A stretch of 64,000 bases of DNA from Yuukianura sp. NJ FZ-2021 (lineage: Eukaryota). This document shows positions 1 through 64,000 of the stretch, piece by piece. Within the stretch, counting starts at the first letter, position 1; each line of letters starts with the position of its first letter. The position numbers were made by a program, and so were the translations under genes. The notes below the pieces were generated by a model, which worked only from the letters and a program-made list of their open reading frames with translations, did not search any database and was not told the DNA's origin. Where the stretch lies: NCBI GenBank assembly GCA_046563655.1, contig CM102288.1, positions 62,001 through 126,000 on the forward strand. The letters are read 5' to 3'.

Positions 1-3000
1 ATGATGGATGATGTAAATGCGGCCGACCAACCGTTGTTGACCTTTGACCCAGACGTCGTCGACTTTGTCCTTGAGCTTGGCCCAGTCATCTCCCTCTCTC
101 TAGAAGAATGTCGAGCCACCTTATCCACCGTCGGCACGAACAAAATCACGCCAGCCGCCGTAGCTCGCATAATGAACGGGATGCTCAAGGCATCGAGCGA
201 CCGCGGCGCTGGCGGTGGAGGTGGTTGGGGGGAAGAAGCGAAGGGAGATTCAGAAGAAGCGATTCCCTGGAACGGGAAAGTGTTTGTAGAGGCTGTGCTG
301 GATCTTGTGCCGACGTTCGTGTGGAAAGAAGTGTTCCATCAACTTGACTTCCCCGGCTTCTGCATCCCCTCTTCCTCTGCATTCCGAGCCCTCATCGAAG
401 CCCTTCGCTATGGACTGACCCTTCAAGGCCAAACTCGGCCTGATCAGTTCCCAGTGGAGGCCTTCTACCGAACATGGAACAACTCTGATGCTCAGATGAG
501 CCTCATTCGCCAAGGTCTCAACCCCAACAACTACGACGTCTTCTCCTTTGCTGACTTCCCCTTCCACTCCTCCTCTGTGGACATTCTCAAGAACTCTCAA
601 GACAAAGGACACGAGTCCAAGGAAACTGCGACCTGGAAGAGTCTCGAGCTCATCGAAGTGCTGCTCAGTTTGTCTGACTCTGGACACTATGCCACAGTGA
701 GTGACTGTTTCCAGTACCCCATTGCCCACTGTCCAGAAGTCCTCATCATCGGACTCATCCAGTTGTCCACTCCCATGAACGCCCTTCGTCAAGAGCTCCT
801 CGCCACGCTCTTCCCCCTCTTCCTCAACACGCATGTCAGTTCAGGCGCAGTGCTCAACTTTGCCTGGCAACAGTCCGGCACGAACACAATTCGACCAGTA
901 CTTATGATGGCCATGGCAGACTGGTACCTGTCCAGTGACTGTGACCAAGCGAGACTGAGCCGAGTGCTGGACATTGCCCAGGACTTGAAGGCCCTTTCTC
1001 TCCTCCTCAACGCCAACTCTACGCCCTTTGTTATAGACTTGGCCATCCTAGCCTCCCGAAGAGAGTTTCTCAAACTGGACAAGTGGTTGGGCGACAAAGT
1101 GAGGGAATTCGGAGAGCCCTTTGTGTCTGCCCTGGCCAATGTCGTCAAAAGAAGAGTTCCACAACTAGTTGGGAGAGATGAACCAGCGTCAGTCAAGGGT
1201 CATCTGCCCCCCGAAGTGCTGGCGACCATCATCAATGCACTGCATCAAGCCATTGGGAAAACAACCAACCAGGAACTGACAGACACCATCATGAGCATTG
1301 GAAACAACTACACCAGACTACTGGGAAAACAGAGACAACCATCACAACCACTGCCCTCAGCACAAACCGGTACTTTTATACTACTTTTTAAAACTGCTGG
1401 AACCAAATCATAAGAAAGTAAGAAACTGTCTCAAAAGTAGTTTTTTGTTTAGGTTTGGGCAACATTCTGAGATCTCATCGCAGTTTGGAGCCGAGTTTCA
1501 ACTCTCCGCCTCCGCCACCTCCGAATCTAAATCAATTCGGAACTGAGCCTTTGAACTCTCTGGGCTCAACGTTGGCTGGACTGAACTTGGCTGGAGTGGG
1601 GTCATTTGGTCTGAGTGGACTCAATTCTGTCACGCCGGGATCCCCCTCCAGACTCCTCGGACACAACATCGGACACTCTCATCAGCAGCAGCAACCACAG
1701 CAAAACTCTGGTTTCATGGGTTTAGGTGGGCCTCTGGGCCCACCGAATCGAAATGCATCCACCCCACCCATCGGCCCCATGGGGAATCCCCTCATGAGCA
1801 TGTTGAGTGGTCGGTTTGGAGCTAATCCCACCAGTCAACCCACCACACCCGAAACGAGGAGGAACAATGTGTCAGGCGACAGTGGGGCACTCGTCATCGG
1901 GGGACAGTCGTATGCGGAAATTCAGGGGACGGAGATCTCAAAAGAAGCAGAGGATGAGGCCAACGGATACTTTCACAGGATCTACAGCAAACCACCAGTA
2001 AGTATTATAATAATAAAAACATAATATAATTTATGAATTATAATTGATAATATAATTTAGAGTCAACTATTTAAAGTTTAAACATGATTTGTGTGTAGGA
2101 TCCTTGCATGTCGATTGACGAAGTGCTGGAACTGCTGAAGCGATTCAAGGACTCTTCCAACCGGAGAGAGCGAGAGGTTTTTGCCTGTATGCTTCGCAAC
2201 CTATTTGAAGAGTACAAATTCTTTCCGCAGTATCCAGAGAAGGAACTCCACACAACGGCACAACTCTTTGGCGGAATCATCGAACATGGACTTGTGTCCT
2301 CCTTTGTTCAACTCGGCATTGCCCTTCGATTTGTGGTGGATGCTCTCAAGAAACCAATAGGTTCCAAGATGTACTACTTTGGAATTGCTGCTCTGGACAG
2401 ATTCAAAGTGAAATTAAAAGAGTATCCGCAGTACTGCCAGCATCTCAAGTCCATTCCGCACTTTTACGACTTTCCCTCCACACTAGCTGACTATGTGGAA
2501 TTCGGAGCTAATCAAAGGGAGCCCCCTGGACAAGGAATTCCAAGACCACGCCCAGGAGCTGCCACTTTGCCCCCCGCACAAACAACAAACAACAATCCAA
2601 CTCAGACGCCAGCAATTCCCTCTCCTGCATCAGCACCAGGACAAGGTCAGTAACAATTCATATTATATTATATTTTATTCATTTTTATTCATTTTTCATT
2701 TACTAGGTAAACCAATTGGGAGTATATCAGCAAGTAGTCTTTCTGGACCTTCTGCCCTTCCTCTGGCTCCGTCCATTCCAAGTGGAGCCTTGAAGGGCCC
2801 TTCCATCTCTGGGCGCCCTTCCATTGCCAATTCTACCAACATCAACACTCTCCTTGTGGCCACAGAGAAAGATGAGAAGATCACTCCTCCCCCAGAATCC
2901 ATTCAAGACAAAACTGCTTTCATCTTCAACAATCTAAATCAGATGAATCTGACAGACAAGTGCAAGGAACTGAAGGAACTCCTGTCCACCGACCACTGGT

Positions 3001-6000
3001 TGTGGATGAGTCAATATCTCGTCATGAAGAGAGCCTCCATCGAACTCAACTTCCACACACTCTACTCCAATCTGCTGGACACTCTCAAGATAGGAGAGTT
3101 GAATGTGGCTGTAGTGAGAGAGACGCATCGCAACATCCAAATTCTGCTCCGAGCAGACAAGTCCGCCTCCAACTTCAGTGATCGCAGTTTGCTCAAGAAC
3201 TTGGGCCATTGGCTGGGCATGATCACCGTCATGAAGAGCAAACCCATTGTGCTGGATGATCTGGACATCAAGAGTCTCATCGTGGAGGCTTATCGCAAGG
3301 GACTCCAGGATCTGCTCTACGTCGTTCCCTTTGCAGCCAAAATCATGGAGAGTTGTTCCAGATCCATTGTCTTCAAGCCACCCTGTCCCTGGACAATGGG
3401 CATTCTCAATGTCCTCGCAGAACTCCACAAAGAACCGGAGATGAAACTGAATTTGAAGTTTGAGATTGAAGTGCTGTGTAAGTCTCTGAGTATGGAAATT
3501 ACTGAAATTACTCCCTCTGCAATTCTCAAAGATGAAGAAGCATTTAAAGTGAGAGTGAGACAATTGTCCTATGTCCAACCACAACAACAGCAGCAGCAAC
3601 GACTGCCGTCGGAAGCGGACAAAAGATTGGCCCTTGGAAATATTCCTGAACCACAACAGGTAAACATCTAACTCAATTTCTATTAATAAAATAAATATTA
3701 ATAATATTAATAATAACGTTAATAAATTAATAAATATTTGTATTTTGATTGTTTAGACAAAACAAGAGACGCAGAGGATAACACCGGAAGGATTTACGTC
3801 CATGTCCACCCCTCCTCCGCAAGTGAGCATGTCAAACAATGTCACAAGTCAACACTCTGCTTCTCAGCATGGGATTGGGATCGGTGGACCCCATCAAGGC
3901 ATTTCTGCACTCCCCAACATCCCAAATACTGGTAAATCAATTGGAATTCCACAATATTTAAGAAAAAAAACTTAACTTTTAAGTTGAAACTTTGAACTTT
4001 TGTGCTAACTTTTGTGTAAACTTATGGTTGCAGGAGTTGCAGCAGAACCCAAGTTTTCTTTTATGGAGGTTGACACTGGTAATCTGAGTGGTCTTTTGGC
4101 CCACACAGTCATCAATAATCAGATTCCGCTGCTCCAAGCACATCCTCATCTGAGAGCCTTTGTGAAGCCAGCGATTGAGAAGGGAATCAACGACCTCATT
4201 CTGCCAGTGGTGGACAGATCAGTCAAGTACACTGTCAACGCATGTGAAGCCATCATCAAGAAGGACTTTGCCATGGATCCAGAGGAGAACCGCATGCGCA
4301 CTGGGGCTCAACTCATGATGAGACATCTTGCAGGTACTAAAAAAGTGTACTTTTTAGTACAACTTGTAATCACCATAAATGTTTCAGTTGTAACTTTGTA
4401 TTTTTGTAGCTGGAATGGCCATGATCACTTCTCGAGATCACATCTTCATCACAATCAGCACTAATCTGAGAGGAGCATTTATGGGAGCCATTCGGGGTTC
4501 CGCCAATAATCAGCAAGTAAGAACTACTTTTTACCTTACCTAAAAGTGTGTTCAACTAAATTCAAATTTTACAATTTAATTTTAAAACTTCAAAATTCAA
4601 TTTCTTTTTGTTTGAGCTAAAGTGTTTGTTGTTTAGGTGAAGGAGATGGTAGAGCAGGCAGTGACGATCCTTGCTCAAGAGAACATGGAGCTTGCCTGTG
4701 TGTTTATTCAGAAGACGGCAGTGGAGAAGGCGTTGCAGGAAATAGAGAAACGATTAGCCCCCGAGTACGAAGTTCGTAAGCAGGCCAAGATGGAGGGAAG
4801 AAGGTACTGTGATCCAGCCATGATCACGTATCAGATGGACAGAATCCCAGAGCCAATCAGAGTGAAGCCAGCGAGGGAAGGGGGGAGTCTGGGGGTGTAC
4901 GAGGACTTCTCCAGAAGCATCCCTGGATTCCTGCCGATGGAGGGAGAGGGGCCCTTTCCCAACAAGTTCAACCGCATGGACTCCACGCAGCACATCCTCC
5001 CACTCGGGGGGCAGCAAATCATGCCACCCAACGCCCAACCCCCGCTCCCCCAACCACCAGGGGCAAACGACGACATTCTCAACATTTACGACAAATTGAT
5101 TGGGCAAATGGACAACTATCTCCAGGATCTCACACTCTACTCTTCGCCACTCTCAAATCAACTTGTAAGTCGAATTCTAAAATTATACTCACAAAAATGA
5201 AAATTTTTGTAGAAAATGATGATGAATTATTTGATTATGGTTGCTTCATGCTGAACCCGCAAAGTAATAGTGTCGACACTGGGATTCTGAAAAGGAATTT
5301 CCAAATTCAGAATTTTTCCGATTCCTTTCAAAATCGTTTTTGTGACGTTTTGCCTTTGTTTTTCAGAGTGGTGGGATTCGGTCCCTGGGTGATTTGATTG
5401 TGACTGCAAAGAACACGCGGAGTGTGGTGGCTGCAATTACACTTTTGCAGAAGGCAGTTGAAGGGCTCCTTGAAGGGCTCTCTTCTTATCCCACTGATCC
5501 AGAAATCATTAGATTCAGAGATGCTCATCTTCTCGTTCTAAAGGCACTTCAAGATCCAAGGGCCTTTGGAGAAGGGTGGGTCAATCGACAAGTGACCAAG
5601 TAAGAAATTCAATCTCTAATCTAAACATTTAGGAAATGTTAGGATGTTTTCAAACTAGAGTTTCCGATGGGACTTTTAAATCCTTTGTGACGAAAACTGT
5701 TGACTGATTTCATTTTGAAAATCAAAGTAGAATGTTAGTTAGTGACATCAGTTTAATTTTGGATTGTTTTGTGTAGGACGTTGATTGAGACGCGTTCTGA
5801 TTGGAAGTTCAACGTGGAGGCAGTGGATACTTTGATCCGGAGTAATTTAGTGAACATGCTGCAGTTTGATGCTTACTTGGCCAGTGCTTTGGAGAAAGGC
5901 AACAACTTGGCTGCAATGAACTTTGCGATTCCCTTGGTTCGCATGTACTGTGTAGATGAGCGCTTTTCGGTGGTTGTTAACGAAGGGGACTTTTTCAATA

Positions 6001-8770
6001 CGGTAAGTCAGACTTCAAAAGTTTCTATTTCAAAGTATTCTTAAAATGATGATTCTGAACTAGAGTCTCCGATACTTGACGATTCATTTTCAAACTGAAA
6101 ATTAGACTAAATAGTTGAAACTATTTAAATATCTTGAGTAATTTGTGTGCTAACTACTGTGATTATTGTAGGCGGACATTTTGTGTCGTTGTGCCACGAT
6201 GAACCGAACTCCTCCGGAGGGACTTTTGTCATTGGTGGAAGCATTGCGTGGAAATGCGAACGGACAACAACAGCAGTCGCAACCTCCACCCCCACCACAA
6301 GTGGAGCCACAAGCATTCCCACCCACCGGAAGAACTCCACCCATGATGTCTACCCACCTTCACTCGGGAATGGATCAGTTTAGACAGAACGATGACCCCT
6401 CAGGTCAGGCACAAAGTCAATGGAAAACTTAAAAGTACTTTTTCGTTGGCTGATTTCATGATTATGTTTTGCAGGATTAGTTGAAAAGTCTGAAATGTTG
6501 TTGCGAGAGTGGATTCGACTGTTTGTGACGCAGGGAACGCCCAAAGACTCTTCCAAACCATTTGCTAGTTTCATCAATGAACTCAACTTGTCAGGAATTC
6601 TCAAGTCAGATGATGTCATCACACGCTTCTTTCGGATCTCAGTTCAATGTTGTGTCAATCAAGTGTACCAAGGACTACAGGTTGGACGATAACACTTTTT
6701 ACTCACTTTTTCATTTAGATAATGATGATCAATCAGTTATCGTTGCTTCATGCTGAACCCGCAAAGTAACAGTGTTGACACTGGGATTCTGATCAAAACT
6801 TCTGAAACATAACACTGATAATCAATCTTATGGAATTGACTAATTTTGATTTTGTTTTTAGGCTGGAAATTTTGCTTTTGTGAGGGGGAAAGTGTATCAG
6901 ACGACGGACGCTTTGGTGCGCCTTGTCGCTCTGCTCATTCGACACATTGGAGACAACGGAAATCCAGGACCCAAAGTGAATCTTCTCAACAAATTCCTCG
7001 GAATAGTCGCTGGACTCTTGATCCAAGATCACGAGATGCAAAAGGGAGACTTCCAACAACTCCCGTTCCATCGCATGTTCCTCATGCTCTTCTACGATAT
7101 GATTGGATCAGATCCAGTCTTTGACAGCATCGTCATGCAAGTAAGTCAACAACTAAACTAAACATCTCTACATTTTTAAACTGTGATGAACTTGTATTCT
7201 AATTATCGTTGCTTCATTCTGAACCCGCAAAAACTCATGTCGAGAATGGGATTCTGATGGAATTTTCAAAATATGAAATATTTCATGTCCTTACTCTTTC
7301 TAATCCAAGGTTTTTTCCTCAACAGACGCTGATTGGATTCAGTAATACGATGCACATTCTGAATCCCATGAAAGTTCCTGGATTTGCGTATGCCTGGCTC
7401 GAGATTGTGGGAAACCGGATGTTTATTGCTCGGATGCTGGCACTGGCTGCGGATCAGAAGTGCTGGGCAATGTACTGCCAACTACTGCTGGACCTGTTCA
7501 AGTTCCTCCAACCATTCATGAGGAACGCAGACATGCCGAGTGCTGTCCAAACTCTGTACAGAGGAACACTCAGAGTTCTGCTCGTCATTCTCCACGACTT
7601 CCCTGACTTCCTGTGTGACTATTCTTATCAATTCCTGGATGCGATTCCACCCAACTGCATCCAGATGAGGAATTTAGTTCTGTCTGCCTTCCCAAGGAAC
7701 ATGAGACTCCCAGACCCATTCACTGCTAATCTCAAGTTTGAAATGCTGGCAGACACTGCGCTCCCACCAAGAATACTGTCCAATGTCGCTGCCATGATCA
7801 CTCCGCCACAATTCAAAAAGGACATTGACTCTTACTTGAAAACACGCGGACCCGTCACTTTTCTCTCCGAACTGAGACCGAATCTACAAGTAAGCAATGC
7901 TAAGATATTGAAATGTAGTTTTTCATTTGGTTCAAATGATGTTGATTTAAACTAGAGTTTCCGATTGTCTCTTTATGACGATAACAATTCCACTGATTTA
8001 GTTTGAGAAATTAGGTTAAGAAAATGATTTTGTGAAAGATTGAGTTGATTTGTTTGGTTTTTCAGAAATTCAACGAGCCGGGTGAGCGCTACAACATCCC
8101 CCTCATCAACGCCCTTGTTTTGTACGTGGGCTCTCAACACATCGCAGTCATTCGTGGACGTGGTCAGACGCCTAGCTTGTCAACGGTGGCTCACACGTCC
8201 CACATGGACATTTTCCAGAATCTGGCGGTGGATCTGGACACGGAAGGGCGCTACTTGTTCCTCAACGCCCTCGCTAACCAACTTCGCTTCCCCTCCAGCC
8301 ACACGCACTACTTCAGCCTCATCATCCTCTATCTCTTTGCACAGTCCAACACGGAGGTTGTGCAGGTAAAACAAAGGAATATATAATAATTAATATATAT
8401 TAACATTTACATTCAATTACAGGAGCAAATTACGCGAGTTCTGCTGGAGCGTCTGGTGGTGAATCGTCCCCATCCGTGGGGCCTCCTCGTCACGTTCATT
8501 GAGCTCATCAAGAACCCCGCCTACAAGTTCTGGACACATGAATTCGTGCACTGTGCACCCGAAGTAGAGAAACTGTTTGAGAGTGTGGCCAGGTCATGCA
8601 TGGTCACGAAAACTCCAGCCATGGCCAGTCCACCACAGCCACAGCAACAACTCAATCAACAACTGAACCAGCAAATGAGTGGAATGCACTTGGGACCGAC
8701 GACCAATGGACCGTCCGTTCTCAACTTTAACGCATCCTCCACCGACTCCTCTCTTCTGGAACAGGAGTGA
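1..8770 (+). CDS. CNOT1: CCR4-NOT transcription complex subunit 1 (multi-exon; 5' end probably upstream of window)
   Basis: Successive ORFs joined by GT-AG introns carry Not1 motifs: [118 protein letters not shown]. Stop TGA ends at 8770. Confidence 0.97.
5214..5295 (+). ncRNA. Intronic box C/D snoRNA, family A copy 1
   Basis: C box ATGATGA (~5216-5225), GTTGCTTCAT followed by D' CTGA, degenerate C' GTGTCGA, D box CTGA at 5287-5290; lies in a CNOT1 intron; paralogous to copies at ~6720 and ~7180. Confidence 0.8.
5632..5711 (+). ncRNA. Intronic box C/D snoRNA, family B copy 1 (snR78/SNORD52-like; degenerate C box)
   Basis: Guide AACTAGAGT followed by TT-CCGA (D'), C' GTGACGA, D box CTGA at 5704-5707, terminal stem GAAAT/ATTTC; C box is poor. 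Confidence 0.6.
6042..6102 (+). ncRNA. Intronic box C/D snoRNA, family B copy 2 (snR78/SNORD52-like)
   Basis: C box ATGATGA 6046-6052; guide AACTAGAGTC complementary to conserved LSU rRNA GACUCUAGU; D' CCGA; C' TTGACGA; D box CTGA 6095-6098. Confidence 0.8.
6717..6796 (+). ncRNA. Intronic box C/D snoRNA, family A copy 2
   Basis: C box ATGATGA 6722-6728; TTATCGTTGCTTCATG-CTGA; C' GTGTTGA; D box CTGA 6789-6792. Confidence 0.82.
7179..7262 (+). ncRNA. Intronic box C/D snoRNA, family A copy 3
   Basis: C box GTGATGA 7183-7189; TTATCGTTGCTTCATT-CTGA; C' ATGTCGA; D box CTGA 7254-7257. Confidence 0.8.
7932..8001 (+). ncRNA. Intronic box C/D snoRNA, family B copy 3 (snR78/SNORD52-like)
   Basis: C-like ATGATGT 7936-7942; AACTAGAGT-TT-CCGA; C' ATGACGA; D box CTGA 7993-7996. 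Confidence 0.72.
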
Positions 8771-8911
8771 AAGCCCCCCTTCTGCCCCCCTATTCTTATA
8801 ATCCTTATTCATTATACAAAGTTTTTGGGAAACAAGTAAATCTATTTAGAGACAAACACTTCAAAGGTTTAATTTAATGGATATCTAAGTGGAAAAGTGT
8901 TAGGTTTTGAA

Positions 8912-9420
8912 TTACTTTTTCTTCTTCTTCTCTTTCGTTTCGGAGGATGAGGGTTCGGAGTCGTTGGGTCTAGATCTTGGTTTTTGCCAGTTGAGGGGCT
9001 TCCGACTGTAGATTGGCCATGGTGGAATCGTCAACTGGAAAATTAATTAACTTATGTTAGAATGATGCTGTTGTTAGTTGTACGTTGTACTTACGATGGA
9101 AGCGAGCAGAAACCCACCGCCCAGAATCCACACTGTTTCCGAGAACTGCTGAATGGCATACCCCCAACCGAATCCAACGACCTGTTCACCCAACTTAATT
9201 AACTTCCAATGTTTCTCAAACAATTTGTTTTCCCTTACGCCAAAGAGAAGGATGATGATTCTGGACAACTTCTCAGCTCGAGCCTGTCCATCATAGTCCT
9301 ACATTTTACAAAATGAAATCAGTATCAGTGTTAGTAACAAAGTTAGATGAAGAAATACTTAATTGTGAATTGGCTGTAACTTACCATGTGTAGTCCTTCG
9401 TACCACTCAGTTATTCCCAT
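8912..9420 (-). CDS. SPCS1: Signal peptidase complex subunit 1 (SPC12), 4 exons
   Basis: Spliced product MGITEWYEGLHM/DYDGQARAEKLSRIIILLFG/VVGFGWGYAIQQFSETVWILGGGFLLASI/LTIPPWPIYSRKPLNWQKP...KKKKK* matches the SPC12 pattern (MDxxGQ, two TM helices, PPWPxY..PLxWQ). Confidence 0.92.
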
Positions 9421-9964
9421 CTTCAACACTTCCGGATTAATTCACAAACTTTAACTTACGATCACTTTCCTTCCTAATTAATTATAGAGTTTTCAACTAA
9501 ATTCTTCCTGTCACTGGCTCATTTGAAAACAGACGAAGAAAGAACTGTTGACTGTTTCCTTTTCCATAAGCCACGTCAATAGTCAATTGAATTGTGGCAT
9601 TTGAACAACATACGCGCCAATTCCAGTCTCACTTTCACACCCAAAAGCAAAAGTTACAACAATCCAAACGCCGCCGCGGCTCTAACGAAGTTGAAGCGAT
9701 TTATCGAAACAAATTCCTCCCAAGGTCCTACTCAATAAATCAGTAGACGTTTGTGTAAAATGAACCTTAATGTTGTTTTTGTTGTATTGAATTAATAAAG
9801 ATGAGAATAATTAGTTTATTCGTATTTCTGTACAATTGGAAAGATCAGAAGAGAGGCAGAGAGGGCCCCTCCTTGACCCTTGTTCCAGCCTCCTCAGAGG
9901 GCGATGCAAGATGGAGCCTTCAATACTTGATTTGACGAGTAGTGGGGTGGGTTCGGTGGTGGGA

Positions 9965-10764
<800 letters not shown>

Positions 10765-11954
10765 TTAACGCCCAGGATATCAACACCACCAAAAACTAAT
10801 TTTTCCAAGTCCAACTGAAAAAACAATAAAGAGAAAGATTAAATTAATCCCAAAAACTGGACTTCCAATACGAGTCAAGTCATTTCCGAATTCACAATTC
10901 AAAAGTAAGATTTGGAGAGTACAAGGAGTGAGTTGAACTTTATATCTGCATTATTACGTCATGCAAGGTACGAAAGATAGGAAAGTATTAGTCATCAGCT
11001 GCTCTTGATCGACGTGTACCAAACACACAACTACGGACAATGAAACCTACCGTAAACTTTAACAATTGGATGACATAGGAAATAGGAATACTTGGAAGTT
11101 GGAAGTAGCGGAAGCGGGAGCTGGACAAGGAACCATATTTGAGGAAATTGAGGGAGGACAAGAAGAGGAGAAAGAGATGACTTACCTTGCCGTGTTTCGC
11201 CTACACTAGCAGGGGCGGATGTTGCGATGGATTGAACTGTTGTTTATCTGGTCAGTTGACCTCTTGACCTCTGCCACAGACGTAGGGAGTAATTATCGGC
11301 AAGCGGTCACCCTTTGGGAAGACTAGTTTGAGGGCTTTTTAGAAAAGAGACGGAAAATGAAGAAGAGGGGATTTGCCCTTTGGTTCGCCACGTCACGCAA
11401 TTCCCAAATCCTCAAATCTCCTCTTTTTGCGCACGTTTCAAATGACACAGAGACACCCAATGCGAAACCCCACTTCACCCGCCAAATTCAAATTTCACAA
11501 ATTCCGTGGCTCATCTAAGGGTTTCTACACATTCTACCACCTACCCCCCATGTATGGGCAATTAGTTGTTCGGTACAGTTAGCTCTGATTCATATCTAAA
11601 AAGTAAATGATTCATTATGTATTTTTAAATCATTAGTAATTAAAATTAAATATTAGTTTAATTTTAGTGTAACTTTAGTTGCATAAAACAAACTAGCACT
11701 TCAATAGAAGTGTCTGTTGCCCAACTGTGGTGGATTTAATAACGAGGGCATGGGGTGAAGGTGTCAGTATCCGTTGGCACAACTTTACTTGAATTTTTTG
11801 TGTTTATCAGCTGGTAAAGGAGTGACATTATCTTTGTGTATTGTCAACGTCAAGTCAATTACTAATTGAATTAACTAGTTGATACGGTGGTTCCGTCACT
11901 CAATTACACCGGAGAACGGGCGCACCAACTGACTTTGGAGACATATGCAAGGGA

Positions 11955-14900
11955 ATGGAGGTGAGTAGTTTCGACACAAGTACTGGAACTGGAACAAACA
12001 ATACGCTTCCACCCAAATGTCATAATTTTGATTTCTTGGAATTGAAGAGTTGTTATTTAATTTTTAGTGGGGAATTGGTACAAGTACAAAGGTCAATTAT
12101 TAATGGGAGTTTCATGTCCTTACTGTTCTTTCCTACAAATTGCATAAGGGTGGTGGTGGCCATGGAGTCTGGGCGTTTTCCATTCAGAGAGAGCGAATGT
12201 TTCACCCGCAGGGGGTTGTTATAAATCAAAAGTCAAGTGGTGTTATTATGCAATTGTTTGACATTGTAAGTGTCGCCTCCGGGTAGTTTGAGTGGTTGCG
12301 TAATAAGAGTAACAACTGATCATGTGCTTTCAGTATGACTCGACTTCAAATCCGAAGTGGATAAAATGGTCTCATGATCTACACATTACGTTCATTCACT
12401 TTACAACAACCAACTAAAAAGTGTGTCATTTTGTTTCATTTCCAGGTTGGGCCTGCAATGAGTTCCCACCGTCTCCAGAGGTCAGATGCCACAACGACCT
12501 TGGTCATTTCCCCGCAACAACCAGAATCCGAATGTTCCGCATCACCTCGCACCAGTCCGCAGAGTCAACAGTCACAAGAGTTGGATTTTGATGGAATGGG
12601 GGATGGAGCTGGATCTCCAGTCGGATCACTCGACTTTACCTGCAAATTCGACAAACGACGCACATTCAGGTAAATCCATTTCAAAATTATTCAATTCTTG
12701 GCCAGCATTTCCTAAACGGCGCTCTGATGCTACGCTAATTTCCTTCTATGGGGATCTTGTCTGTGATCTAATTGACTCTTGTTTTTGTGTCTTTTGGTGA
12801 TGATTGGTGGTGGTGGGTTTCCGTTGTAGAAGTAGGAATTCATCTGAATCACAACTGGATCATGCCTCTCATGATTTGGAGTGCAGGTAACCATTGTCCA
12901 CACTCTTTTTCCGCTTGTGCCCTTGGTTTGAATGATTGGAATTTGGACTGTTTGTGAACATGTGAAATGGACTCCCACTTCCTCCTCCAGTGACTCCACT
13001 TGAGCACCCACTTCCAACTTCCAATCAACAGACTTTTAGCATCTTCCTTTTCCGTTTCTCATTCCGCAAGTTCCTTCTCAAAGTGCTTAGGCTAAATTAA
13101 CAAAGTATCCTCATCACACTTGACCTTCAACTAGTATTGGCCAACAGTTATTATTTTCACTCCTTCACTCGGCAGTAGTAACGCAAACTGCTTTCAGTTG
13201 ACTAGCTCCTCTCTTGCTCCACTTGTATCTTCCAACACTTTGTTTCATTTTGAAAATGGACTGCTACCTTCGACGCCATACCGTCCACACTCCGGCTGAA
13301 GCGTGAGTCATTTAATCATAAGAGGCAAAAGGATTTAAACTTTTAACGCAGTAGTTAGATTTGAAAAGGAATTGAAGTTGAAATGGAATGGAAGTTTGTA
13401 ACTTGGACTATGGTAGGTTAGATGTTTGTTTGTCAAGTTCCCACTCAAGTTGTGGGACGTTTTGCGAATTGAGTTTGACGGAAGAGAGTTTGGCCTGTTT
13501 ATTTGAGTGGCTCAAATGTTTATGTTGCCTCACCTCAACACTTAAAAATTCATAACTCAATCCAATGTGAATTGGCTTTTTCCTTCCCTTGCTCAATGGC
13601 TGACCTCCTTTCCAAAGAGCCTTTTCAAAGTCATCTTCCGCACTTTTGGAAAACGTCAACATGCTCAATTTGTGTCTCTGCACGTCAACTTTGAGGAATT
13701 GTTTGGTTTTGAGAGGATTCCTACCATTCCCTCTGTGAAAGTCGTCAACATTCCCCTTAAGTTTTATGCTCTTTGTGTATTTGGAAAGTGTGAAATGGAG
13801 CAGTGGATTGTTCGGAATGGGGGAAGTAAGCCCTCCTGCCAAGGGATTTCCACCGTCCAAGGAAAGTGGAGTGTTTGAGTTCAGTCTGAGTAGTGGAGCA
13901 CTCAAGCCACTTAATCCACTCAATTAGTCCATTAGTGGAATGGTATTCCAAAGGCTGAGTCGGTGGGGGTCCGAGGGGCCCTTAACTCATTCTGTCTCCC
14001 TCCGCGTTACGTGGGAGGATCACAGTGTGGAGGACCCGCCACCTTTTAGAAGTCGCAAACGATCAGGCACTTGGCCGTAAGTCAACGCAACCAAAACAAA
14101 CACAATTTCAATCACTCAATCTTTCTAACAAATCCAGTCCGAATTTTAGAAAGTTGAAGACAGGAAATGGTCCGAAAAACGCCAGTTTGAAACTGGCAGT
14201 CTCCAAGGGCGATTGTGTTGCCTCTGTTAATCCTTGTTTTAAAAAACTTTTGACTTTCCGCATCTCCTTGGTTTTTAAATTTTTCCAAATTGAGTGTAGG
14301 CGAAGGACTTTGAGAATGGCAGGGGTCATTCCCAGGCGCAAACGTTAAAATGTTTAAAAAGTTGGTGACATCAGAATGAAAAGTGGCTTGGGTTCTGGTC
14401 AAATGGGGAGCAGCGGTGGGAAAGTGTCTCATCAAGGGTGTGTGTTCTGCTTATTGCTTTCTCCTTCAACTTTCATCCATTTCTACAATTTTCATTTCAG
14501 TTTCCTCTTTCCTGGATTCTGCTTTTATTTTTGATTGATTTTATTGGCAGTGTTTATGAAATTTTGATTATTTTGGAATTATCGATAAGTAGATCCCTCT
14601 TTTGTCAATTGTAATATTGTTTTTTTTTAACAGACGGACGCGATCGCTGAATGCTCCAAGTCCTATTCAACAGTTTGGACCATGTGGACGAATCATGAAA
14701 AATTCAGCAATGGTTATGTAAGAACAACCATCAGTTTAACACATCAAGTTTAATTGACGTCGTTTCTCCAAATTCCCTTTTCAAAATTAGGAAAGTTGGG
14801 ATTTTGAGAAAAATAAAGTGGTTTTTGGCGTGGAATTTTAGTTGCTGTGCTTGTGTGCCGATTGTTTATTGTAGGTTGGATTTCCCAGTCTAAATATGGG

Positions 14901-16395
14901 GAAAATCCGAGTAGAATTCTCATGAGTGGAGGTCATCTCCCTCCTTTTGCCCAAAATTGGGAATTTGTTGAAGAGTGAGATTGTAATCTTTGTTTTGTTG
15001 CAGGCAAATCCAGGATCCTGCATTCCAACGCCTCACTTGGTACAAAACACCGCTCACAGTTCTCGTGATCAAGAAAACAAGAGACATCTCTGTCCTGGAC
15101 CCATTCGTCCAACTCACGAACTGGCTTATCCAGGTTGGTTTCTATGTAAATCCCAACCATTGTCAAACTAAAACTAAAGTTATGCTGAATGTTGTTTTAG
15201 GAAAAGTGCATGGTGGTCCATGTGGAGGCTGCTGTGCTGGAAGATTCCGCGCTCTCGGATAAACAAGACTTCAACTCTGTGAGAGACAAAGTCCAGATTT
15301 TCAGAGAAGGGAGAGATGACCTCACGGACAAGATTGACTTTATCATCTGTCTCGGTGGAGATGGGACTCTGCTCTACGCTTCTTCTCTCTTCCAGAAATC
15401 AGTCCCACCAATCATGGCCTTCCATTTGGGCTCACTCGGATTCCTCACCCCCTTTCTCTTCAACAACTTCCAGGAACAAGTCAACAATGTCCTTCAGGGT
15501 AACAATTCAACTTTTATTCTCAACTTTTGAAGAAGATCTTGCAGATATTTTGGTTTATGTAGGAAATGCTGCCCTGACACTCAGAAGTCGACTGAAGTGT
15601 GTGCTGAAGCGACGCCATTCACTGGAATTGGCTGAATCCACCCCTCCCCGTTTGGTCAACGGTGGAAATGGGCATTCTCACGACGAAGATCGACCAGAAG
15701 CCCTCAGTTTCTTGGTTTTGAATGAAGTGGTTGTGGACAGAGGGCCAAGTCCCTACTTGTCCAATGTGGATCTGTTTATCGATGGGAAGCATGTGACAGT
15801 GGTCCAGGGAGATGGTCTCATCGTGTCAACGCCCACTGGAAGCACTGCCTACGCTGTGGCGGCTGGAGCTTCCATGATCCATCCCTCCGTTCCAGCCATC
15901 ATGATCACTCCAATCTGCCCTCATTCACTCTCTTTCAGACCAATTGTCGTACCTGCTGGAGTAGAACTCAAGGTCTTTACTCTTCTTTTTTCTCAATTTG
16001 AACTTCATTTGTGATTTTTGCAATTTTGGACTTGATTTTTGTGGTTTTAGATCAAGATCTCGCCTGACAGTCGCAACACTGCCTGGGTTTCTTTTGATGG
16101 CAGAAACAGGCAGGAAATCAAACATGGAGATGCGTAAGCTAACAGAAATTCCAAATACTATGATTGTGACTACTCTTATTGTTATACTTGATTGAATTGC
16201 AGTTTGTCCGTGACTACTTCCGTGTACCCCGTACCTTCAATTTGTGCTCAGGATCAGATCCAAGACTGGTTCAACTCTCTGGCCGACTGTCTCCAGTGGA
16301 ATGTGCGCAAGAGACAAAAGACATTTGATGAGAGCGAAGACAATTCCGATTCCTTTGACCAATCAGACAATGGGACCGAGGATTCACTCAAGTGA
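11955..16395 (+). CDS. NADK: NAD kinase (multi-exon; first coding exon tentative)
   Basis: [19 protein letters not shown] exon (~14633), [56 protein letters not shown] ends at 16395. Confidence 0.95.
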
Positions 16396-16992
16396 AAACA
16401 TAGTTGGAGATTGTTAGACAAAAGACTAACAGGGCAAATGGGATCACTGTTGTTCGCTTAATTCCGGAAGTAAGGGTCATGTAGGTCAGAGGCAGCCAAG
16501 TTAAGCTAACGGAAGAGGATATTCAGAATCAAAAGTATTTATAACTTAATTTTATACGCATCTCTATCAGTCTTCACGAGAAAGACTTTGATTGACTACT
16601 TCACAATCACCTTTTTTTAAAGTAATTCTCAATTAAATCTCAATTGGCCACCATTCTTACTCAGCCGTGTCAAGTGTCAAACTGCGTTACTGTCAGAGTC
16701 AGTCTAATATTGTTGAATAATTAATTACCGATCTTTTACTAATTACAACCTCTACCTAATAGCCAAAGTAAATTACATATTCGTAATCAGCGTAAAAAAC
16801 TGAGTTAATTGAGAATTTTATCTCAATTAACTGAGCTTGGCGAGTTTGGAGTAGGAGTTCCGTTGTAATTAGAATCCCGATTAATTACCAAACTAATTAC
16901 AAAATTGATGAAATCAAATTTAATTGTTGAAACAGTAAATAAACTTTTCAATTTTGAATTTGTTGGCGCCAAATTCGAAATTGGCGTCTCTC

Positions 16993-17282
16993 TAACTTAG
17001 CATGCAAAACTACAAAAACAAATGGAAATTGCACTACAGTTGGGAGAAATCTGAGGGCTGAGATTATATTGTCATTGCAAAAGTGGCCAATGGCAGTTCA
17101 TTCTGTGTGATCACTGCCAAGTTCCATTTAGGAAGGCGGGATCTTGTTTTTTTATCAATTTAACTTTAAGCTGAGCTCTCATTTAGGAACCCCTTACCCT
17201 TTTGTCTGGGAAGTTACGGTAACGCTGAAAGTTTTGCAGTTTCAAATTGCCATTTGTTTTTGTAGTTTTGCAAGCTAAGTTA
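16993..17282. mobile_element. MITE-like element (~290 bp) with 33-bp terminal inverted repeats
   Basis: TAACTTAGCATGCAAAACTACAAAAACAAATGG (16993-17025) versus CCATTTGTTTTTGTAGTTTTGCAAGCTAAGTTA (17250-17282), one mismatch; TA at both ends; non-coding interior. Confidence 0.75.
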
Positions 17283-18109
17283 AAATGACATCACTATTTG
17301 AATTCCACATGATAACGTTCCAACGGTCAACACAAACGCAAATGGAGAGACGAGTTTAGAGAGACAAGAAACAACATTTAGTAGTCCGTTAATTGTTAAT
17401 TAGTTTAATTCTCATTACTTCAGCCAAAAGTATCCACTGAACAGGGCTGTGTTGTGCTACAATGTGAGTTCCAGTTCCAGTTCCAGTGTTTATTCATAAT
17501 TGGAGAGGTAATTGATTACATAACAACTGGGCATGGGTTTTGGTATTTGAATGGATGTGTGGTGTGTTAGGTTTAGGTTAGGTTTAGGTATGAATGATTA
17601 ATTTTTGTTGTCAGTGAGCATAATGTCTTCTTGCCTTGCATGTCGCTTAGGATCTGCACCGTACGGAACCAGTTTACAACGGATTCGGGTTCAACGATTT
17701 CGAGTGTCATCGGCTGACGCGGAGGAAGAACACAGTGGACTGAGACCGGTGAGTTGATATCTAGCTAGTATACTGCTGACACGATTCCTTTGCTTTTTTT
17801 AAGAGTTTCTTTAATTAATCGTGCGTGTTGCCTTAACAAATGTTCTTGTCTTTGCAGTTTACTGGCTGGACAGTATTGACGGTCTCACGCATCACGACCC
17901 TTCAATTCCAGGAAAGTTTGACCTCAACATCTGGACATCAAAAAGGTAAGACAAGAATCCTTATTTTTAGTCGCAGGCATCCGGAATCAGCTACCAACAA
18001 TAGGATTTCGGCATCTCTTTTAAAATTGTCGGTTTGTCAGCTACCGGAATCGGTAGTACCATTAATTATGGATAACCCTAGATTTAGGGATACAATCCAA
18101 AACTCTCCT

Positions 18110-18389
18110 ACACCACATATGGACAAACCCTATTTAATGTAGCATCCAATTAACAGCTGATGGCAGTACAGCAAATTTGCATAAACGGTTTAATCTTGCG
18201 ATAATTTTAAAATAATTTTCAATCGCATTCGAGGATTTCCTGACTACGAACAGCTTAGTAATTGTAAATTAAGTGTACTTTTGGAATGCACATATCCGTT
18301 TTAGGTTGTTGTAAAATATCTCAACACGTACACAGGGCCCCAAAAAGAAAGAGTTTTTTTTATAACTGTCCATAGTCCATATGTGGTGT
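18110..18389. mobile_element. Degenerate MITE-like element bounded by a 15-bp perfect inverted repeat
   Basis: ACACCACATATGGAC (18110-18124) and GTCCATATGTGGTGT (18375-18389); true ends may extend slightly further out. Confidence 0.5.
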
Positions 18390-18620
18390 GAATAGTTTGC
18401 CCGTATGCGTTACCAAATCCCCTAAGTTTTATTTGGTACCTGGTAGGTAATGCTATTTAGTTGAAAAAGTAGAAAATTGAGTTTTTTTATTCAAAGACAA
18501 ATTTCGCGCGCGCCTACGGCGCGGGAGGTTCTACAGCTCTTAAACCAAGTCCTCTTTAGGTTAGGTAGCATCTAAGTAACCTGAAACGGCTACAAAGCTG
18601 CACTTTTAGATGTTTAGATT

Positions 18621-18833
18621 TTTATTATTCTCTGTTAAGGTGTATTTTCACATTCAGAGACAAATTTTGTAAAAAGTTTATTATTCTTTGTTAAGGTGTC
18701 AATTCACATTCAGAGACAAATTTTTTAAAGAGTTTATTATTCTCTGTTAAGGTGTAAATTCACATTCAGAGACAAATTTTTTAAAGAGTTTATTGTTCTC
18801 TGCTAAGGTGTAAATTCGCATTCAGAGACAAAC
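18621..18833. repeat. 56-bp satellite A, left remnant (~4 copies)
   Basis: TTATTATTCTCTGTTAAGGTGTAAATTCACATTCAGAGACAAATTTTTTAAAGAG units, same family as 20437-22830. Confidence 0.9.
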
Positions 18834-19049
18834 TTTTCTCTAGAAAACTTTCTTTAAGCAAATTTTGAACTTTTCAAACGTTGTTTTTCTGATCTTTAGT
18901 GGACATTTAAAAAGTTCTTTTAAACACAACTTTTCTCTAGAGAAACTTTTTTTAAATTTTGAATTACTTTTCAAACGTTTTTTGAATTTTTAGTGGGGTG
19001 GGGGGGCGTTTAAAAAGTTCTATCTTTTCAAATGTTAGATCCTTCTTTC

Positions 19050-20435
19050 TCACTTTCGAATCCTTCGCAATTTTTTATTTTTTAACCATTAAATTCTTAG
19101 TTCTAAGCTTTGAATCCTTCGCCACTTTCTATCTCTTTAACCATTAAATTCTTAGTTCTTAGCTTTGAATCCTTCGCCACTTTCTATCTCTTTAACCATT
19201 AAATTCTTAGTTCTAAGCTTTGAATCCTTCGCCACTTTCTATCTCTTTAACCATTAAATTCTTAGTTCTAAGCTTCGAATCCTTCGCCACTTTCTATCTC
19301 TTTAACCATTAAATTCTTAGTTCTAAGCTTCGAATCCTTCGCCACTTTCTATCTCTTTAACCATTAAACTCTTAATTCTAAGCTTCGAATCCTTCGCCAC
19401 TTTCTATCTCTTTAACCATTAAATTCTTAGTTCTAAGCTTCGAATCCTTCGCCACTTTCCTTCTCTTTAACCATTAAATTCGTAGTTCTTGGCTTCGAAT
19501 CCTTCGCCACTTTCTATCTTTTTAACCATTAAATTCTTAGTTCTAAGCTTCGAATCCTTCGCCACTTTCTATCTTTTTAACCATTAAATTTTTAGTTCTA
19601 AGCTTCGAATCCTTCGCCACTTTCTATCTCTTTAACTATTAAATTTTTAGTTCTAAGCTTCGAATCCTTCGCCACTTTCTATCTTTTTAACCATTAAATT
19701 CTTAGTTCTAAGCTTCGAATACTTCGCCACTTTCTATCTCTTTAACCATTAAATTCTTAGTTCTAAGCTTCGAATCCTTCGCCACTTTCTATCTCTTTAA
19801 CCATTAAATTCTTAGTTCTAAGCTTCGAATCCTTCGCCACTTTCTATCTCTTTAACCATTAAATTCTTAGTTCTTAGCTTCGAGTCCTTCGCCACTTTCT
19901 ATCTTTTTAACCATTAAATTCTTAGTTCTAAGCTTCGAATCCTTCGCCACTTTCTATCTTTTTAACCATTAAATTTTTAGTTCTAAGCTTCGAATCCTTC
20001 GCCACTTTCTATCTCTTTAACCATTAAATTCTTAGTTCTAAGCTTCGAATCCTTCGCCACTTTCTATCTTTTTAACCATTAAATTCTTAGTTCTAAGCTT
20101 CGAATCCTTCGCCACTTTCTATCTCTTTAACCACTAAATTTTTAGTTCTAAGCTTCGAATCCTTCGCCACTTTCTCTCTTTAACCATTAAATTTTTAGTT
20201 CTAAGCTTCGAATCCTTCGCCACTTTCTATCTCTTTAACCATTAAATTCTTAGTTCTAAGCTTCGAATCCTTCGCCACTTTCTATCTTTTTAACCATAAA
20301 TTCTTAGTTCTAAGCTTCGAATCCTTCGCCACTTTCTATCTTTTTAACCATTAAATTCTAGTTCTACGCTTCAAAGCTTTCGCAATTTTCTATCTTTTTA
20401 ACAATTAGATTTCTAGTTCTAAGCTTCGAGTCCTT
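19050..20435. repeat. 55-bp tandem satellite B (~25 copies)
   Basis: Unit AAGCTTCGAATCCTTCGCCACTTTCTATCTCTTTAACCATTAAATTCTTAGTTCT; period 55 (e.g. 19201 to 19256). Confidence 0.97.
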
Positions 20436-20436
20436 A

Positions 20437-22830
20437 AAGGTATAAATTTACATTCAGAGATAAATTTTTTAAAAAATTTATTATTCTTTGTTAAGGTGTC
20501 AATTCACTTTCAGAGAGAAATTTTTTAAAAAGTTTATTATTCTCTATTAAGGTGTAAATTCACATTCGGAGACAAATTTTTTAAAGAATTTATTATTCTC
20601 TGTTAAGGTGTAAATTCACAGTCGGAGACAAATTTTTTAAAGAATTTATTATTCTCTGTTAAGGTGTAAATTCACATTCCGAGACAAATTTTTTAAAGAA
20701 TTTATTATTCTCTGTTAAGGCATAAATTCGCATTGACAAATTTTTTAAAAAGTTTATTATTCTCTGTTAAGGCATAAATTCGCATTCAGAGACAAATTTT
20801 TTAAAAAGTTTATTATTCTCTGTTAGGGCATAAATTCGCATTCAGAGACAAATTTTTAAAAAAATTTATTATTCTCTGTTAAGGCATAAATTCGCATTCA
20901 GAGACAAATTTTTTAAAAAAATTATTATTCTCTGTTAAGGCATAAATTCGCATTCAGAGACAAATTTTTAAGAAAATTTATTATTCTCTGTTAAGGCATG
21001 AATTCGCATTCAGAGACAAATTTTTAAAAAAAAATTATTATTCTCTGTTAAGGCATAAATTCGCATTCAGAGACAAATTTTTTAAAAAAAATTATTATTC
21101 TCTGTTAAGGCATAAATTCGCATTCAGAGACAAATTTTTTAAAAAAATTATTATTCTCTGTTAAGGCATAAATTCGCATTCAGAGACAAATTTTTTAAAA
21201 AAATTATTATTCTCTGTTAAGGCATAAATTCGCATTCAGACAAATTTTTAAAAAAAATTTATTATTCTCTGTTAAGGCATAAATTCGCATTCAGAGACAA
21301 ATTTTTTAAAAAATTTATTATTCTCTGTTAAGGCATAAATTTGCATTCAGAGACAAATTTTTTAACAAAATTATTATTCTCTGTTAAGGCATAAATTCGC
21401 ATTCAGAGACAAATTTAAAAAAAAATTTATTATTCTCTGTTAAGGCATAAATTCGCATTCAGAGACAAATTTTTTAAAAAATTATTATTCTCTTTTAAGG
21501 CATAAATTCGCATTCAGAGACAAATTTTTTAAAAAATTTATTATTCTCTGTTAAGGCATAAATTCGCATTCAGAGACAAATTTTTTAACAAAATTATTAT
21601 TCTCTGTTAAGGTGTAAATTCACATTCGGAAACAAATTTTTTAAAGAATTTATTATTCTCTGTTAAGGCATAAATTCGCATTGACAAATTTTTTAAAAAG
21701 TTTATTATTCTCTGTTAAGGCATAAATTCGCATTCAGAGACAAATTTTTTAAAAAGTTTATTATTCTCTGTTAGGGCATAAATTCGCATTCAGAGACAAA
21801 TTTTTAAAAAAATTTATTATTCTCTGTTAAGGCATAAATTCGCATTCAGAGACAAATTTTTTAAAAAAATTATTATTCTCTGTTAAGGCATAAATTCGCA
21901 TTCAGAGACAAATTTTTAAGAAAATTTATTATTCTCTGTTAAGGCATGAATTCGCATTCAGAGACAAATTTTTAAAAAAATTATTATTCTCTGTTAAGGC
22001 ATAAATTCGCATTCAGAGACAAATTTTTTAAAAAAATTATTATTCTCTGTTAAGGCATAAATTCGCATTCAGAGACAAATTTTTTAAAAAAATTATTATT
22101 CTCTGTTAAGGCATAAATTCGCATTCAGAGACAAATTTTTTAAAAAAATTATTATTCTCTGTTAAGGCATAAATTCGCATTCAGACAAATTTTTAAAAAA
22201 AATTTATTATTCTCTGTTAAGGCATAAATTCGCATTCAGAGACAAATTTTTTAAAAAATTTATTATTCTCTGTTAAGGCATAAATTTGCATTCAGAGACA
22301 AATTTTTTAACAAAATTATTATTCTCTGTTAAGGCATAAATTCGCATTCAGAGACAAATTTAAAAAAAAATTTATTATTCTCTGTTAAGGCATAAATTCG
22401 CATTCAGAGACAAATTTTTTAAAAAATTATTATTCTCTTTTAAGGCATAAATTCGCATTCAGAGACAAATTTTTTAAAAAATTTATTATTCTCTGTTAAG
22501 GCATAAATTCGCATTCAGAGACAAATTTTTTAACAAAATTATTATTCTCTGTTAAGGCATAAATTCGCATTCAGAGGAATTTTTTAAAAAATTTATTATT
22601 CTCTGTTAAGGCATAAATTCGCATTCAGAGAAATTTAAAAAAAAATTTATTATTCTCTATTAAGGCATAAATTCGCATTCAGAGACAAATTTTAAAAAAA
22701 AATTTATTATTCTCTGTTAAGGCATAAATTCGCATTCAGAGAAATTTTAAAAAAAATTTATTATTCTCTATTAAGGCATAAATAGGTTCAGAGACCTTCG
22801 CATTCAGAGACAAATTTTGAAAAATTTATT
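20437..22830. repeat. 56-bp tandem satellite A (~42 copies) with ~948-bp higher-order duplication
   Basis: Unit TCTGTTAAGGCATAAATTCGCATTCAGAGACAAATTTTTTAAAAAGTTTATTATTC; period 56 (20761 to 20817); diagnostic variants recur 945-948 bp apart. Confidence 0.97.
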
Positions 22831-23190
22831 AGCAACTCAATTTCAGTGTCTCCATGATCCAGCTCCGTCTGGGTGGATTTGTCGTTATTTTCTATTACGT
22901 AAAGGCTGTTTCTCAATCCGGAAATTAATAATCTAACCTATTAAGATTTAAGAATCTAACGTCAGGAATTTCTGTATTTGGCATTAAACGTCAGGATTTG
23001 CATTTGGAATTAAACGTCAGGATTTTCTGCAGTAGGAATAGACCATATTTTAATAATAATTCCTAATGTGGAAAAATTCCTAGTAACTTTAATCAGCAAA
23101 ACTCCCCCCATACTGCTCACGCGGAAACATTTCATTTGACAACATTTGTTTCAGTTTTGTTGTTAATAATTGTGTTAAATTGAGAATGGT

Positions 23191-25680
23191 ATGGAGTTTA
23201 TCGAATTAATCAAAGCCCCTAAAGTGGACAATGTCATCCTGAGACGCCCTTTGTATCCAAGAATAGAAGGGACACTTTGTGTCACAGGTCACCACCTCAT
23301 CCTCTCCTCTCGGAAGGACGATCAACAGGAGTTCTGGGTAACTAACTTAACTTTCTAACTTTAATTCCTTATTTTAGGATTAAGCGTGCTCACTGGATTC
23401 TTTTGTCAGTTAATTTAACTGGAAACGTTTTTGTATGGGTTTTAGCTCCTACATCGCAATGTGGATTTGGTCGAGAGGAAACCCTCCCCGCAGCAGTTCC
23501 CAGGTGGATGTTTGGTCATCAAATGCAAAGACTTCTCAGTACTCACACTCGACATTTCTACTACTGAAGACTTCCTTAACGTCGCAGACTCCATTGAAGC
23601 ACTTTCTAATCTCGGTCGGTTTTTCACTTACTTGCATTAATCATTTACTAATTACTCAAACGTGTAGATGTCCCTGGTCTCCTGTACCCATTCTTCTATC
23701 GATCGCTTCAACCCATTGTGGAAGACGGTTGGTTTGCTTTTACGGTGGAAGCAGAGTTTTCGAAACTAGTTCTCAAGACTGATGAATGGCGGATCTCATA
23801 TGTCAACAAGGACTACAAGGTTACCCCATTATAACTACTAACTAACTCTAACTAATTAACAAAGTAATTAAGATGTAGGTGTGTGATTCCTATCCTGAGG
23901 CTGTCGTGGTTCCGAAGTCAGTGGCCGATGAGGTCATTGCCACTGCCGCTACTTTTCGTCAAGGTGGACGTTTTCCAGTTTTATCCTACCGCCATGACAA
24001 CGGCTCTGTTCTTTTACGCTCGGGACAGCCACTGGTGGGGCCAAGTGGAAAGAGATGCAAGGAAGATGAAAGACTCATCAACGCTGTTCTTGGACCTGGC
24101 AAAAGAGGGTACTCCAATCACTTTCACTGGACATAATGAAGAATACTAATCGTTTTATTTTGTTTTTCCATTAGGTACATTGTTGATACGAGGACACAGA
24201 CACTGGCGCAGACTGCAAAGGTTAGTCCAGTTCCAGCCACATTTCCACACACTCTCTCTTTCCACTTCTCACTTTCTTTTGTTGCTTTTGTGCCTGCGAC
24301 TGTATCTCGTCTGCCGCTCCTGACAAATTGCAGACTGCCATTTCATCTTCTTTTGTGTAACTTTTCTCTTTCTCTTTCAACTTCCTTCTCAATTTCCAAT
24401 TCAACTAAAGAAAGTGGGATTTGGGTTTTGTGTGGATGAATTCGACTTCAGGTTGTATTTGATTGGCAGTCACGAGGCGGTGGGTACGAACTGGAAATTC
24501 ACTATCCCCAGTGGAGACGCGTCCACAAGCCGATCGACAGGCATCACAATCTTCTCGACTCCTTGGCCAAGCTCATCGAAGGTTCCCACCAATTCAATTA
24601 CTTACATCAACATTGCAATTCTTCACTTGCAAAATGATGTTTTGAATGTATTTCAGGGTGTAATGACACGAGCGGATCGATGGATAAATGGCTCAGTCGC
24701 TTGGAAGGATCCAATTGGCTAAGCAACGTCAGAGATACTTTGAACTGCGCATGTCTCGTGGCGCAGTGTTTGGATCAAGACAATCTGAGTGTCTTGGCTC
24801 ATGGATCAGATGGGACTGACACGACGCTGGCCGTCACTTCTCTTTCGCAAGTCATCCTAAATCCAGATTGTAGGACTATTCGAGGTTTCGAAGTAAGTCC
24901 AATTCAAAAGTTTAAAAAATACTTGCTTCCTGTCATAATTTTAGTTGATTTTGTGTGGAAACAGGCTTTAATTGAGCGTGAGTGGATTCAAGGTGGCTAT
25001 CCCTTTGGCAGTCGTCACTTTCATTCAGTCTACGCCTATTCTGGATCAACTCTCAAAAATCCCAAGCGGAAATACGCTCCCACATTCCTTCTCTTTCTGG
25101 ACTGCGTCTGGCAACTCTTTTCTCAGTTCCCTTGCAGTTTCCAATTCCAGGAAAACTTCTTGATCACCGTCTTCAACCATTCTTACGCTTCACAGGTAAC
25201 AATAATTGGCATTAACATTAAATATTAAACCTGTGCTTTACTTTATACTTGATTTCAGTTTGGAACATTTGTGGGAGACACTGTTGCAGAGAGAGAAGCA
25301 CTGGAACTAAGACAGAAAACTGTTAGTTTGTGGTCGTACGTCAATCGGACTGATGTGATTCAGACATTCATGAATCCACTCTACGAACCAAATCCTGCTG
25401 TCATTTGGCCTTCAGTCGCTCCACCTTCAGTCGTAAGCATTCTAACACTTTCCGTAATACTTTATCTAACTAATTGACTTTCTTTTTTAAGACTCTTTGG
25501 TCTGGTCTGTTTCTGCGATGGGTGGTGGATCAGTCACAAGCCGAGAAAGTTTGGACTGAAATGGGAACGATGAAGGAGCGTGAAAACGAATTGAGAAGAC
25601 GAGCAGCCAAACTAAGGAAGGAACTGCTGGAGTTGGAGAGAAAGGTGAAGCCCAGCGACGGGGAGTCAGACGCACTTTAG
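23191..25680 (+). CDS. MTMR9: Myotubularin-related protein 9 (pseudophosphatase)
   Basis: MEFIELIKAPKVDNVIL...GTLCVTGHHLILS; FRQGGRFPVLSY; LAHGSDGTDTT in place of catalytic CX5R; LIEREWIQGG; PTFLLFLDCVWQ; C-terminal coiled coil; TAG ends at 25680. Confidence 0.93.
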
Positions 25681-26186
25681 TCAGTATCTCCTGAATTTTA
25701 ATTTAACTTGATGTTTCGTTGGGTTAGCAATCAATTATCAATTAAATTATCCCATTTGAACTGGAAAATCATAGGAAGTGAGTGGTTAGCGACATCTGTG
25801 TTCTTATTTTCGAGAGAGAGGGATGAGTGGACACTTTGAATTTCATTTTTACCACTTTTTTGTCTCTTTTTTTTTGTGGTTTTTGCATGAGATTTCATTG
25901 GGAGAGGAGCGAAAAGCCGAAGAGCCAACTTCATTTCTTTCCAGTCTTTTCTACAAAGGAAGTCACACGCTCATTCAGTTATCTCCGCTAATCGTTCTTT
26001 TATTCAACTTGGGAAATTAGCGATCAACCAGAGGTCAAGGGTCATCATCACCTTTTCAGCTCTACGGTCCTTCAGCATCACACTGCAGCAGTGTCATCCG
26101 CTCTTTCATCGAAGATCCTTGTCACTTACTCTCCTAATTAGTCACCAAATCAAGTGTGACCTTAGTTACTAATCACTACAGTCAAC

Positions 26187-26940
26187 ATGACGGAAGCAAA
26201 AGTGTAAGTTTACTTTTATGTTGCATCCCGTTATCGGCTACCGCGAATCTTTCATATCAAACGCGTTGTATTTACAGTCAATATGAGATCAATCATCTCT
26301 TTATTGATTTTCGGATTGATTTCACAAGTGTTTTGTCTCTTTCCAGAACACTTCTCACTCCAGCCGCCAAATGGGCCCAGAGGAACAATGTGCTGCTGTT
26401 CACTGTGGAAGTGGAAGACTGTGTCAATCCCACCGTCAAACTAGAACCCACCACCTTCTACTTCCGTGGCACTGGAGGATCAGACAAGAAAGAGTACGAA
26501 CTGACGGTGGAACTGCACGGGGAAATCGACCCTGAGGCCTCCAAGTACACCGTCCTCGGCAGAGAAATTGAGTTTACCCTCAAGAAAGCCAAGGAAGGGT
26601 TCTGGCCAAGGTTGACGAAGAGTTCCTCGAAGCAGCACTGGCTCAAAGTGGACTTTGGGAAGTGGAAGGACGAGGACGAAGTGTCAGACGAAGAGGAAGG
26701 CGGTTTCGGCGGGATGGGAGGCATGGGCGGAGGAATGGGAGGCGGTGACATGGATTTTGAAAAGGTAAATGTCAATCAAAATTAAAAGTAAGGTCAATTC
26801 CTAACATTTGTTTGTGTCAGATGATGCGAGACATGGGTGGGATCGGCGGTGGAGCTGGTGGACCTAAAGTGGGAATGGATGACTTGGATGATGAGCCAGA
26901 GACGGATTCAGATGATGAAGCTCTGCCCGAACTTGAATAG
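26187..26940 (+). CDS. PTGES3: Hsp90 co-chaperone p23 / prostaglandin E synthase 3, 3 exons
   Basis: PAAKWAQR, FWPRLTK, WLKVDFGKWKDEDE, Gly/Met-rich tail, acidic end DSDDEALPELE*. Confidence 0.93.
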
Positions 26941-27261
26941 GCACCTCTTCTTTCCATTTTTCTAAATAATCCAACCAATAATTAATTGTAGATTTAGGTG
27001 TAATTACTAATTAATTCCCCATTAGTTGGTATTCACTGAGTATCTAATCTGCTCTACAGGAAGTCCTTGTCTCCTGTACCACAAATAAAATCCACTTTTC
27101 AAACAGTTCAATTTTTAGATTTCTTTTTATTTTTCCACGGTTTAATCAGACAGGTTTCGACTGACATGTTTGTTGGGGGTGATGAGGGTGGGAAGAGTAG
27201 ATGCTGACTCAAGTGCCAGAGACAGGGTGGGTGTGGGACCGTGGGAACTCAGAGTGGTTTC

Positions 27262-30200
27262 TCAGTTGTCTGATCCATCTCCATAATCTCGTTTTCCCAC
27301 GTTAAGACGATCCGGAGCAGCAGTAGTGTTGAATCCCAGAATCCGCGCATCCACTTTCTGCATCTTCCCCTTCTTCGCTTTCTTCCCTTTCACCTAAACC
27401 ACAAATTAAATGAAATTGAACCACAATTGATGGAAACTGAAGAGAAAAGTAATTTACATCTTAATAATTTGTGAATTACCTCTTGGAATTCGGTGGTTGG
27501 TGGGTTGGGAGTGGAAGCTGGACGGAACAGAGTTTCCTCAAATCCCTTCACTTCCATTCCAGCCCCACTCCGAACACTCTTCCAGCGGGATCGCTTCTCA
27601 ATAAACTGCCGCGCAAATTCTCGAACTTCTTTTCCATCTCCCAAGTAAGATCTGCAAGTCAAACAAAAAGTAATTCAGAACTACAAATGTCGAATGTAAA
27701 CCGGACAATTTAGAAGGAAAGTTTACCTGACGTAGTCGTTGACTTCGAATGGGGACTCCACTTCTTTGAGGAAGTTGATAAAAGTGGGAACATCCACGTT
27801 CCCAGCAAAGTTCCTCACGGTTTCATAGCACCACTGCGTGAAAGGATCCTCCGTCTTCCCTTCTGCCTCTCTCCGCCCACTTCCATCTCCAACACTCAGT
27901 CCATGGTCTTGGATCAACTTCAAAAAGGAATCTTCAGGCTCCTTCCCACTCCCTTTCCCACCCAAACTGGAATGACCAGTACTTTTGGCGGGAGTTGAAG
28001 TTCCTACTGCTGGCGGTGGGTCAGAGTCCCACTTCTTCCTTCCCTCCTCCCACACAGAGCCACCGTTCCCCTTGGGGGGTTGGACTGGAGGAGCATTGAG
28101 TGAAGCTCGAGTGGCCCAAGTCATCGTGGGATTCCACCCGTGCTGCAAAGTGTGCTGGCGACTCTGCAACTCCTTCTCACGCCTCTTCTCCTCCAACTAA
28201 AATTCACCAAAAACAAAATCAAAAACAAAACATACAACAATCAGCGCTAAAAAGTTAAAAAAAAGTAAAAAAAGAAACTAACTTTTGCAGCCTCTTCAGC
28301 CTGAATTTCTGCCAAGCTCTTGATCGGAACTGCTGACTGCGGCAGAAGCGGCTGAGCCCAAGTGAGACTCATCTTGGACTGCTGATCTCTTTGGCGTTCT
28401 CGAGCCTCCTCTTCTTGCTTCTTCTTCATCGCTTGTTGCTGGGCTCTGCGAACTTCCAGTTGCATCGCTTCCTCCTCCTGGATTTCCAGCAAAGTTCTTT
28501 GAACTTGGGATCCAGTGGCAGCATTCCATGGCATCTTCTGTTGTTGTTGTTGAAGCTCTTGCATCTTCTTCATTTGCATCTCCTGTTGGATTCGTCTCTC
28601 TTCTCTCCGATTTTGTTCCTCCAGTTCAGCTTGAGCTCGGCGTTCCTGTTCTTGTCTCTCACGTTCCCTCTCACGCTCTCGTTCCTCTTCTCGCTCTTTC
28701 TCTAATCTTGCCTGCTCAATTCTTTGTTGCTCAAGACGCTGTTGGGCAAGTCTTTGTTGTTCCAGTTTCTGAAGAGCTTCTCGCTGTTTCTCCAGCGCCC
28801 TTTCCTGTTCCATACGCTGACGAGCAAGCTCTTGTTGTTGAAGCCTTTGCTGCAAAGCCAATTCTTCACGCTGACGAGCCAAATCTGCAGCAGCCAGTTG
28901 TTGTTGTTGCACCATCTCCTACAAAATTAAAAACAGGATGATTAACATTTGAATTTTAATTTTCAAAATGAACCACAATGGATTTGAACCTCGTAAGCTC
29001 GTTTTTGCTCTTGTTCCAATTCGAGTCGCTTCTGTTCGGCCTCCATTCGCTTCCGATCTTCTTCCTCTTGAATTCGTTTCCGTTCCAGTTCTTCCTCCTT
29101 CTTTTTTCGAGCAAGAAACTCTTCCTCTGCCTTGATTTGTTGAATTTTCATGTACTGTTCACGGTAATCCCAAAGCGGGTTCCCAGCAGAAGTGGTTGGA
29201 ATTGGTGGGACTTGAGAATTCCATGAATTGGGAGCCACTGCTGGTCCCCACCCATTCCCACCTCCCGTCTTCAGTCCCACTCCTTGCGTTTGAGTATTTG
29301 TCATGTTAGTCAACTGCTGAAGGAGACTCTGAATAGGATCCGCAGCTACACCCTCACTCTGATTCTACAAACCAAACAAAAATTTAGTAAAATGAAAAAT
29401 ATAAATTAACTTTGTTGTGTAAAATAAGTTTTTTATGTAAAAATTAACTTTTAGTCTAACCTGCTGATTGGATACTTGATGTGGGACATTTGAATTGCGG
29501 AACTCTGCCTTGTCCTGATTTTTGAGCTGCGTCTGTCTCTGCTGGAAGAGAGCCTGGAGGTCAAAAGGTGAATCAGCCACACCCATTCCCATCCCGCCCT
29601 GTGCCTTCACCATGTTCGTCAGAAGGATCTGAGCCTGCTGCAGTTGAGCAGCAGCAGTACTTCCAGCATTTCCCGAAGGACCTTGAGACCAAACTTCGTT
29701 CTCTTTCCGAGACTGACCTTGGAGAGCACTGTTTAAAAAAAACAAAGCCTTTAGTCAAAGTCTTTAGACTTTTTTTTTTAAAAAAGTGATTTTAAATTGA
29801 GAGTTTTACTTGAGTAAGTATTGTTGCTGCTGGTGGAAAAGTTGTTTCTGCTGGAATTGAGGATGAGCAGGATGAAGGGGCTCGACCAGAAGGGGGTCTA
29901 AGGCACTCGTTCCATTCCCATCCTAGAGTCAAAAACAAACTTTTCATTAAGAATCCTGCGTATTTTTAGAAATGAGTTCATACTTGAAGTGGCGGAGGAG
30001 TGATGGCATCGGGTTGCCCGACGAATGGATTTCTCCCATACAGTTTGCCCATTTCAGACAGAGTGATGAAAATCTTGTCACATTCGCGTCTTAAATAGAG
30101 TCCACCGGAAAAGTAGCCTTGACTGAGCCAGAGAGACATTTCAGAGGAGGCAAAGGGCCCTTGAACATTCCCTTGAGGGTCCCTGTAGAACCAAATGTCA

Positions 30201-31969
30201 GGAGAACCAAGTGCTGGAGGCAGAGGGGGTGGAGTGGACAGCGGCTGCACTGGAACGCTCGAATTCCCACTCACAGTGGCTGGAATTGAAGAAACGGCGG
30301 GGGGAAGGGTGGGTTCGTGAACTTGGTGAACCAAAGCAGCGTCATCTTCAATCAACTTTGCAACCAAACTGTCGGCATCTTCGCTCAAACTAAAAATATA
30401 TCAGAAATTGATAAATTATATAAATTACTTATATTATATTATATAGTTTATGACTTATGTTTGTTGCCTTACCTTCGGTAGTGCTCTTCGTTGACTGGTT
30501 TTTGAGGGGGTTCAAATGTGTGTTGTGGCGTAGAGGTTGTGTCAACTGGGTTGTCTTTTTGGTTCGGCGGTTCCTTGACTTCGTCCTTGGGGGGTTGCGG
30601 AGAGGGGGACTTGGATTTAGGTTTGGAGCGATTAGATTGGCGTTCCTCGTCAGCTTCCTTGATCGTCGTCCGAACAGTGTTTCTTTCAGGCTTCTTTTGT
30701 ACTCTGTGTTGAGATCCAGACTGAGAATCCTCCTTCCCAGTCTCCTTCCCATGGTCTCCTCCCTCTGAACGACGACTGAGCTCAAAGGCATTCGTCTTGG
30801 CACTGTAACGATCCTCGTCATGAAATGCACCGCTCGAGTCGAATGTCCCACTCTCCTCACTAGGATTGTCCTTTGCCCTACAATTACACACAAATTAAAT
30901 TATGTTAAATATATTATATTTATATAAATATTTCACTTTGATAGAGTAATTACCATTCTGGGAGATCTTGAGTCCCATCGTCACTCCAACTCTTGTGCAC
31001 TCGACGCATGTTGTTTCGGGGAGGTGTATACTCGTCGTCATCGTCCCTTCTCCAGCGCGGTTTATTCCTCCATCCATCCTCATTATCTTCAAATCGACCA
31101 CCACTTTTGGAATAGTTGTCCGACCGACTTCTCCAGTTCCCACCGCCACCCCCTCGACTATTCTCCCCCTCTGGGGGACTTCCAGCAAGTCCATTTCGTT
31201 CTCTGTCCGGAACCCAATTCCGCTCATGCGCACTCAAAGAACGGGAAAATGAATGTTGTTGACGAAAACGCGGATCTTCATCTTCATGGGGGCGACCATA
31301 GTAGCCACCGCGTCCCCCTCCACGACCGCCTCCACGTCCCCCACGATCAATTCCACGTCCACGACCAGCAAAACCCCCTCCTCGACTCAAGGGAGAAGAC
31401 AACCCCCCACCACCGACTGGCCCCCCACCACTCAGCCTCGATGATTCCGGCTGCGGAACATGCCAAGTACGCAGTTCTTCTTCTGATGGTTGGGAAAAGG
31501 AGAGTGGTGGTTGCATTTTCTCAATGAAGAGATTTCCGTACTTGGTGAGATAGTCGGGTGCCTGGAGATTCTTGTCGTACAAAGTGAGGATTTCCTCCCG
31601 AGTGTAGCGAAATTCAGACGGCTTGAAGCGATTGGGAGGCAAAAGTGGTTGAGTTGACGAGGAACCACTTGAGTTTGCATTGCTATTGCTATGGTTAGAG
31701 TAGCGAACACGATCTCTGTCCGCTTCCTTCTCCCGATCACGAGATGATCCATGATGATAAGAGCCACTGGGACTTCGCTCCACCGATCCACGTTCGCCAC
31801 CACCGCCACCGCCACTTCCCGAAGCCCAACCACCGCCACTATGTCCACTCCCCGTTCCAGCATTCCCAGTTCCAGTCGTACTGTTGTCAGACGACAAGGC
31901 TCGGAGCCAATCTGGACCAAACTTCAACGACGCATCTCCAATCTTCGTTTGTATCGGCATCTGATTCAT
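27262..31969 (-). CDS. Gyf: GIGYF family GYF-domain translational repressor (multi-exon)
   Basis: N-terminal [11 protein letters not shown], 4EHP-binding-like [16 protein letters not shown] motif, GYF domain [30 protein letters not shown] coiled coil, C-terminal [24 protein letters not shown] and [12 protein letters not shown]. Confidence 0.93.
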
Positions 31970-32934
31970 ACTTGAACTGAAAAGTAATCACAAATCATTA
32001 AATTAAAACTAAACATTGGATATTGGAATTTATGTGCCTCCATTCTACTAAAATTGGATCAAGATGATTCACCTCTTGCTTGGCATCTCCTCCTAACCAA
32101 ACGTCAGTCAAGAAACAACGCTTGCACGGAATATACTGGACACTGACTGGAGTGTTTTGCACTGTACAGCTGTCTTCTACCAAACACACCAACAGTTTAT
32201 CAAGTACTCACTCAATAACAAGCTAAGTTAGTCTTACGATTTGGGACCAAAGAGAGGATCACACGGCACACTTGGAATTTCCAACGAACGTTTATGCACA
32301 CTAATTGATTACACGAGTTAGGTTTTAATTGATTTTGGAATTGGCGAAGAAGATGAGAGCAAGTGGAACTTACAACGACCCAATGAACGAATGAACAACA
32401 CGAAATCCAAAGTTTAGCAAATGCAAATGAGAAGAGATGGGTCCTCTTTTCTGCACGCAAAAAAAGAACAATAGAATTCCATTTTTAGCCCAATTACAAA
32501 CAGCTAGAGTCATGCGCCCCCAATTTAAGTCTATGAGGATTATTCATAATCCCAAATTTCAGAACGATAGAAATTTAATTTATGTGGAAAGTTCGAGTGT
32601 ATGAATATCAGAATTCCAATTTTCAAAAAACTAGAAAGCTAAAGGCCTGTTTATACCGGACCACTGGATGGATTTTCCTTCCACTGGACGTCCAGTCCAG
32701 TGGAAAAAATTTGTCTCGTTCATACCAGATTTTGGGGAAAGTGAGGGGTGGATTTTTTTTCCATGGATGGATTTTCCTTCCACTGGAAAAAAAATCCATG
32801 GGTGCAGTATGAACGGAGGTTTTCCACTCTGGATTTCTGAAAGGCGCCTTTCAAATAAAAGTTGAAATGTGTGAACAAAGAATTGGTGTTTTGAACAACT
32901 GAAAAAAACATAATCGGTTTAGATACTTTTGAAA

Positions 32935-34486
32935 ATGGAAGATTCGGTAGATATCGCAGTTTTGTTTTACATGTATCGACGATTAAAACGAAAAAAAAGG
33001 AGGAGGTGGTCGGTACACCCTCTGAACACCCTTCGTCCATCACTTGGAGAACATATCAAAATTCAGAAAATGTACGACTCGTATCCAGAACTTTTTTTTC
33101 AGTATACAAGGATGACTCCATCCACTTTCGACACCCTGCTCAATTTAATTGCACCAAAGATATCAAAACAGGATACAAACTATCGACAGGCAATACCTGC
33201 ACGTGATCGACTGATTGTTACTCTCAGGTTAGCTCTAACCTCCAATTTACAATTTGAGGGTTTATTTCTATAATCGATTTTTCTAACAGGTACTTGGCTA
33301 CTGGAGATTCAATTACAACGATTGCAACGAGCTTCAGCATGGGGAAGTCAACAGTTTGGTGTGTGATTCAGGAGGTCTTGGATGTAATCTGGGAGGTTCT
33401 GTCACCTAATTACTTAAAGGTACGAGACGAAATTGAGCAAATAAAAAAAAGCATGGAGCCATGCTAAAGTCAGCTTTTCTTTATTTAGTTTCCATCACAG
33501 GAAGACTGGCTTAGAATTGTCAAGGATTTTGAAGACAAATGGCAGTTCCCAAATTGTTTCGGTGCCGTAGACGGCAAGCATGTGGTCATTGCCGCCCCTC
33601 CCAACTCCGGTTCATTGTATCACAATTATAAGGGATCGTTCAGCATCGTTTTGCTTGCGACGTGTGATGCGGACTACAATTTTACATTTGTGGACATTGG
33701 AGCGTACGGCAGGCAAAGCGACGGAGGAATCTTCCAAAATTCAGCGCTTGGAAGAGGCCTACTACAAGGTTAATTTTTAAAAAAAGGTTCAGTGTGGCTC
33801 CACACTAACTTTTTTTTCTAATTTTTTTTATTTTCCATACATTTCAGGCTCTATCGACATTCCCGGCGACAGAAGAATCCCAAATACGAATCTAGTTCAG
33901 CCGTGTACCCTTGTAGGAGATGAAGCCTTTGCGTTGTCTGATTTTATGATGCGACCTTACTCCGGCGTTGTCAAAGATGCTAGAAAACGCATTTTCAATT
34001 ACAGACTGTCCCGTGCTCGTCGTATTATTGAAAACACTTTTGGTATCATGGTCAGCCGTTATCGAATTTTCCAACGCCGGCTGTACGCGGACGATACGCA
34101 GGTTAAAAGGATTGTAAGAGGTAGGATGTAGATGACTTTTGACTACAGCATGGAGCCATGCTAAAAACTAAACTATCCCATCATTTTCAGGGACAACGGT
34201 TCTTCATAATTTTGTCAGGCACCAAGAGAAGGGTCTTCAACCTACCGGGAGAATGTACTGTCCCCCTGGTTATGTGGACTCAGAAGACGAACGAAACGGA
34301 GGTTGGAGAACTGAAATGTCTGGAGAACTAATTTTGACTCCTGTTAAGTTATCCAGCTCACACAATGCGGTCAATTCTGCCAAACAAATGCGTGACAATT
34401 TGGCTGATCATTTCATCTCTGAAAACGGAAAGGTTGCCTGGCAAGACGAAAAAGCGGCTTTACTACCTGGATACAATACTTATTAA
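32935..34486 (+). CDS. Harbinger/HARBI1-like DDE transposase, 5 exons, ~423 aa
   Basis: Exons 32935-33227, 33290-33419, 33489-33768, 33848-34120, 34191-34486 join in frame without stops. Motifs [57 protein letters not shown] triad present. Confidence 0.93.
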
Positions 34487-34564
34487 TGTTTTGAATGTTT
34501 AATGTTTAATAAATATTTTAGAATCCAAAAGTATGGCGCCATACTCCACTTACTCATTCTGTAC

Positions 34565-35475
34565 TCAAACGTCCGCGTTAAGTACAGTGATTGTGGGATG
34601 TTTGCAATCAAACAACAGTTTCGAGATTTGAAATTTTAGGAACGACGCTGTCGCAGGTTCCATTTTGCGTAGTTGTTCAGCTATGTCCATCCCAAAGTGA
34701 TGAAACTCGTCTTGATTTATGTTTGGTCTTTTCAAATATCTCACGAATTCCGCTTCCACACGATCACTTGGACTTGTACCACTCCATTTTCGTTTTCTTG
34801 AGTTTGTATGGACTTCATGAACTTCCGCGTCCTAAAAAAAGTTTAGTTTAGAATGGCTCCATTCTCAACTGTCTATAAACTAGAACTAAACTTTTACAAT
34901 AATTAAACTTACAATGCTGTTCATTGGTAGGGTAGAGGTACCATCCGCATCCACTGGGTCCTCCTCGTCTTGAACGTTGGGTTGAGAGTCCAAGTTTCCA
35001 GATGTACTGTACATAAACATATTAAAAGACGAGTATAATAATTCATGCATTACATTTAACAATTGCATATTAGCTACAACAATGACAAACCTCGCAGATG
35101 CATAGTAGTCATCCATAAATCGGAGTGAATGGAAATACGGCCAAGCTTCAATCTTTTTGCGGGCCTGACCTGTCTTCCCTATTATCTGTTGCTTTTTCTT
35201 CCGATAGGAATCTTTCAATTTGCTCCATGTTGACCGGCACCATTGAGCTGTGATAATGAACATTCTTATTACAATTTAAATTAAACTGAAAATAGCATGG
35301 AGCCATGCTCACCTTCCTGGCCAATTTCAGCAGCAACTTCTTCCCATGCTTGCTCTCGTAAGAACTTGTTCCGGTTTGATGAAGAACTAGCATCGTAAAG
35401 AACTTTACGGTTTTGTACTGCCGTTATCAAAAACTCTTTTGCCTCTCCGTCGTTCTCTTGACTTTCGTTATCCAT
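34565..35475 (-). CDS. Harbinger accessory MADF (Myb/SANT-like) protein with BESS-like C-terminus, 4 exons, ~226 aa
   Basis: Exons 35475-35313, 35247-35091, 35006-34913, 34831-34565 join in frame. LITAVQNRKVLYD...REQAWEEVA...WSKLKDSYRK...WPYFHSLRFM (MADF); C-terminal DEFHHFGMDIAEQLRKM...LKFQISKLL. Confidence 0.88.
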
Positions 35476-36516
35476 AATAACTTTGATTAATTATATAAAA
35501 AACCAATTAAGTTTCTAAAATCAAGTTCTAGTTTTATGGGGTTCTATTATGAAAACTATTTGACTTGTTTTGTCATTCGAACTTTTTGTTTCGCGCTGCA
35601 GATTGTGAGATTGGGGTAAAGTAAGACAAATTTCGTACTCAATCCAGACCAAAAGTTCAACTGAATGAACTTTTGGTCTGGATCGTTTCTCCCATCTCTC
35701 AACATTACAAGAAAATCCAGTGGAAAAAATTTCCATGGACGGATTTTTTCGGTGTGAACGATGGAAATCCAGTCCAGTGGAAAAAAAATCCACCCCAACT
35801 TTCTCTGGATGATCCATCCAGACGGATTAAATCTGGTATGAACGACTGGATTGCAGTCCAGTGGAAGGAAAATCCATCCAGTGGTCCGGTATAAACAGGC
35901 CTTAAAGCTAGAAATTAAAGGATAAAATTAGAGTGTATGAGTAACAGAATTTCGAATTTCAAAACGCTAGAAATTTAGATGGCAAATCCAAGTGTATGAG
36001 TAGAAGAATTCCAAATTTTAAAACGTCAGAAATCTATGAGGAAAATTCAGGTGTATGAGTAGCAGAATTCCAAATTTCAAAAAGCTAGAAATTTAATAGG
36101 CAAATTCAGGTGTATGAGTAGGAGTTAACAGAATTCCACATTTGAATTCATTCCAATTACAAATTGAATGGTGGCGCATACCTCTTATATTTTAGACCTA
36201 AACTGGATTGTAGAATTGTTACTTAAGTTTATCCTCAATTTGCTACACTTTGACATGGTAGATTGGATATGTTATATTGCGACACCTATGTAAATACAGC
36301 TTCAAATCCCTGCGAAAATTCCCTGCTCTCATTGGTCCACAAACTGGAGGTCAAGCAACGCGGGCTTATCAAAAAGTAGCGGAGATTTACTCGGTTGTTT
36401 ACATTTTTTATAAACTTAACTTTTTACAATTTTATATCATTTTGTTTACTACCTACAAGTGTGAATATAATTAATTAGTGAAGTCAATTAATCAAGCACA
36501 AGTTAACACAAGAAGT

Positions 36517-37203
36517 ATGCCGACTTGGGCTCAGATTCAGACGCAGCTCAGATGTCCAACGAATCCAGTCGTCTTTTTTGACATTTCCATTGGGTCAATG
36601 GTAAGCACTGCTTTGACTAAGCAACTAATTAGTTTATTCATCAACTAATGGACTTTAAATGTACTTAGGAAGTTGGACGTCTAATCATGGAACTATTTTC
36701 CGATGTAACTCCAAAGACAGCTGAAAACTTTAGACAATTGTGCACTGGTGAAATTAAGAGAGAGAGTCTACCGATCGGATACAAAGGATCCACTTTTCAT
36801 CGTGTCATCAAAGACTTCATGATCCAAGGAGGGGACTTTGTCAACGTAATTCAAAAGATACCATTCTGCTATCTACTAAAAACGCAATACTAAAGTCCTC
36901 TTTGTATTTCAGGGCGACGGTACCGGATGTGTGAGCACTTTTGGGCCTAGTTTTGACGACGAAAACTTTACGTTGACACACGATGGTCCAGGACTCTTGT
37001 CCATGGCCAACTCTGGTCCAAATACAAATGGCTGTCAGTTTTTCATCACTTGTGCCAAATGCGACTTCCTCGACGGGAAACACGTAGTCTTTGGCAGAGT
37101 GATCGACGGACTCCTCGTTATGCGCAAAATTGAAAACGTTCCAACTGGACCCAACAGCAAACCCAAAATAGCCGTGAGTATCAGCATGTGCGGACAGTTG
37201 TAG
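36517..37203 (+). CDS. PPIH: Cyclophilin H (spliceosomal PPIase), 3 exons
   Basis: [96 protein letters not shown]. Confidence 0.93.
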
Positions 37204-37292
37204 AAAAAACAGACTTGGATAAAACTAATTTACTTGTAATTTAATAAAAGTTTTGTTGTAGATGACAAAGTCAACACTTCGACAAAGGTTTT

Positions 37293-38120
37293 CTAAGATC
37301 CTGGTGCAGGAGTTGGTGCTGGAGCAGCACCAGGCGTAGTAGGCGCTGCACCAGCCGGAGGAGGCGTTGTTGTTTTGTTGGCAGCAGCCTTGGCCGCTGC
37401 TTCAGCCCTCTTCCTTTCCAGCAGTTCCCTCCCGCTGAACTTGAGTGATGGCGGTTTGATGGATTTGTTGGCCAGGATTGCGTAGTACCTCTTCTTAATG
37501 ATGTAGTAGTTTTTGTTGAGCAGTTTAATGAGTGAAACTGTGTTGTTTCTTCCTGTCCTGTTTCCAAAAACAGCAACGTCCACCGTGGGAAGTGACTCGT
37601 TTCGGTAAACGATTCGGCGCTTCACTCTTCGAATGGAAGAAGCCAAGAATCTGGACACGAAATTCCCATCGTTGTCGTTTCCCCACTCTTCACCCTCCCC
37701 ATTTTCAATGTTGAACTGTGACATTACACAAAAACAAGGTTAGTGACTTGACATTTGTAAGTTTTTGGGTCAATAGAGAGGTCCAGATTTCAAACTGATT
37801 CTGACTCTAGTAGAATCAGAATCAGAGTAAAATGGTGCTCAGTTCCAGTTTTTTCTGATTCTGACTGTAGTTCACCCCGGGTAATTCAAAATTTGAATGT
37901 GGCTAAGTAGAGCACAATCAGAATCAGGTTCGGAGTTGTGTTTTTAGAAAGGGAGAAATTGATTCTAGAAAATATTGTAACCGCCCCTTTTGGGCCTAGA
38001 ATCAGCTTTTAGAATCAGAATCAGCAAATCTGGACCTCTCTAATGTGACCTTACCAGATAGATGTTGTGAAGCACCGAGACCATGAGCAGGAAAAGGCAA
38101 GTAGCAGTGATCCTGCGCAT
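37293..38120 (-). CDS. Small predicted secreted protein of unknown function, 2 exons
   Basis: Exon 1 (38120-38055; MRRITATCLFLLMVSVLHNIYL, signal-peptide-like) splices in frame (GTAAG...CAG) to exon 2 (37715-37293); RVKR site, basic core, Pro/Ala/Thr tail. Confidence 0.65.
37774..38042. mobile_element. Intronic MITE (~270 bp)
   Basis: TAGAGAGGTCCAGATTT (37774-37790) and AAATCTGGACCTCTCTA (38026-38042) are perfect inverted ends; internal CTGATTCTGA/TCAGAATCAG repeats. Confidence 0.8.
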
Positions 38121-38631
38121 TTTGAATACAATTCCAAATACAACTAATTGTTTTTAGCTTCATAGTGGTTTAGCATTTGACCTTGCTGTGCTGTGCTTTG
38201 GGTTAATTGACCTTGCTAATTAAGCAACAATGGTTAAGAGATGACGCAGTGACTGTCAATATCATGACCTTCCTTTGTCTCTCCAGATGAAGCACATGAA
38301 TGACCTTGAGCAAAAATACCATCAAAGCTGAGTCCATTCCTCAATTACTTGATACTTTTTGAACGATTATTGTTACTTTTTGAAAAACTTGTTCTAAAAA
38401 TGGATGTTTTTTAAATAGATGCCCAGATGGAGATAGGGGGTGTGTGATGTGGAGATGACTTTTAGAAGGACGATTAAGTGGATCAAAGTGGATGAAGAGA
38501 TAAGTGCTGGAGATTGGCCAAGAGTTGCAACAAGTTTTAGGAGTCTCGCCTTCTTCTTAAAAGGGGACACCGAAGGAGGTCAGAGGTCACGAAGTAGTGG
38601 TGGCCCAAGTCCCCGGAAAAACTAACACAAA

Positions 38632-41600
38632 ATGCCACAAGCGTCCAAGGAAACGTTTTATCCTGCTGAAACAGCCTACCTCGTAAACCACTTCATTACT
38701 TAATTTCTAATTAGTTTTGATTCGATTGCACTTAAGCACTCATAGGAATCACCGCTCGAATGATCACTTCTAACTCACCTTAATTTTTACAATTACCGTG
38801 TTGATTTGCTGTTTTTTAATATTTTTAATCCAAGTTTTTTTTAAAGCTTGTTACTAATGTTGTTTTTGCATGGACTAGCATCGATTGCTGCCATCGAGGT
38901 TTGTTGCTAATTGTTTGACTACATTCAAAGAGGTAAACCATTAATCATCTTACACTCAATTCACCCTTCAGTTTAATCATTTCAGTTGACCAATTCAGTA
39001 ATTTATGTTTATTTTTGGTTTAAGGGTCCTGGGTACTTGAAGCGAGCTCCACCAGGGGCCCTGGAGCACGTATTCCGGAAGTATGCGACGGTGACAGTGG
39101 ATGGTGAGCTGTACATGACTGCAGAGGACTTTGTAAGGAACTACCTCGGCCTCTTCTCCACTCCCGACCACAACCGGAAGTCAGTCAAGCTCCTCGGCGG
39201 CATCATCGACACTTCCAAGGATGGCCTCATCTCTTTTCCCGAATTTCAGGCCTTCGAAGGGCTCCTCTGTGTCCCCGATGCACTCTACAAGACGGCCTTC
39301 CAACTCTTCGACACGAACGGATCAGGATTCGTCAGTTTCGAAGAGTTCAAGGAGATCTTAGTCCACACGGAACTCCATCGACGAATACCCTTTGACCTCG
39401 ATGGTGGATTTGTCAAGTTGTACTTTGGGAGGGACAAGAAACGCAGAGTGACTTACATGGAATTCAGCCAGTTTTTACATGTAACCCACCTTCACTTTCT
39501 CAATTGACTAACAATGATCAATGTTATTTCAAATTACTTGAATTGTAGGATTTTCACGAGGAGTACGCAGTGGAGGCCTTTCGGCAATCAGACAAGGAAG
39601 GAACTGGATTCATCACCCCCATGGTCAGTTTCCATTTTAATTCAACTTTAATTGAATTAATTAATTAAGTTAAGTATAATAGTTATTAATTAATTAGATT
39701 AGTTGATTTAAGTTGGTGTTGTTGACAGGACTTCCTCAATATTATGAAAAACATCAAGAGCCATTTGCTGACCGAGGCAGTGGCCAATAATCTTGTTGCG
39801 GTGAGACAAATTACCTTTCTCTGATATCTTTTTGTGCGCATTAATCTTAAGTCTAGTGTTACTTTTGTGTTGATTGAAGGTGGCAACTTCGAATAGTCAT
39901 CGCATTTCGTTTCCGTTCTTCATGGCCTTCAACTCTCTGCTCAATCAAATGGAGTTGATGAAGAAAATCTACCTGCAAGCCACAGGGAATTCCCGAACGA
40001 CGCCAGTGACTAAAGAGGAGTTTCTGCACTCTGCCCAGATGATGAGCCAAGTGACTCCTCTGGAAGTGGACATTCTGTATAGACTTGTGGACATGACGGA
40101 AGCGAGGACAGGCAAGGTCACTTACGCTTCTCTCCAGAGAATCGCCCCTGAGCAATATTTTAAGCAAATGCAACGCAGAATAGCAGACGTCCATCTCGTC
40201 AACTCAGTCGAGGAGAGAGGAATCTTCATCCAGATACTCGAATCTACATATCGATTCACACTCGGAGCTTTGGCCGGCGGTAAGTGCTCAATCTTTTGAT
40301 TTCTAAGTCGTTTTGGAACTAATTGTTGTGTTTCTTGTAGCTGTTGGTGCAACTGCTGTGTATCCAATTGACTTGGTCAAAACTCGGATGCAGAACCAGC
40401 GAACAGGGTCCTACATTGGAGAATTGATGTACAAATCCAGTTGGGATTGCTTCAGAAAAGTTGTGAGGCACGAGGGAGTGGGTGGACTCTACAGAGGTCT
40501 CCTTCCGCAGGTACTTTTCAGTAATTAAAAATCTAATCAACTTAATTTGTGTGTTTTTAATTGTGAATTTGTGTAATGTTTTGTAGTTGATGGGCGTGGC
40601 TCCGGAGAAGGCCATCAAGTTGACTGTCAATGATTTGGTTCGTGACAAGCTCATGGACAGTCAGGGTCACATCACCTTCATCAACGAAATGGTCGCCGGT
40701 GCTTGCGTAAGTCAAATTTCAAAATTGAGAATTTAAGGATTTTGGTACTAAATTCCAATCCAAAAACACAATCTTTTGAATACCGTTTTAATTCTGTTGT
40801 ACTTTGTAGGCTGGTGGATCCCAAGTTATTTTTACAAATCCTCTGGAAATAGTGAAGATTCGGTTGCAAGTCGCTGGCGAAATTGCAAGCAGTGGAAAAA
40901 TCAGTGCCTTGGGAGTCGTCAAAGAGTTGGGGCTCTTCGGATTGTACAAAGTAACTCCATTAGTCAAAAATCAACTCACAAACCAATTTCTAATTCGGAA
41001 ACTGTTATTTTGCAGGGAGCGAAAGCCTGTTTTCTGCGTGATATTCCGTTTTCAGCCATTTACTTCCCGGTGTATGCTCATACGAAAGTAAAGTTCCAGG
41101 ATGAAAATGGCTACAACTCTCCCCTGTCTCTCCTTGTCAGGTCAGTTTTACTCTTTTATTTACATTGAACAATGAAAAGAAAATGAAATGATTTGTTTTC
41201 AATTGGTAATTGTTTATCCAGTGGAGCCATAGCGGGTGTCCCAGCTGCCAGTTTGGTAAGATATAAGTTATCTCGTCTAGCCAATTAATTAACAAACAAA
41301 CTTTAGCTTAAACTTTTAATGTCAACCTGTTATGATGTCAATGTCTCTAGGTCACTCCGGCCGATGTCATCAAAACTCGGTTGCAAGTTGTGGCGAGAGC
41401 AGGCCAAACGACGTACACTGGAGTGTTTGATGCTGCTAAGAAGATCATGGCAGAGGAAGGATTCTCTGCATTTTGGAAGGGAGCTGGGGCTCGTGTGTTG
41501 CGCTCAAGTCCACAGTTCGGTGTGACACTCCTCACCTACGAAGTACTTCAGCGTCTCTTCTACGTCGACTTCAAGGGAACGTAAGGACCCTTACAAATAT

Positions 41601-41825
41601 CAATCCTAATGTCCTCTGACCCTTGACTTATGACTTTGTTTGATGAATTGCAGTCGTCCTTCTGGTTCAGAGTCCACAGTGCCAAGTCATGGTCAAATAG
41701 CGGAAGGTCAATTGTCTGAAAACAAAGATCACATTGGAGGATTCCAAGTAGCACTCCCCATTCTCTCAGGAATTGAATCCAAATTCGGACTCTGTCTCCC
41801 CAAATTCGAAATCCCAACCAATTAA
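38632..41825 (+). CDS. aralar1: Calcium-binding mitochondrial aspartate/glutamate carrier (aralar/citrin); first exons tentative
   Basis: EF-hand region ([23 protein letters not shown]); carrier signatures [38 protein letters not shown]-terminal DHIGGFQVA...GIESKFGL. Confidence 0.95.
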
Positions 41826-42521
41826 CCACGAACAATTTTTTTAGACAAATTGTTTTAGACTTTTAGTATTTTAGTATCTTTAGACTGTGACGATCGGGAA
41901 GTTAGGTCAGATGACTCCATGACCCCATCATGACAATCATGACACTGAGATTAGGATGTACTGGATCCCAATGCATTTAAAGACTAAGAACAATTGTTGA
42001 CAATGCAAGAGGAATTGAGCCAAATGCTGACCAATTGAGAAATGATCTAAAGCCGGCCACAGTTGCCTTTACACAGAGTTAACTCTGCAACTAGTCCTCT
42101 CTCCTCCTCTCTTAATTACTCTAATAAAGAGACTAATACGAATAGTGTTTTGATTGATGTGACCTTGGAAGTGACCTTTGACATTGTCATTTCCACGAGA
42201 TTACAAGACTAAAGTGACTCCACAGAAGACGCCCCTCCCCTATTGGCTCAAGAGTACAAACTTTGAATTTCCTTCGCTTTTCACTCCTTGAGGTAAGGAA
42301 ATACACGTCCTCTGTAACCACTTGCAGTAACACCCGTCACGAACAAAGAAAGGAAAACGTTAGAAACGAGACTTGGCTTGATTTCAAGATTTCATCAAGC
42401 AGAAATTGTAGGTATTTCTGAGACTTAGCTAGATTTCAGCCAGCAAAAATTTTATGTATTTTTGAGACTTAGCTAGATTTCATCAAGAAATAGATACCTA
42501 TTAAGATTAACATGATCGGCA

Positions 42522-42689
42522 TTAATAATAATTATTAATACCGATTCTGGAACTATAAGGATTTCCGTTAGCCCGATTTCGTTTTGCTAATTCGTCCTTG
42601 TGTTCCAATGGGTTAAACTTCCGTTTGCGTTGGAAGTTAGCCCGGTTAATGTCGGCCTCCGTGAGCACTTTCACTTTTTTTAAATCCAT
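42522..42689 (-). pseudogene. Possible N-terminal fragment of a DNA-transposon protein (Sola2-like N-terminus, tentative)
   Basis: MDLKKVKVL...RKRKFNPLEHKDELAKRNRANGNPYSSRIG resembles, from memory, the basic RKR...W/HK...KR.R..G..Y.S..G starts of some arthropod transposases; flanked by repeats; no catalytic part visible. Confidence 0.35.
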
Positions 42690-42842
42690 GATTCGAAAAC
42701 GATAGACGAAAATTTGAACCAACGCATTTGAAACAAAATTGCCCCTTGATACTTTGAAAACCCCGTTTCTACTCGTAAACAACATCATTTAGCGAAATAA
42801 TTCGCCTTAGAAACGATATAGCCGTTTCTTCGGCTCAACGGC

Positions 42843-43550
42843 ACAATTACCCTAGCGAATCGCCACCCCCGATCTCAGCTGAAATCGGGGGGGTTGGAGG
42901 CGATTCGCTAGGGTAATTGTCGATTTCCGCTGAGATCGGGGGTGGCGATTCGCTGGGGTAATTGTCGATTTCCGCTGAGATCGGGGGTGGCGATTCGCTG
43001 GGGTAATTGTCGATTTCCGCTGAGATCGGGGGTGGCGATTCGCTAGGGTAATTGTCGATTTCAGCTGAGATCGGCGATGGCGATTCGGTAGGGTAATTGT
43101 CGATTTCCGCTGAGATCGGCGATGGCGATTCGGTAGGGTAATTGTCGATTTCCGCTGAGATCGGGGGTGGCGATTCGGTAGGGTAATTGTCGATTTCAGC
43201 CGAGATCGGCGGTGGCGATTCGCTAGGGTAATTGTCGATTTCAGCTGAGATCGGCGGTGGCGATTCGCTAGGGTAATTGTCGATTTCAGCTGAGATCGGC
43301 GGTGGCGATTCGCTAGGGTAATTGTCGATTTCAGCTGAGATCGGGGGTGGCGATTCGCTAGGGTAATTGTCGATTTCAGCCGAGATCGGGGGTGGCGATT
43401 CGCTAGGGTAATTGTCGATTTCAGCTGAGATCGGGGGTGGCGATTCGCTAGGGTAATTGTCGATTTCAGCTGAGATCGAGGGGTGGCGATTCGCTAGGGT
43501 AATTGTCGATTTCAGCTGAGATCGAGGGGTGGCGATTCGCTAGGGTAATT
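42843..43550. repeat. 45-bp CpG-rich tandem array (~14 copies) preceded by one inverted copy
   Basis: Unit GGGTAATTGTCGATTTCAGCTGAGATCGGGGGTGGCGATTCGCTA; inverted copy at 42843-42887. Confidence 0.95.
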
Positions 43551-44027
43551 ATTATTATTATTGGGTTTGGTGGTTACAGCAGATGCGACGCGGCCTTAAG
43601 TCAACCACTCCACTCCTAAAAGCCCAAATAAAAAACAAAGATAAAATCTGAACCTGACTGAATCTCTATTTATAAACAAAAGACTTAGCTTTACTTGTTT
43701 TCAGTTAATTAACTTATTAATCAATTAGACCATAGTGAGTTTAATTCCTAAGTGGTTCCCTTTGGGGAACGATCCAATGGACACCCAGAGACGTTCTTCT
43801 CCTCACATGTCTTGGATCATGGAGATTGACTGTGACGGTGACCTTTGAGCATTCATTTTCAACTTTGGGATTTGTGAAACTGATCTGTGTCTTTATTAGT
43901 AAGCGCAATGCTGCTTCCAGTACATTTGAAGGTAATTCATCACAAGTATGTGCTGGTTGAGATATTTGTAGATCCTGTTGTGATTACACTTTGTGTTTTA
44001 GGTCATGAAGTGAGTGACATCCCCAGA

Positions 44028-47000
44028 ATGGACCACAGTGTCAAACGAATAGACAAGAACTGGTGGTGGAGTGAGCAGTTTTCCAACGTGGAATTGGAGG
44101 AGCTGTTTCAGCGCTATGCAGCCAAAGTGCAGACTCGATCCTCGTTCCTCATCTTCGCCTTGGGCTGTGGAGCATTGGCCCTGTTGCAGTTCAGTCTGAC
44201 CATGGAAACACTGGGACTCGCCCTGGGCGCCATCAGCCTCGTCGCTCTCTGGATTCTGCAGAGACTTTACGGAAGAGTCTGGATCCTCACCACTGCCTGG
44301 ATACTGTTCGCCATTCTCTTCTGCATCATCCCTCTTCCAGCACCCATTCCCCACAGAACAGGCAAGGAAACAATTAAGTTCACAGTAGAAGTGGAGTTAA
44401 TTGGATGTTTGTGTTTAGGTGTTCCGTTGGTGGCAGCTGAAGGGTCTTGGGCCATTGCCTTTGTGATCTTCATTGGATTCGTGTCACTGGAGATCCCTCT
44501 GTTGGTGGGAATGGGGCTAGCTGTTGCCCTGTCCACTGCCCATGCAGTCTCTGCCTACTTGTTTGCTACTTCCTTCACTTACCTCCAAATAGCTCAACTC
44601 GTAGTCAATGTTCTCACTTGGGGCACGGTGGCTGTCACTGGGTTTTGGATTCACCGCAAGGCTGATGGAGCCACTCGCAAAGCCTTCCTAGACACTCGGC
44701 AGTCAATACAAGCACGATTAGCAGCTCATGACGAAAATGATAAATTAGAAAGGTAAAACTAACAATTGATACTATTAAATTATTCCTGCTTCAACTTGTA
44801 ATTGTTGTTGGTTGTCATTTAGACTTTTGCTCTCTGTTTTACCGTCCCATGTGGCAATGGAGATGAAAATGGAATTGGTTTCTCCCATAGCACGTCAAGT
44901 AAGTGAATCAAATACAAAGTTCAGGTGATTTTTAGTGATTAATTGTGCTTTGTTTTCAGTTTCACAAGATTTACATCCAGAAACACGAAAACGTGTCCAT
45001 TTTGTTTGCTGACATTGTTGGCTTTACAGTTTTGGCCTCTCAAGCTTCTCCGCACGAACTCGTACGACTTCTGAACGAACTCTTTGGAAGATTTGATCTT
45101 CTCAGTCAGGTATGCTTTCTACAAGCTCAAATATTGTATCAATTTCCTCATTCGGAAGTTTTTGTTTATTAAATTTTTTGTTTTTGCAGGAGAATAACTG
45201 CCTTCGGATTAAAATCCTCGGAGATTGTTACTACTGCGTTGCAGGCAAGTTCATATAAATCTCGGTCCACAAAGCTTCAAGATTTTGAATTACTAATGTA
45301 AAGTGTAATTGTACCTAGGGCTTCCTGATCCTCGGCCAGACCATGCTCATTGTGCAGTTGAAATGGCTCTGGACATGATTGAGGTAACTTACACTTTCAT
45401 TTTGTTTCGACAATTGTTAATCGTTTTCTACTGTTTTCAGACAATCGCCAGTGTTCGAGAGGCCACTGACTTCCAGCTGAACATGCGTGTGGGCATTCAC
45501 TCGGGAAGAGTACTTTGTGGCGTACTGGGACTCAGAAAGTGGCAAGTAAGGAAGCAATACTTTTCCATTCCAAGGTCAAAGGTCACTCAAACTAATTTTT
45601 TGATTCTCTTTGGCAGTATGACGTTTTTAGTAACGATGTGACAATTGCCAACGCAATGGAGAGCTCTGGAGAGGCTGGACGGGTTCACATCACACACACC
45701 ACTTTGGCATGTCTCGGTGGGGAATACGAAGTGGAACCTTCGGAATGTACTCACTCCACACTCAGGGAAAACCAAATCCGGACCTTCTTCATTGTCCCAC
45801 CAGTCAGGAGAAGGAGACTTTTACTATTCAATACTCTCAAAGTGCAGCAACGCAGGAAACTCAGCTTCAAAAACGTCTCAAACGTCGTCATCCAGCTCCT
45901 CCACTCAATGAAGTTCGGAGTGGAACTCCCTTTTGCCAACATGGTCATTCCTCCAGGTATACTTTTAAAACTAAATTAAAAGTTAACACTTTTAGTACTT
46001 TAAAAACTAAAAACAGTTTGGAATCTAACATTTTGTTTTATTTGGAGATGCTGGAGGGAAATCGATACAGCACCAGCGGAAAACTAAAGTGAGTGAACGA
46101 TTTCGCAGTCCGTTCAAGAAGCGCCATGCGTCTGTTCTGCATCAGCCGACAAACAGAGTGAACAAATACCTGGCTCAAGCCATCGAAGCAAGAAGTGTCG
46201 ACCGCGAAAAGAAACAACTCATCAACTCTGTTACCCTCTGCTTCCGGGACAGACAAATGGAACGTAAGCTAAGTCATTTCAACTAAATCAATTAAACTAA
46301 CTTTTAACTAAACTATTGAAATCGTTGAACTAAAGGTTGTTTTGTTTTTAGGAATGTTTCATTCTGACACTGACCAGGCTTTTGCTTCTGCCTTGACACT
46401 CCTCCTCGCCATCCTCGTCGTCCTAGGAGGAATCCAAGCTACAATTCTTCCACGAACTTTCATTCTACTTCTGCTTTTCCTTACGGCCTTTGCCTGGATC
46501 TCTGTCGTCATTATGCTTCTTCTCGCAGGTAAAACATTCTAAACTCAACAATTCTTCTGAATTTTCGTGTTCAGTACCATTTCTCTTTGAAATTTCAGCT
46601 CGGCTGAGGCTAATCATTTGGGATTTGGCCAAGTCCCCTCTTCTTCGTACGGCCATCGCCGTCTTCTCACTCATTCTTGTCTACGCTGTTGGCCAAGTCA
46701 ACGTAAATGACACATATTCAAGTACATTTGTGAATAGGATTCAAATGATGATTGTTCTTTTTCATTTGTTAGGTTTTCACATGCGTTGCCCGATGTGGAA
46801 ATGTGACTATTGATGACGGCGTTTCTCGAGCCGTTAAAGCTCCATCCAAGTTCCTAGAAGATCATCGATGGTGTGCAATTCCGCACTACGTAGTTCACTC
46901 TGCACTGCTCTCTCTACTAGGAGTCGCTCTCTTCCTTCGTCTCCCCATCACTCTCAAAGGAGCTCTGCTTTTTATCATTGGATCCATGTACTCTCTACTC

Positions 47001-50000
47001 ATCCTCATCACACATGCACACATCTTCGACTGCTACGACCTCAGAGAACCGTAAATTACTATCAACATTTACTCAAATCATTCTGCTAACCTAACCTTTA
47101 ACACGAAACAATTGACATCTTTTGCAGAGTCTTGATTTCGACGAAGATTGTGTCTGTGTTGCAAATCTGGCTGTTCTTGTTCCTTGTCCTCGCACAAAGC
47201 AGTCAAATAGAGTGGATGGGTAAACTTTACTTCAAAATAATACTTTCAACTCAAAATGTTGTTAATCTTTTACCATTTGAATTTTGAACAGCTCGCCTGG
47301 ACTTTGTTTGGCAGTGGCAAGCCTTGACAGAGAGGCAGGAAATGGAAGCCCTCCAGCAGTCAAACAAGGTTCGGATCCAAAGTTATTATTGATGGATTTG
47401 TGATGGACTTGATGCCAATACTGGTTTCTTTTGCAGAGAATTTTGAATAATATTTTGCCGATGCATGTGGCCCAGTACTTTCTTGAATTTCGAAACAACA
47501 TGGACTTGTATCACCAAAGTTACTCCAAGGTTGGTGTCTGTTTTGCTACAATCACCAACTTCCACGAATTCTACACCGAACTGGATGGAAACAATCAAGG
47601 AGTTGAGTGCTTGCGGCTTCTCAACGAAATTATTGCCGATTTTGACGAACTTTTGAGTGAAGAACGATTCTGCGCAATTGACAAAATCAAAACAGTGGCC
47701 TCTACATACATGGCAGCAGGTAAACATTAAGAAAAACTAAAAATCACAACTGATGAGTTTAGTTAGAACATTTATATTTGTGTTTTTAGTGGGACTGATT
47801 CCGGATCACAAGATTGACGATACAAATGAAGCCCAACTTTTGAGCACTCTTGTAGAATTTGTGTTTGGTCTTCGAGAACGTCTCCTTACAATCAATGAAA
47901 ACTCTTACAATTCCTTTATGCTGCGAGTGGGACTAAACATTGGTCCAGTTGTCGCCGGTGTAATTGGAGCTCGGAAGCCGCAGTACGACATTTGGGGCAA
48001 CACAGTCAACGTCGCAAGTCGCATGGATTCCACTGGACTACCAAATCAAACACAAGTCACTGAAGAAGTTTACAACATTCTCAAGAACTGCCCCTACGAG
48101 TTCCAGTGCAGAGGGAAAGTGAAAGTAAAAGGAAAAGGGGACATGACGACTTACTTTCTCGTGGACAGGAAACAGTCAACTACGATGAGAATAGAGGAAG
48201 TCCAACCCAGAAATGGAAACAGGCCCTACAACTTCTTCGGTGGAATCCCCACTCCCTTGGCTTTCGTCACAAATTCAAACCAGGGTTCTGGTCCACCAAT
48301 CCCTTTGCGCTCAATTTCAAATTCGTCACAACATGGACACCATCCTGGTGGAACTGGAATTCCGGTGGCTGAAAAGGAGCCGCTCCTCCCTCCTCCTCCG
48401 CCGCCACCAAGAAACAACCAAAACCACCATCAGATTCATATCCACATGAACAGAAATCCAGAAACGGAATTGGCTTGGCCAAGAATAGCCAAAGTTTATC
48501 CTTCTGAACAGAGAACTTCTCCAGTCAAAAGAACACACAGCGACAGAGTCACGCCAACCAGAGAGGTAAACATTCTTACTACTTTACTTTTTTTAAACAT
48601 ATTTTTAGTAGAATTACGAATATTATCTAGCCTTGAACTTTCAGATGGCCTTGAGGTCCCAAAATGTTTCTAAAGAAGCACCAACTCGTCGTCTCGGCGT
48701 TTGTCAACGGAATTTGTCAGACAACAATTTACCGAATCGAGGCGGACGGGCTAAGGGCCCCCATCATGCTCTGATGCCCTGTTCATCTGCAGATGACGTT
48801 TCTTCCTTGAATCGAAGTTCAAGTGATTCGTCTAGTGATGAGTCTCCTTCAGGGTCCCCACCACCGCCCTTGCCCAAGGACAAGGAAGTGAAAGAAGCAT
48901 CCCTTCATTCTCACTCTTCCAAAAATAGTCAGTGTTCAGCTCAGGCCAGAATCTCACTGGATTACGCTCATCGCCAACTCCCACCCACTCCTGGAGAGAA
49001 GAACCACAAATCTCCTGTCTATCAAAACGACAGGAATCACCAGTCGGAAGATGGAGAAGGGACTGGCAGGAAATCAGACTCCAGTGGACCTTCCACCGGC
49101 ACTCGCAAGGACTCTTCCTGTCAAACGGAAAAATCGTACGTCAACAAAGGAAGTCGAATCTCAGATTTTGAAAAAGAAATTAAAAAACTACTGGAACGCC
49201 AAAAACTGCCGCCAGTCGATGAACTCACGTCCGTTCACAAAGTACTTTCCGTCATGGAGAAAATTAGGTACGATTTTTTATTACTTTTGGGGAAGTATTT
49301 TTGCACTTATTATTTTTGTTGGTTTTGTTTACTATTTTGATTTGTTTAGTTGATTTCGTTATGATTTTTATTATGATTTGAGCACAGAGGGTCAGTTGGT
49401 ACAAATGCAGGAAATGTGGGAGAGTCATCGCAGTCGAGTCTAGGAGCTTTAGAACAAAAAGCGTTGAAACAGCAGGAACAACTGGAAAGAACTCCATTGG
49501 GTTTCAAATTTCCCTTACAAATGAGTCCTGTGCCAAGCAGGACTGTAGCCACAAAGCGTTCGAGGTTTACTTTTCTTTTTTTGTTTTCATTTTTACTTTT
49601 TACTTTAGAAAGTTACTAAAGTTAGAATATTGATTATATTATGAATTTTGAAAGTGAATTGTGATGAGATTGTTTTTGTAATTACAGGAAGGAAGGGAAT
49701 AAGGATTCTGAATATGAAAATGTGGAAACGGAAGAAGATGAAGAAGATCCTGAGCTGAGAAGAGAAAAGGAAGAAATACGTAAATTTGAGGAAGAAGAAC
49801 AGCGACTCATGGCAAAAGGTAAGCGAAGCAACCTAAAATCACTTGGATATTTCAACATTTGTGAAATTTTTGATGTGTTGATTGTAAATATTTGTTGTTT
49901 TAGCTGATGAGATGAGTCAATCGGAGTGGAGTGACGAGAGTGAGCAGGAGGGAGGGGGAGACAATGACGATGAGCAGCAAGAGGGTGATGGATATGCAAC

Positions 50001-50374
50001 AGATGACCCTGCCTTGGACAACTTGTCAGTTTGCAATGAAAATGGCCTCACTGACGCAGAAGGTAATTCACTTTTTACTTAAGTTTTTACTATGTTCTTA
50101 ACTTGATTGTCAATTGAATTTGCTTTTAACAGGAGCTTTGAGCGACGTGAATTCAATTTATGCTGGGGATGACGACGTGAGTATCTCTTCCAGGGCCTCC
50201 TCTCGCCTTTTTGAGTCCGACGCTCTTCTGAGTGTGGATTCTCTGAACACAATGTTTGAAGACTCGGAGTACGAAATCTCAGCAGCGCATTTATCCAAAC
50301 TCAGGTCAATGTCAGAATCAATCGCAAGGAGCTTTGGACGCGGAGCAGAAGGACAAACTTCGGATTCTGAGTGA
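44028..50374 (+). CDS. rut: Ca2+/calmodulin-responsive adenylate cyclase (rutabaga-like)
   Basis: N-terminus MDHSVK...[10 protein letters not shown]1 ([29 protein letters not shown]); [14 protein letters not shown]2 ([37 protein letters not shown]); long tail with DDPALDNLS...[14 protein letters not shown] typical of arthropod Rut. Confidence 0.9.
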
Positions 50375-50573
50375 ACTTTTTTAATTCTAGTTGGAATCAC
50401 TAGTTAGGATTGACTAAATGTTAAGTACCCCTGCCTAGTAGGAAACGGCACACACACCCTGTGTTTTTATACAAACTTGATGAGTGGATCGAGATTGGAC
50501 AATCTTTGCCTAAAATCCTTTTCTAAATGAATCAAGTTTAACTCGTTGCAAATAAACCAAAGTTCAATTACCT

Positions 50574-50637
50574 CAAGGTTTCTATAGCAACGGAATAGTT
50601 GTTGCTTCATGAAGCACCCGTTGCTATAGAAACCTTG
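50574..50637. mobile_element. 64-bp micro-MITE, hAT-like
   Basis: 20-bp perfect TIRs CAAGGTTTCTATAGCAACGG / CCGTTGCTATAGAAACCTTG; identical 8-bp flanks AATTACCT (50566-50573 and 50638-50645). Confidence 0.85.
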
Positions 50638-52241
50638 AATTACCTAATGGTTCGTTAGGAATTCATGAAACAAATTGCAATAGCCCTTTGTATAAAAGTT
50701 GTTATTTAAACATTAATTTAAGGGAATAGTTTAATAAAAGCTAAAGAATGTTCTCTAACTTCAAGTAATTACGATGTGTTCAACTACTTGTGGCTAATCA
50801 TTAATTAATTAATTAATTAATTAATCTCAAGTACTAGCCACCTTATGTTATGATGCCTCATGAATTTATTTTGATGCCCATATCTGTTGTTTTCAAATTG
50901 AACAATTGGCGCCTTTGGATCAAAAAGAGCGTCTTGTCTTCTTATGAGCATCAAAAACACTTCGGAGAAAGTTGCTTGGACATTTGGAGCTTTAGGTTAA
51001 TTTGGAACTTAAAATGGCAATTGACTAAATTTAAACGATTACAACAATGTTACAAGTGTATTGCATGTCCCTCCACCACATGAAGCACTAACTTTAGTAA
51101 TAACTCCATTGTAAATCATGTTTTCGGTTAAACATTTTTAAACGGAAACCAAAACTACAAAGAAAGCTGGTGAAAGTGAGTTAAAGAAAGTTGAATTGGA
51201 AAGCATTTGAACTCTGAAATGTGTCTGGACAAGGGAAAATGGATTTAGAGTTTGTGTTTTTAGAGCGGACAAAACTCAAAATGAATCTAAAGTGGAGTCA
51301 ACTTCTATGGAGTCTTCCTGTTCTCAGAATCTTTCTGTGTTTTTCGCACTCAAGAAATTGAAGTTTTCCTTACGAAATGATGATGGGAAAGCATCACATA
51401 TGACTTTTAGCATAAGAAAATTATGGACAACTGTCTTCCTTGTCTCTTCACAAGAAAGCACAGTAATTTTAGTTTTAATTGGCGTTTTCGGCTCTTTTTT
51501 TTTATTAAATAACATGAAAAATGTATTTTTTAGCTTTCATAAGAAAAGTAGAAAGATAGTTTGAGGAAAGGATGTAGAAAAAGTGAAATTGAACAGGTTT
51601 TGAAACTTTTACTAAGATTTAAGAAGCGAAACTGCATGGAGAAGACGTGAGTTTGGTGTTCAAAAACCAAAATAAAATTGAACTGGAGTGAACTCCAATA
51701 GATTCTGCCTGTTCTAAGAAACTTTCTCCGTTTTTCCACTCAAAATGTTTGTTTTTTGGGGGTTTGGAGTTGGGATGGTCCCCACATGCATTTTTTCCGT
51801 TGCCACCCACTCCCTCCCCCACCATCCAACTCCAAAAGAGTAAAACACTCCTTCGTTCTACTCCTCCCGTCTCGCATATAAAAGGGAAGCTCACCGAGTT
51901 TTTCCTCTTCACTCAATCCAGTGGAACTTCCAACGTTCTCGTCCGCTTCGACCTATGACCCCTCACTCTTGTTTTTCTTATGACGAAGTGTTTGACCCAG
52001 AAGGCCAAGGTCATTGCACTTGCGGATATTGATTTTCGAAAATTTAGTTAATCATTGATTAACTTTTGGTGGCATTTTGCTTCATTTGAAGGTTTTTTGT
52101 GGATTGGTTGAGGTGATTTTGGTTTCTTTTCCTTTTATATGAAGACAAGAGGAGTAACTTGTCACTCTTTTAGTTCTATTTATAACATTTCCTATCCCAA
52201 GTGCGGACCGCGGGGTTAACAAGGATTCCGCCACAATTGAC

Positions 52242-52416
52242 TAACTTTTGAATTTTGGAAAAGAGTTGCCACAATTTTGTCTCAAGTCCAAGTCACCTTG
52301 AATTCTAATTCTCAGAAAACAACAGAAACTGCAGGTAGGGTTATCTCAGAATTAGACACAAGGTACTTGAACTTGAGACAAAATTGCGGCAACTCTTTTT
52401 CAAAATTCAAAAGTTA
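52242..52416. repeat. ~175-bp fold-back (long imperfect inverted repeat)
   Basis: TAACTTTTGAATTTTGGAAAAGAGTTGCCACAATTTTGTCTCAAGT... mirrored by ...ACTTGAGACAAAATTGCGGCAACTCTTTTTCAAAATTCAAAAGTTA. Confidence 0.85.
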
Positions 52417-52580
52417 AAATCAAAAATTTTTTCAGTTGTGTGAATTTGAATTGTTGTGTGATAATATTTTGAGGACATAACGGGAAAACGGGATTTAATT
52501 AGTGCATCCCAGTTTCTGGTGACTTAGTTGAGAAGAAGATTTAGAAGTAGTTTAGGAACTCAGTGGGCATATCAGACGAT

Positions 52581-53780
52581 ATGGCGTTTCTATGTCCAGT
52601 AAGAATACGAAGAAGTAAGAAAAAAGGTAAGTTTACTTTTTAACGTAAGAAACTTTTGTTATTTGCAGAATTCGACAATAATTAGACGACAGTATTCAGT
52701 AGTAGTCGTTGATATTGTTTCTTTTTGTATTGTCTATTGTGTCGTTTCAGGAGAAGTTCCAGCGTTACCTAATTTCTTTGTGGCTTCTAACGATTCCGCA
52801 GAAGTATCTCCATCTTCTGCAGGACCAGGCAGAATCACTGGTTCTGCTTCAATTGAAACACTAGTGCGAGTGGGACTGGAGAAAGAAGCTGGACCTTCAG
52901 CTCGTATGACAGTTCTACACGACTTTGCTCCTTGTGTGGACGACGAACTGGCTGTTAGGAAGGGAGACATTGTACGTTACTTTAACCTTTTATGTTACGC
53001 AGTATTTCTCCAAAGATTTAGTTTTAAATCATTTGTGTGTTTTAGGTATCGCTGCTGTACAGAGAACATGACTGGGCGTACGTCATTGATGGAAAAAATC
53101 CTCCAAACGAAGGGTTTATTCCTTTCTCCTACGTTACGCCCTTCAGAGAACCGGAAATCGCACTGCCAACCCCAGTAGTGACCCACTTCCACAAAACAAG
53201 ATCCGAATGTCTCTATCTCAATCTGTACACATTCACAGCAGCAGATGAAAACGATTTGAGCTTAGAAGGTGGAGCAGTCGTTAGTGTGCTCAACGATGAA
53301 GATCCAGACTGGTTTTGGGTAATCAAGGCGAATGGAGAGGAAGGGTTTGTGCCAAGTGCCTTTCTGCATAAACTAAAGCCGGGAGAGACTTCAAAACCAA
53401 GCGATCCTCCTCATAGTGGCAGCGTTTGTACAGTTGTCCATGCCCTAGATCCTAGTGCAACGGAGACAGAAGAAAAACACAGTAGAAGTCAGAACGGAAG
53501 CAGCAGTGCCAACAGCGTCGAACTTGTCATGCTCTATGACTATAAGGTCATTGAAAACATCAATTTTTGTAAACCAGTTTTGTAGATGCTGACAGTAGTT
53601 TTCTTTTTGTTGCAGGCACAAGCAGCTGATGATCTGTCTGTAAAACGAGGTGACTGGGTTCACGCTGATCTTTCCGTCCAAACCGTCCAGGGATGGCTCT
53701 GGGCTTATGCTCCAAAGCAGAAGAAATATGGATTCATTCCCAGAACTTACGCCAAACCACCAGCCATGACAAGTTTGTAA
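52581..53780 (+). CDS. Dlish: Triple-SH3 adaptor Dlish/Vamana
   Basis: MAFLCPVRIRRSKKK N-terminus, GRITGSASIETLVRVGLEKE, three SH3 domains (HDFAPCVDDEL; YTFTAADENDL; YDYKAQAADDL), ends PPAMTSL*. Confidence 0.9.
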
Positions 53781-53914
53781 AACTGTATTTTAAATTTTTT
53801 TTTACTCTAATAACGGTAATTTTAACTATGCTTACAAAGAATCTCTCCAACTCCGCTCAATTAATAACCGTACCCAAGTTTATTTCTTGTTTTCATTTCC
53901 TTTGGTTTAAAAAG

Positions 53915-56317
53915 TTACATCTTAGAAACTGGTGTAATTCCAAGAATATCGAATCCCTTCTTGAAAATGGCTGCTGTTGCTTCACACAGGGCTACACGAC
54001 TCATGTTCACCTTCTTCTCATTCGCTACAAAACAAAAATTACGATTAACATTTTGAATAAACTTCCGTCCAATTAAGATTCAATCAATTATTAATCATTT
54101 ACTTTCACTCTTTGTCTCGATTACATAACAAGCGTCGTAGAATTCACTGAAAGCAGTCGCAGTTTCGTACATAAATTCACAAATGGGATGCAAGTACAAG
54201 TCATCTGCTACGCGGTCCACAACTTCTGAGAATTTCAGTAGTTGCTGCAATTCAACAATCGTTTTCGTTACGTTTCCTTTTCCTTCTTTTTTGAATGCTG
54301 TTTTCAAAAGTAATAAGTTTGTTTTGTTGGAATTGAGTCACTTACGAGAGCCAGCTTGAGTTCCTTGTCATGCTCCAGTGTAAAAGCATCCTTGGTCAGA
54401 AATGCTTGGTAGTCAGCGTCCGTCACTCCTGCCTTACGAGCAATGGATTTGATTCGAGTGTAAGCATACAAGAGGTACACGGCAGTATTTCCTTTGTCAT
54501 CCAGCATCTAAATTATCCAATTTTAAAAATAATCATTAGTTAGTCACCCAAACTTCATACAGCTTAGAGAATATTTTACCCGATCAAATGAGAAGACATA
54601 TTCTGCATTTCGATTGTGTGACAAATCAGCGTATTTGATGCACCCATAGGCAACTGACTTCTCAATCGCTTCCAGCTCTTCGGCACTCAAGTCTGCTTCA
54701 CGCCCTTTCTCTCGCAGCTTTTCACTTGCGCGTTTGATTCCTAAAAAAAGAACAAAGAATGTTAGAAAAAGTTTACCGAAAATGTTAAAGTTTGGATCAC
54801 CTTCGTCAAGCAAATCTGCAAGTTTGACAGTGTCTCCAGACCTTGTTTTGAATTTCTTCTTGTCATCTCCAAGCACCACTCCAAATCCAGCATGATCCAC
54901 TCGTACTTTGCTCTTGTCCAGAATTCCAGCCCTCACTCCACACTCCCAAATTGTTTGAAAGTGCGTAAATTGTCCAGAGTCTGTGATGTAGATGATCCTA
55001 TTCACTTTTTCAGTGTCAATCCGATAACGAAGAGCAGCAAGGTCACTCGTGTCATACGTGAAACCACCATCAGACTTGATGACAGTCAGCGGTGGATTAG
55101 TGTCTTTCTCTTTGCTTTCAGCCCACATGATCCAGCGTCCTTCGTCTTCCTCCAACAAGTTCTTGGATTTCAATTCTTGCACAATGGACTCCATCATGGG
55201 TTGATAGAAACTTTCCCCAACTTCTGTAATTACAACGCCCAGGCGATCGTAGATCTTTGTAAACTCTCGACGACTCACATCGCAAATGACTTGCCAAGCA
55301 CGCATGTAGTTTGGTTCTTTCTTCTGCAAATTAACGACACAAGCATATGCCCTCTTCTTAAATTCTGGATCTGCATCAAATCGTGCTTTGGATTCTTTGT
55401 AAAATGCTTGGAGGTCACTGATTGGAAGTTCGTAGCCTTCTTTCAAATAATCTTGGAATTTGTCTTGCAAATGGGCAATCAGCATTCCAAATTGAGTTCC
55501 CCAGTCACCGACGTGATTAATTCTTATAACGTCGTGTCCCAGTTCTTCCAAAAGGCGACAAATACTGTCTCCAATGATTGTTGACCTCAAATGTCCAACG
55601 TGCATTTCCTTGGCCAGATTTGGCGACGAGAAATCGACAAGCACACGCTGAGGAGCTAGAAGAGGTGCAAAATGGACCCCGTTGACACAGATATTCTTGA
55701 CTTCCGCCTTCAGAAACTTGGGACAAATGTGAATGTTGATAAATCCTGCACCCGCGACATCCACTTTTCCTACAACTTGAGTGTCTGACGGAAAGTTGGC
55801 AACGATAAGGTCAGCAACTTGTCTAGGATTCTTCTTTACTTTCTAAAGAAGAAAGAAAATGTTAATTAATTGGAATGACGATGTGAGTGACTTTGACTAA
55901 CGGCAGCAATGCTCATGGCCACATTGCACTGGTAATCTCCGAACTTTCTGGACGTTGCAGGAACCACGGGGATCGGAATTGGTCCAATTCCAGGAAAAGC
56001 TAAGTCCACGGCCATTCGACAGTAAGAAATGAGCATATCCACGGTACTCTTCAAGTGAGCAGTTGTCTTCTTCTCCTCTACCTCAACTTCTCTCTTTAGA
56101 ATTCGCAATCGATACTTTAACTTCTCCAGTTCAGGATCAGATCCACTTCCTTCCAGTTCTGCCAATACTCCAGTCAGCCTTCCCACTTCTCGTTCCTCCA
56201 AATACAATACAAACTAATTACCTTCATGAATTACATTTGTAGTGATGATGCAATCCCAAAGTAAAAACTTACAGTAGTTTCCAATCGACTAAGTACTTCC
56301 TCCATTGTATTCCCCAT
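53915..56317 (-). CDS. RARS1: Arginyl-tRNA synthetase, cytoplasmic
   Basis: [30 protein letters not shown] (HIGH), [31 protein letters not shown]-terminal leucine-zipper extension, ends ...GITPVSKM*. Confidence 0.96.
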
Positions 56318-56932
56318 TTCCTCCCTACCGCAATAAATTAGTTACATAACCAACAGAATGACGATGGCGATTGATGCGTTTCCCATTAAAACATAATTGT
56401 AATTAAAATTATGGTTAGTTGTTAATTACCTTCACGATTAAAGAAGCCGGATGTCCCAAATGCGGATTGTCAAATGTCAAGTTTTGGTTGGAGAGTCAAG
56501 AGTCGAGAGAAGTGAATGATTCAAATTGAAATTCAAAATGATTTCCCGCACTTTGTCACAAGTCTCCTATGAAAAGCTTTAGTGAACAGACTCTAACAAT
56601 TAAAAATCAATTTCTTTTGTTTGCCGGAAGTTAAATTACTTTTACCAATTTCAGTTACGTTCATCGTTTGACACTCATTGTAGATCCGTATTTGTAAATA
56701 CTAAAAAAATAATCTTAATTAATCAACATCAAGTCTTACAGCGGTAACAATTTATTAGAGGAACACAAAAATACGCACACCTAACAATCCCGAAGGAAGT
56801 CCATTAATAAGAAACTGAATCCACAAAGGGAAAGCTCTAATATTTCTAAAAGTAGAAACTAAGCTACAAAAAACAAAATACTAGGAAAATAACAATTAAT
56901 CTGCGTTAAAGTGTGGATAGATAACCGCTTAT

Positions 56933-59735
56933 TTAGTCCCTGTTCAAATCTGAAGTGAATCCAGGAGGACGTCTCTCCTTGTAGTACTTCAAGTCCATGG
57001 AAGACAGTGACGACAAGATGGACTCCTCTTCATCAGAGTACATCGACTGAGAGGTGATGACATTGGGAGCAGTAGCTGCTGAAACATTCTGTTGCCAAGC
57101 AGCAATTGCTTCCTTACTCATCTCCAGCCCTTTCGGCTGACCTCCAAAGTCATCCGCCATCAATCCAACACTCCTTCCTCTCCCGCGACCCCTCCCCGCA
57201 CTTCTTCTCGCCAATTCTGCTCCACTTCCGGAACTTTGAGCTGACGATCCAGAAACGTCTTCCCAAAACACCTTATCGGTGTACACAAATCTCGTCTGTG
57301 GAAGAACGCCTTGTTTCAAAACTTGAGCAGCTTGTTTAGCCCCTGCTTTCGCCAAGGGATCGTAGTCAGGGCCATGGTCACGTGAGATGCTGGTGATGTT
57401 GGAGTCGATGGTGCCACAGTCGCTCCATCCCGACACAACGCTATCCGTGCTGCCAAGTCGAGTGCGTGGTCTCTCATTTGTCTTGAAACTTTTAAAACTG
57501 AAGTCGGACGCAAGTGGTTTCAATTCGGCGTCGTTTTGGAAGGTGAGCATCGTAGCTGGTTCAAGAGGAGTTCTTGGCGAAGTTCTCTTCCCTCCGGCAA
57601 CAAATTCCACGAGGTCAATGCCCTCGGATGGGAACTGACGAGGGCCCATGTCCGGCAGTTTAAAAACTTCCATTGACCTGTTCTTGGCATTGGGAGGGGT
57701 CAAAACTACCCCTTTGAGAGTAGGGTACACTTCAAATGTACTCAACAGTTTGTCAATCTCTTCCTCTTCCACGATTGGCTCAGCCTATGAAAATAAAGTT
57801 TCCAGTTTACATATTTTCCAATACCACACATGATATTCTGTAAGTTATAAGCAGTATTTCGTACTTGTGGAGCTGGAGCTGAGCCTGATTCAGTTGTACT
57901 GGCAGCAGCAGATACTGCAGCCTCTTGTTTTTCAGTAGAATTTTTAACTCCAGCAGTTGATGTCCCAGCAATGCTTTCCACATCCGATGTTTGGCTGGAA
58001 TCAAGAGTTTGAGATTGATTTCCGCTAGCTCCAGAAAACTTGCTTTTTGGGACGCTCAGTTCAGTTTTTTCGCTCGTGATACTTTCTGGCTGGAGCGACG
58101 AAGTTGTTGACGAGAGTCTCTGACCTGGAAGACGACCTCGTCCGAGTCCAGGAGCAGTTGAATTGTCCACTGGAAGTCCCAATTTGGACGAATCCTGTCC
58201 AGTACTACCGAGAGTCTGTTCTTTTGGAATGTGGTAGATGAGTTTGGGTGGTGGGTCAAGTTTAGGAATGTGCGTGTAGAGGTACATGGGGCAGCAATAC
58301 ATTTTGGTCAGAAGGCCCATGCTGTTGTAAATCCAACGCTTCACCAAGCTCATTGAGCAGTGATCCATAAACTCAATCTTTGAAGACTGAAAGTAAAAAA
58401 AAAGGTTTGTAGTAAAAGTATGATTGAGAATGCGCTAATTTGGTGGAGAACTTACATGTTGATGGAATTTGCATGCCAACTCCTTGTAGTCATTCCACTT
58501 TCCATCCACCATGAGACCAATCGCATTCTCTTCAGCATAAACCATGGAAGATGGCACGATTCTGTTGAGAGATCGCAATTGTTCGCCCTCAACCAGCAAA
58601 AGCTCAAGCAAACGCGACATTGGAAACACTTTGAAGTTGAATGCCCGTCCTGTCAACAAAGTCCAAATAGTTTTCAAAATGAAATTCTGTTTTTCCTCAA
58701 AGAATCAACACTTATTTACCTGTTTTCTTGGCTATGAATGTAAGTGCTTCTTTGACGATGTCAACGTCTGGTCGAGCAGTGTACAAAGTTCCATGTGGAT
58801 CGTCTTCAGAAACACACTAAAAGCAAAAACGAGAACATAAAATTTCAATGCAATGCAGAATGGGGTAGGAAGGTTGGATTTACATCTTCGAGAAAACTTT
58901 CAATGACATCCAAGCAGTGCGTCCCAAGGTCCATGTTTGGATCAAATCCCGGCAGTTCGTAGCCCTTTTCCTTGACGGCACCATAAAAGTCAGAGCGATA
59001 TCCAAATGGAATGGTAGCTAAATATTAGAAGGAACATAAGAGTTAAAATTTTGTTCAGATTGAGTTGGAATCAAGAAGAAGCTTACCCGGATCCAGCATC
59101 CTTCCGTAGCATTGTCGAAGTCCGTCTCGAACTGAGAAAGAAGCAATTGCGAATTCCCCTGGGTGAGTTCCTTCATATGAAGTGCAGTAAATTCCAAAAT
59201 GGATGACGAGAAACTGGCGATTGAAGGGGAGCGGTGGCTCTGGTTGTCCCACGCAGTCATCCAAAGTCTTGGCGTAAAAGGAAGCCCTGATGTGCTCCAT
59301 CATCATCCTGTCCTTACGCAGTTGGTCTCGAATGGCTTTTCCAACGTCGTATTTCGCCGGAGCCAAACTGGAAAAGTAGACTCAAGTTAGAATGAAGCTG
59401 TAAATGCCGATAAACTATAAATATTGTTGAATCAGTTACGGCAGTGGAACGTTTCTCTCGTTGTTGCCATCCTTTGACTCGTATGGCAGCATATGGATCT
59501 TCCCATCCTGTCCACGGAATCCATCGGCACGGAGTGAAGGTCCCTTTGGTCCAGTGTAGGGGATGGCTGGTTTAGTTGGGTTGAACTGTTCTCTCAATGC
59601 CTCTGCCTCTTCCGCCGTCACACGTCGAGCGTCCGTGTAGAATTTGGGTTGAGAATTCCCGTATCTTGAGGAAGACGATGAAGATGATCTGCTGTCTCCT
59701 CTGTATCTCCGGTAACCTCTGCCCCTGTCTGACAT
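56933..59735 (-). CDS. mael: Maelstrom-like piRNA pathway protein
   Basis: PGEFAIASFSVRDGLRQCYGRMLDPGTIPFGYRSD and ACKFHQH...HCSMSLVKRWIY match the MAEL domain with the E-C-H-C zinc motif; long low-complexity tail with GRGRGRGR. Confidence 0.8.
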
Positions 59736-60103
59736 CGTGTATGACCTTCCGAGGTCAAAACACTTTTGATTCACAAACGAACAATCAATTGAGTTGTCTG
59801 ATTGACCTTTAAAAGCTAATTAAAACGAGATGCTTAAATGCTCCGTGTCCGTCTCTCTGCCTCTGTCCAAAGATGAAATGAAAAGAAGACGTCACAAAAA
59901 AAAAGAATGAATGAGAAAGAATTCCAAAAATTTTTATTCAAAAAAATGCGGCGCGGAAAACGTTTCATTTGAAAAAAAGACGATAGATGGCAAGCGTAGC
60001 CAAACGGCAATTTTGTGCTTCCTTTTTTTTAATTTGTTCCAATTTTCTGAAGTTTCATTTTCTAAAGTTTTTGAATTTTGTAAAATGTCGTTTTCGAGGA
60101 AGT

Positions 60104-61390
60104 TTAACTGCGATTACTTAGGGCAGTTGATCGCCGCTGACGATTGTCACTTCCGTCGTCGTCATCAGATTCTCCCTCCACATTGTCAGACACTTCTGAC
60201 GACCGCTGCGTACGAAGTGTAGTCTTGCTACTGCAATTTCAAAAGTTTCAAAACTTTGAAATTCAGTTTTAGGAAAAAATTAAAGTTGTAAATGCATTTC
60301 TGTAATCATACTGTCGCTCGACGGTCCAATAGGGACGGAAGTATCTAAATCCAAGGTAAAAGAGACACTGGAAAGTCAAACGTCAAAGGTCAAAAATCAA
60401 ACAGTCGATTCCTGTTTTATTGAGTTTATGTAAGTTACCGCAAATGGAATTGCAGTTCCGAGGAGTATTATTCCAAATCGCATAAAGTGTTTTCCCACGC
60501 TTTGTTCCGCTAAGAAGCAATTCTTTGGCCATCTCGTGTCCTGCGTGCAGTTGAATCTCTCTTCGAGAGGGCAACAGGTCAAGGGAAACCCACCTTCACC
60601 ATAGTCCTCCTCACCTCCAAACCCACAGCATTTGTACTTAAAACACAAATATTTATTAGTGCATTTGGATAAGTGTTTGACCTTTGACCTTCTCACTTTC
60701 TCCTGTGCCAGTTCCCAATGTTCGTGGAGCCCTTTGCCCCTCTTTGTGAAAGCATGCAGCTCTCTTTTCATCTCCTTGTGCATACGTTTGGGAAAGTTGA
60801 AGTAGACGACAAAGGAGAGACCGAAGAAAACGAGCAAGTGGGACAGGAACGCAGCCAAAATAACGTTAAACTACAAAGTCAAAATTGAAACTTTACTTTT
60901 TAAAATTGAACTTTTGGTTTTTAAACTTGGATAATAGTAAATATTTAGATTTACTATGACTCTGCACTTGTGGACGAATGAGTATTTCCCTTTCTGGAGA
61001 AGCTGGACGAGGGCCAGAGCAGTGATCACTGCTGAAAAGATGATTTCGATTGATCCGCAGAGACCGATGCCCGGGTTGAGGAGCCAAGTGATGAAGGAAG
61101 AGCTTTGGGAGAAGAACGACGCCATCAACACAATCCACCCGAGTGGAATTGCCTAAGGTCAAAGGTCAAAGGTCAAAGAGAACCAAATACAAAGTTAAAG
61201 TGAGTTTGACCTGGAAGGAAGCGACGAGAGTCCAGAGGAGGACCTTGAAGACGCAGGCGCAGCGCAAGTAGGACACATGCCCCATACAAGGCACCTTCAA
61301 CTCATGACTCTCAGCGTCAGACACAAAGGACTCCACTTCCGACACTTCCTCTCCCACTTTCATGTCACCTCCAGCCCCCTTGTCACCCAT
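60104..61390 (-). CDS. Divergent tetraspanin-like membrane protein (3' exons tentative)
   Basis: Four hydrophobic segments; large loop YKCCGFGG...PLTCC...C...C (tetraspanin CCG and PxxCC pattern). Confidence 0.7.
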
Positions 61391-62219
61391 TCTCTAAACA
61401 CTGCAAGCGATTAAGCGCCAGCGATTTAAAACAATACAAAAAGACTACGCTTTTTGTACTTGACCAATTGGCAGTCCACTCATTTCCAAACAAGCACAGT
61501 AACAATTAAAAAACTTGTGTTACTGTTGGTTTTTTTTAACTTTTCAAAGTTTCCTAAAAGTAGAACTTGCGTTTTTATTGAAGTGATGGATGGAGCACGG
61601 AGGAGGGGAAATGAAGTTGAATAAGTTAGTAATTAAGATTAAGTTAACTAAGTTATGGCAATTAAATAAGTTGGTAGTTTAGTGTTGATCCCTCAAGGGT
61701 ATGTGAGATACACTGGAGACTAGGTACAAGTAAACCACTCAACAAATTACAACACCAAATCAAAAGTACTCTCATCAAGTACTTCCAGGATTTCATGGCA
61801 AACTTTTAACACAAAATCAGTATGAAAACAACTAAACTAAACATAACAAATAAACTAACACAATAAACAACTAAAGCTAACAAATAAATTATTTGAAACA
61901 TAACAATACTTGCCCCTCATTCTGTACAATTATTGCACAATCAATGACTCGTCTAACAGTACTTGTCCATTTCACAAATTTTACAACCTCAAAAATGTCT
62001 AAAGTATCGCCAATTTTAGAATTTCTGAAGTTGTGAAAAGCACTAAATAATTTTTGTGATGAAGAAAGAAAGTGTGATTTTGGATCTGCGTGGATTTGAA
62101 CTAGAGTAATCGTTAAGCGCCGAGGCAAAAGGTTAACATTCGTGTCCTACCGCTGGGTTAAAAGTTTTAACACAAAAGTTAAAAGTTTTAACCCAAAAGT
62201 TAAAAGTGAGTTTTAAACG

Positions 62220-64000
62220 TCACTTGTATATATATTGCTTGAGTAGGTCATTCCCTAGGTCAACTACGAGGATTTCTCTTTTGCTCATCACAAGGACGTC
62301 ACTCGGTCGCTTCAGTTTGGACGTGAGGGAGTCGATAGTGGACAGAAGTTTGGCGTCCTTGAAGACATGGACGACACTCCGTCCTTTTTCTGTCCGAGTG
62401 GCAATCAACAGCCCTTCCCCGTCCACACACACTCCTCCAAATCGTCCTTTCCCGTCCATTTGAATTTCAGTTCCAGCGTCACTGTCCAGCGTCGATTCCA
62501 AATTGAAAAGGTAGAGTGACATGTCAGCCACAACTAAACAGCGTCCATCTCCACTCACAGCGATTCCTCCCATCAAAGAGAACTTCCTCCCCACTTGTTT
62601 CTTGAGTTGTCCAGTGGAATCCAGGATAAAAACTGCGTGTGCTCCGTTGTCAGCCACATAAATATTTCCTTTCCCATCGACAGCTAGTCCAATTGGTTCT
62701 GAGAATGAATCATGTCCAAACTTGGCCACTGTTGTTCCATCTTTCGGTGAAAGGCGTGTCACCATCTTTGACCTCCAGTTCACGATCAGTAGAGTCTCAG
62801 ATTGACTGCAGTAAGCAATCCCAGTACAACTCCGACCCTGCAAAGTCATTCCGAAAATAAAATTCAAAATCTAAAACTCAAAAATTCAAAAAAAAAAATT
62901 TTTTTTTTCCAATCCTTACCTCCAATGTTTCATTGTTGAGAATTCGTTTGGTTGTGTTATTTTGATCTAAAACGACAACTCGAGCATTTCCAGTGTCAAG
63001 GATGAACGTTTCCAGTTCCGTCTTTGCTCCAGAAACAGGTTGACATAATTCCCCACGTCCAAAGACCTTGATTGGATTGTTGTGCGGAGTAATGTTGAGT
63101 TGGAAGTCTTGTCCAATGGGTCTTCCGAAGATCTCGACATGGACTGTGTGCTGACCAGGTTCAAAAGGCGTAAAGCTAATCACATAAGTCCCGTCTTCAC
63201 GATCCTCCACTCGAATCGCTGGAGTGTGCGCTGATTTCTTAGGAGTAGTGAGCCCCACTCGAACAGGATCACCTCCAGTTTTTCTCTCTTGGTTTTGGTA
63301 GTCGCGTGTTTCCAGCATGAGTTCCACTTCAACTCCAACTGCCAGTGTTGGATCCGCCTCCATGTTGAGCGTACACAGCGGGGGAAATGTCGTTGAAGTT
63401 TGAATGTCGGTGGACACAGCCCCCTCCAGTGACATGAGGTCGCTTTCTGTCTTGCATAACAAGTACGCGTTTTCTCGCGGATGTCGGAGAGATAGAAACG
63501 AGTCCAACTGGGTCGACAGCTCTGAGATACGCTTCGTAATGTGACGAACCTAGATGTAAAAAAAAATTTTTTTTAGTCTTTTGTTCGAAATCATTTTTAA
63601 GTTTTTAGAAAATTAGTAACCGTATTACTTCAACTTGGTATTCGAGTCCATCGCAAGTTTGTCTAACTTTTGCCCTCTCCTTCTCGATCAGCTCTAATTG
63701 TTCCTTCAGTTTCTCTTTTTTGGCTCCAGCCACTTGCTTAATTTTTGCCAAGAACGTTTGTCTTCTTTTTTCCAGGAGCAAATTGGCCTCTTCAAAGGCT
63801 TTGTTCGCAACAGCCTCGGCACCTTCAGCAGCTACTCCCAACTTTCGTATTTCTTCAGACACGCTGTCTGTTGCTTCGTTTAACTGCAAAACACAAACAG
63901 TTAATCATAAAAATGTGCCTACTTTGGAAGTAGTAAAGAAACAGTACTAAAAAGTACTTTTGAGTACCTTTGCAAGACACTCGTTGGCCTTGTACAGAAG
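62220..64000 (-). CDS. TRIM-type protein, C-terminal part: coiled coil, filamin repeat and NHL repeats (5' end beyond window)
   Basis: Coiled coil (63623-63884); filamin TRDYQNQERKTGGDPV...EDREDGTYVISFTPFEPGQHTVHVEIFGRPI; NHL repeats (EPIGLAVDGKGNIYVADNGAHAV, KRPSDV...VVDLGND). Confidence 0.85.

Follow-up and report, generated by a model that had tools for sequence, protein, structure and literature searches.

Why should a cut-and-paste transposon carry the same short, perfectly symmetric motif once in nearly every one of its introns, and would such a motif act as DNA, as RNA or not at all? The question is raised by a PIF/Harbinger element in the window (the whole 64-kb stretch of DNA that was analysed), where the initial annotation had noticed seven 16-bp palindromes with matched changes in their arms. 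The answer that we favour, tentatively and with a confidence short of even, is that the palindromes are cis-acting RNA hairpin modules that mask processing signals in the own transcripts of this Harbinger subfamily.

The carrier element and its palindromes

The carrier combines a DDE_Tnp_4 transposase, a MADF second gene, terminal inverted repeats with a 3-bp TAA/TTA duplication, and signs of mobility, as is characteristic of PIF/Harbinger elements. It is a young, intact element with many diverged copies in the same arthropod genome. The element and its genes are as follows.

32643..35902, no strand: complete PIF/Harbinger element, 3,260 bp, with 48-nt terminal inverted repeats and a TAA duplication
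32935..34486, + strand: transposase gene, 423 aa, intact, spliced frame open
32935-33227, 33290-33419, 33489-33768, 33848-34120 and 34191-34486, + strand: transposase exons
33228-33289 (62 nt), 33420-33488 (69), 33769-33847 (79) and 34121-34190 (70), + strand: transposase introns T-i1 to T-i4
34565..35475, - strand: MADF (Myb/SANT-like) second gene, 226 aa, spliced frame open
35475-35313, 35247-35091, 35006-34913 and 34831-34565, - strand: MADF exons
35312-35248 (65 nt), 35090-35007 (84) and 34912-34832 (81), - strand: MADF introns M-i1 to M-i3

The terminal inverted repeats are 100% complementary, the TAA target-site duplication lies at 32640-32642 and 35903-35905, and the insertion point falls within a 59-bp satellite unit. 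Mobility is indicated by DNA contigs of runs X1 and X2 that represent the empty site, with 32634 joined to 35904, and by DNA contigs of internally deleted derivatives; one such derivative, present in high copy, has its left breakpoint at 33242, the base right after palindrome 1. Contigs matching the stretch come from four DNA runs, all from one sample, and independently confirm the window sequence over 33102-33891 and 33862-34279 with 0 differences and over 34408-35690 with 3 differences.

Both gene models have homology support. The transposase matches Pfam DDE_Tnp_4 (PF13359) on exons 3 and 4 (E 1e-13 and 3e-11), has 301 homologues with E <= 0.001, and is 56% identical over 397 aa to a Folsomia candida ALP1-like protein, with gap-free junctions, while MADF_DNA_bdg (PF10545) matches exons 1 and 2 of the second gene. 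The genes converge, the transposase TAA ending at 34486 and the MADF stop at 34565. CAGGT occurs at both ends of T-i1; otherwise no duplications flank the introns or the palindromes. From the gene model, retention of T-i1 would yield a 113-aa N-terminal fragment.

All seven palindromes of the initial annotation match AGNNTRGNNCYANNCT, at the positions and with the sequences given there, and the gene models bear out each placement: one copy in each of six of the seven introns, and a seventh between the two stop codons. The family motif, AGNNTRG-NN-CYANNCT, is a perfect 7+2+7 palindrome of 16 bp. The copies, which are listed without strand, are followed below by two further palindromes of the same geometry.

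33226..33241: palindrome 1, AGGTTAG-CT-CTAACCT, at -2 to +14 of the T-i1 donor (AG/GTTAGC); -4.8 kcal/mol
33450..33465: palindrome 2, AGCATGG-AG-CCATGCT, in T-i2, 23 nt before the acceptor, followed by AAAG; -7.2 kcal/mol
33791..33806: palindrome 3, AGTGTGG-CT-CCACACT, in T-i3, followed by AAC (CACTAAC), the tip of a longer stem AAAAAAAGGTT.AGTGTGG / CCACACTAACTTTTTTTT; 20-mer -6.9 kcal/mol
34147..34162: palindrome 4, AGCATGG-AG-CCATGCT, in T-i4, 28 nt before the acceptor, followed by AAAAACTAAAC; -7.0 kcal/mol
34530..34545: palindrome 5, AGTATGG-CG-CCATACT, fully symmetric, between the stops; -4.9 kcal/mol
34850..34865: palindrome 6, AGAATGG-CT-CCATTCT (sense AGAATGG-AG-CCATTCT), in M-i3, 18 nt before the acceptor, followed by AAACTAAAC and nested in a 12-bp perfect inverted repeat, AAAAGTTTAGTT / AACTAAACTTTT
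35294..35309: palindrome 7, AGCATGG-AG-CCATGCT (sense AGCATGG-CT-CCATGCT), at +4 to +19 of M-i1 (GTG/AGCATGG...); -7.3 kcal/mol
32838..32853: extra palindrome TGAAAGG-CG-CCTTTCA (TGAAAGGCGCCTTTCA), 82 nt upstream of the transposase ATG, in the leader; -4.8 kcal/mol
35394..35409: extra palindrome CGTAAAG-AA-CTTTACG (CGTAAAGAACTTTACG), inside MADF exon 1, with arms unrelated to the family

The arms are fully compensated, as had been claimed: all seven pairs are Watson-Crick in each copy (49/49 overall), G-U pairs number 0/49, and no palindrome extends to 8-bp arms. Five distinct arms occur among the seven copies, which are paralogues within one element, not orthologues. Positions A1, G2, T5 and G7 are conserved throughout the family, and the centre is AG or CT in 6/7. 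Three copies (33450, 34147 and 35294) are identical to one another, and both orientations relative to their transcripts are represented among them.

The family stands far above background. The element has seven motif matches, whereas 100 dinucleotide shuffles average 0.14 and never exceed 2. Perfect 7-2-7 palindromes with any arms number nine, against a mean of 0.32 and a maximum of 3 in 1000 shuffles. There is no further motif match on either strand of the 64-kb window; the remaining 60.7 kb, which holds at least ten host genes with short introns, has 0 matches, and the two ArgRS introns of the window that were inspected are both without the motif. With one broken pair allowed (6 of 7), no additional family member appears inside the element. 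The earlier statement that there are none inside exons or elsewhere is right only for the motif family, because the two extra 7-2-7 palindromes have unrelated arms; as a statement about such palindromes generally it fails on the one in MADF exon 1. That copy is probably coincidental, while the palindrome at 32838 has a GG-CG-CC core like that of palindrome 5, and its family membership is uncertain.

The distribution is orderly in number and irregular in distance. No internal non-coding segment has more than one copy (seven copies, eight segments), for which P is ~0.019 under random placement, falling to ~1e-4 when the 625 nt of the two leader regions, which have no family copy, are included. 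M-i2 lacks the motif, as had been noted, and has ATGTAC-T-GTACAT spanning its acceptor. The start-to-start spacing of 224-444 bp was also given correctly, and the six intervals between palindromes show neither regular spacing nor nucleosome phasing. No target-site duplication or extended inverted repeat surrounds the 16-mers.

Intron ages and diverged relatives

Whether the palindromes came with the introns can be asked of the transposase homologues. The codon at T-i1 is interrupted in 108 of 143 representative homologues, and introns at aa 98 and aa 141 are present in several metagenome relatives. Of 80 relatives, 77 have one HSP that crosses the T-i3 site, and 65 have one that crosses the T-i4 site. 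From these comparisons, the positions of T-i1 and T-i2 are old and those of T-i3 and T-i4 lineage-specific. Because old and lineage-specific introns both carry copies, the palindromes were acquired or kept independently of intron origin, and the suggestion that they are footprints of how the introns arose is a poor fit for transposase introns 1 and 2, with their old positions.

None of 80 related Harbinger loci, all of them distant relatives (52-68% identity in one exon), has the motif, and its core, TGG(AG/CT/CG)CCA, is not enriched there (11 found against ~13 expected). Under the refuting condition set in the initial annotation, this absence counts against a general Harbinger feature, with the reservation that the relatives are distant. 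One diverged relative, P0004, which is known as a protein only and is ~59% identical over the exons, is more informative, since it reads through in-frame introns exactly at the T-i3 and T-i4 sites. Its T-i4 encodes SVAPH-TN, which equals the translation of palindrome 3 of the window plus TAAC; that is, of AGTGTGGCTCCACAC plus ACN AAY, for which the window counterpart is CCACACTAAC. SVAPH is the only stretch of the 38,778 residues searched that matches one of the palindrome pentapeptides, where shuffling gives 0.2 matches over the whole set and ~2e-4 for the 45 intron-derived residues. The T-i3 read-through of P0004 shows no family palindrome, a point against an RNA role.

Copies of the palindrome also share sequence beyond their arms. 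T-i4 and M-i3, which belong to different genes on opposite strands, have in common the palindrome plus AAA(AA)CTAAACT, and T-i2 is 81% identical to M-i3 over 32 nt. In a ~85%-identical genomic copy, the alignment of M-i3 starts exactly at palindrome 6 and runs through to the acceptor, the 5' part of the intron being unalignable; in another, diverged genomic copy, the stretch of palindrome 2 is swapped for 81 other letters, known by length alone. Other searches were negative. The peptide of palindrome 1 was not found in the exon 1 tails of the 143 representatives (P0260 has only LAL in common with it), the read-through ORF of exon 1 had no match in a word-based protein search, and a viral contig scan for the 19-mer (palindrome plus AAA) gave 0 matches. 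A back-translation dictionary of 120 proteins returned two family-compatible hexapeptides against 3.4 expected, which is the chance level, and the back-translation "feasibility" of palindromes in read-through tails was discarded as too permissive. Separately, the tail of P0092 holds a 14-mer variant (SWSRL; P ~0.03, defined post hoc) that is a weak lead only.

Proposed RNA hairpins at processing signals and the competing explanations

The placement of the copies within the transcripts is what draws attention to RNA. In the first intron of both genes, the palindrome lies on or beside the predicted 5' splice site, with palindrome 1 spanning the donor and palindrome 7 beginning at +4. On the sense strand, AA(A/C) comes directly after all four mid-intron copies and creates a branch-site-like CTAAC or CTAAA; the copies lie 16-40 nt ahead of the acceptor, and in these introns the AA dinucleotide has a frequency of 0.11. 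The antisense flanks of the same copies (TT, GA, GT, CA) follow no comparable rule, and because only the sense flanks of a symmetric DNA motif obey the AA rule, the asymmetry of the flanks follows the transcript. Palindrome 5, the copy outside the introns, is positioned 16 nt after the transposase AATAAA and within the MADF 3' untranslated region. Among the roles proposed in the initial annotation, coupling to splicing, which was named first, is the one favoured by the present data.

Under the RNA hairpin reading, the first intron of either gene would have its 5' splice site paired within the hairpin or abutting it. In the four later introns, the 3' arm would end in CU and run into AA(A/C), putting the likely branch site, CUAAC or CUAAA, at the foot of the stem, and the hairpin between the convergent genes would lie at the predicted poly(A) site of the transposase and within the MADF 3' UTR. 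The hairpins could lower the efficiency of splicing and 3' end formation, or could make both depend on a helicase or another factor, and the amounts of full-length transposase and MADF protein would then be set by the effect of the hairpins on processing. Template switching between the arms, rather than compensatory substitutions made one step at a time, would probably maintain the Watson-Crick symmetry.

Apart from placement and flanks, this reading is favoured by the one-copy-per-segment pattern, by the presence of palindromes in old and lineage-specific introns alike, by the P0004 module and by the ~85%-identical copy whose M-i3 aligns from palindrome 6 onward; the replaced palindrome 2 stretch and the 80 distant relatives that lack the motif tell against it. 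Predicted folds give it mixed support. As RNA, each palindrome is predicted to fold into a 6-bp stem closed by a 4-nt loop (-4.8 to -7.3 kcal/mol), and this fold is predicted to predominate when the hairpin is taken in isolation, at an ensemble frequency of 0.76-0.92. On the other side, the innermost G-C pair, invariant in 7/7, cannot form in RNA with a 2-nt loop, and because the sense-strand centre dinucleotide of the introns is split between AG in three and CU in three, the loop is not conserved as RNA. When the seven introns and the intergenic spacer were folded, only T-i3 (z = -2.9) and the spacer (z = -2.5) stood out among the eight regions. any splicing of M-i2 would have to do without a family palindrome; the absence of G-U among 49 pairs counts against RNA hairpins, given that stems under RNA-level selection usually show some; and the two 7-2-7 palindromes with unrelated arms hint at a DNA-level process. 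A mirtron was considered and rejected, the stems being 6-17 bp inside the introns and the whole short intron not forming one pre-miRNA-like hairpin.

The leading alternative, which we consider somewhat less likely than the RNA hairpin reading, is that the palindrome is a self-propagating or mutationally maintained module without function for the element. A palindrome-plus-3'-intron cassette would have spread among the non-coding segments by ectopic gene conversion or introner-like insertion, and its arms would be kept complementary by template switching in replication or in post-excision gap-repair synthesis; copies would survive only in introns and spacers because exon copies would be selected against. 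The three identical copies in both orientations, the sequence common to T-i4/M-i3 and to T-i2/M-i3, and the lineage-specific T-i3 and T-i4 all agree with such spread, as does the occurrence of the TG-type module in T-i3 of the window but in T-i4 of P0004, as if modules move between introns. However, copies are present as well in the intergenic spacer and in T-i1 and T-i2, whose positions are old, the 16-mers lack a flanking target-site duplication or extended inverted repeat, and one copy per segment with none in the 625 nt of leader is unlikely under random spread. Since the 60.7 kb of host sequence, host introns included, has no copy, the palindrome is not a genome-wide introner, and an introner-like element proper, recognised by near-identical introns in unrelated host genes, was rejected on the same 0 matches.

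The state of the arms is likewise double-edged. Stems that are 49/49 Watson-Crick with no G-U are what templated copying predicts according to the accessible part of PMC8794818, quasipalindrome mutations are reported in double-strand-break repair in the available portion of bioRxiv 10.1101/2023.08.09.552703, the 7-2-7 geometry recurs with unrelated arms, and the breakpoint of the deletion derivative at 33242 falls directly after palindrome 1. Against a functionless module, there are no decayed copies (6 of 7 pairs), the conserved A1, G2, T5 and G7 and the AG/CT centre (6/7) are unexpected from template switching alone, the sense-strand CTAA rule holds in 4/4 mid-intron copies, and ~15 nt have been retained in a relative with exons only ~59% identical. 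The earlier claim that selection acts on symmetry or structure stands only in part: it gains from the restriction to the element and its non-coding sequence, from the limit of one copy per segment and from the related module in P0004, but perfect compensation does not alone show selection, because template switching can copy arm onto arm in one event.

It is quite improbable that the palindromes are instead DNA binding sites for a symmetric protein dimer (the MADF protein, the N-terminal domain of the transposase, or a host factor), placed in the only internal sequence without coding constraint and with a role in assembling the transpososome, in controlling chromatin or silencing, or in transcribing the convergent gene pair. 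The strict two-fold DNA symmetry, the fixed 16 bp with sharply ending arms, the invariant outer AG/CT, inner T-R-G/C-Y-A and central step, and the occurrence in either orientation to transcription and outside introns (34530, possibly 32838) would all suit such sites, and internal sequences are reported to affect Ping/mPing mobility in the available text of PMC9921582. Yet a dimer would not account for the joint changes at positions 3, 4 and 6 of both half-sites, which are perfectly matched in all five distinct arms. The element's DNA-binding proteins should act at the terminal or subterminal repeats, where half-sites (AG..TGG or CCA..CT) are absent; five isolated AG..TGG occur, none of them in the ends. 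The core is not enriched in the 80 related elements (11 against ~13), the spacing is irregular, and the transcript-oriented CTAA flank and the 5' splice-site placement in both first introns go unexplained. The strictly symmetric dimer site of the initial annotation fares poorly on its covarying positions, its transcript-asymmetric flank and the element ends. Mimicry of the target site was rejected, the palindromes being even-length and not centred on TWA. Finally, chance or an assembly artefact has next to no probability, for although the sample is small, from one element copy, 0/100 shuffles reach the seven matches (0.14 expected), the nine 7-2-7 palindromes exceed the shuffle maximum of 3 (mean 0.32), and contigs of four runs reproduce the three segments given above with 0-3 differences.

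A bolder form of the RNA hairpin reading is also conceivable, and we rate it as distinctly unlikely. In this distributed splicing gate, one 16-nt module at a processing signal of nearly every intron and at the shared 3' end would let a single trans-acting factor switch both genes on or off together, the module being copied between introns and maintained by template switching. The factor might be a helicase of the germ line, or else the MADF/BESS protein of the element itself, with RNA or single-stranded DNA as its substrate. If so, function and mutational drive would jointly explain the "covariation".

Comparison with known systems and significance

No description of per-intron palindromes in Harbinger or other DNA transposons was found in a search that left subscription-only papers and supplements outside, and no occurrence of the exact 16-mer was found in the literature searched. 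Several known systems nonetheless share single features with the locus. Some genes regulate splicing through stem-loops that mask a splice signal. For example, tau exon 10 has a hairpin at its 5' splice site. Introns of yeast RPL22B and RPL30 contain stem-loops bound by their own protein products (bioRxiv 10.1101/814301). As proposed for the Harbinger hairpins, these are short local hairpins at the 5' splice site or branch region of a gene's own pre-mRNA, with dose or tissue control of splicing as the expected effect. They are, however, single, gene-specific and usually imperfect with G-U pairs, whereas the Harbinger element has a family of perfect palindromes in 6/7 introns and at the 3' end.

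Among DNA transposons, the Drosophila P element restricts its transposase to the germ line by regulated splicing of the third intron, and piRNA-linked control of transposon splicing exists. The proposed likeness is a DNA transposon that limits its activity through inefficient or conditional removal of introns, retention giving a truncated N-terminal protein. Unlike the Harbinger element, the P element is regulated at one intron, through pseudo-splice sites in the exon that bind protein, and is not known to carry a palindrome in every intron. Within the PIF/Harbinger superfamily, PIF and Harbinger3_DR have palindromic extended target sites centred on the 3-bp TWA, and hence of odd length. In Ping/mPing, internal cis-sequences are reported to modulate mobility (PMC9921582). 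The common ground is the superfamily itself, in which internal sequence bears on transposition and palindromic DNA is read by the transposases. In contrast to the target sites of PIF and Harbinger3_DR, the palindromes described here are of even length, have an AG/CT/CG centre and lie inside the element.

Two further parallels concern how symmetric sequence arises. The internally symmetrical stwintrons and sister introns of Hypoxylaceae, in which symmetry is suspected of a part in intron proliferation (PMC8469720, in the portion available), are mutually similar spliceosomal introns with inverted-repeat symmetry and no flanking duplications, like those of the Harbinger element. In the same portion of that source, their terminal inverted repeats are 45-55 nt, span the whole intron and occur in many host genes, whereas the Harbinger palindrome is internal, 16 bp long, restricted to one transposon family and present also in introns at ancient positions. 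Template switching, as set out in PMC8794818, can copy one hairpin arm onto the other in a single event, which accounts for "compensatory" changes of several bases at once and for stems that are perfectly Watson-Crick with no G-U stage in between. As a process of mutation it implies no function, and it predicts no arm consensus, no copy in each intron and no placement at splice signals.

The features added by the present analysis are the 5' splice-site placement in the first introns, the AA(A/C) flank, the proximity to the predicted poly(A) site, the intron ages, the lack of the motif in 80 distant relatives and the P0004 module. The "perfect covariation" of the arms may reflect templated mutation rather than selection, which matters for the use of covariation as proof of RNA structure, and even if the palindromes are only a mutational by-product, they would still be a tidy natural example of palindrome maintenance within a transposon. 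If the hairpins gate splicing, they would constitute a new way for a cut-and-paste transposon to control the dose or tissue of its activity. In that case one repeated module would serve at every intron of both genes, in comparison with the single regulated intron of the P element.

The palindrome family and its carrier element

A pattern search of the whole 64-kb window with AGNNTRGNNCYANNCT returned seven matches, starting at 33226, 33450, 33791, 34147, 34530, 34850, and 35294 (palindromes 1–7), where dinucleotide shuffles gave a mean of 0.14 and a maximum of 2. These are the seven already read by eye in the initial annotation, with every coordinate and sequence confirmed and nothing further in the window, and its claim that the arms always compensate each other holds in 49 of 49 arm pairs, all Watson-Crick. 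Allowing one broken pair added no members within the carrier element, a search with the commonest 16-mer at ≤3 mismatches recovered family members alone, and none of the seven reached 8-bp arms. Perfect palindromes with 7-bp arms and a 2-nt centre (7-2-7) number nine in the whole element, whereas 1000 shuffles averaged 0.32 and never exceeded 3. Two of the nine have arms unrelated to the family:

32838, TGAAAGGCGCCTTTCA, in the transposase leader
35394, CGTAAAGAACTTTACG, within MADF exon 1

A complete PIF/Harbinger element (32643–35902) carries all seven family palindromes; it has perfectly complementary 48-nt terminal inverted repeats, is flanked by TAA at both ends, and is inserted into one unit of a 59-bp satellite. 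The surrounding array, with units like ...GTGTATGAGTAGCAGAATTCCAAATTTCAAAAAGCTAGAAATTTAAT..., occupies 32545–32640 and 35905–36146. The element's two genes encode Pfam domains DDE_Tnp_4 and MADF_DNA_bdg:

Transposase gene, + strand: five exons, four introns (62, 69, 79, and 70 nt), open 423-aa frame
MADF second gene, − strand: four exons, introns of 65, 84, and 81 nt, 226-aa protein

The transposase is 56% identical over 397 residues to an ALP1-like protein of Folsomia candida, gap-free at the exon junctions. The element is reproduced in contigs of four DNA runs from a single sample; chance or artefact as the source of the palindrome pattern is excluded by these independent contigs and by the shuffle counts.

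A joint of 32634→35904 in contigs of two runs represents either a satellite unit without the insertion or an empty allele. Contig depth at the element's ends (32619–32856 and 35594–35950) is roughly 5–40x that of the interior, and several joints omit 2.2–2.9 kb of interior (32774→35670, 32741→35666, 32868→35431, and 33242→35480). The autonomous element thus has abundant MITE-like (miniature non-coding), internally deleted derivatives, one with its breakpoint (33242) immediately after palindrome 1. Element copies of only 80–90% identity also occur in the contigs and, together with the empty site and the deletion derivatives, indicate that this Harbinger family is mobile and diversified in this genome.

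Several subterminal repeats of the form TCCAGTGGAA-N6-8-TCCAYSS per end (32660–32830 and 35710–35880; direct-repeat families D3 and D5) are likely to be binding sites for the element's proteins, and no intronic half-site was found inside them. An inverted repeat with perfect 18-bp arms around a 6-nt spacer (ATCCAGACCAAAAGTTCA / TGAACTTTTGGTCTGGAT; 35642–35683) stands in the leader or promoter region 5′ of the MADF gene; the intronic palindromes are far shorter and have no sequence relationship to it.

The host is an arthropod, with an arginyl-tRNA synthetase exon 60–63% identical to insect proteins and 59% to a springtail protein. Its genome is of the compact arthropod type, with introns of ~60–100 nt, and the window is gene-dense.

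Host genes in the window, recognised from exon ORFs
1–9000, CNOT1
15283–16014, NAD kinase
24638–25228, myotubularin-related phosphatase
38977–39507, EF-hand protein
43884–49340, adenylyl cyclase
53046–53585, SH3 protein
53918–56147, arginyl-tRNA synthetase
60397–60870, tetraspanin
62220–63549, NHL/filamin-repeat protein

Two adjoining satellite arrays at 18621–22783, one of 25 copies of a 55-bp unit (19055–20435) and one of 42 copies of a 56-bp unit with a 223-bp higher-order period (20437–22783), supply most of the window's AT-only 7-2-7 palindromes. A 45-bp tandem repeat (GGCGATTCGCTAGGGTAATTGTCGATTTCAGCTGAGATCGGGGGT; 14 copies, 97% identity) at 42899–43550 is embedded in long − strand open frames, immediately upstream of the adenylyl cyclase gene.

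Placement and predicted folding

The palindrome placements first proposed all proved correct against the gene models, and a stricter rule emerged. In the first introns of both genes the palindrome sits at the donor (−2 to +14 in transposase intron 1, AG|GTTAGC; +4 to +19 in MADF intron 1), while in transposase introns 2, 3, and 4 and MADF intron 3 it lies 18–41 nt 5′ of the acceptor. On the sense strand these four are followed by AA(A/C), giving GCTAAAG, ACTAAC, GCTAAAAAC, and TCTAAAC, respectively; AA has a frequency of 0.11 in these introns, and the antisense-side flanks of the mid-intron palindromes show no AA(A/C)-like rule. The CTAA-type flanks resemble the metazoan branch-site consensus, CTRAY. 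Palindrome 5 lies between the stop codons at 34486 and 34565, 16 nt past the transposase AATAAA and in the MADF 3′ UTR. That seven copies should spread over eight internal non-coding segments without any segment holding two has P ~0.019, or ~1e-4 once the leader sequence (625 nt) is allowed too. The sole intron without a family palindrome, MADF intron 2, has a 6-1-6 palindrome (ATGTAC-T-GTACAT, 34999–35013) over its acceptor.

Each copy is predicted to fold in RNA as a 6-bp stem closed by a 4-nt loop (−4.8 to −7.3 kcal/mol), the dominant conformer. Whole-intron folds were not unusually structured, with two exceptions: transposase intron 3 (z = −2.9), in which the palindrome forms the tip of a 17-bp stem, and the intergenic region (z = −2.5). 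MADF intron 1 opens with GTGAG-CATGGCTCCATG-CTATTTTCAG (35286–35312, − strand), 27 nt that pack a donor, the hairpin, and an acceptor-like TTTTCAG into a single very short unit; splicing at TTTTCAG would meet a stop codon, which places the real acceptor 38 nt beyond it.

Relatives and intron age

P0004, a homologous 325-aa ORF on a 4.8-kb assembled contig, is 68% identical to the window transposase in exon 3 and ~59% over the exons, with insertions of 19 and 26 aa exactly at the intron 3 and intron 4 sites. These are in-frame introns read through by the gene caller. The intron 4 insertion reads TKSVAPHTNDRIF..., where SVAPH is the translation of AGTGTGGCTCCACAC (palindrome 3 of the window, in the frame observed) and the following TN (ACN AAY) agrees with the window's ...CACTAAC. 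Back-translation is compatible with AGTGTGG-CNCC-CCACACT or GTGTGG-CN-CCACAC and does not allow a strict 7-2-7. When 16 palindrome pentapeptides were compared with the 38,778 residues of 120 homologues, SVAPH was the sole match; shuffles gave 0.2 matches over the whole set, or ~2e-4 for the 45 intron-derived residues. The SVAPH-TN match thus places the palindrome module in a well-diverged member, beside the same TAAC, although in intron 4 versus intron 3 in the window; no family palindrome was found in the P0004 intron 3 read-through. The regularity is known from one element copy and one protein-level inference (P0004). Within the same genome, the alignment of a ~85%-identical copy begins precisely at palindrome 6, with its first base, and continues to the MADF intron 3 acceptor, leaving the 5′ part of the intron unaligned; in another diverged copy, 81 other letters take the place of the palindrome 2 stretch.

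Among 80 related Harbinger loci from a metagenome contig scan (280 kb; 52–68% identity in exon 3), the family motif had no matches, 7-2-7 palindromes occurred at background level only, and the core TGG(AG|CT|CG)CCA was not enriched (11 observed versus ~13 expected). Uninterrupted tblastn matches to the spliced transposase crossed the intron 3 site in 77 of the 80 and the intron 4 site in 65, versus only 49 for intron 2 and 23 for intron 1, and true gaps occur in several loci, at aa 98 (five loci, 354–1197 nt) and at aa 141. When 143 representative homologues aligning through residue 98 were compared, 55 ORFs ended directly after it, 53 had unrelated tails, and 35 continued into exon 2. These spans, gaps, and ORF ends indicate that the positions of introns 1 and 2 are old and those of introns 3 and 4 lineage-specific, intron 4 being the older since five ORFs (P0008, P0018, P0019, P0026, and P0092) terminate at its site yet run across that of intron 3. 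Palindromes are present in both age classes. The intron corresponding to transposase intron 1 in two distantly related loci, L041 (1996–2011) and the matching place in L042, holds ATGTTGG-CT-CCAATGA (CCGATGA in L042), with a TGG-CT-CCA core and G-T wobble positions; one such match over ~6 kb of intron sequence from relatives is compatible with chance (~0.18 expected).

Possible roles of the palindromes

Tentatively, and with rather less than even confidence, we favour RNA hairpins that may mask processing signals, namely the 5′ splice site of each gene's first intron, the branch region of four other introns, and the poly(A) region. With such masking the element would tune or gate how strongly transposase and MADF protein are expressed. 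It is favoured because the placement rule follows the transcript despite a symmetric DNA motif, and by the one-per-segment distribution, the occupancy of old and new introns alike, the module's retention in P0004, and conservation of the hairpin-to-acceptor part of MADF intron 3. Against it stand the absence of G-U among the 49 pairs, a sense-strand centre split evenly between AG and CU (three introns each), an invariant inner G-C pair unable to form in RNA, and a 7-2-7 geometry common to two unrelated palindromes.

Template switching, which copies an arm from its partner in one step (PMC8794818), explains perfect compensation better than stepwise compensatory substitution does, so compensation alone is weak evidence of selection. 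By itself it does not show the selection on symmetry or structure proposed in the initial annotation.

A functionless module, self-propagating or mutationally maintained, seems unlikely, though far from negligible: it would accommodate the occurrence of three identical copies that face both ways, the extended similarity among transposase introns 4 and 2 and MADF intron 3, the different introns occupied in different family members, and the breakpoint after palindrome 1, but not readily the conserved arm consensus, the lack of decayed copies, the placement rules, or the lack of the motif in host sequence. A symmetric DNA-binding site would suit the fixed symmetric 16-bp geometry, but it leaves the covarying half-sites unexplained, and these half-sites were not found at the element's ends; it appears improbable. 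Some explanation outside those considered is given a similarly small chance.

The P-element intron is regulated, a near parallel to the palindrome-bearing Harbinger introns. Regulatory intronic stem-loops are also close, as are template-switch-made hairpins (PMC8794818) and symmetrical fungal stwintrons (PMC8469720). Within the portions of the literature accessible to our search, there was no account of palindromes repeated per intron in any transposon. The per-intron regularity is clean, statistically solid, and, as far as those portions extend, apparently not described before, and it comes with a testable mechanism.
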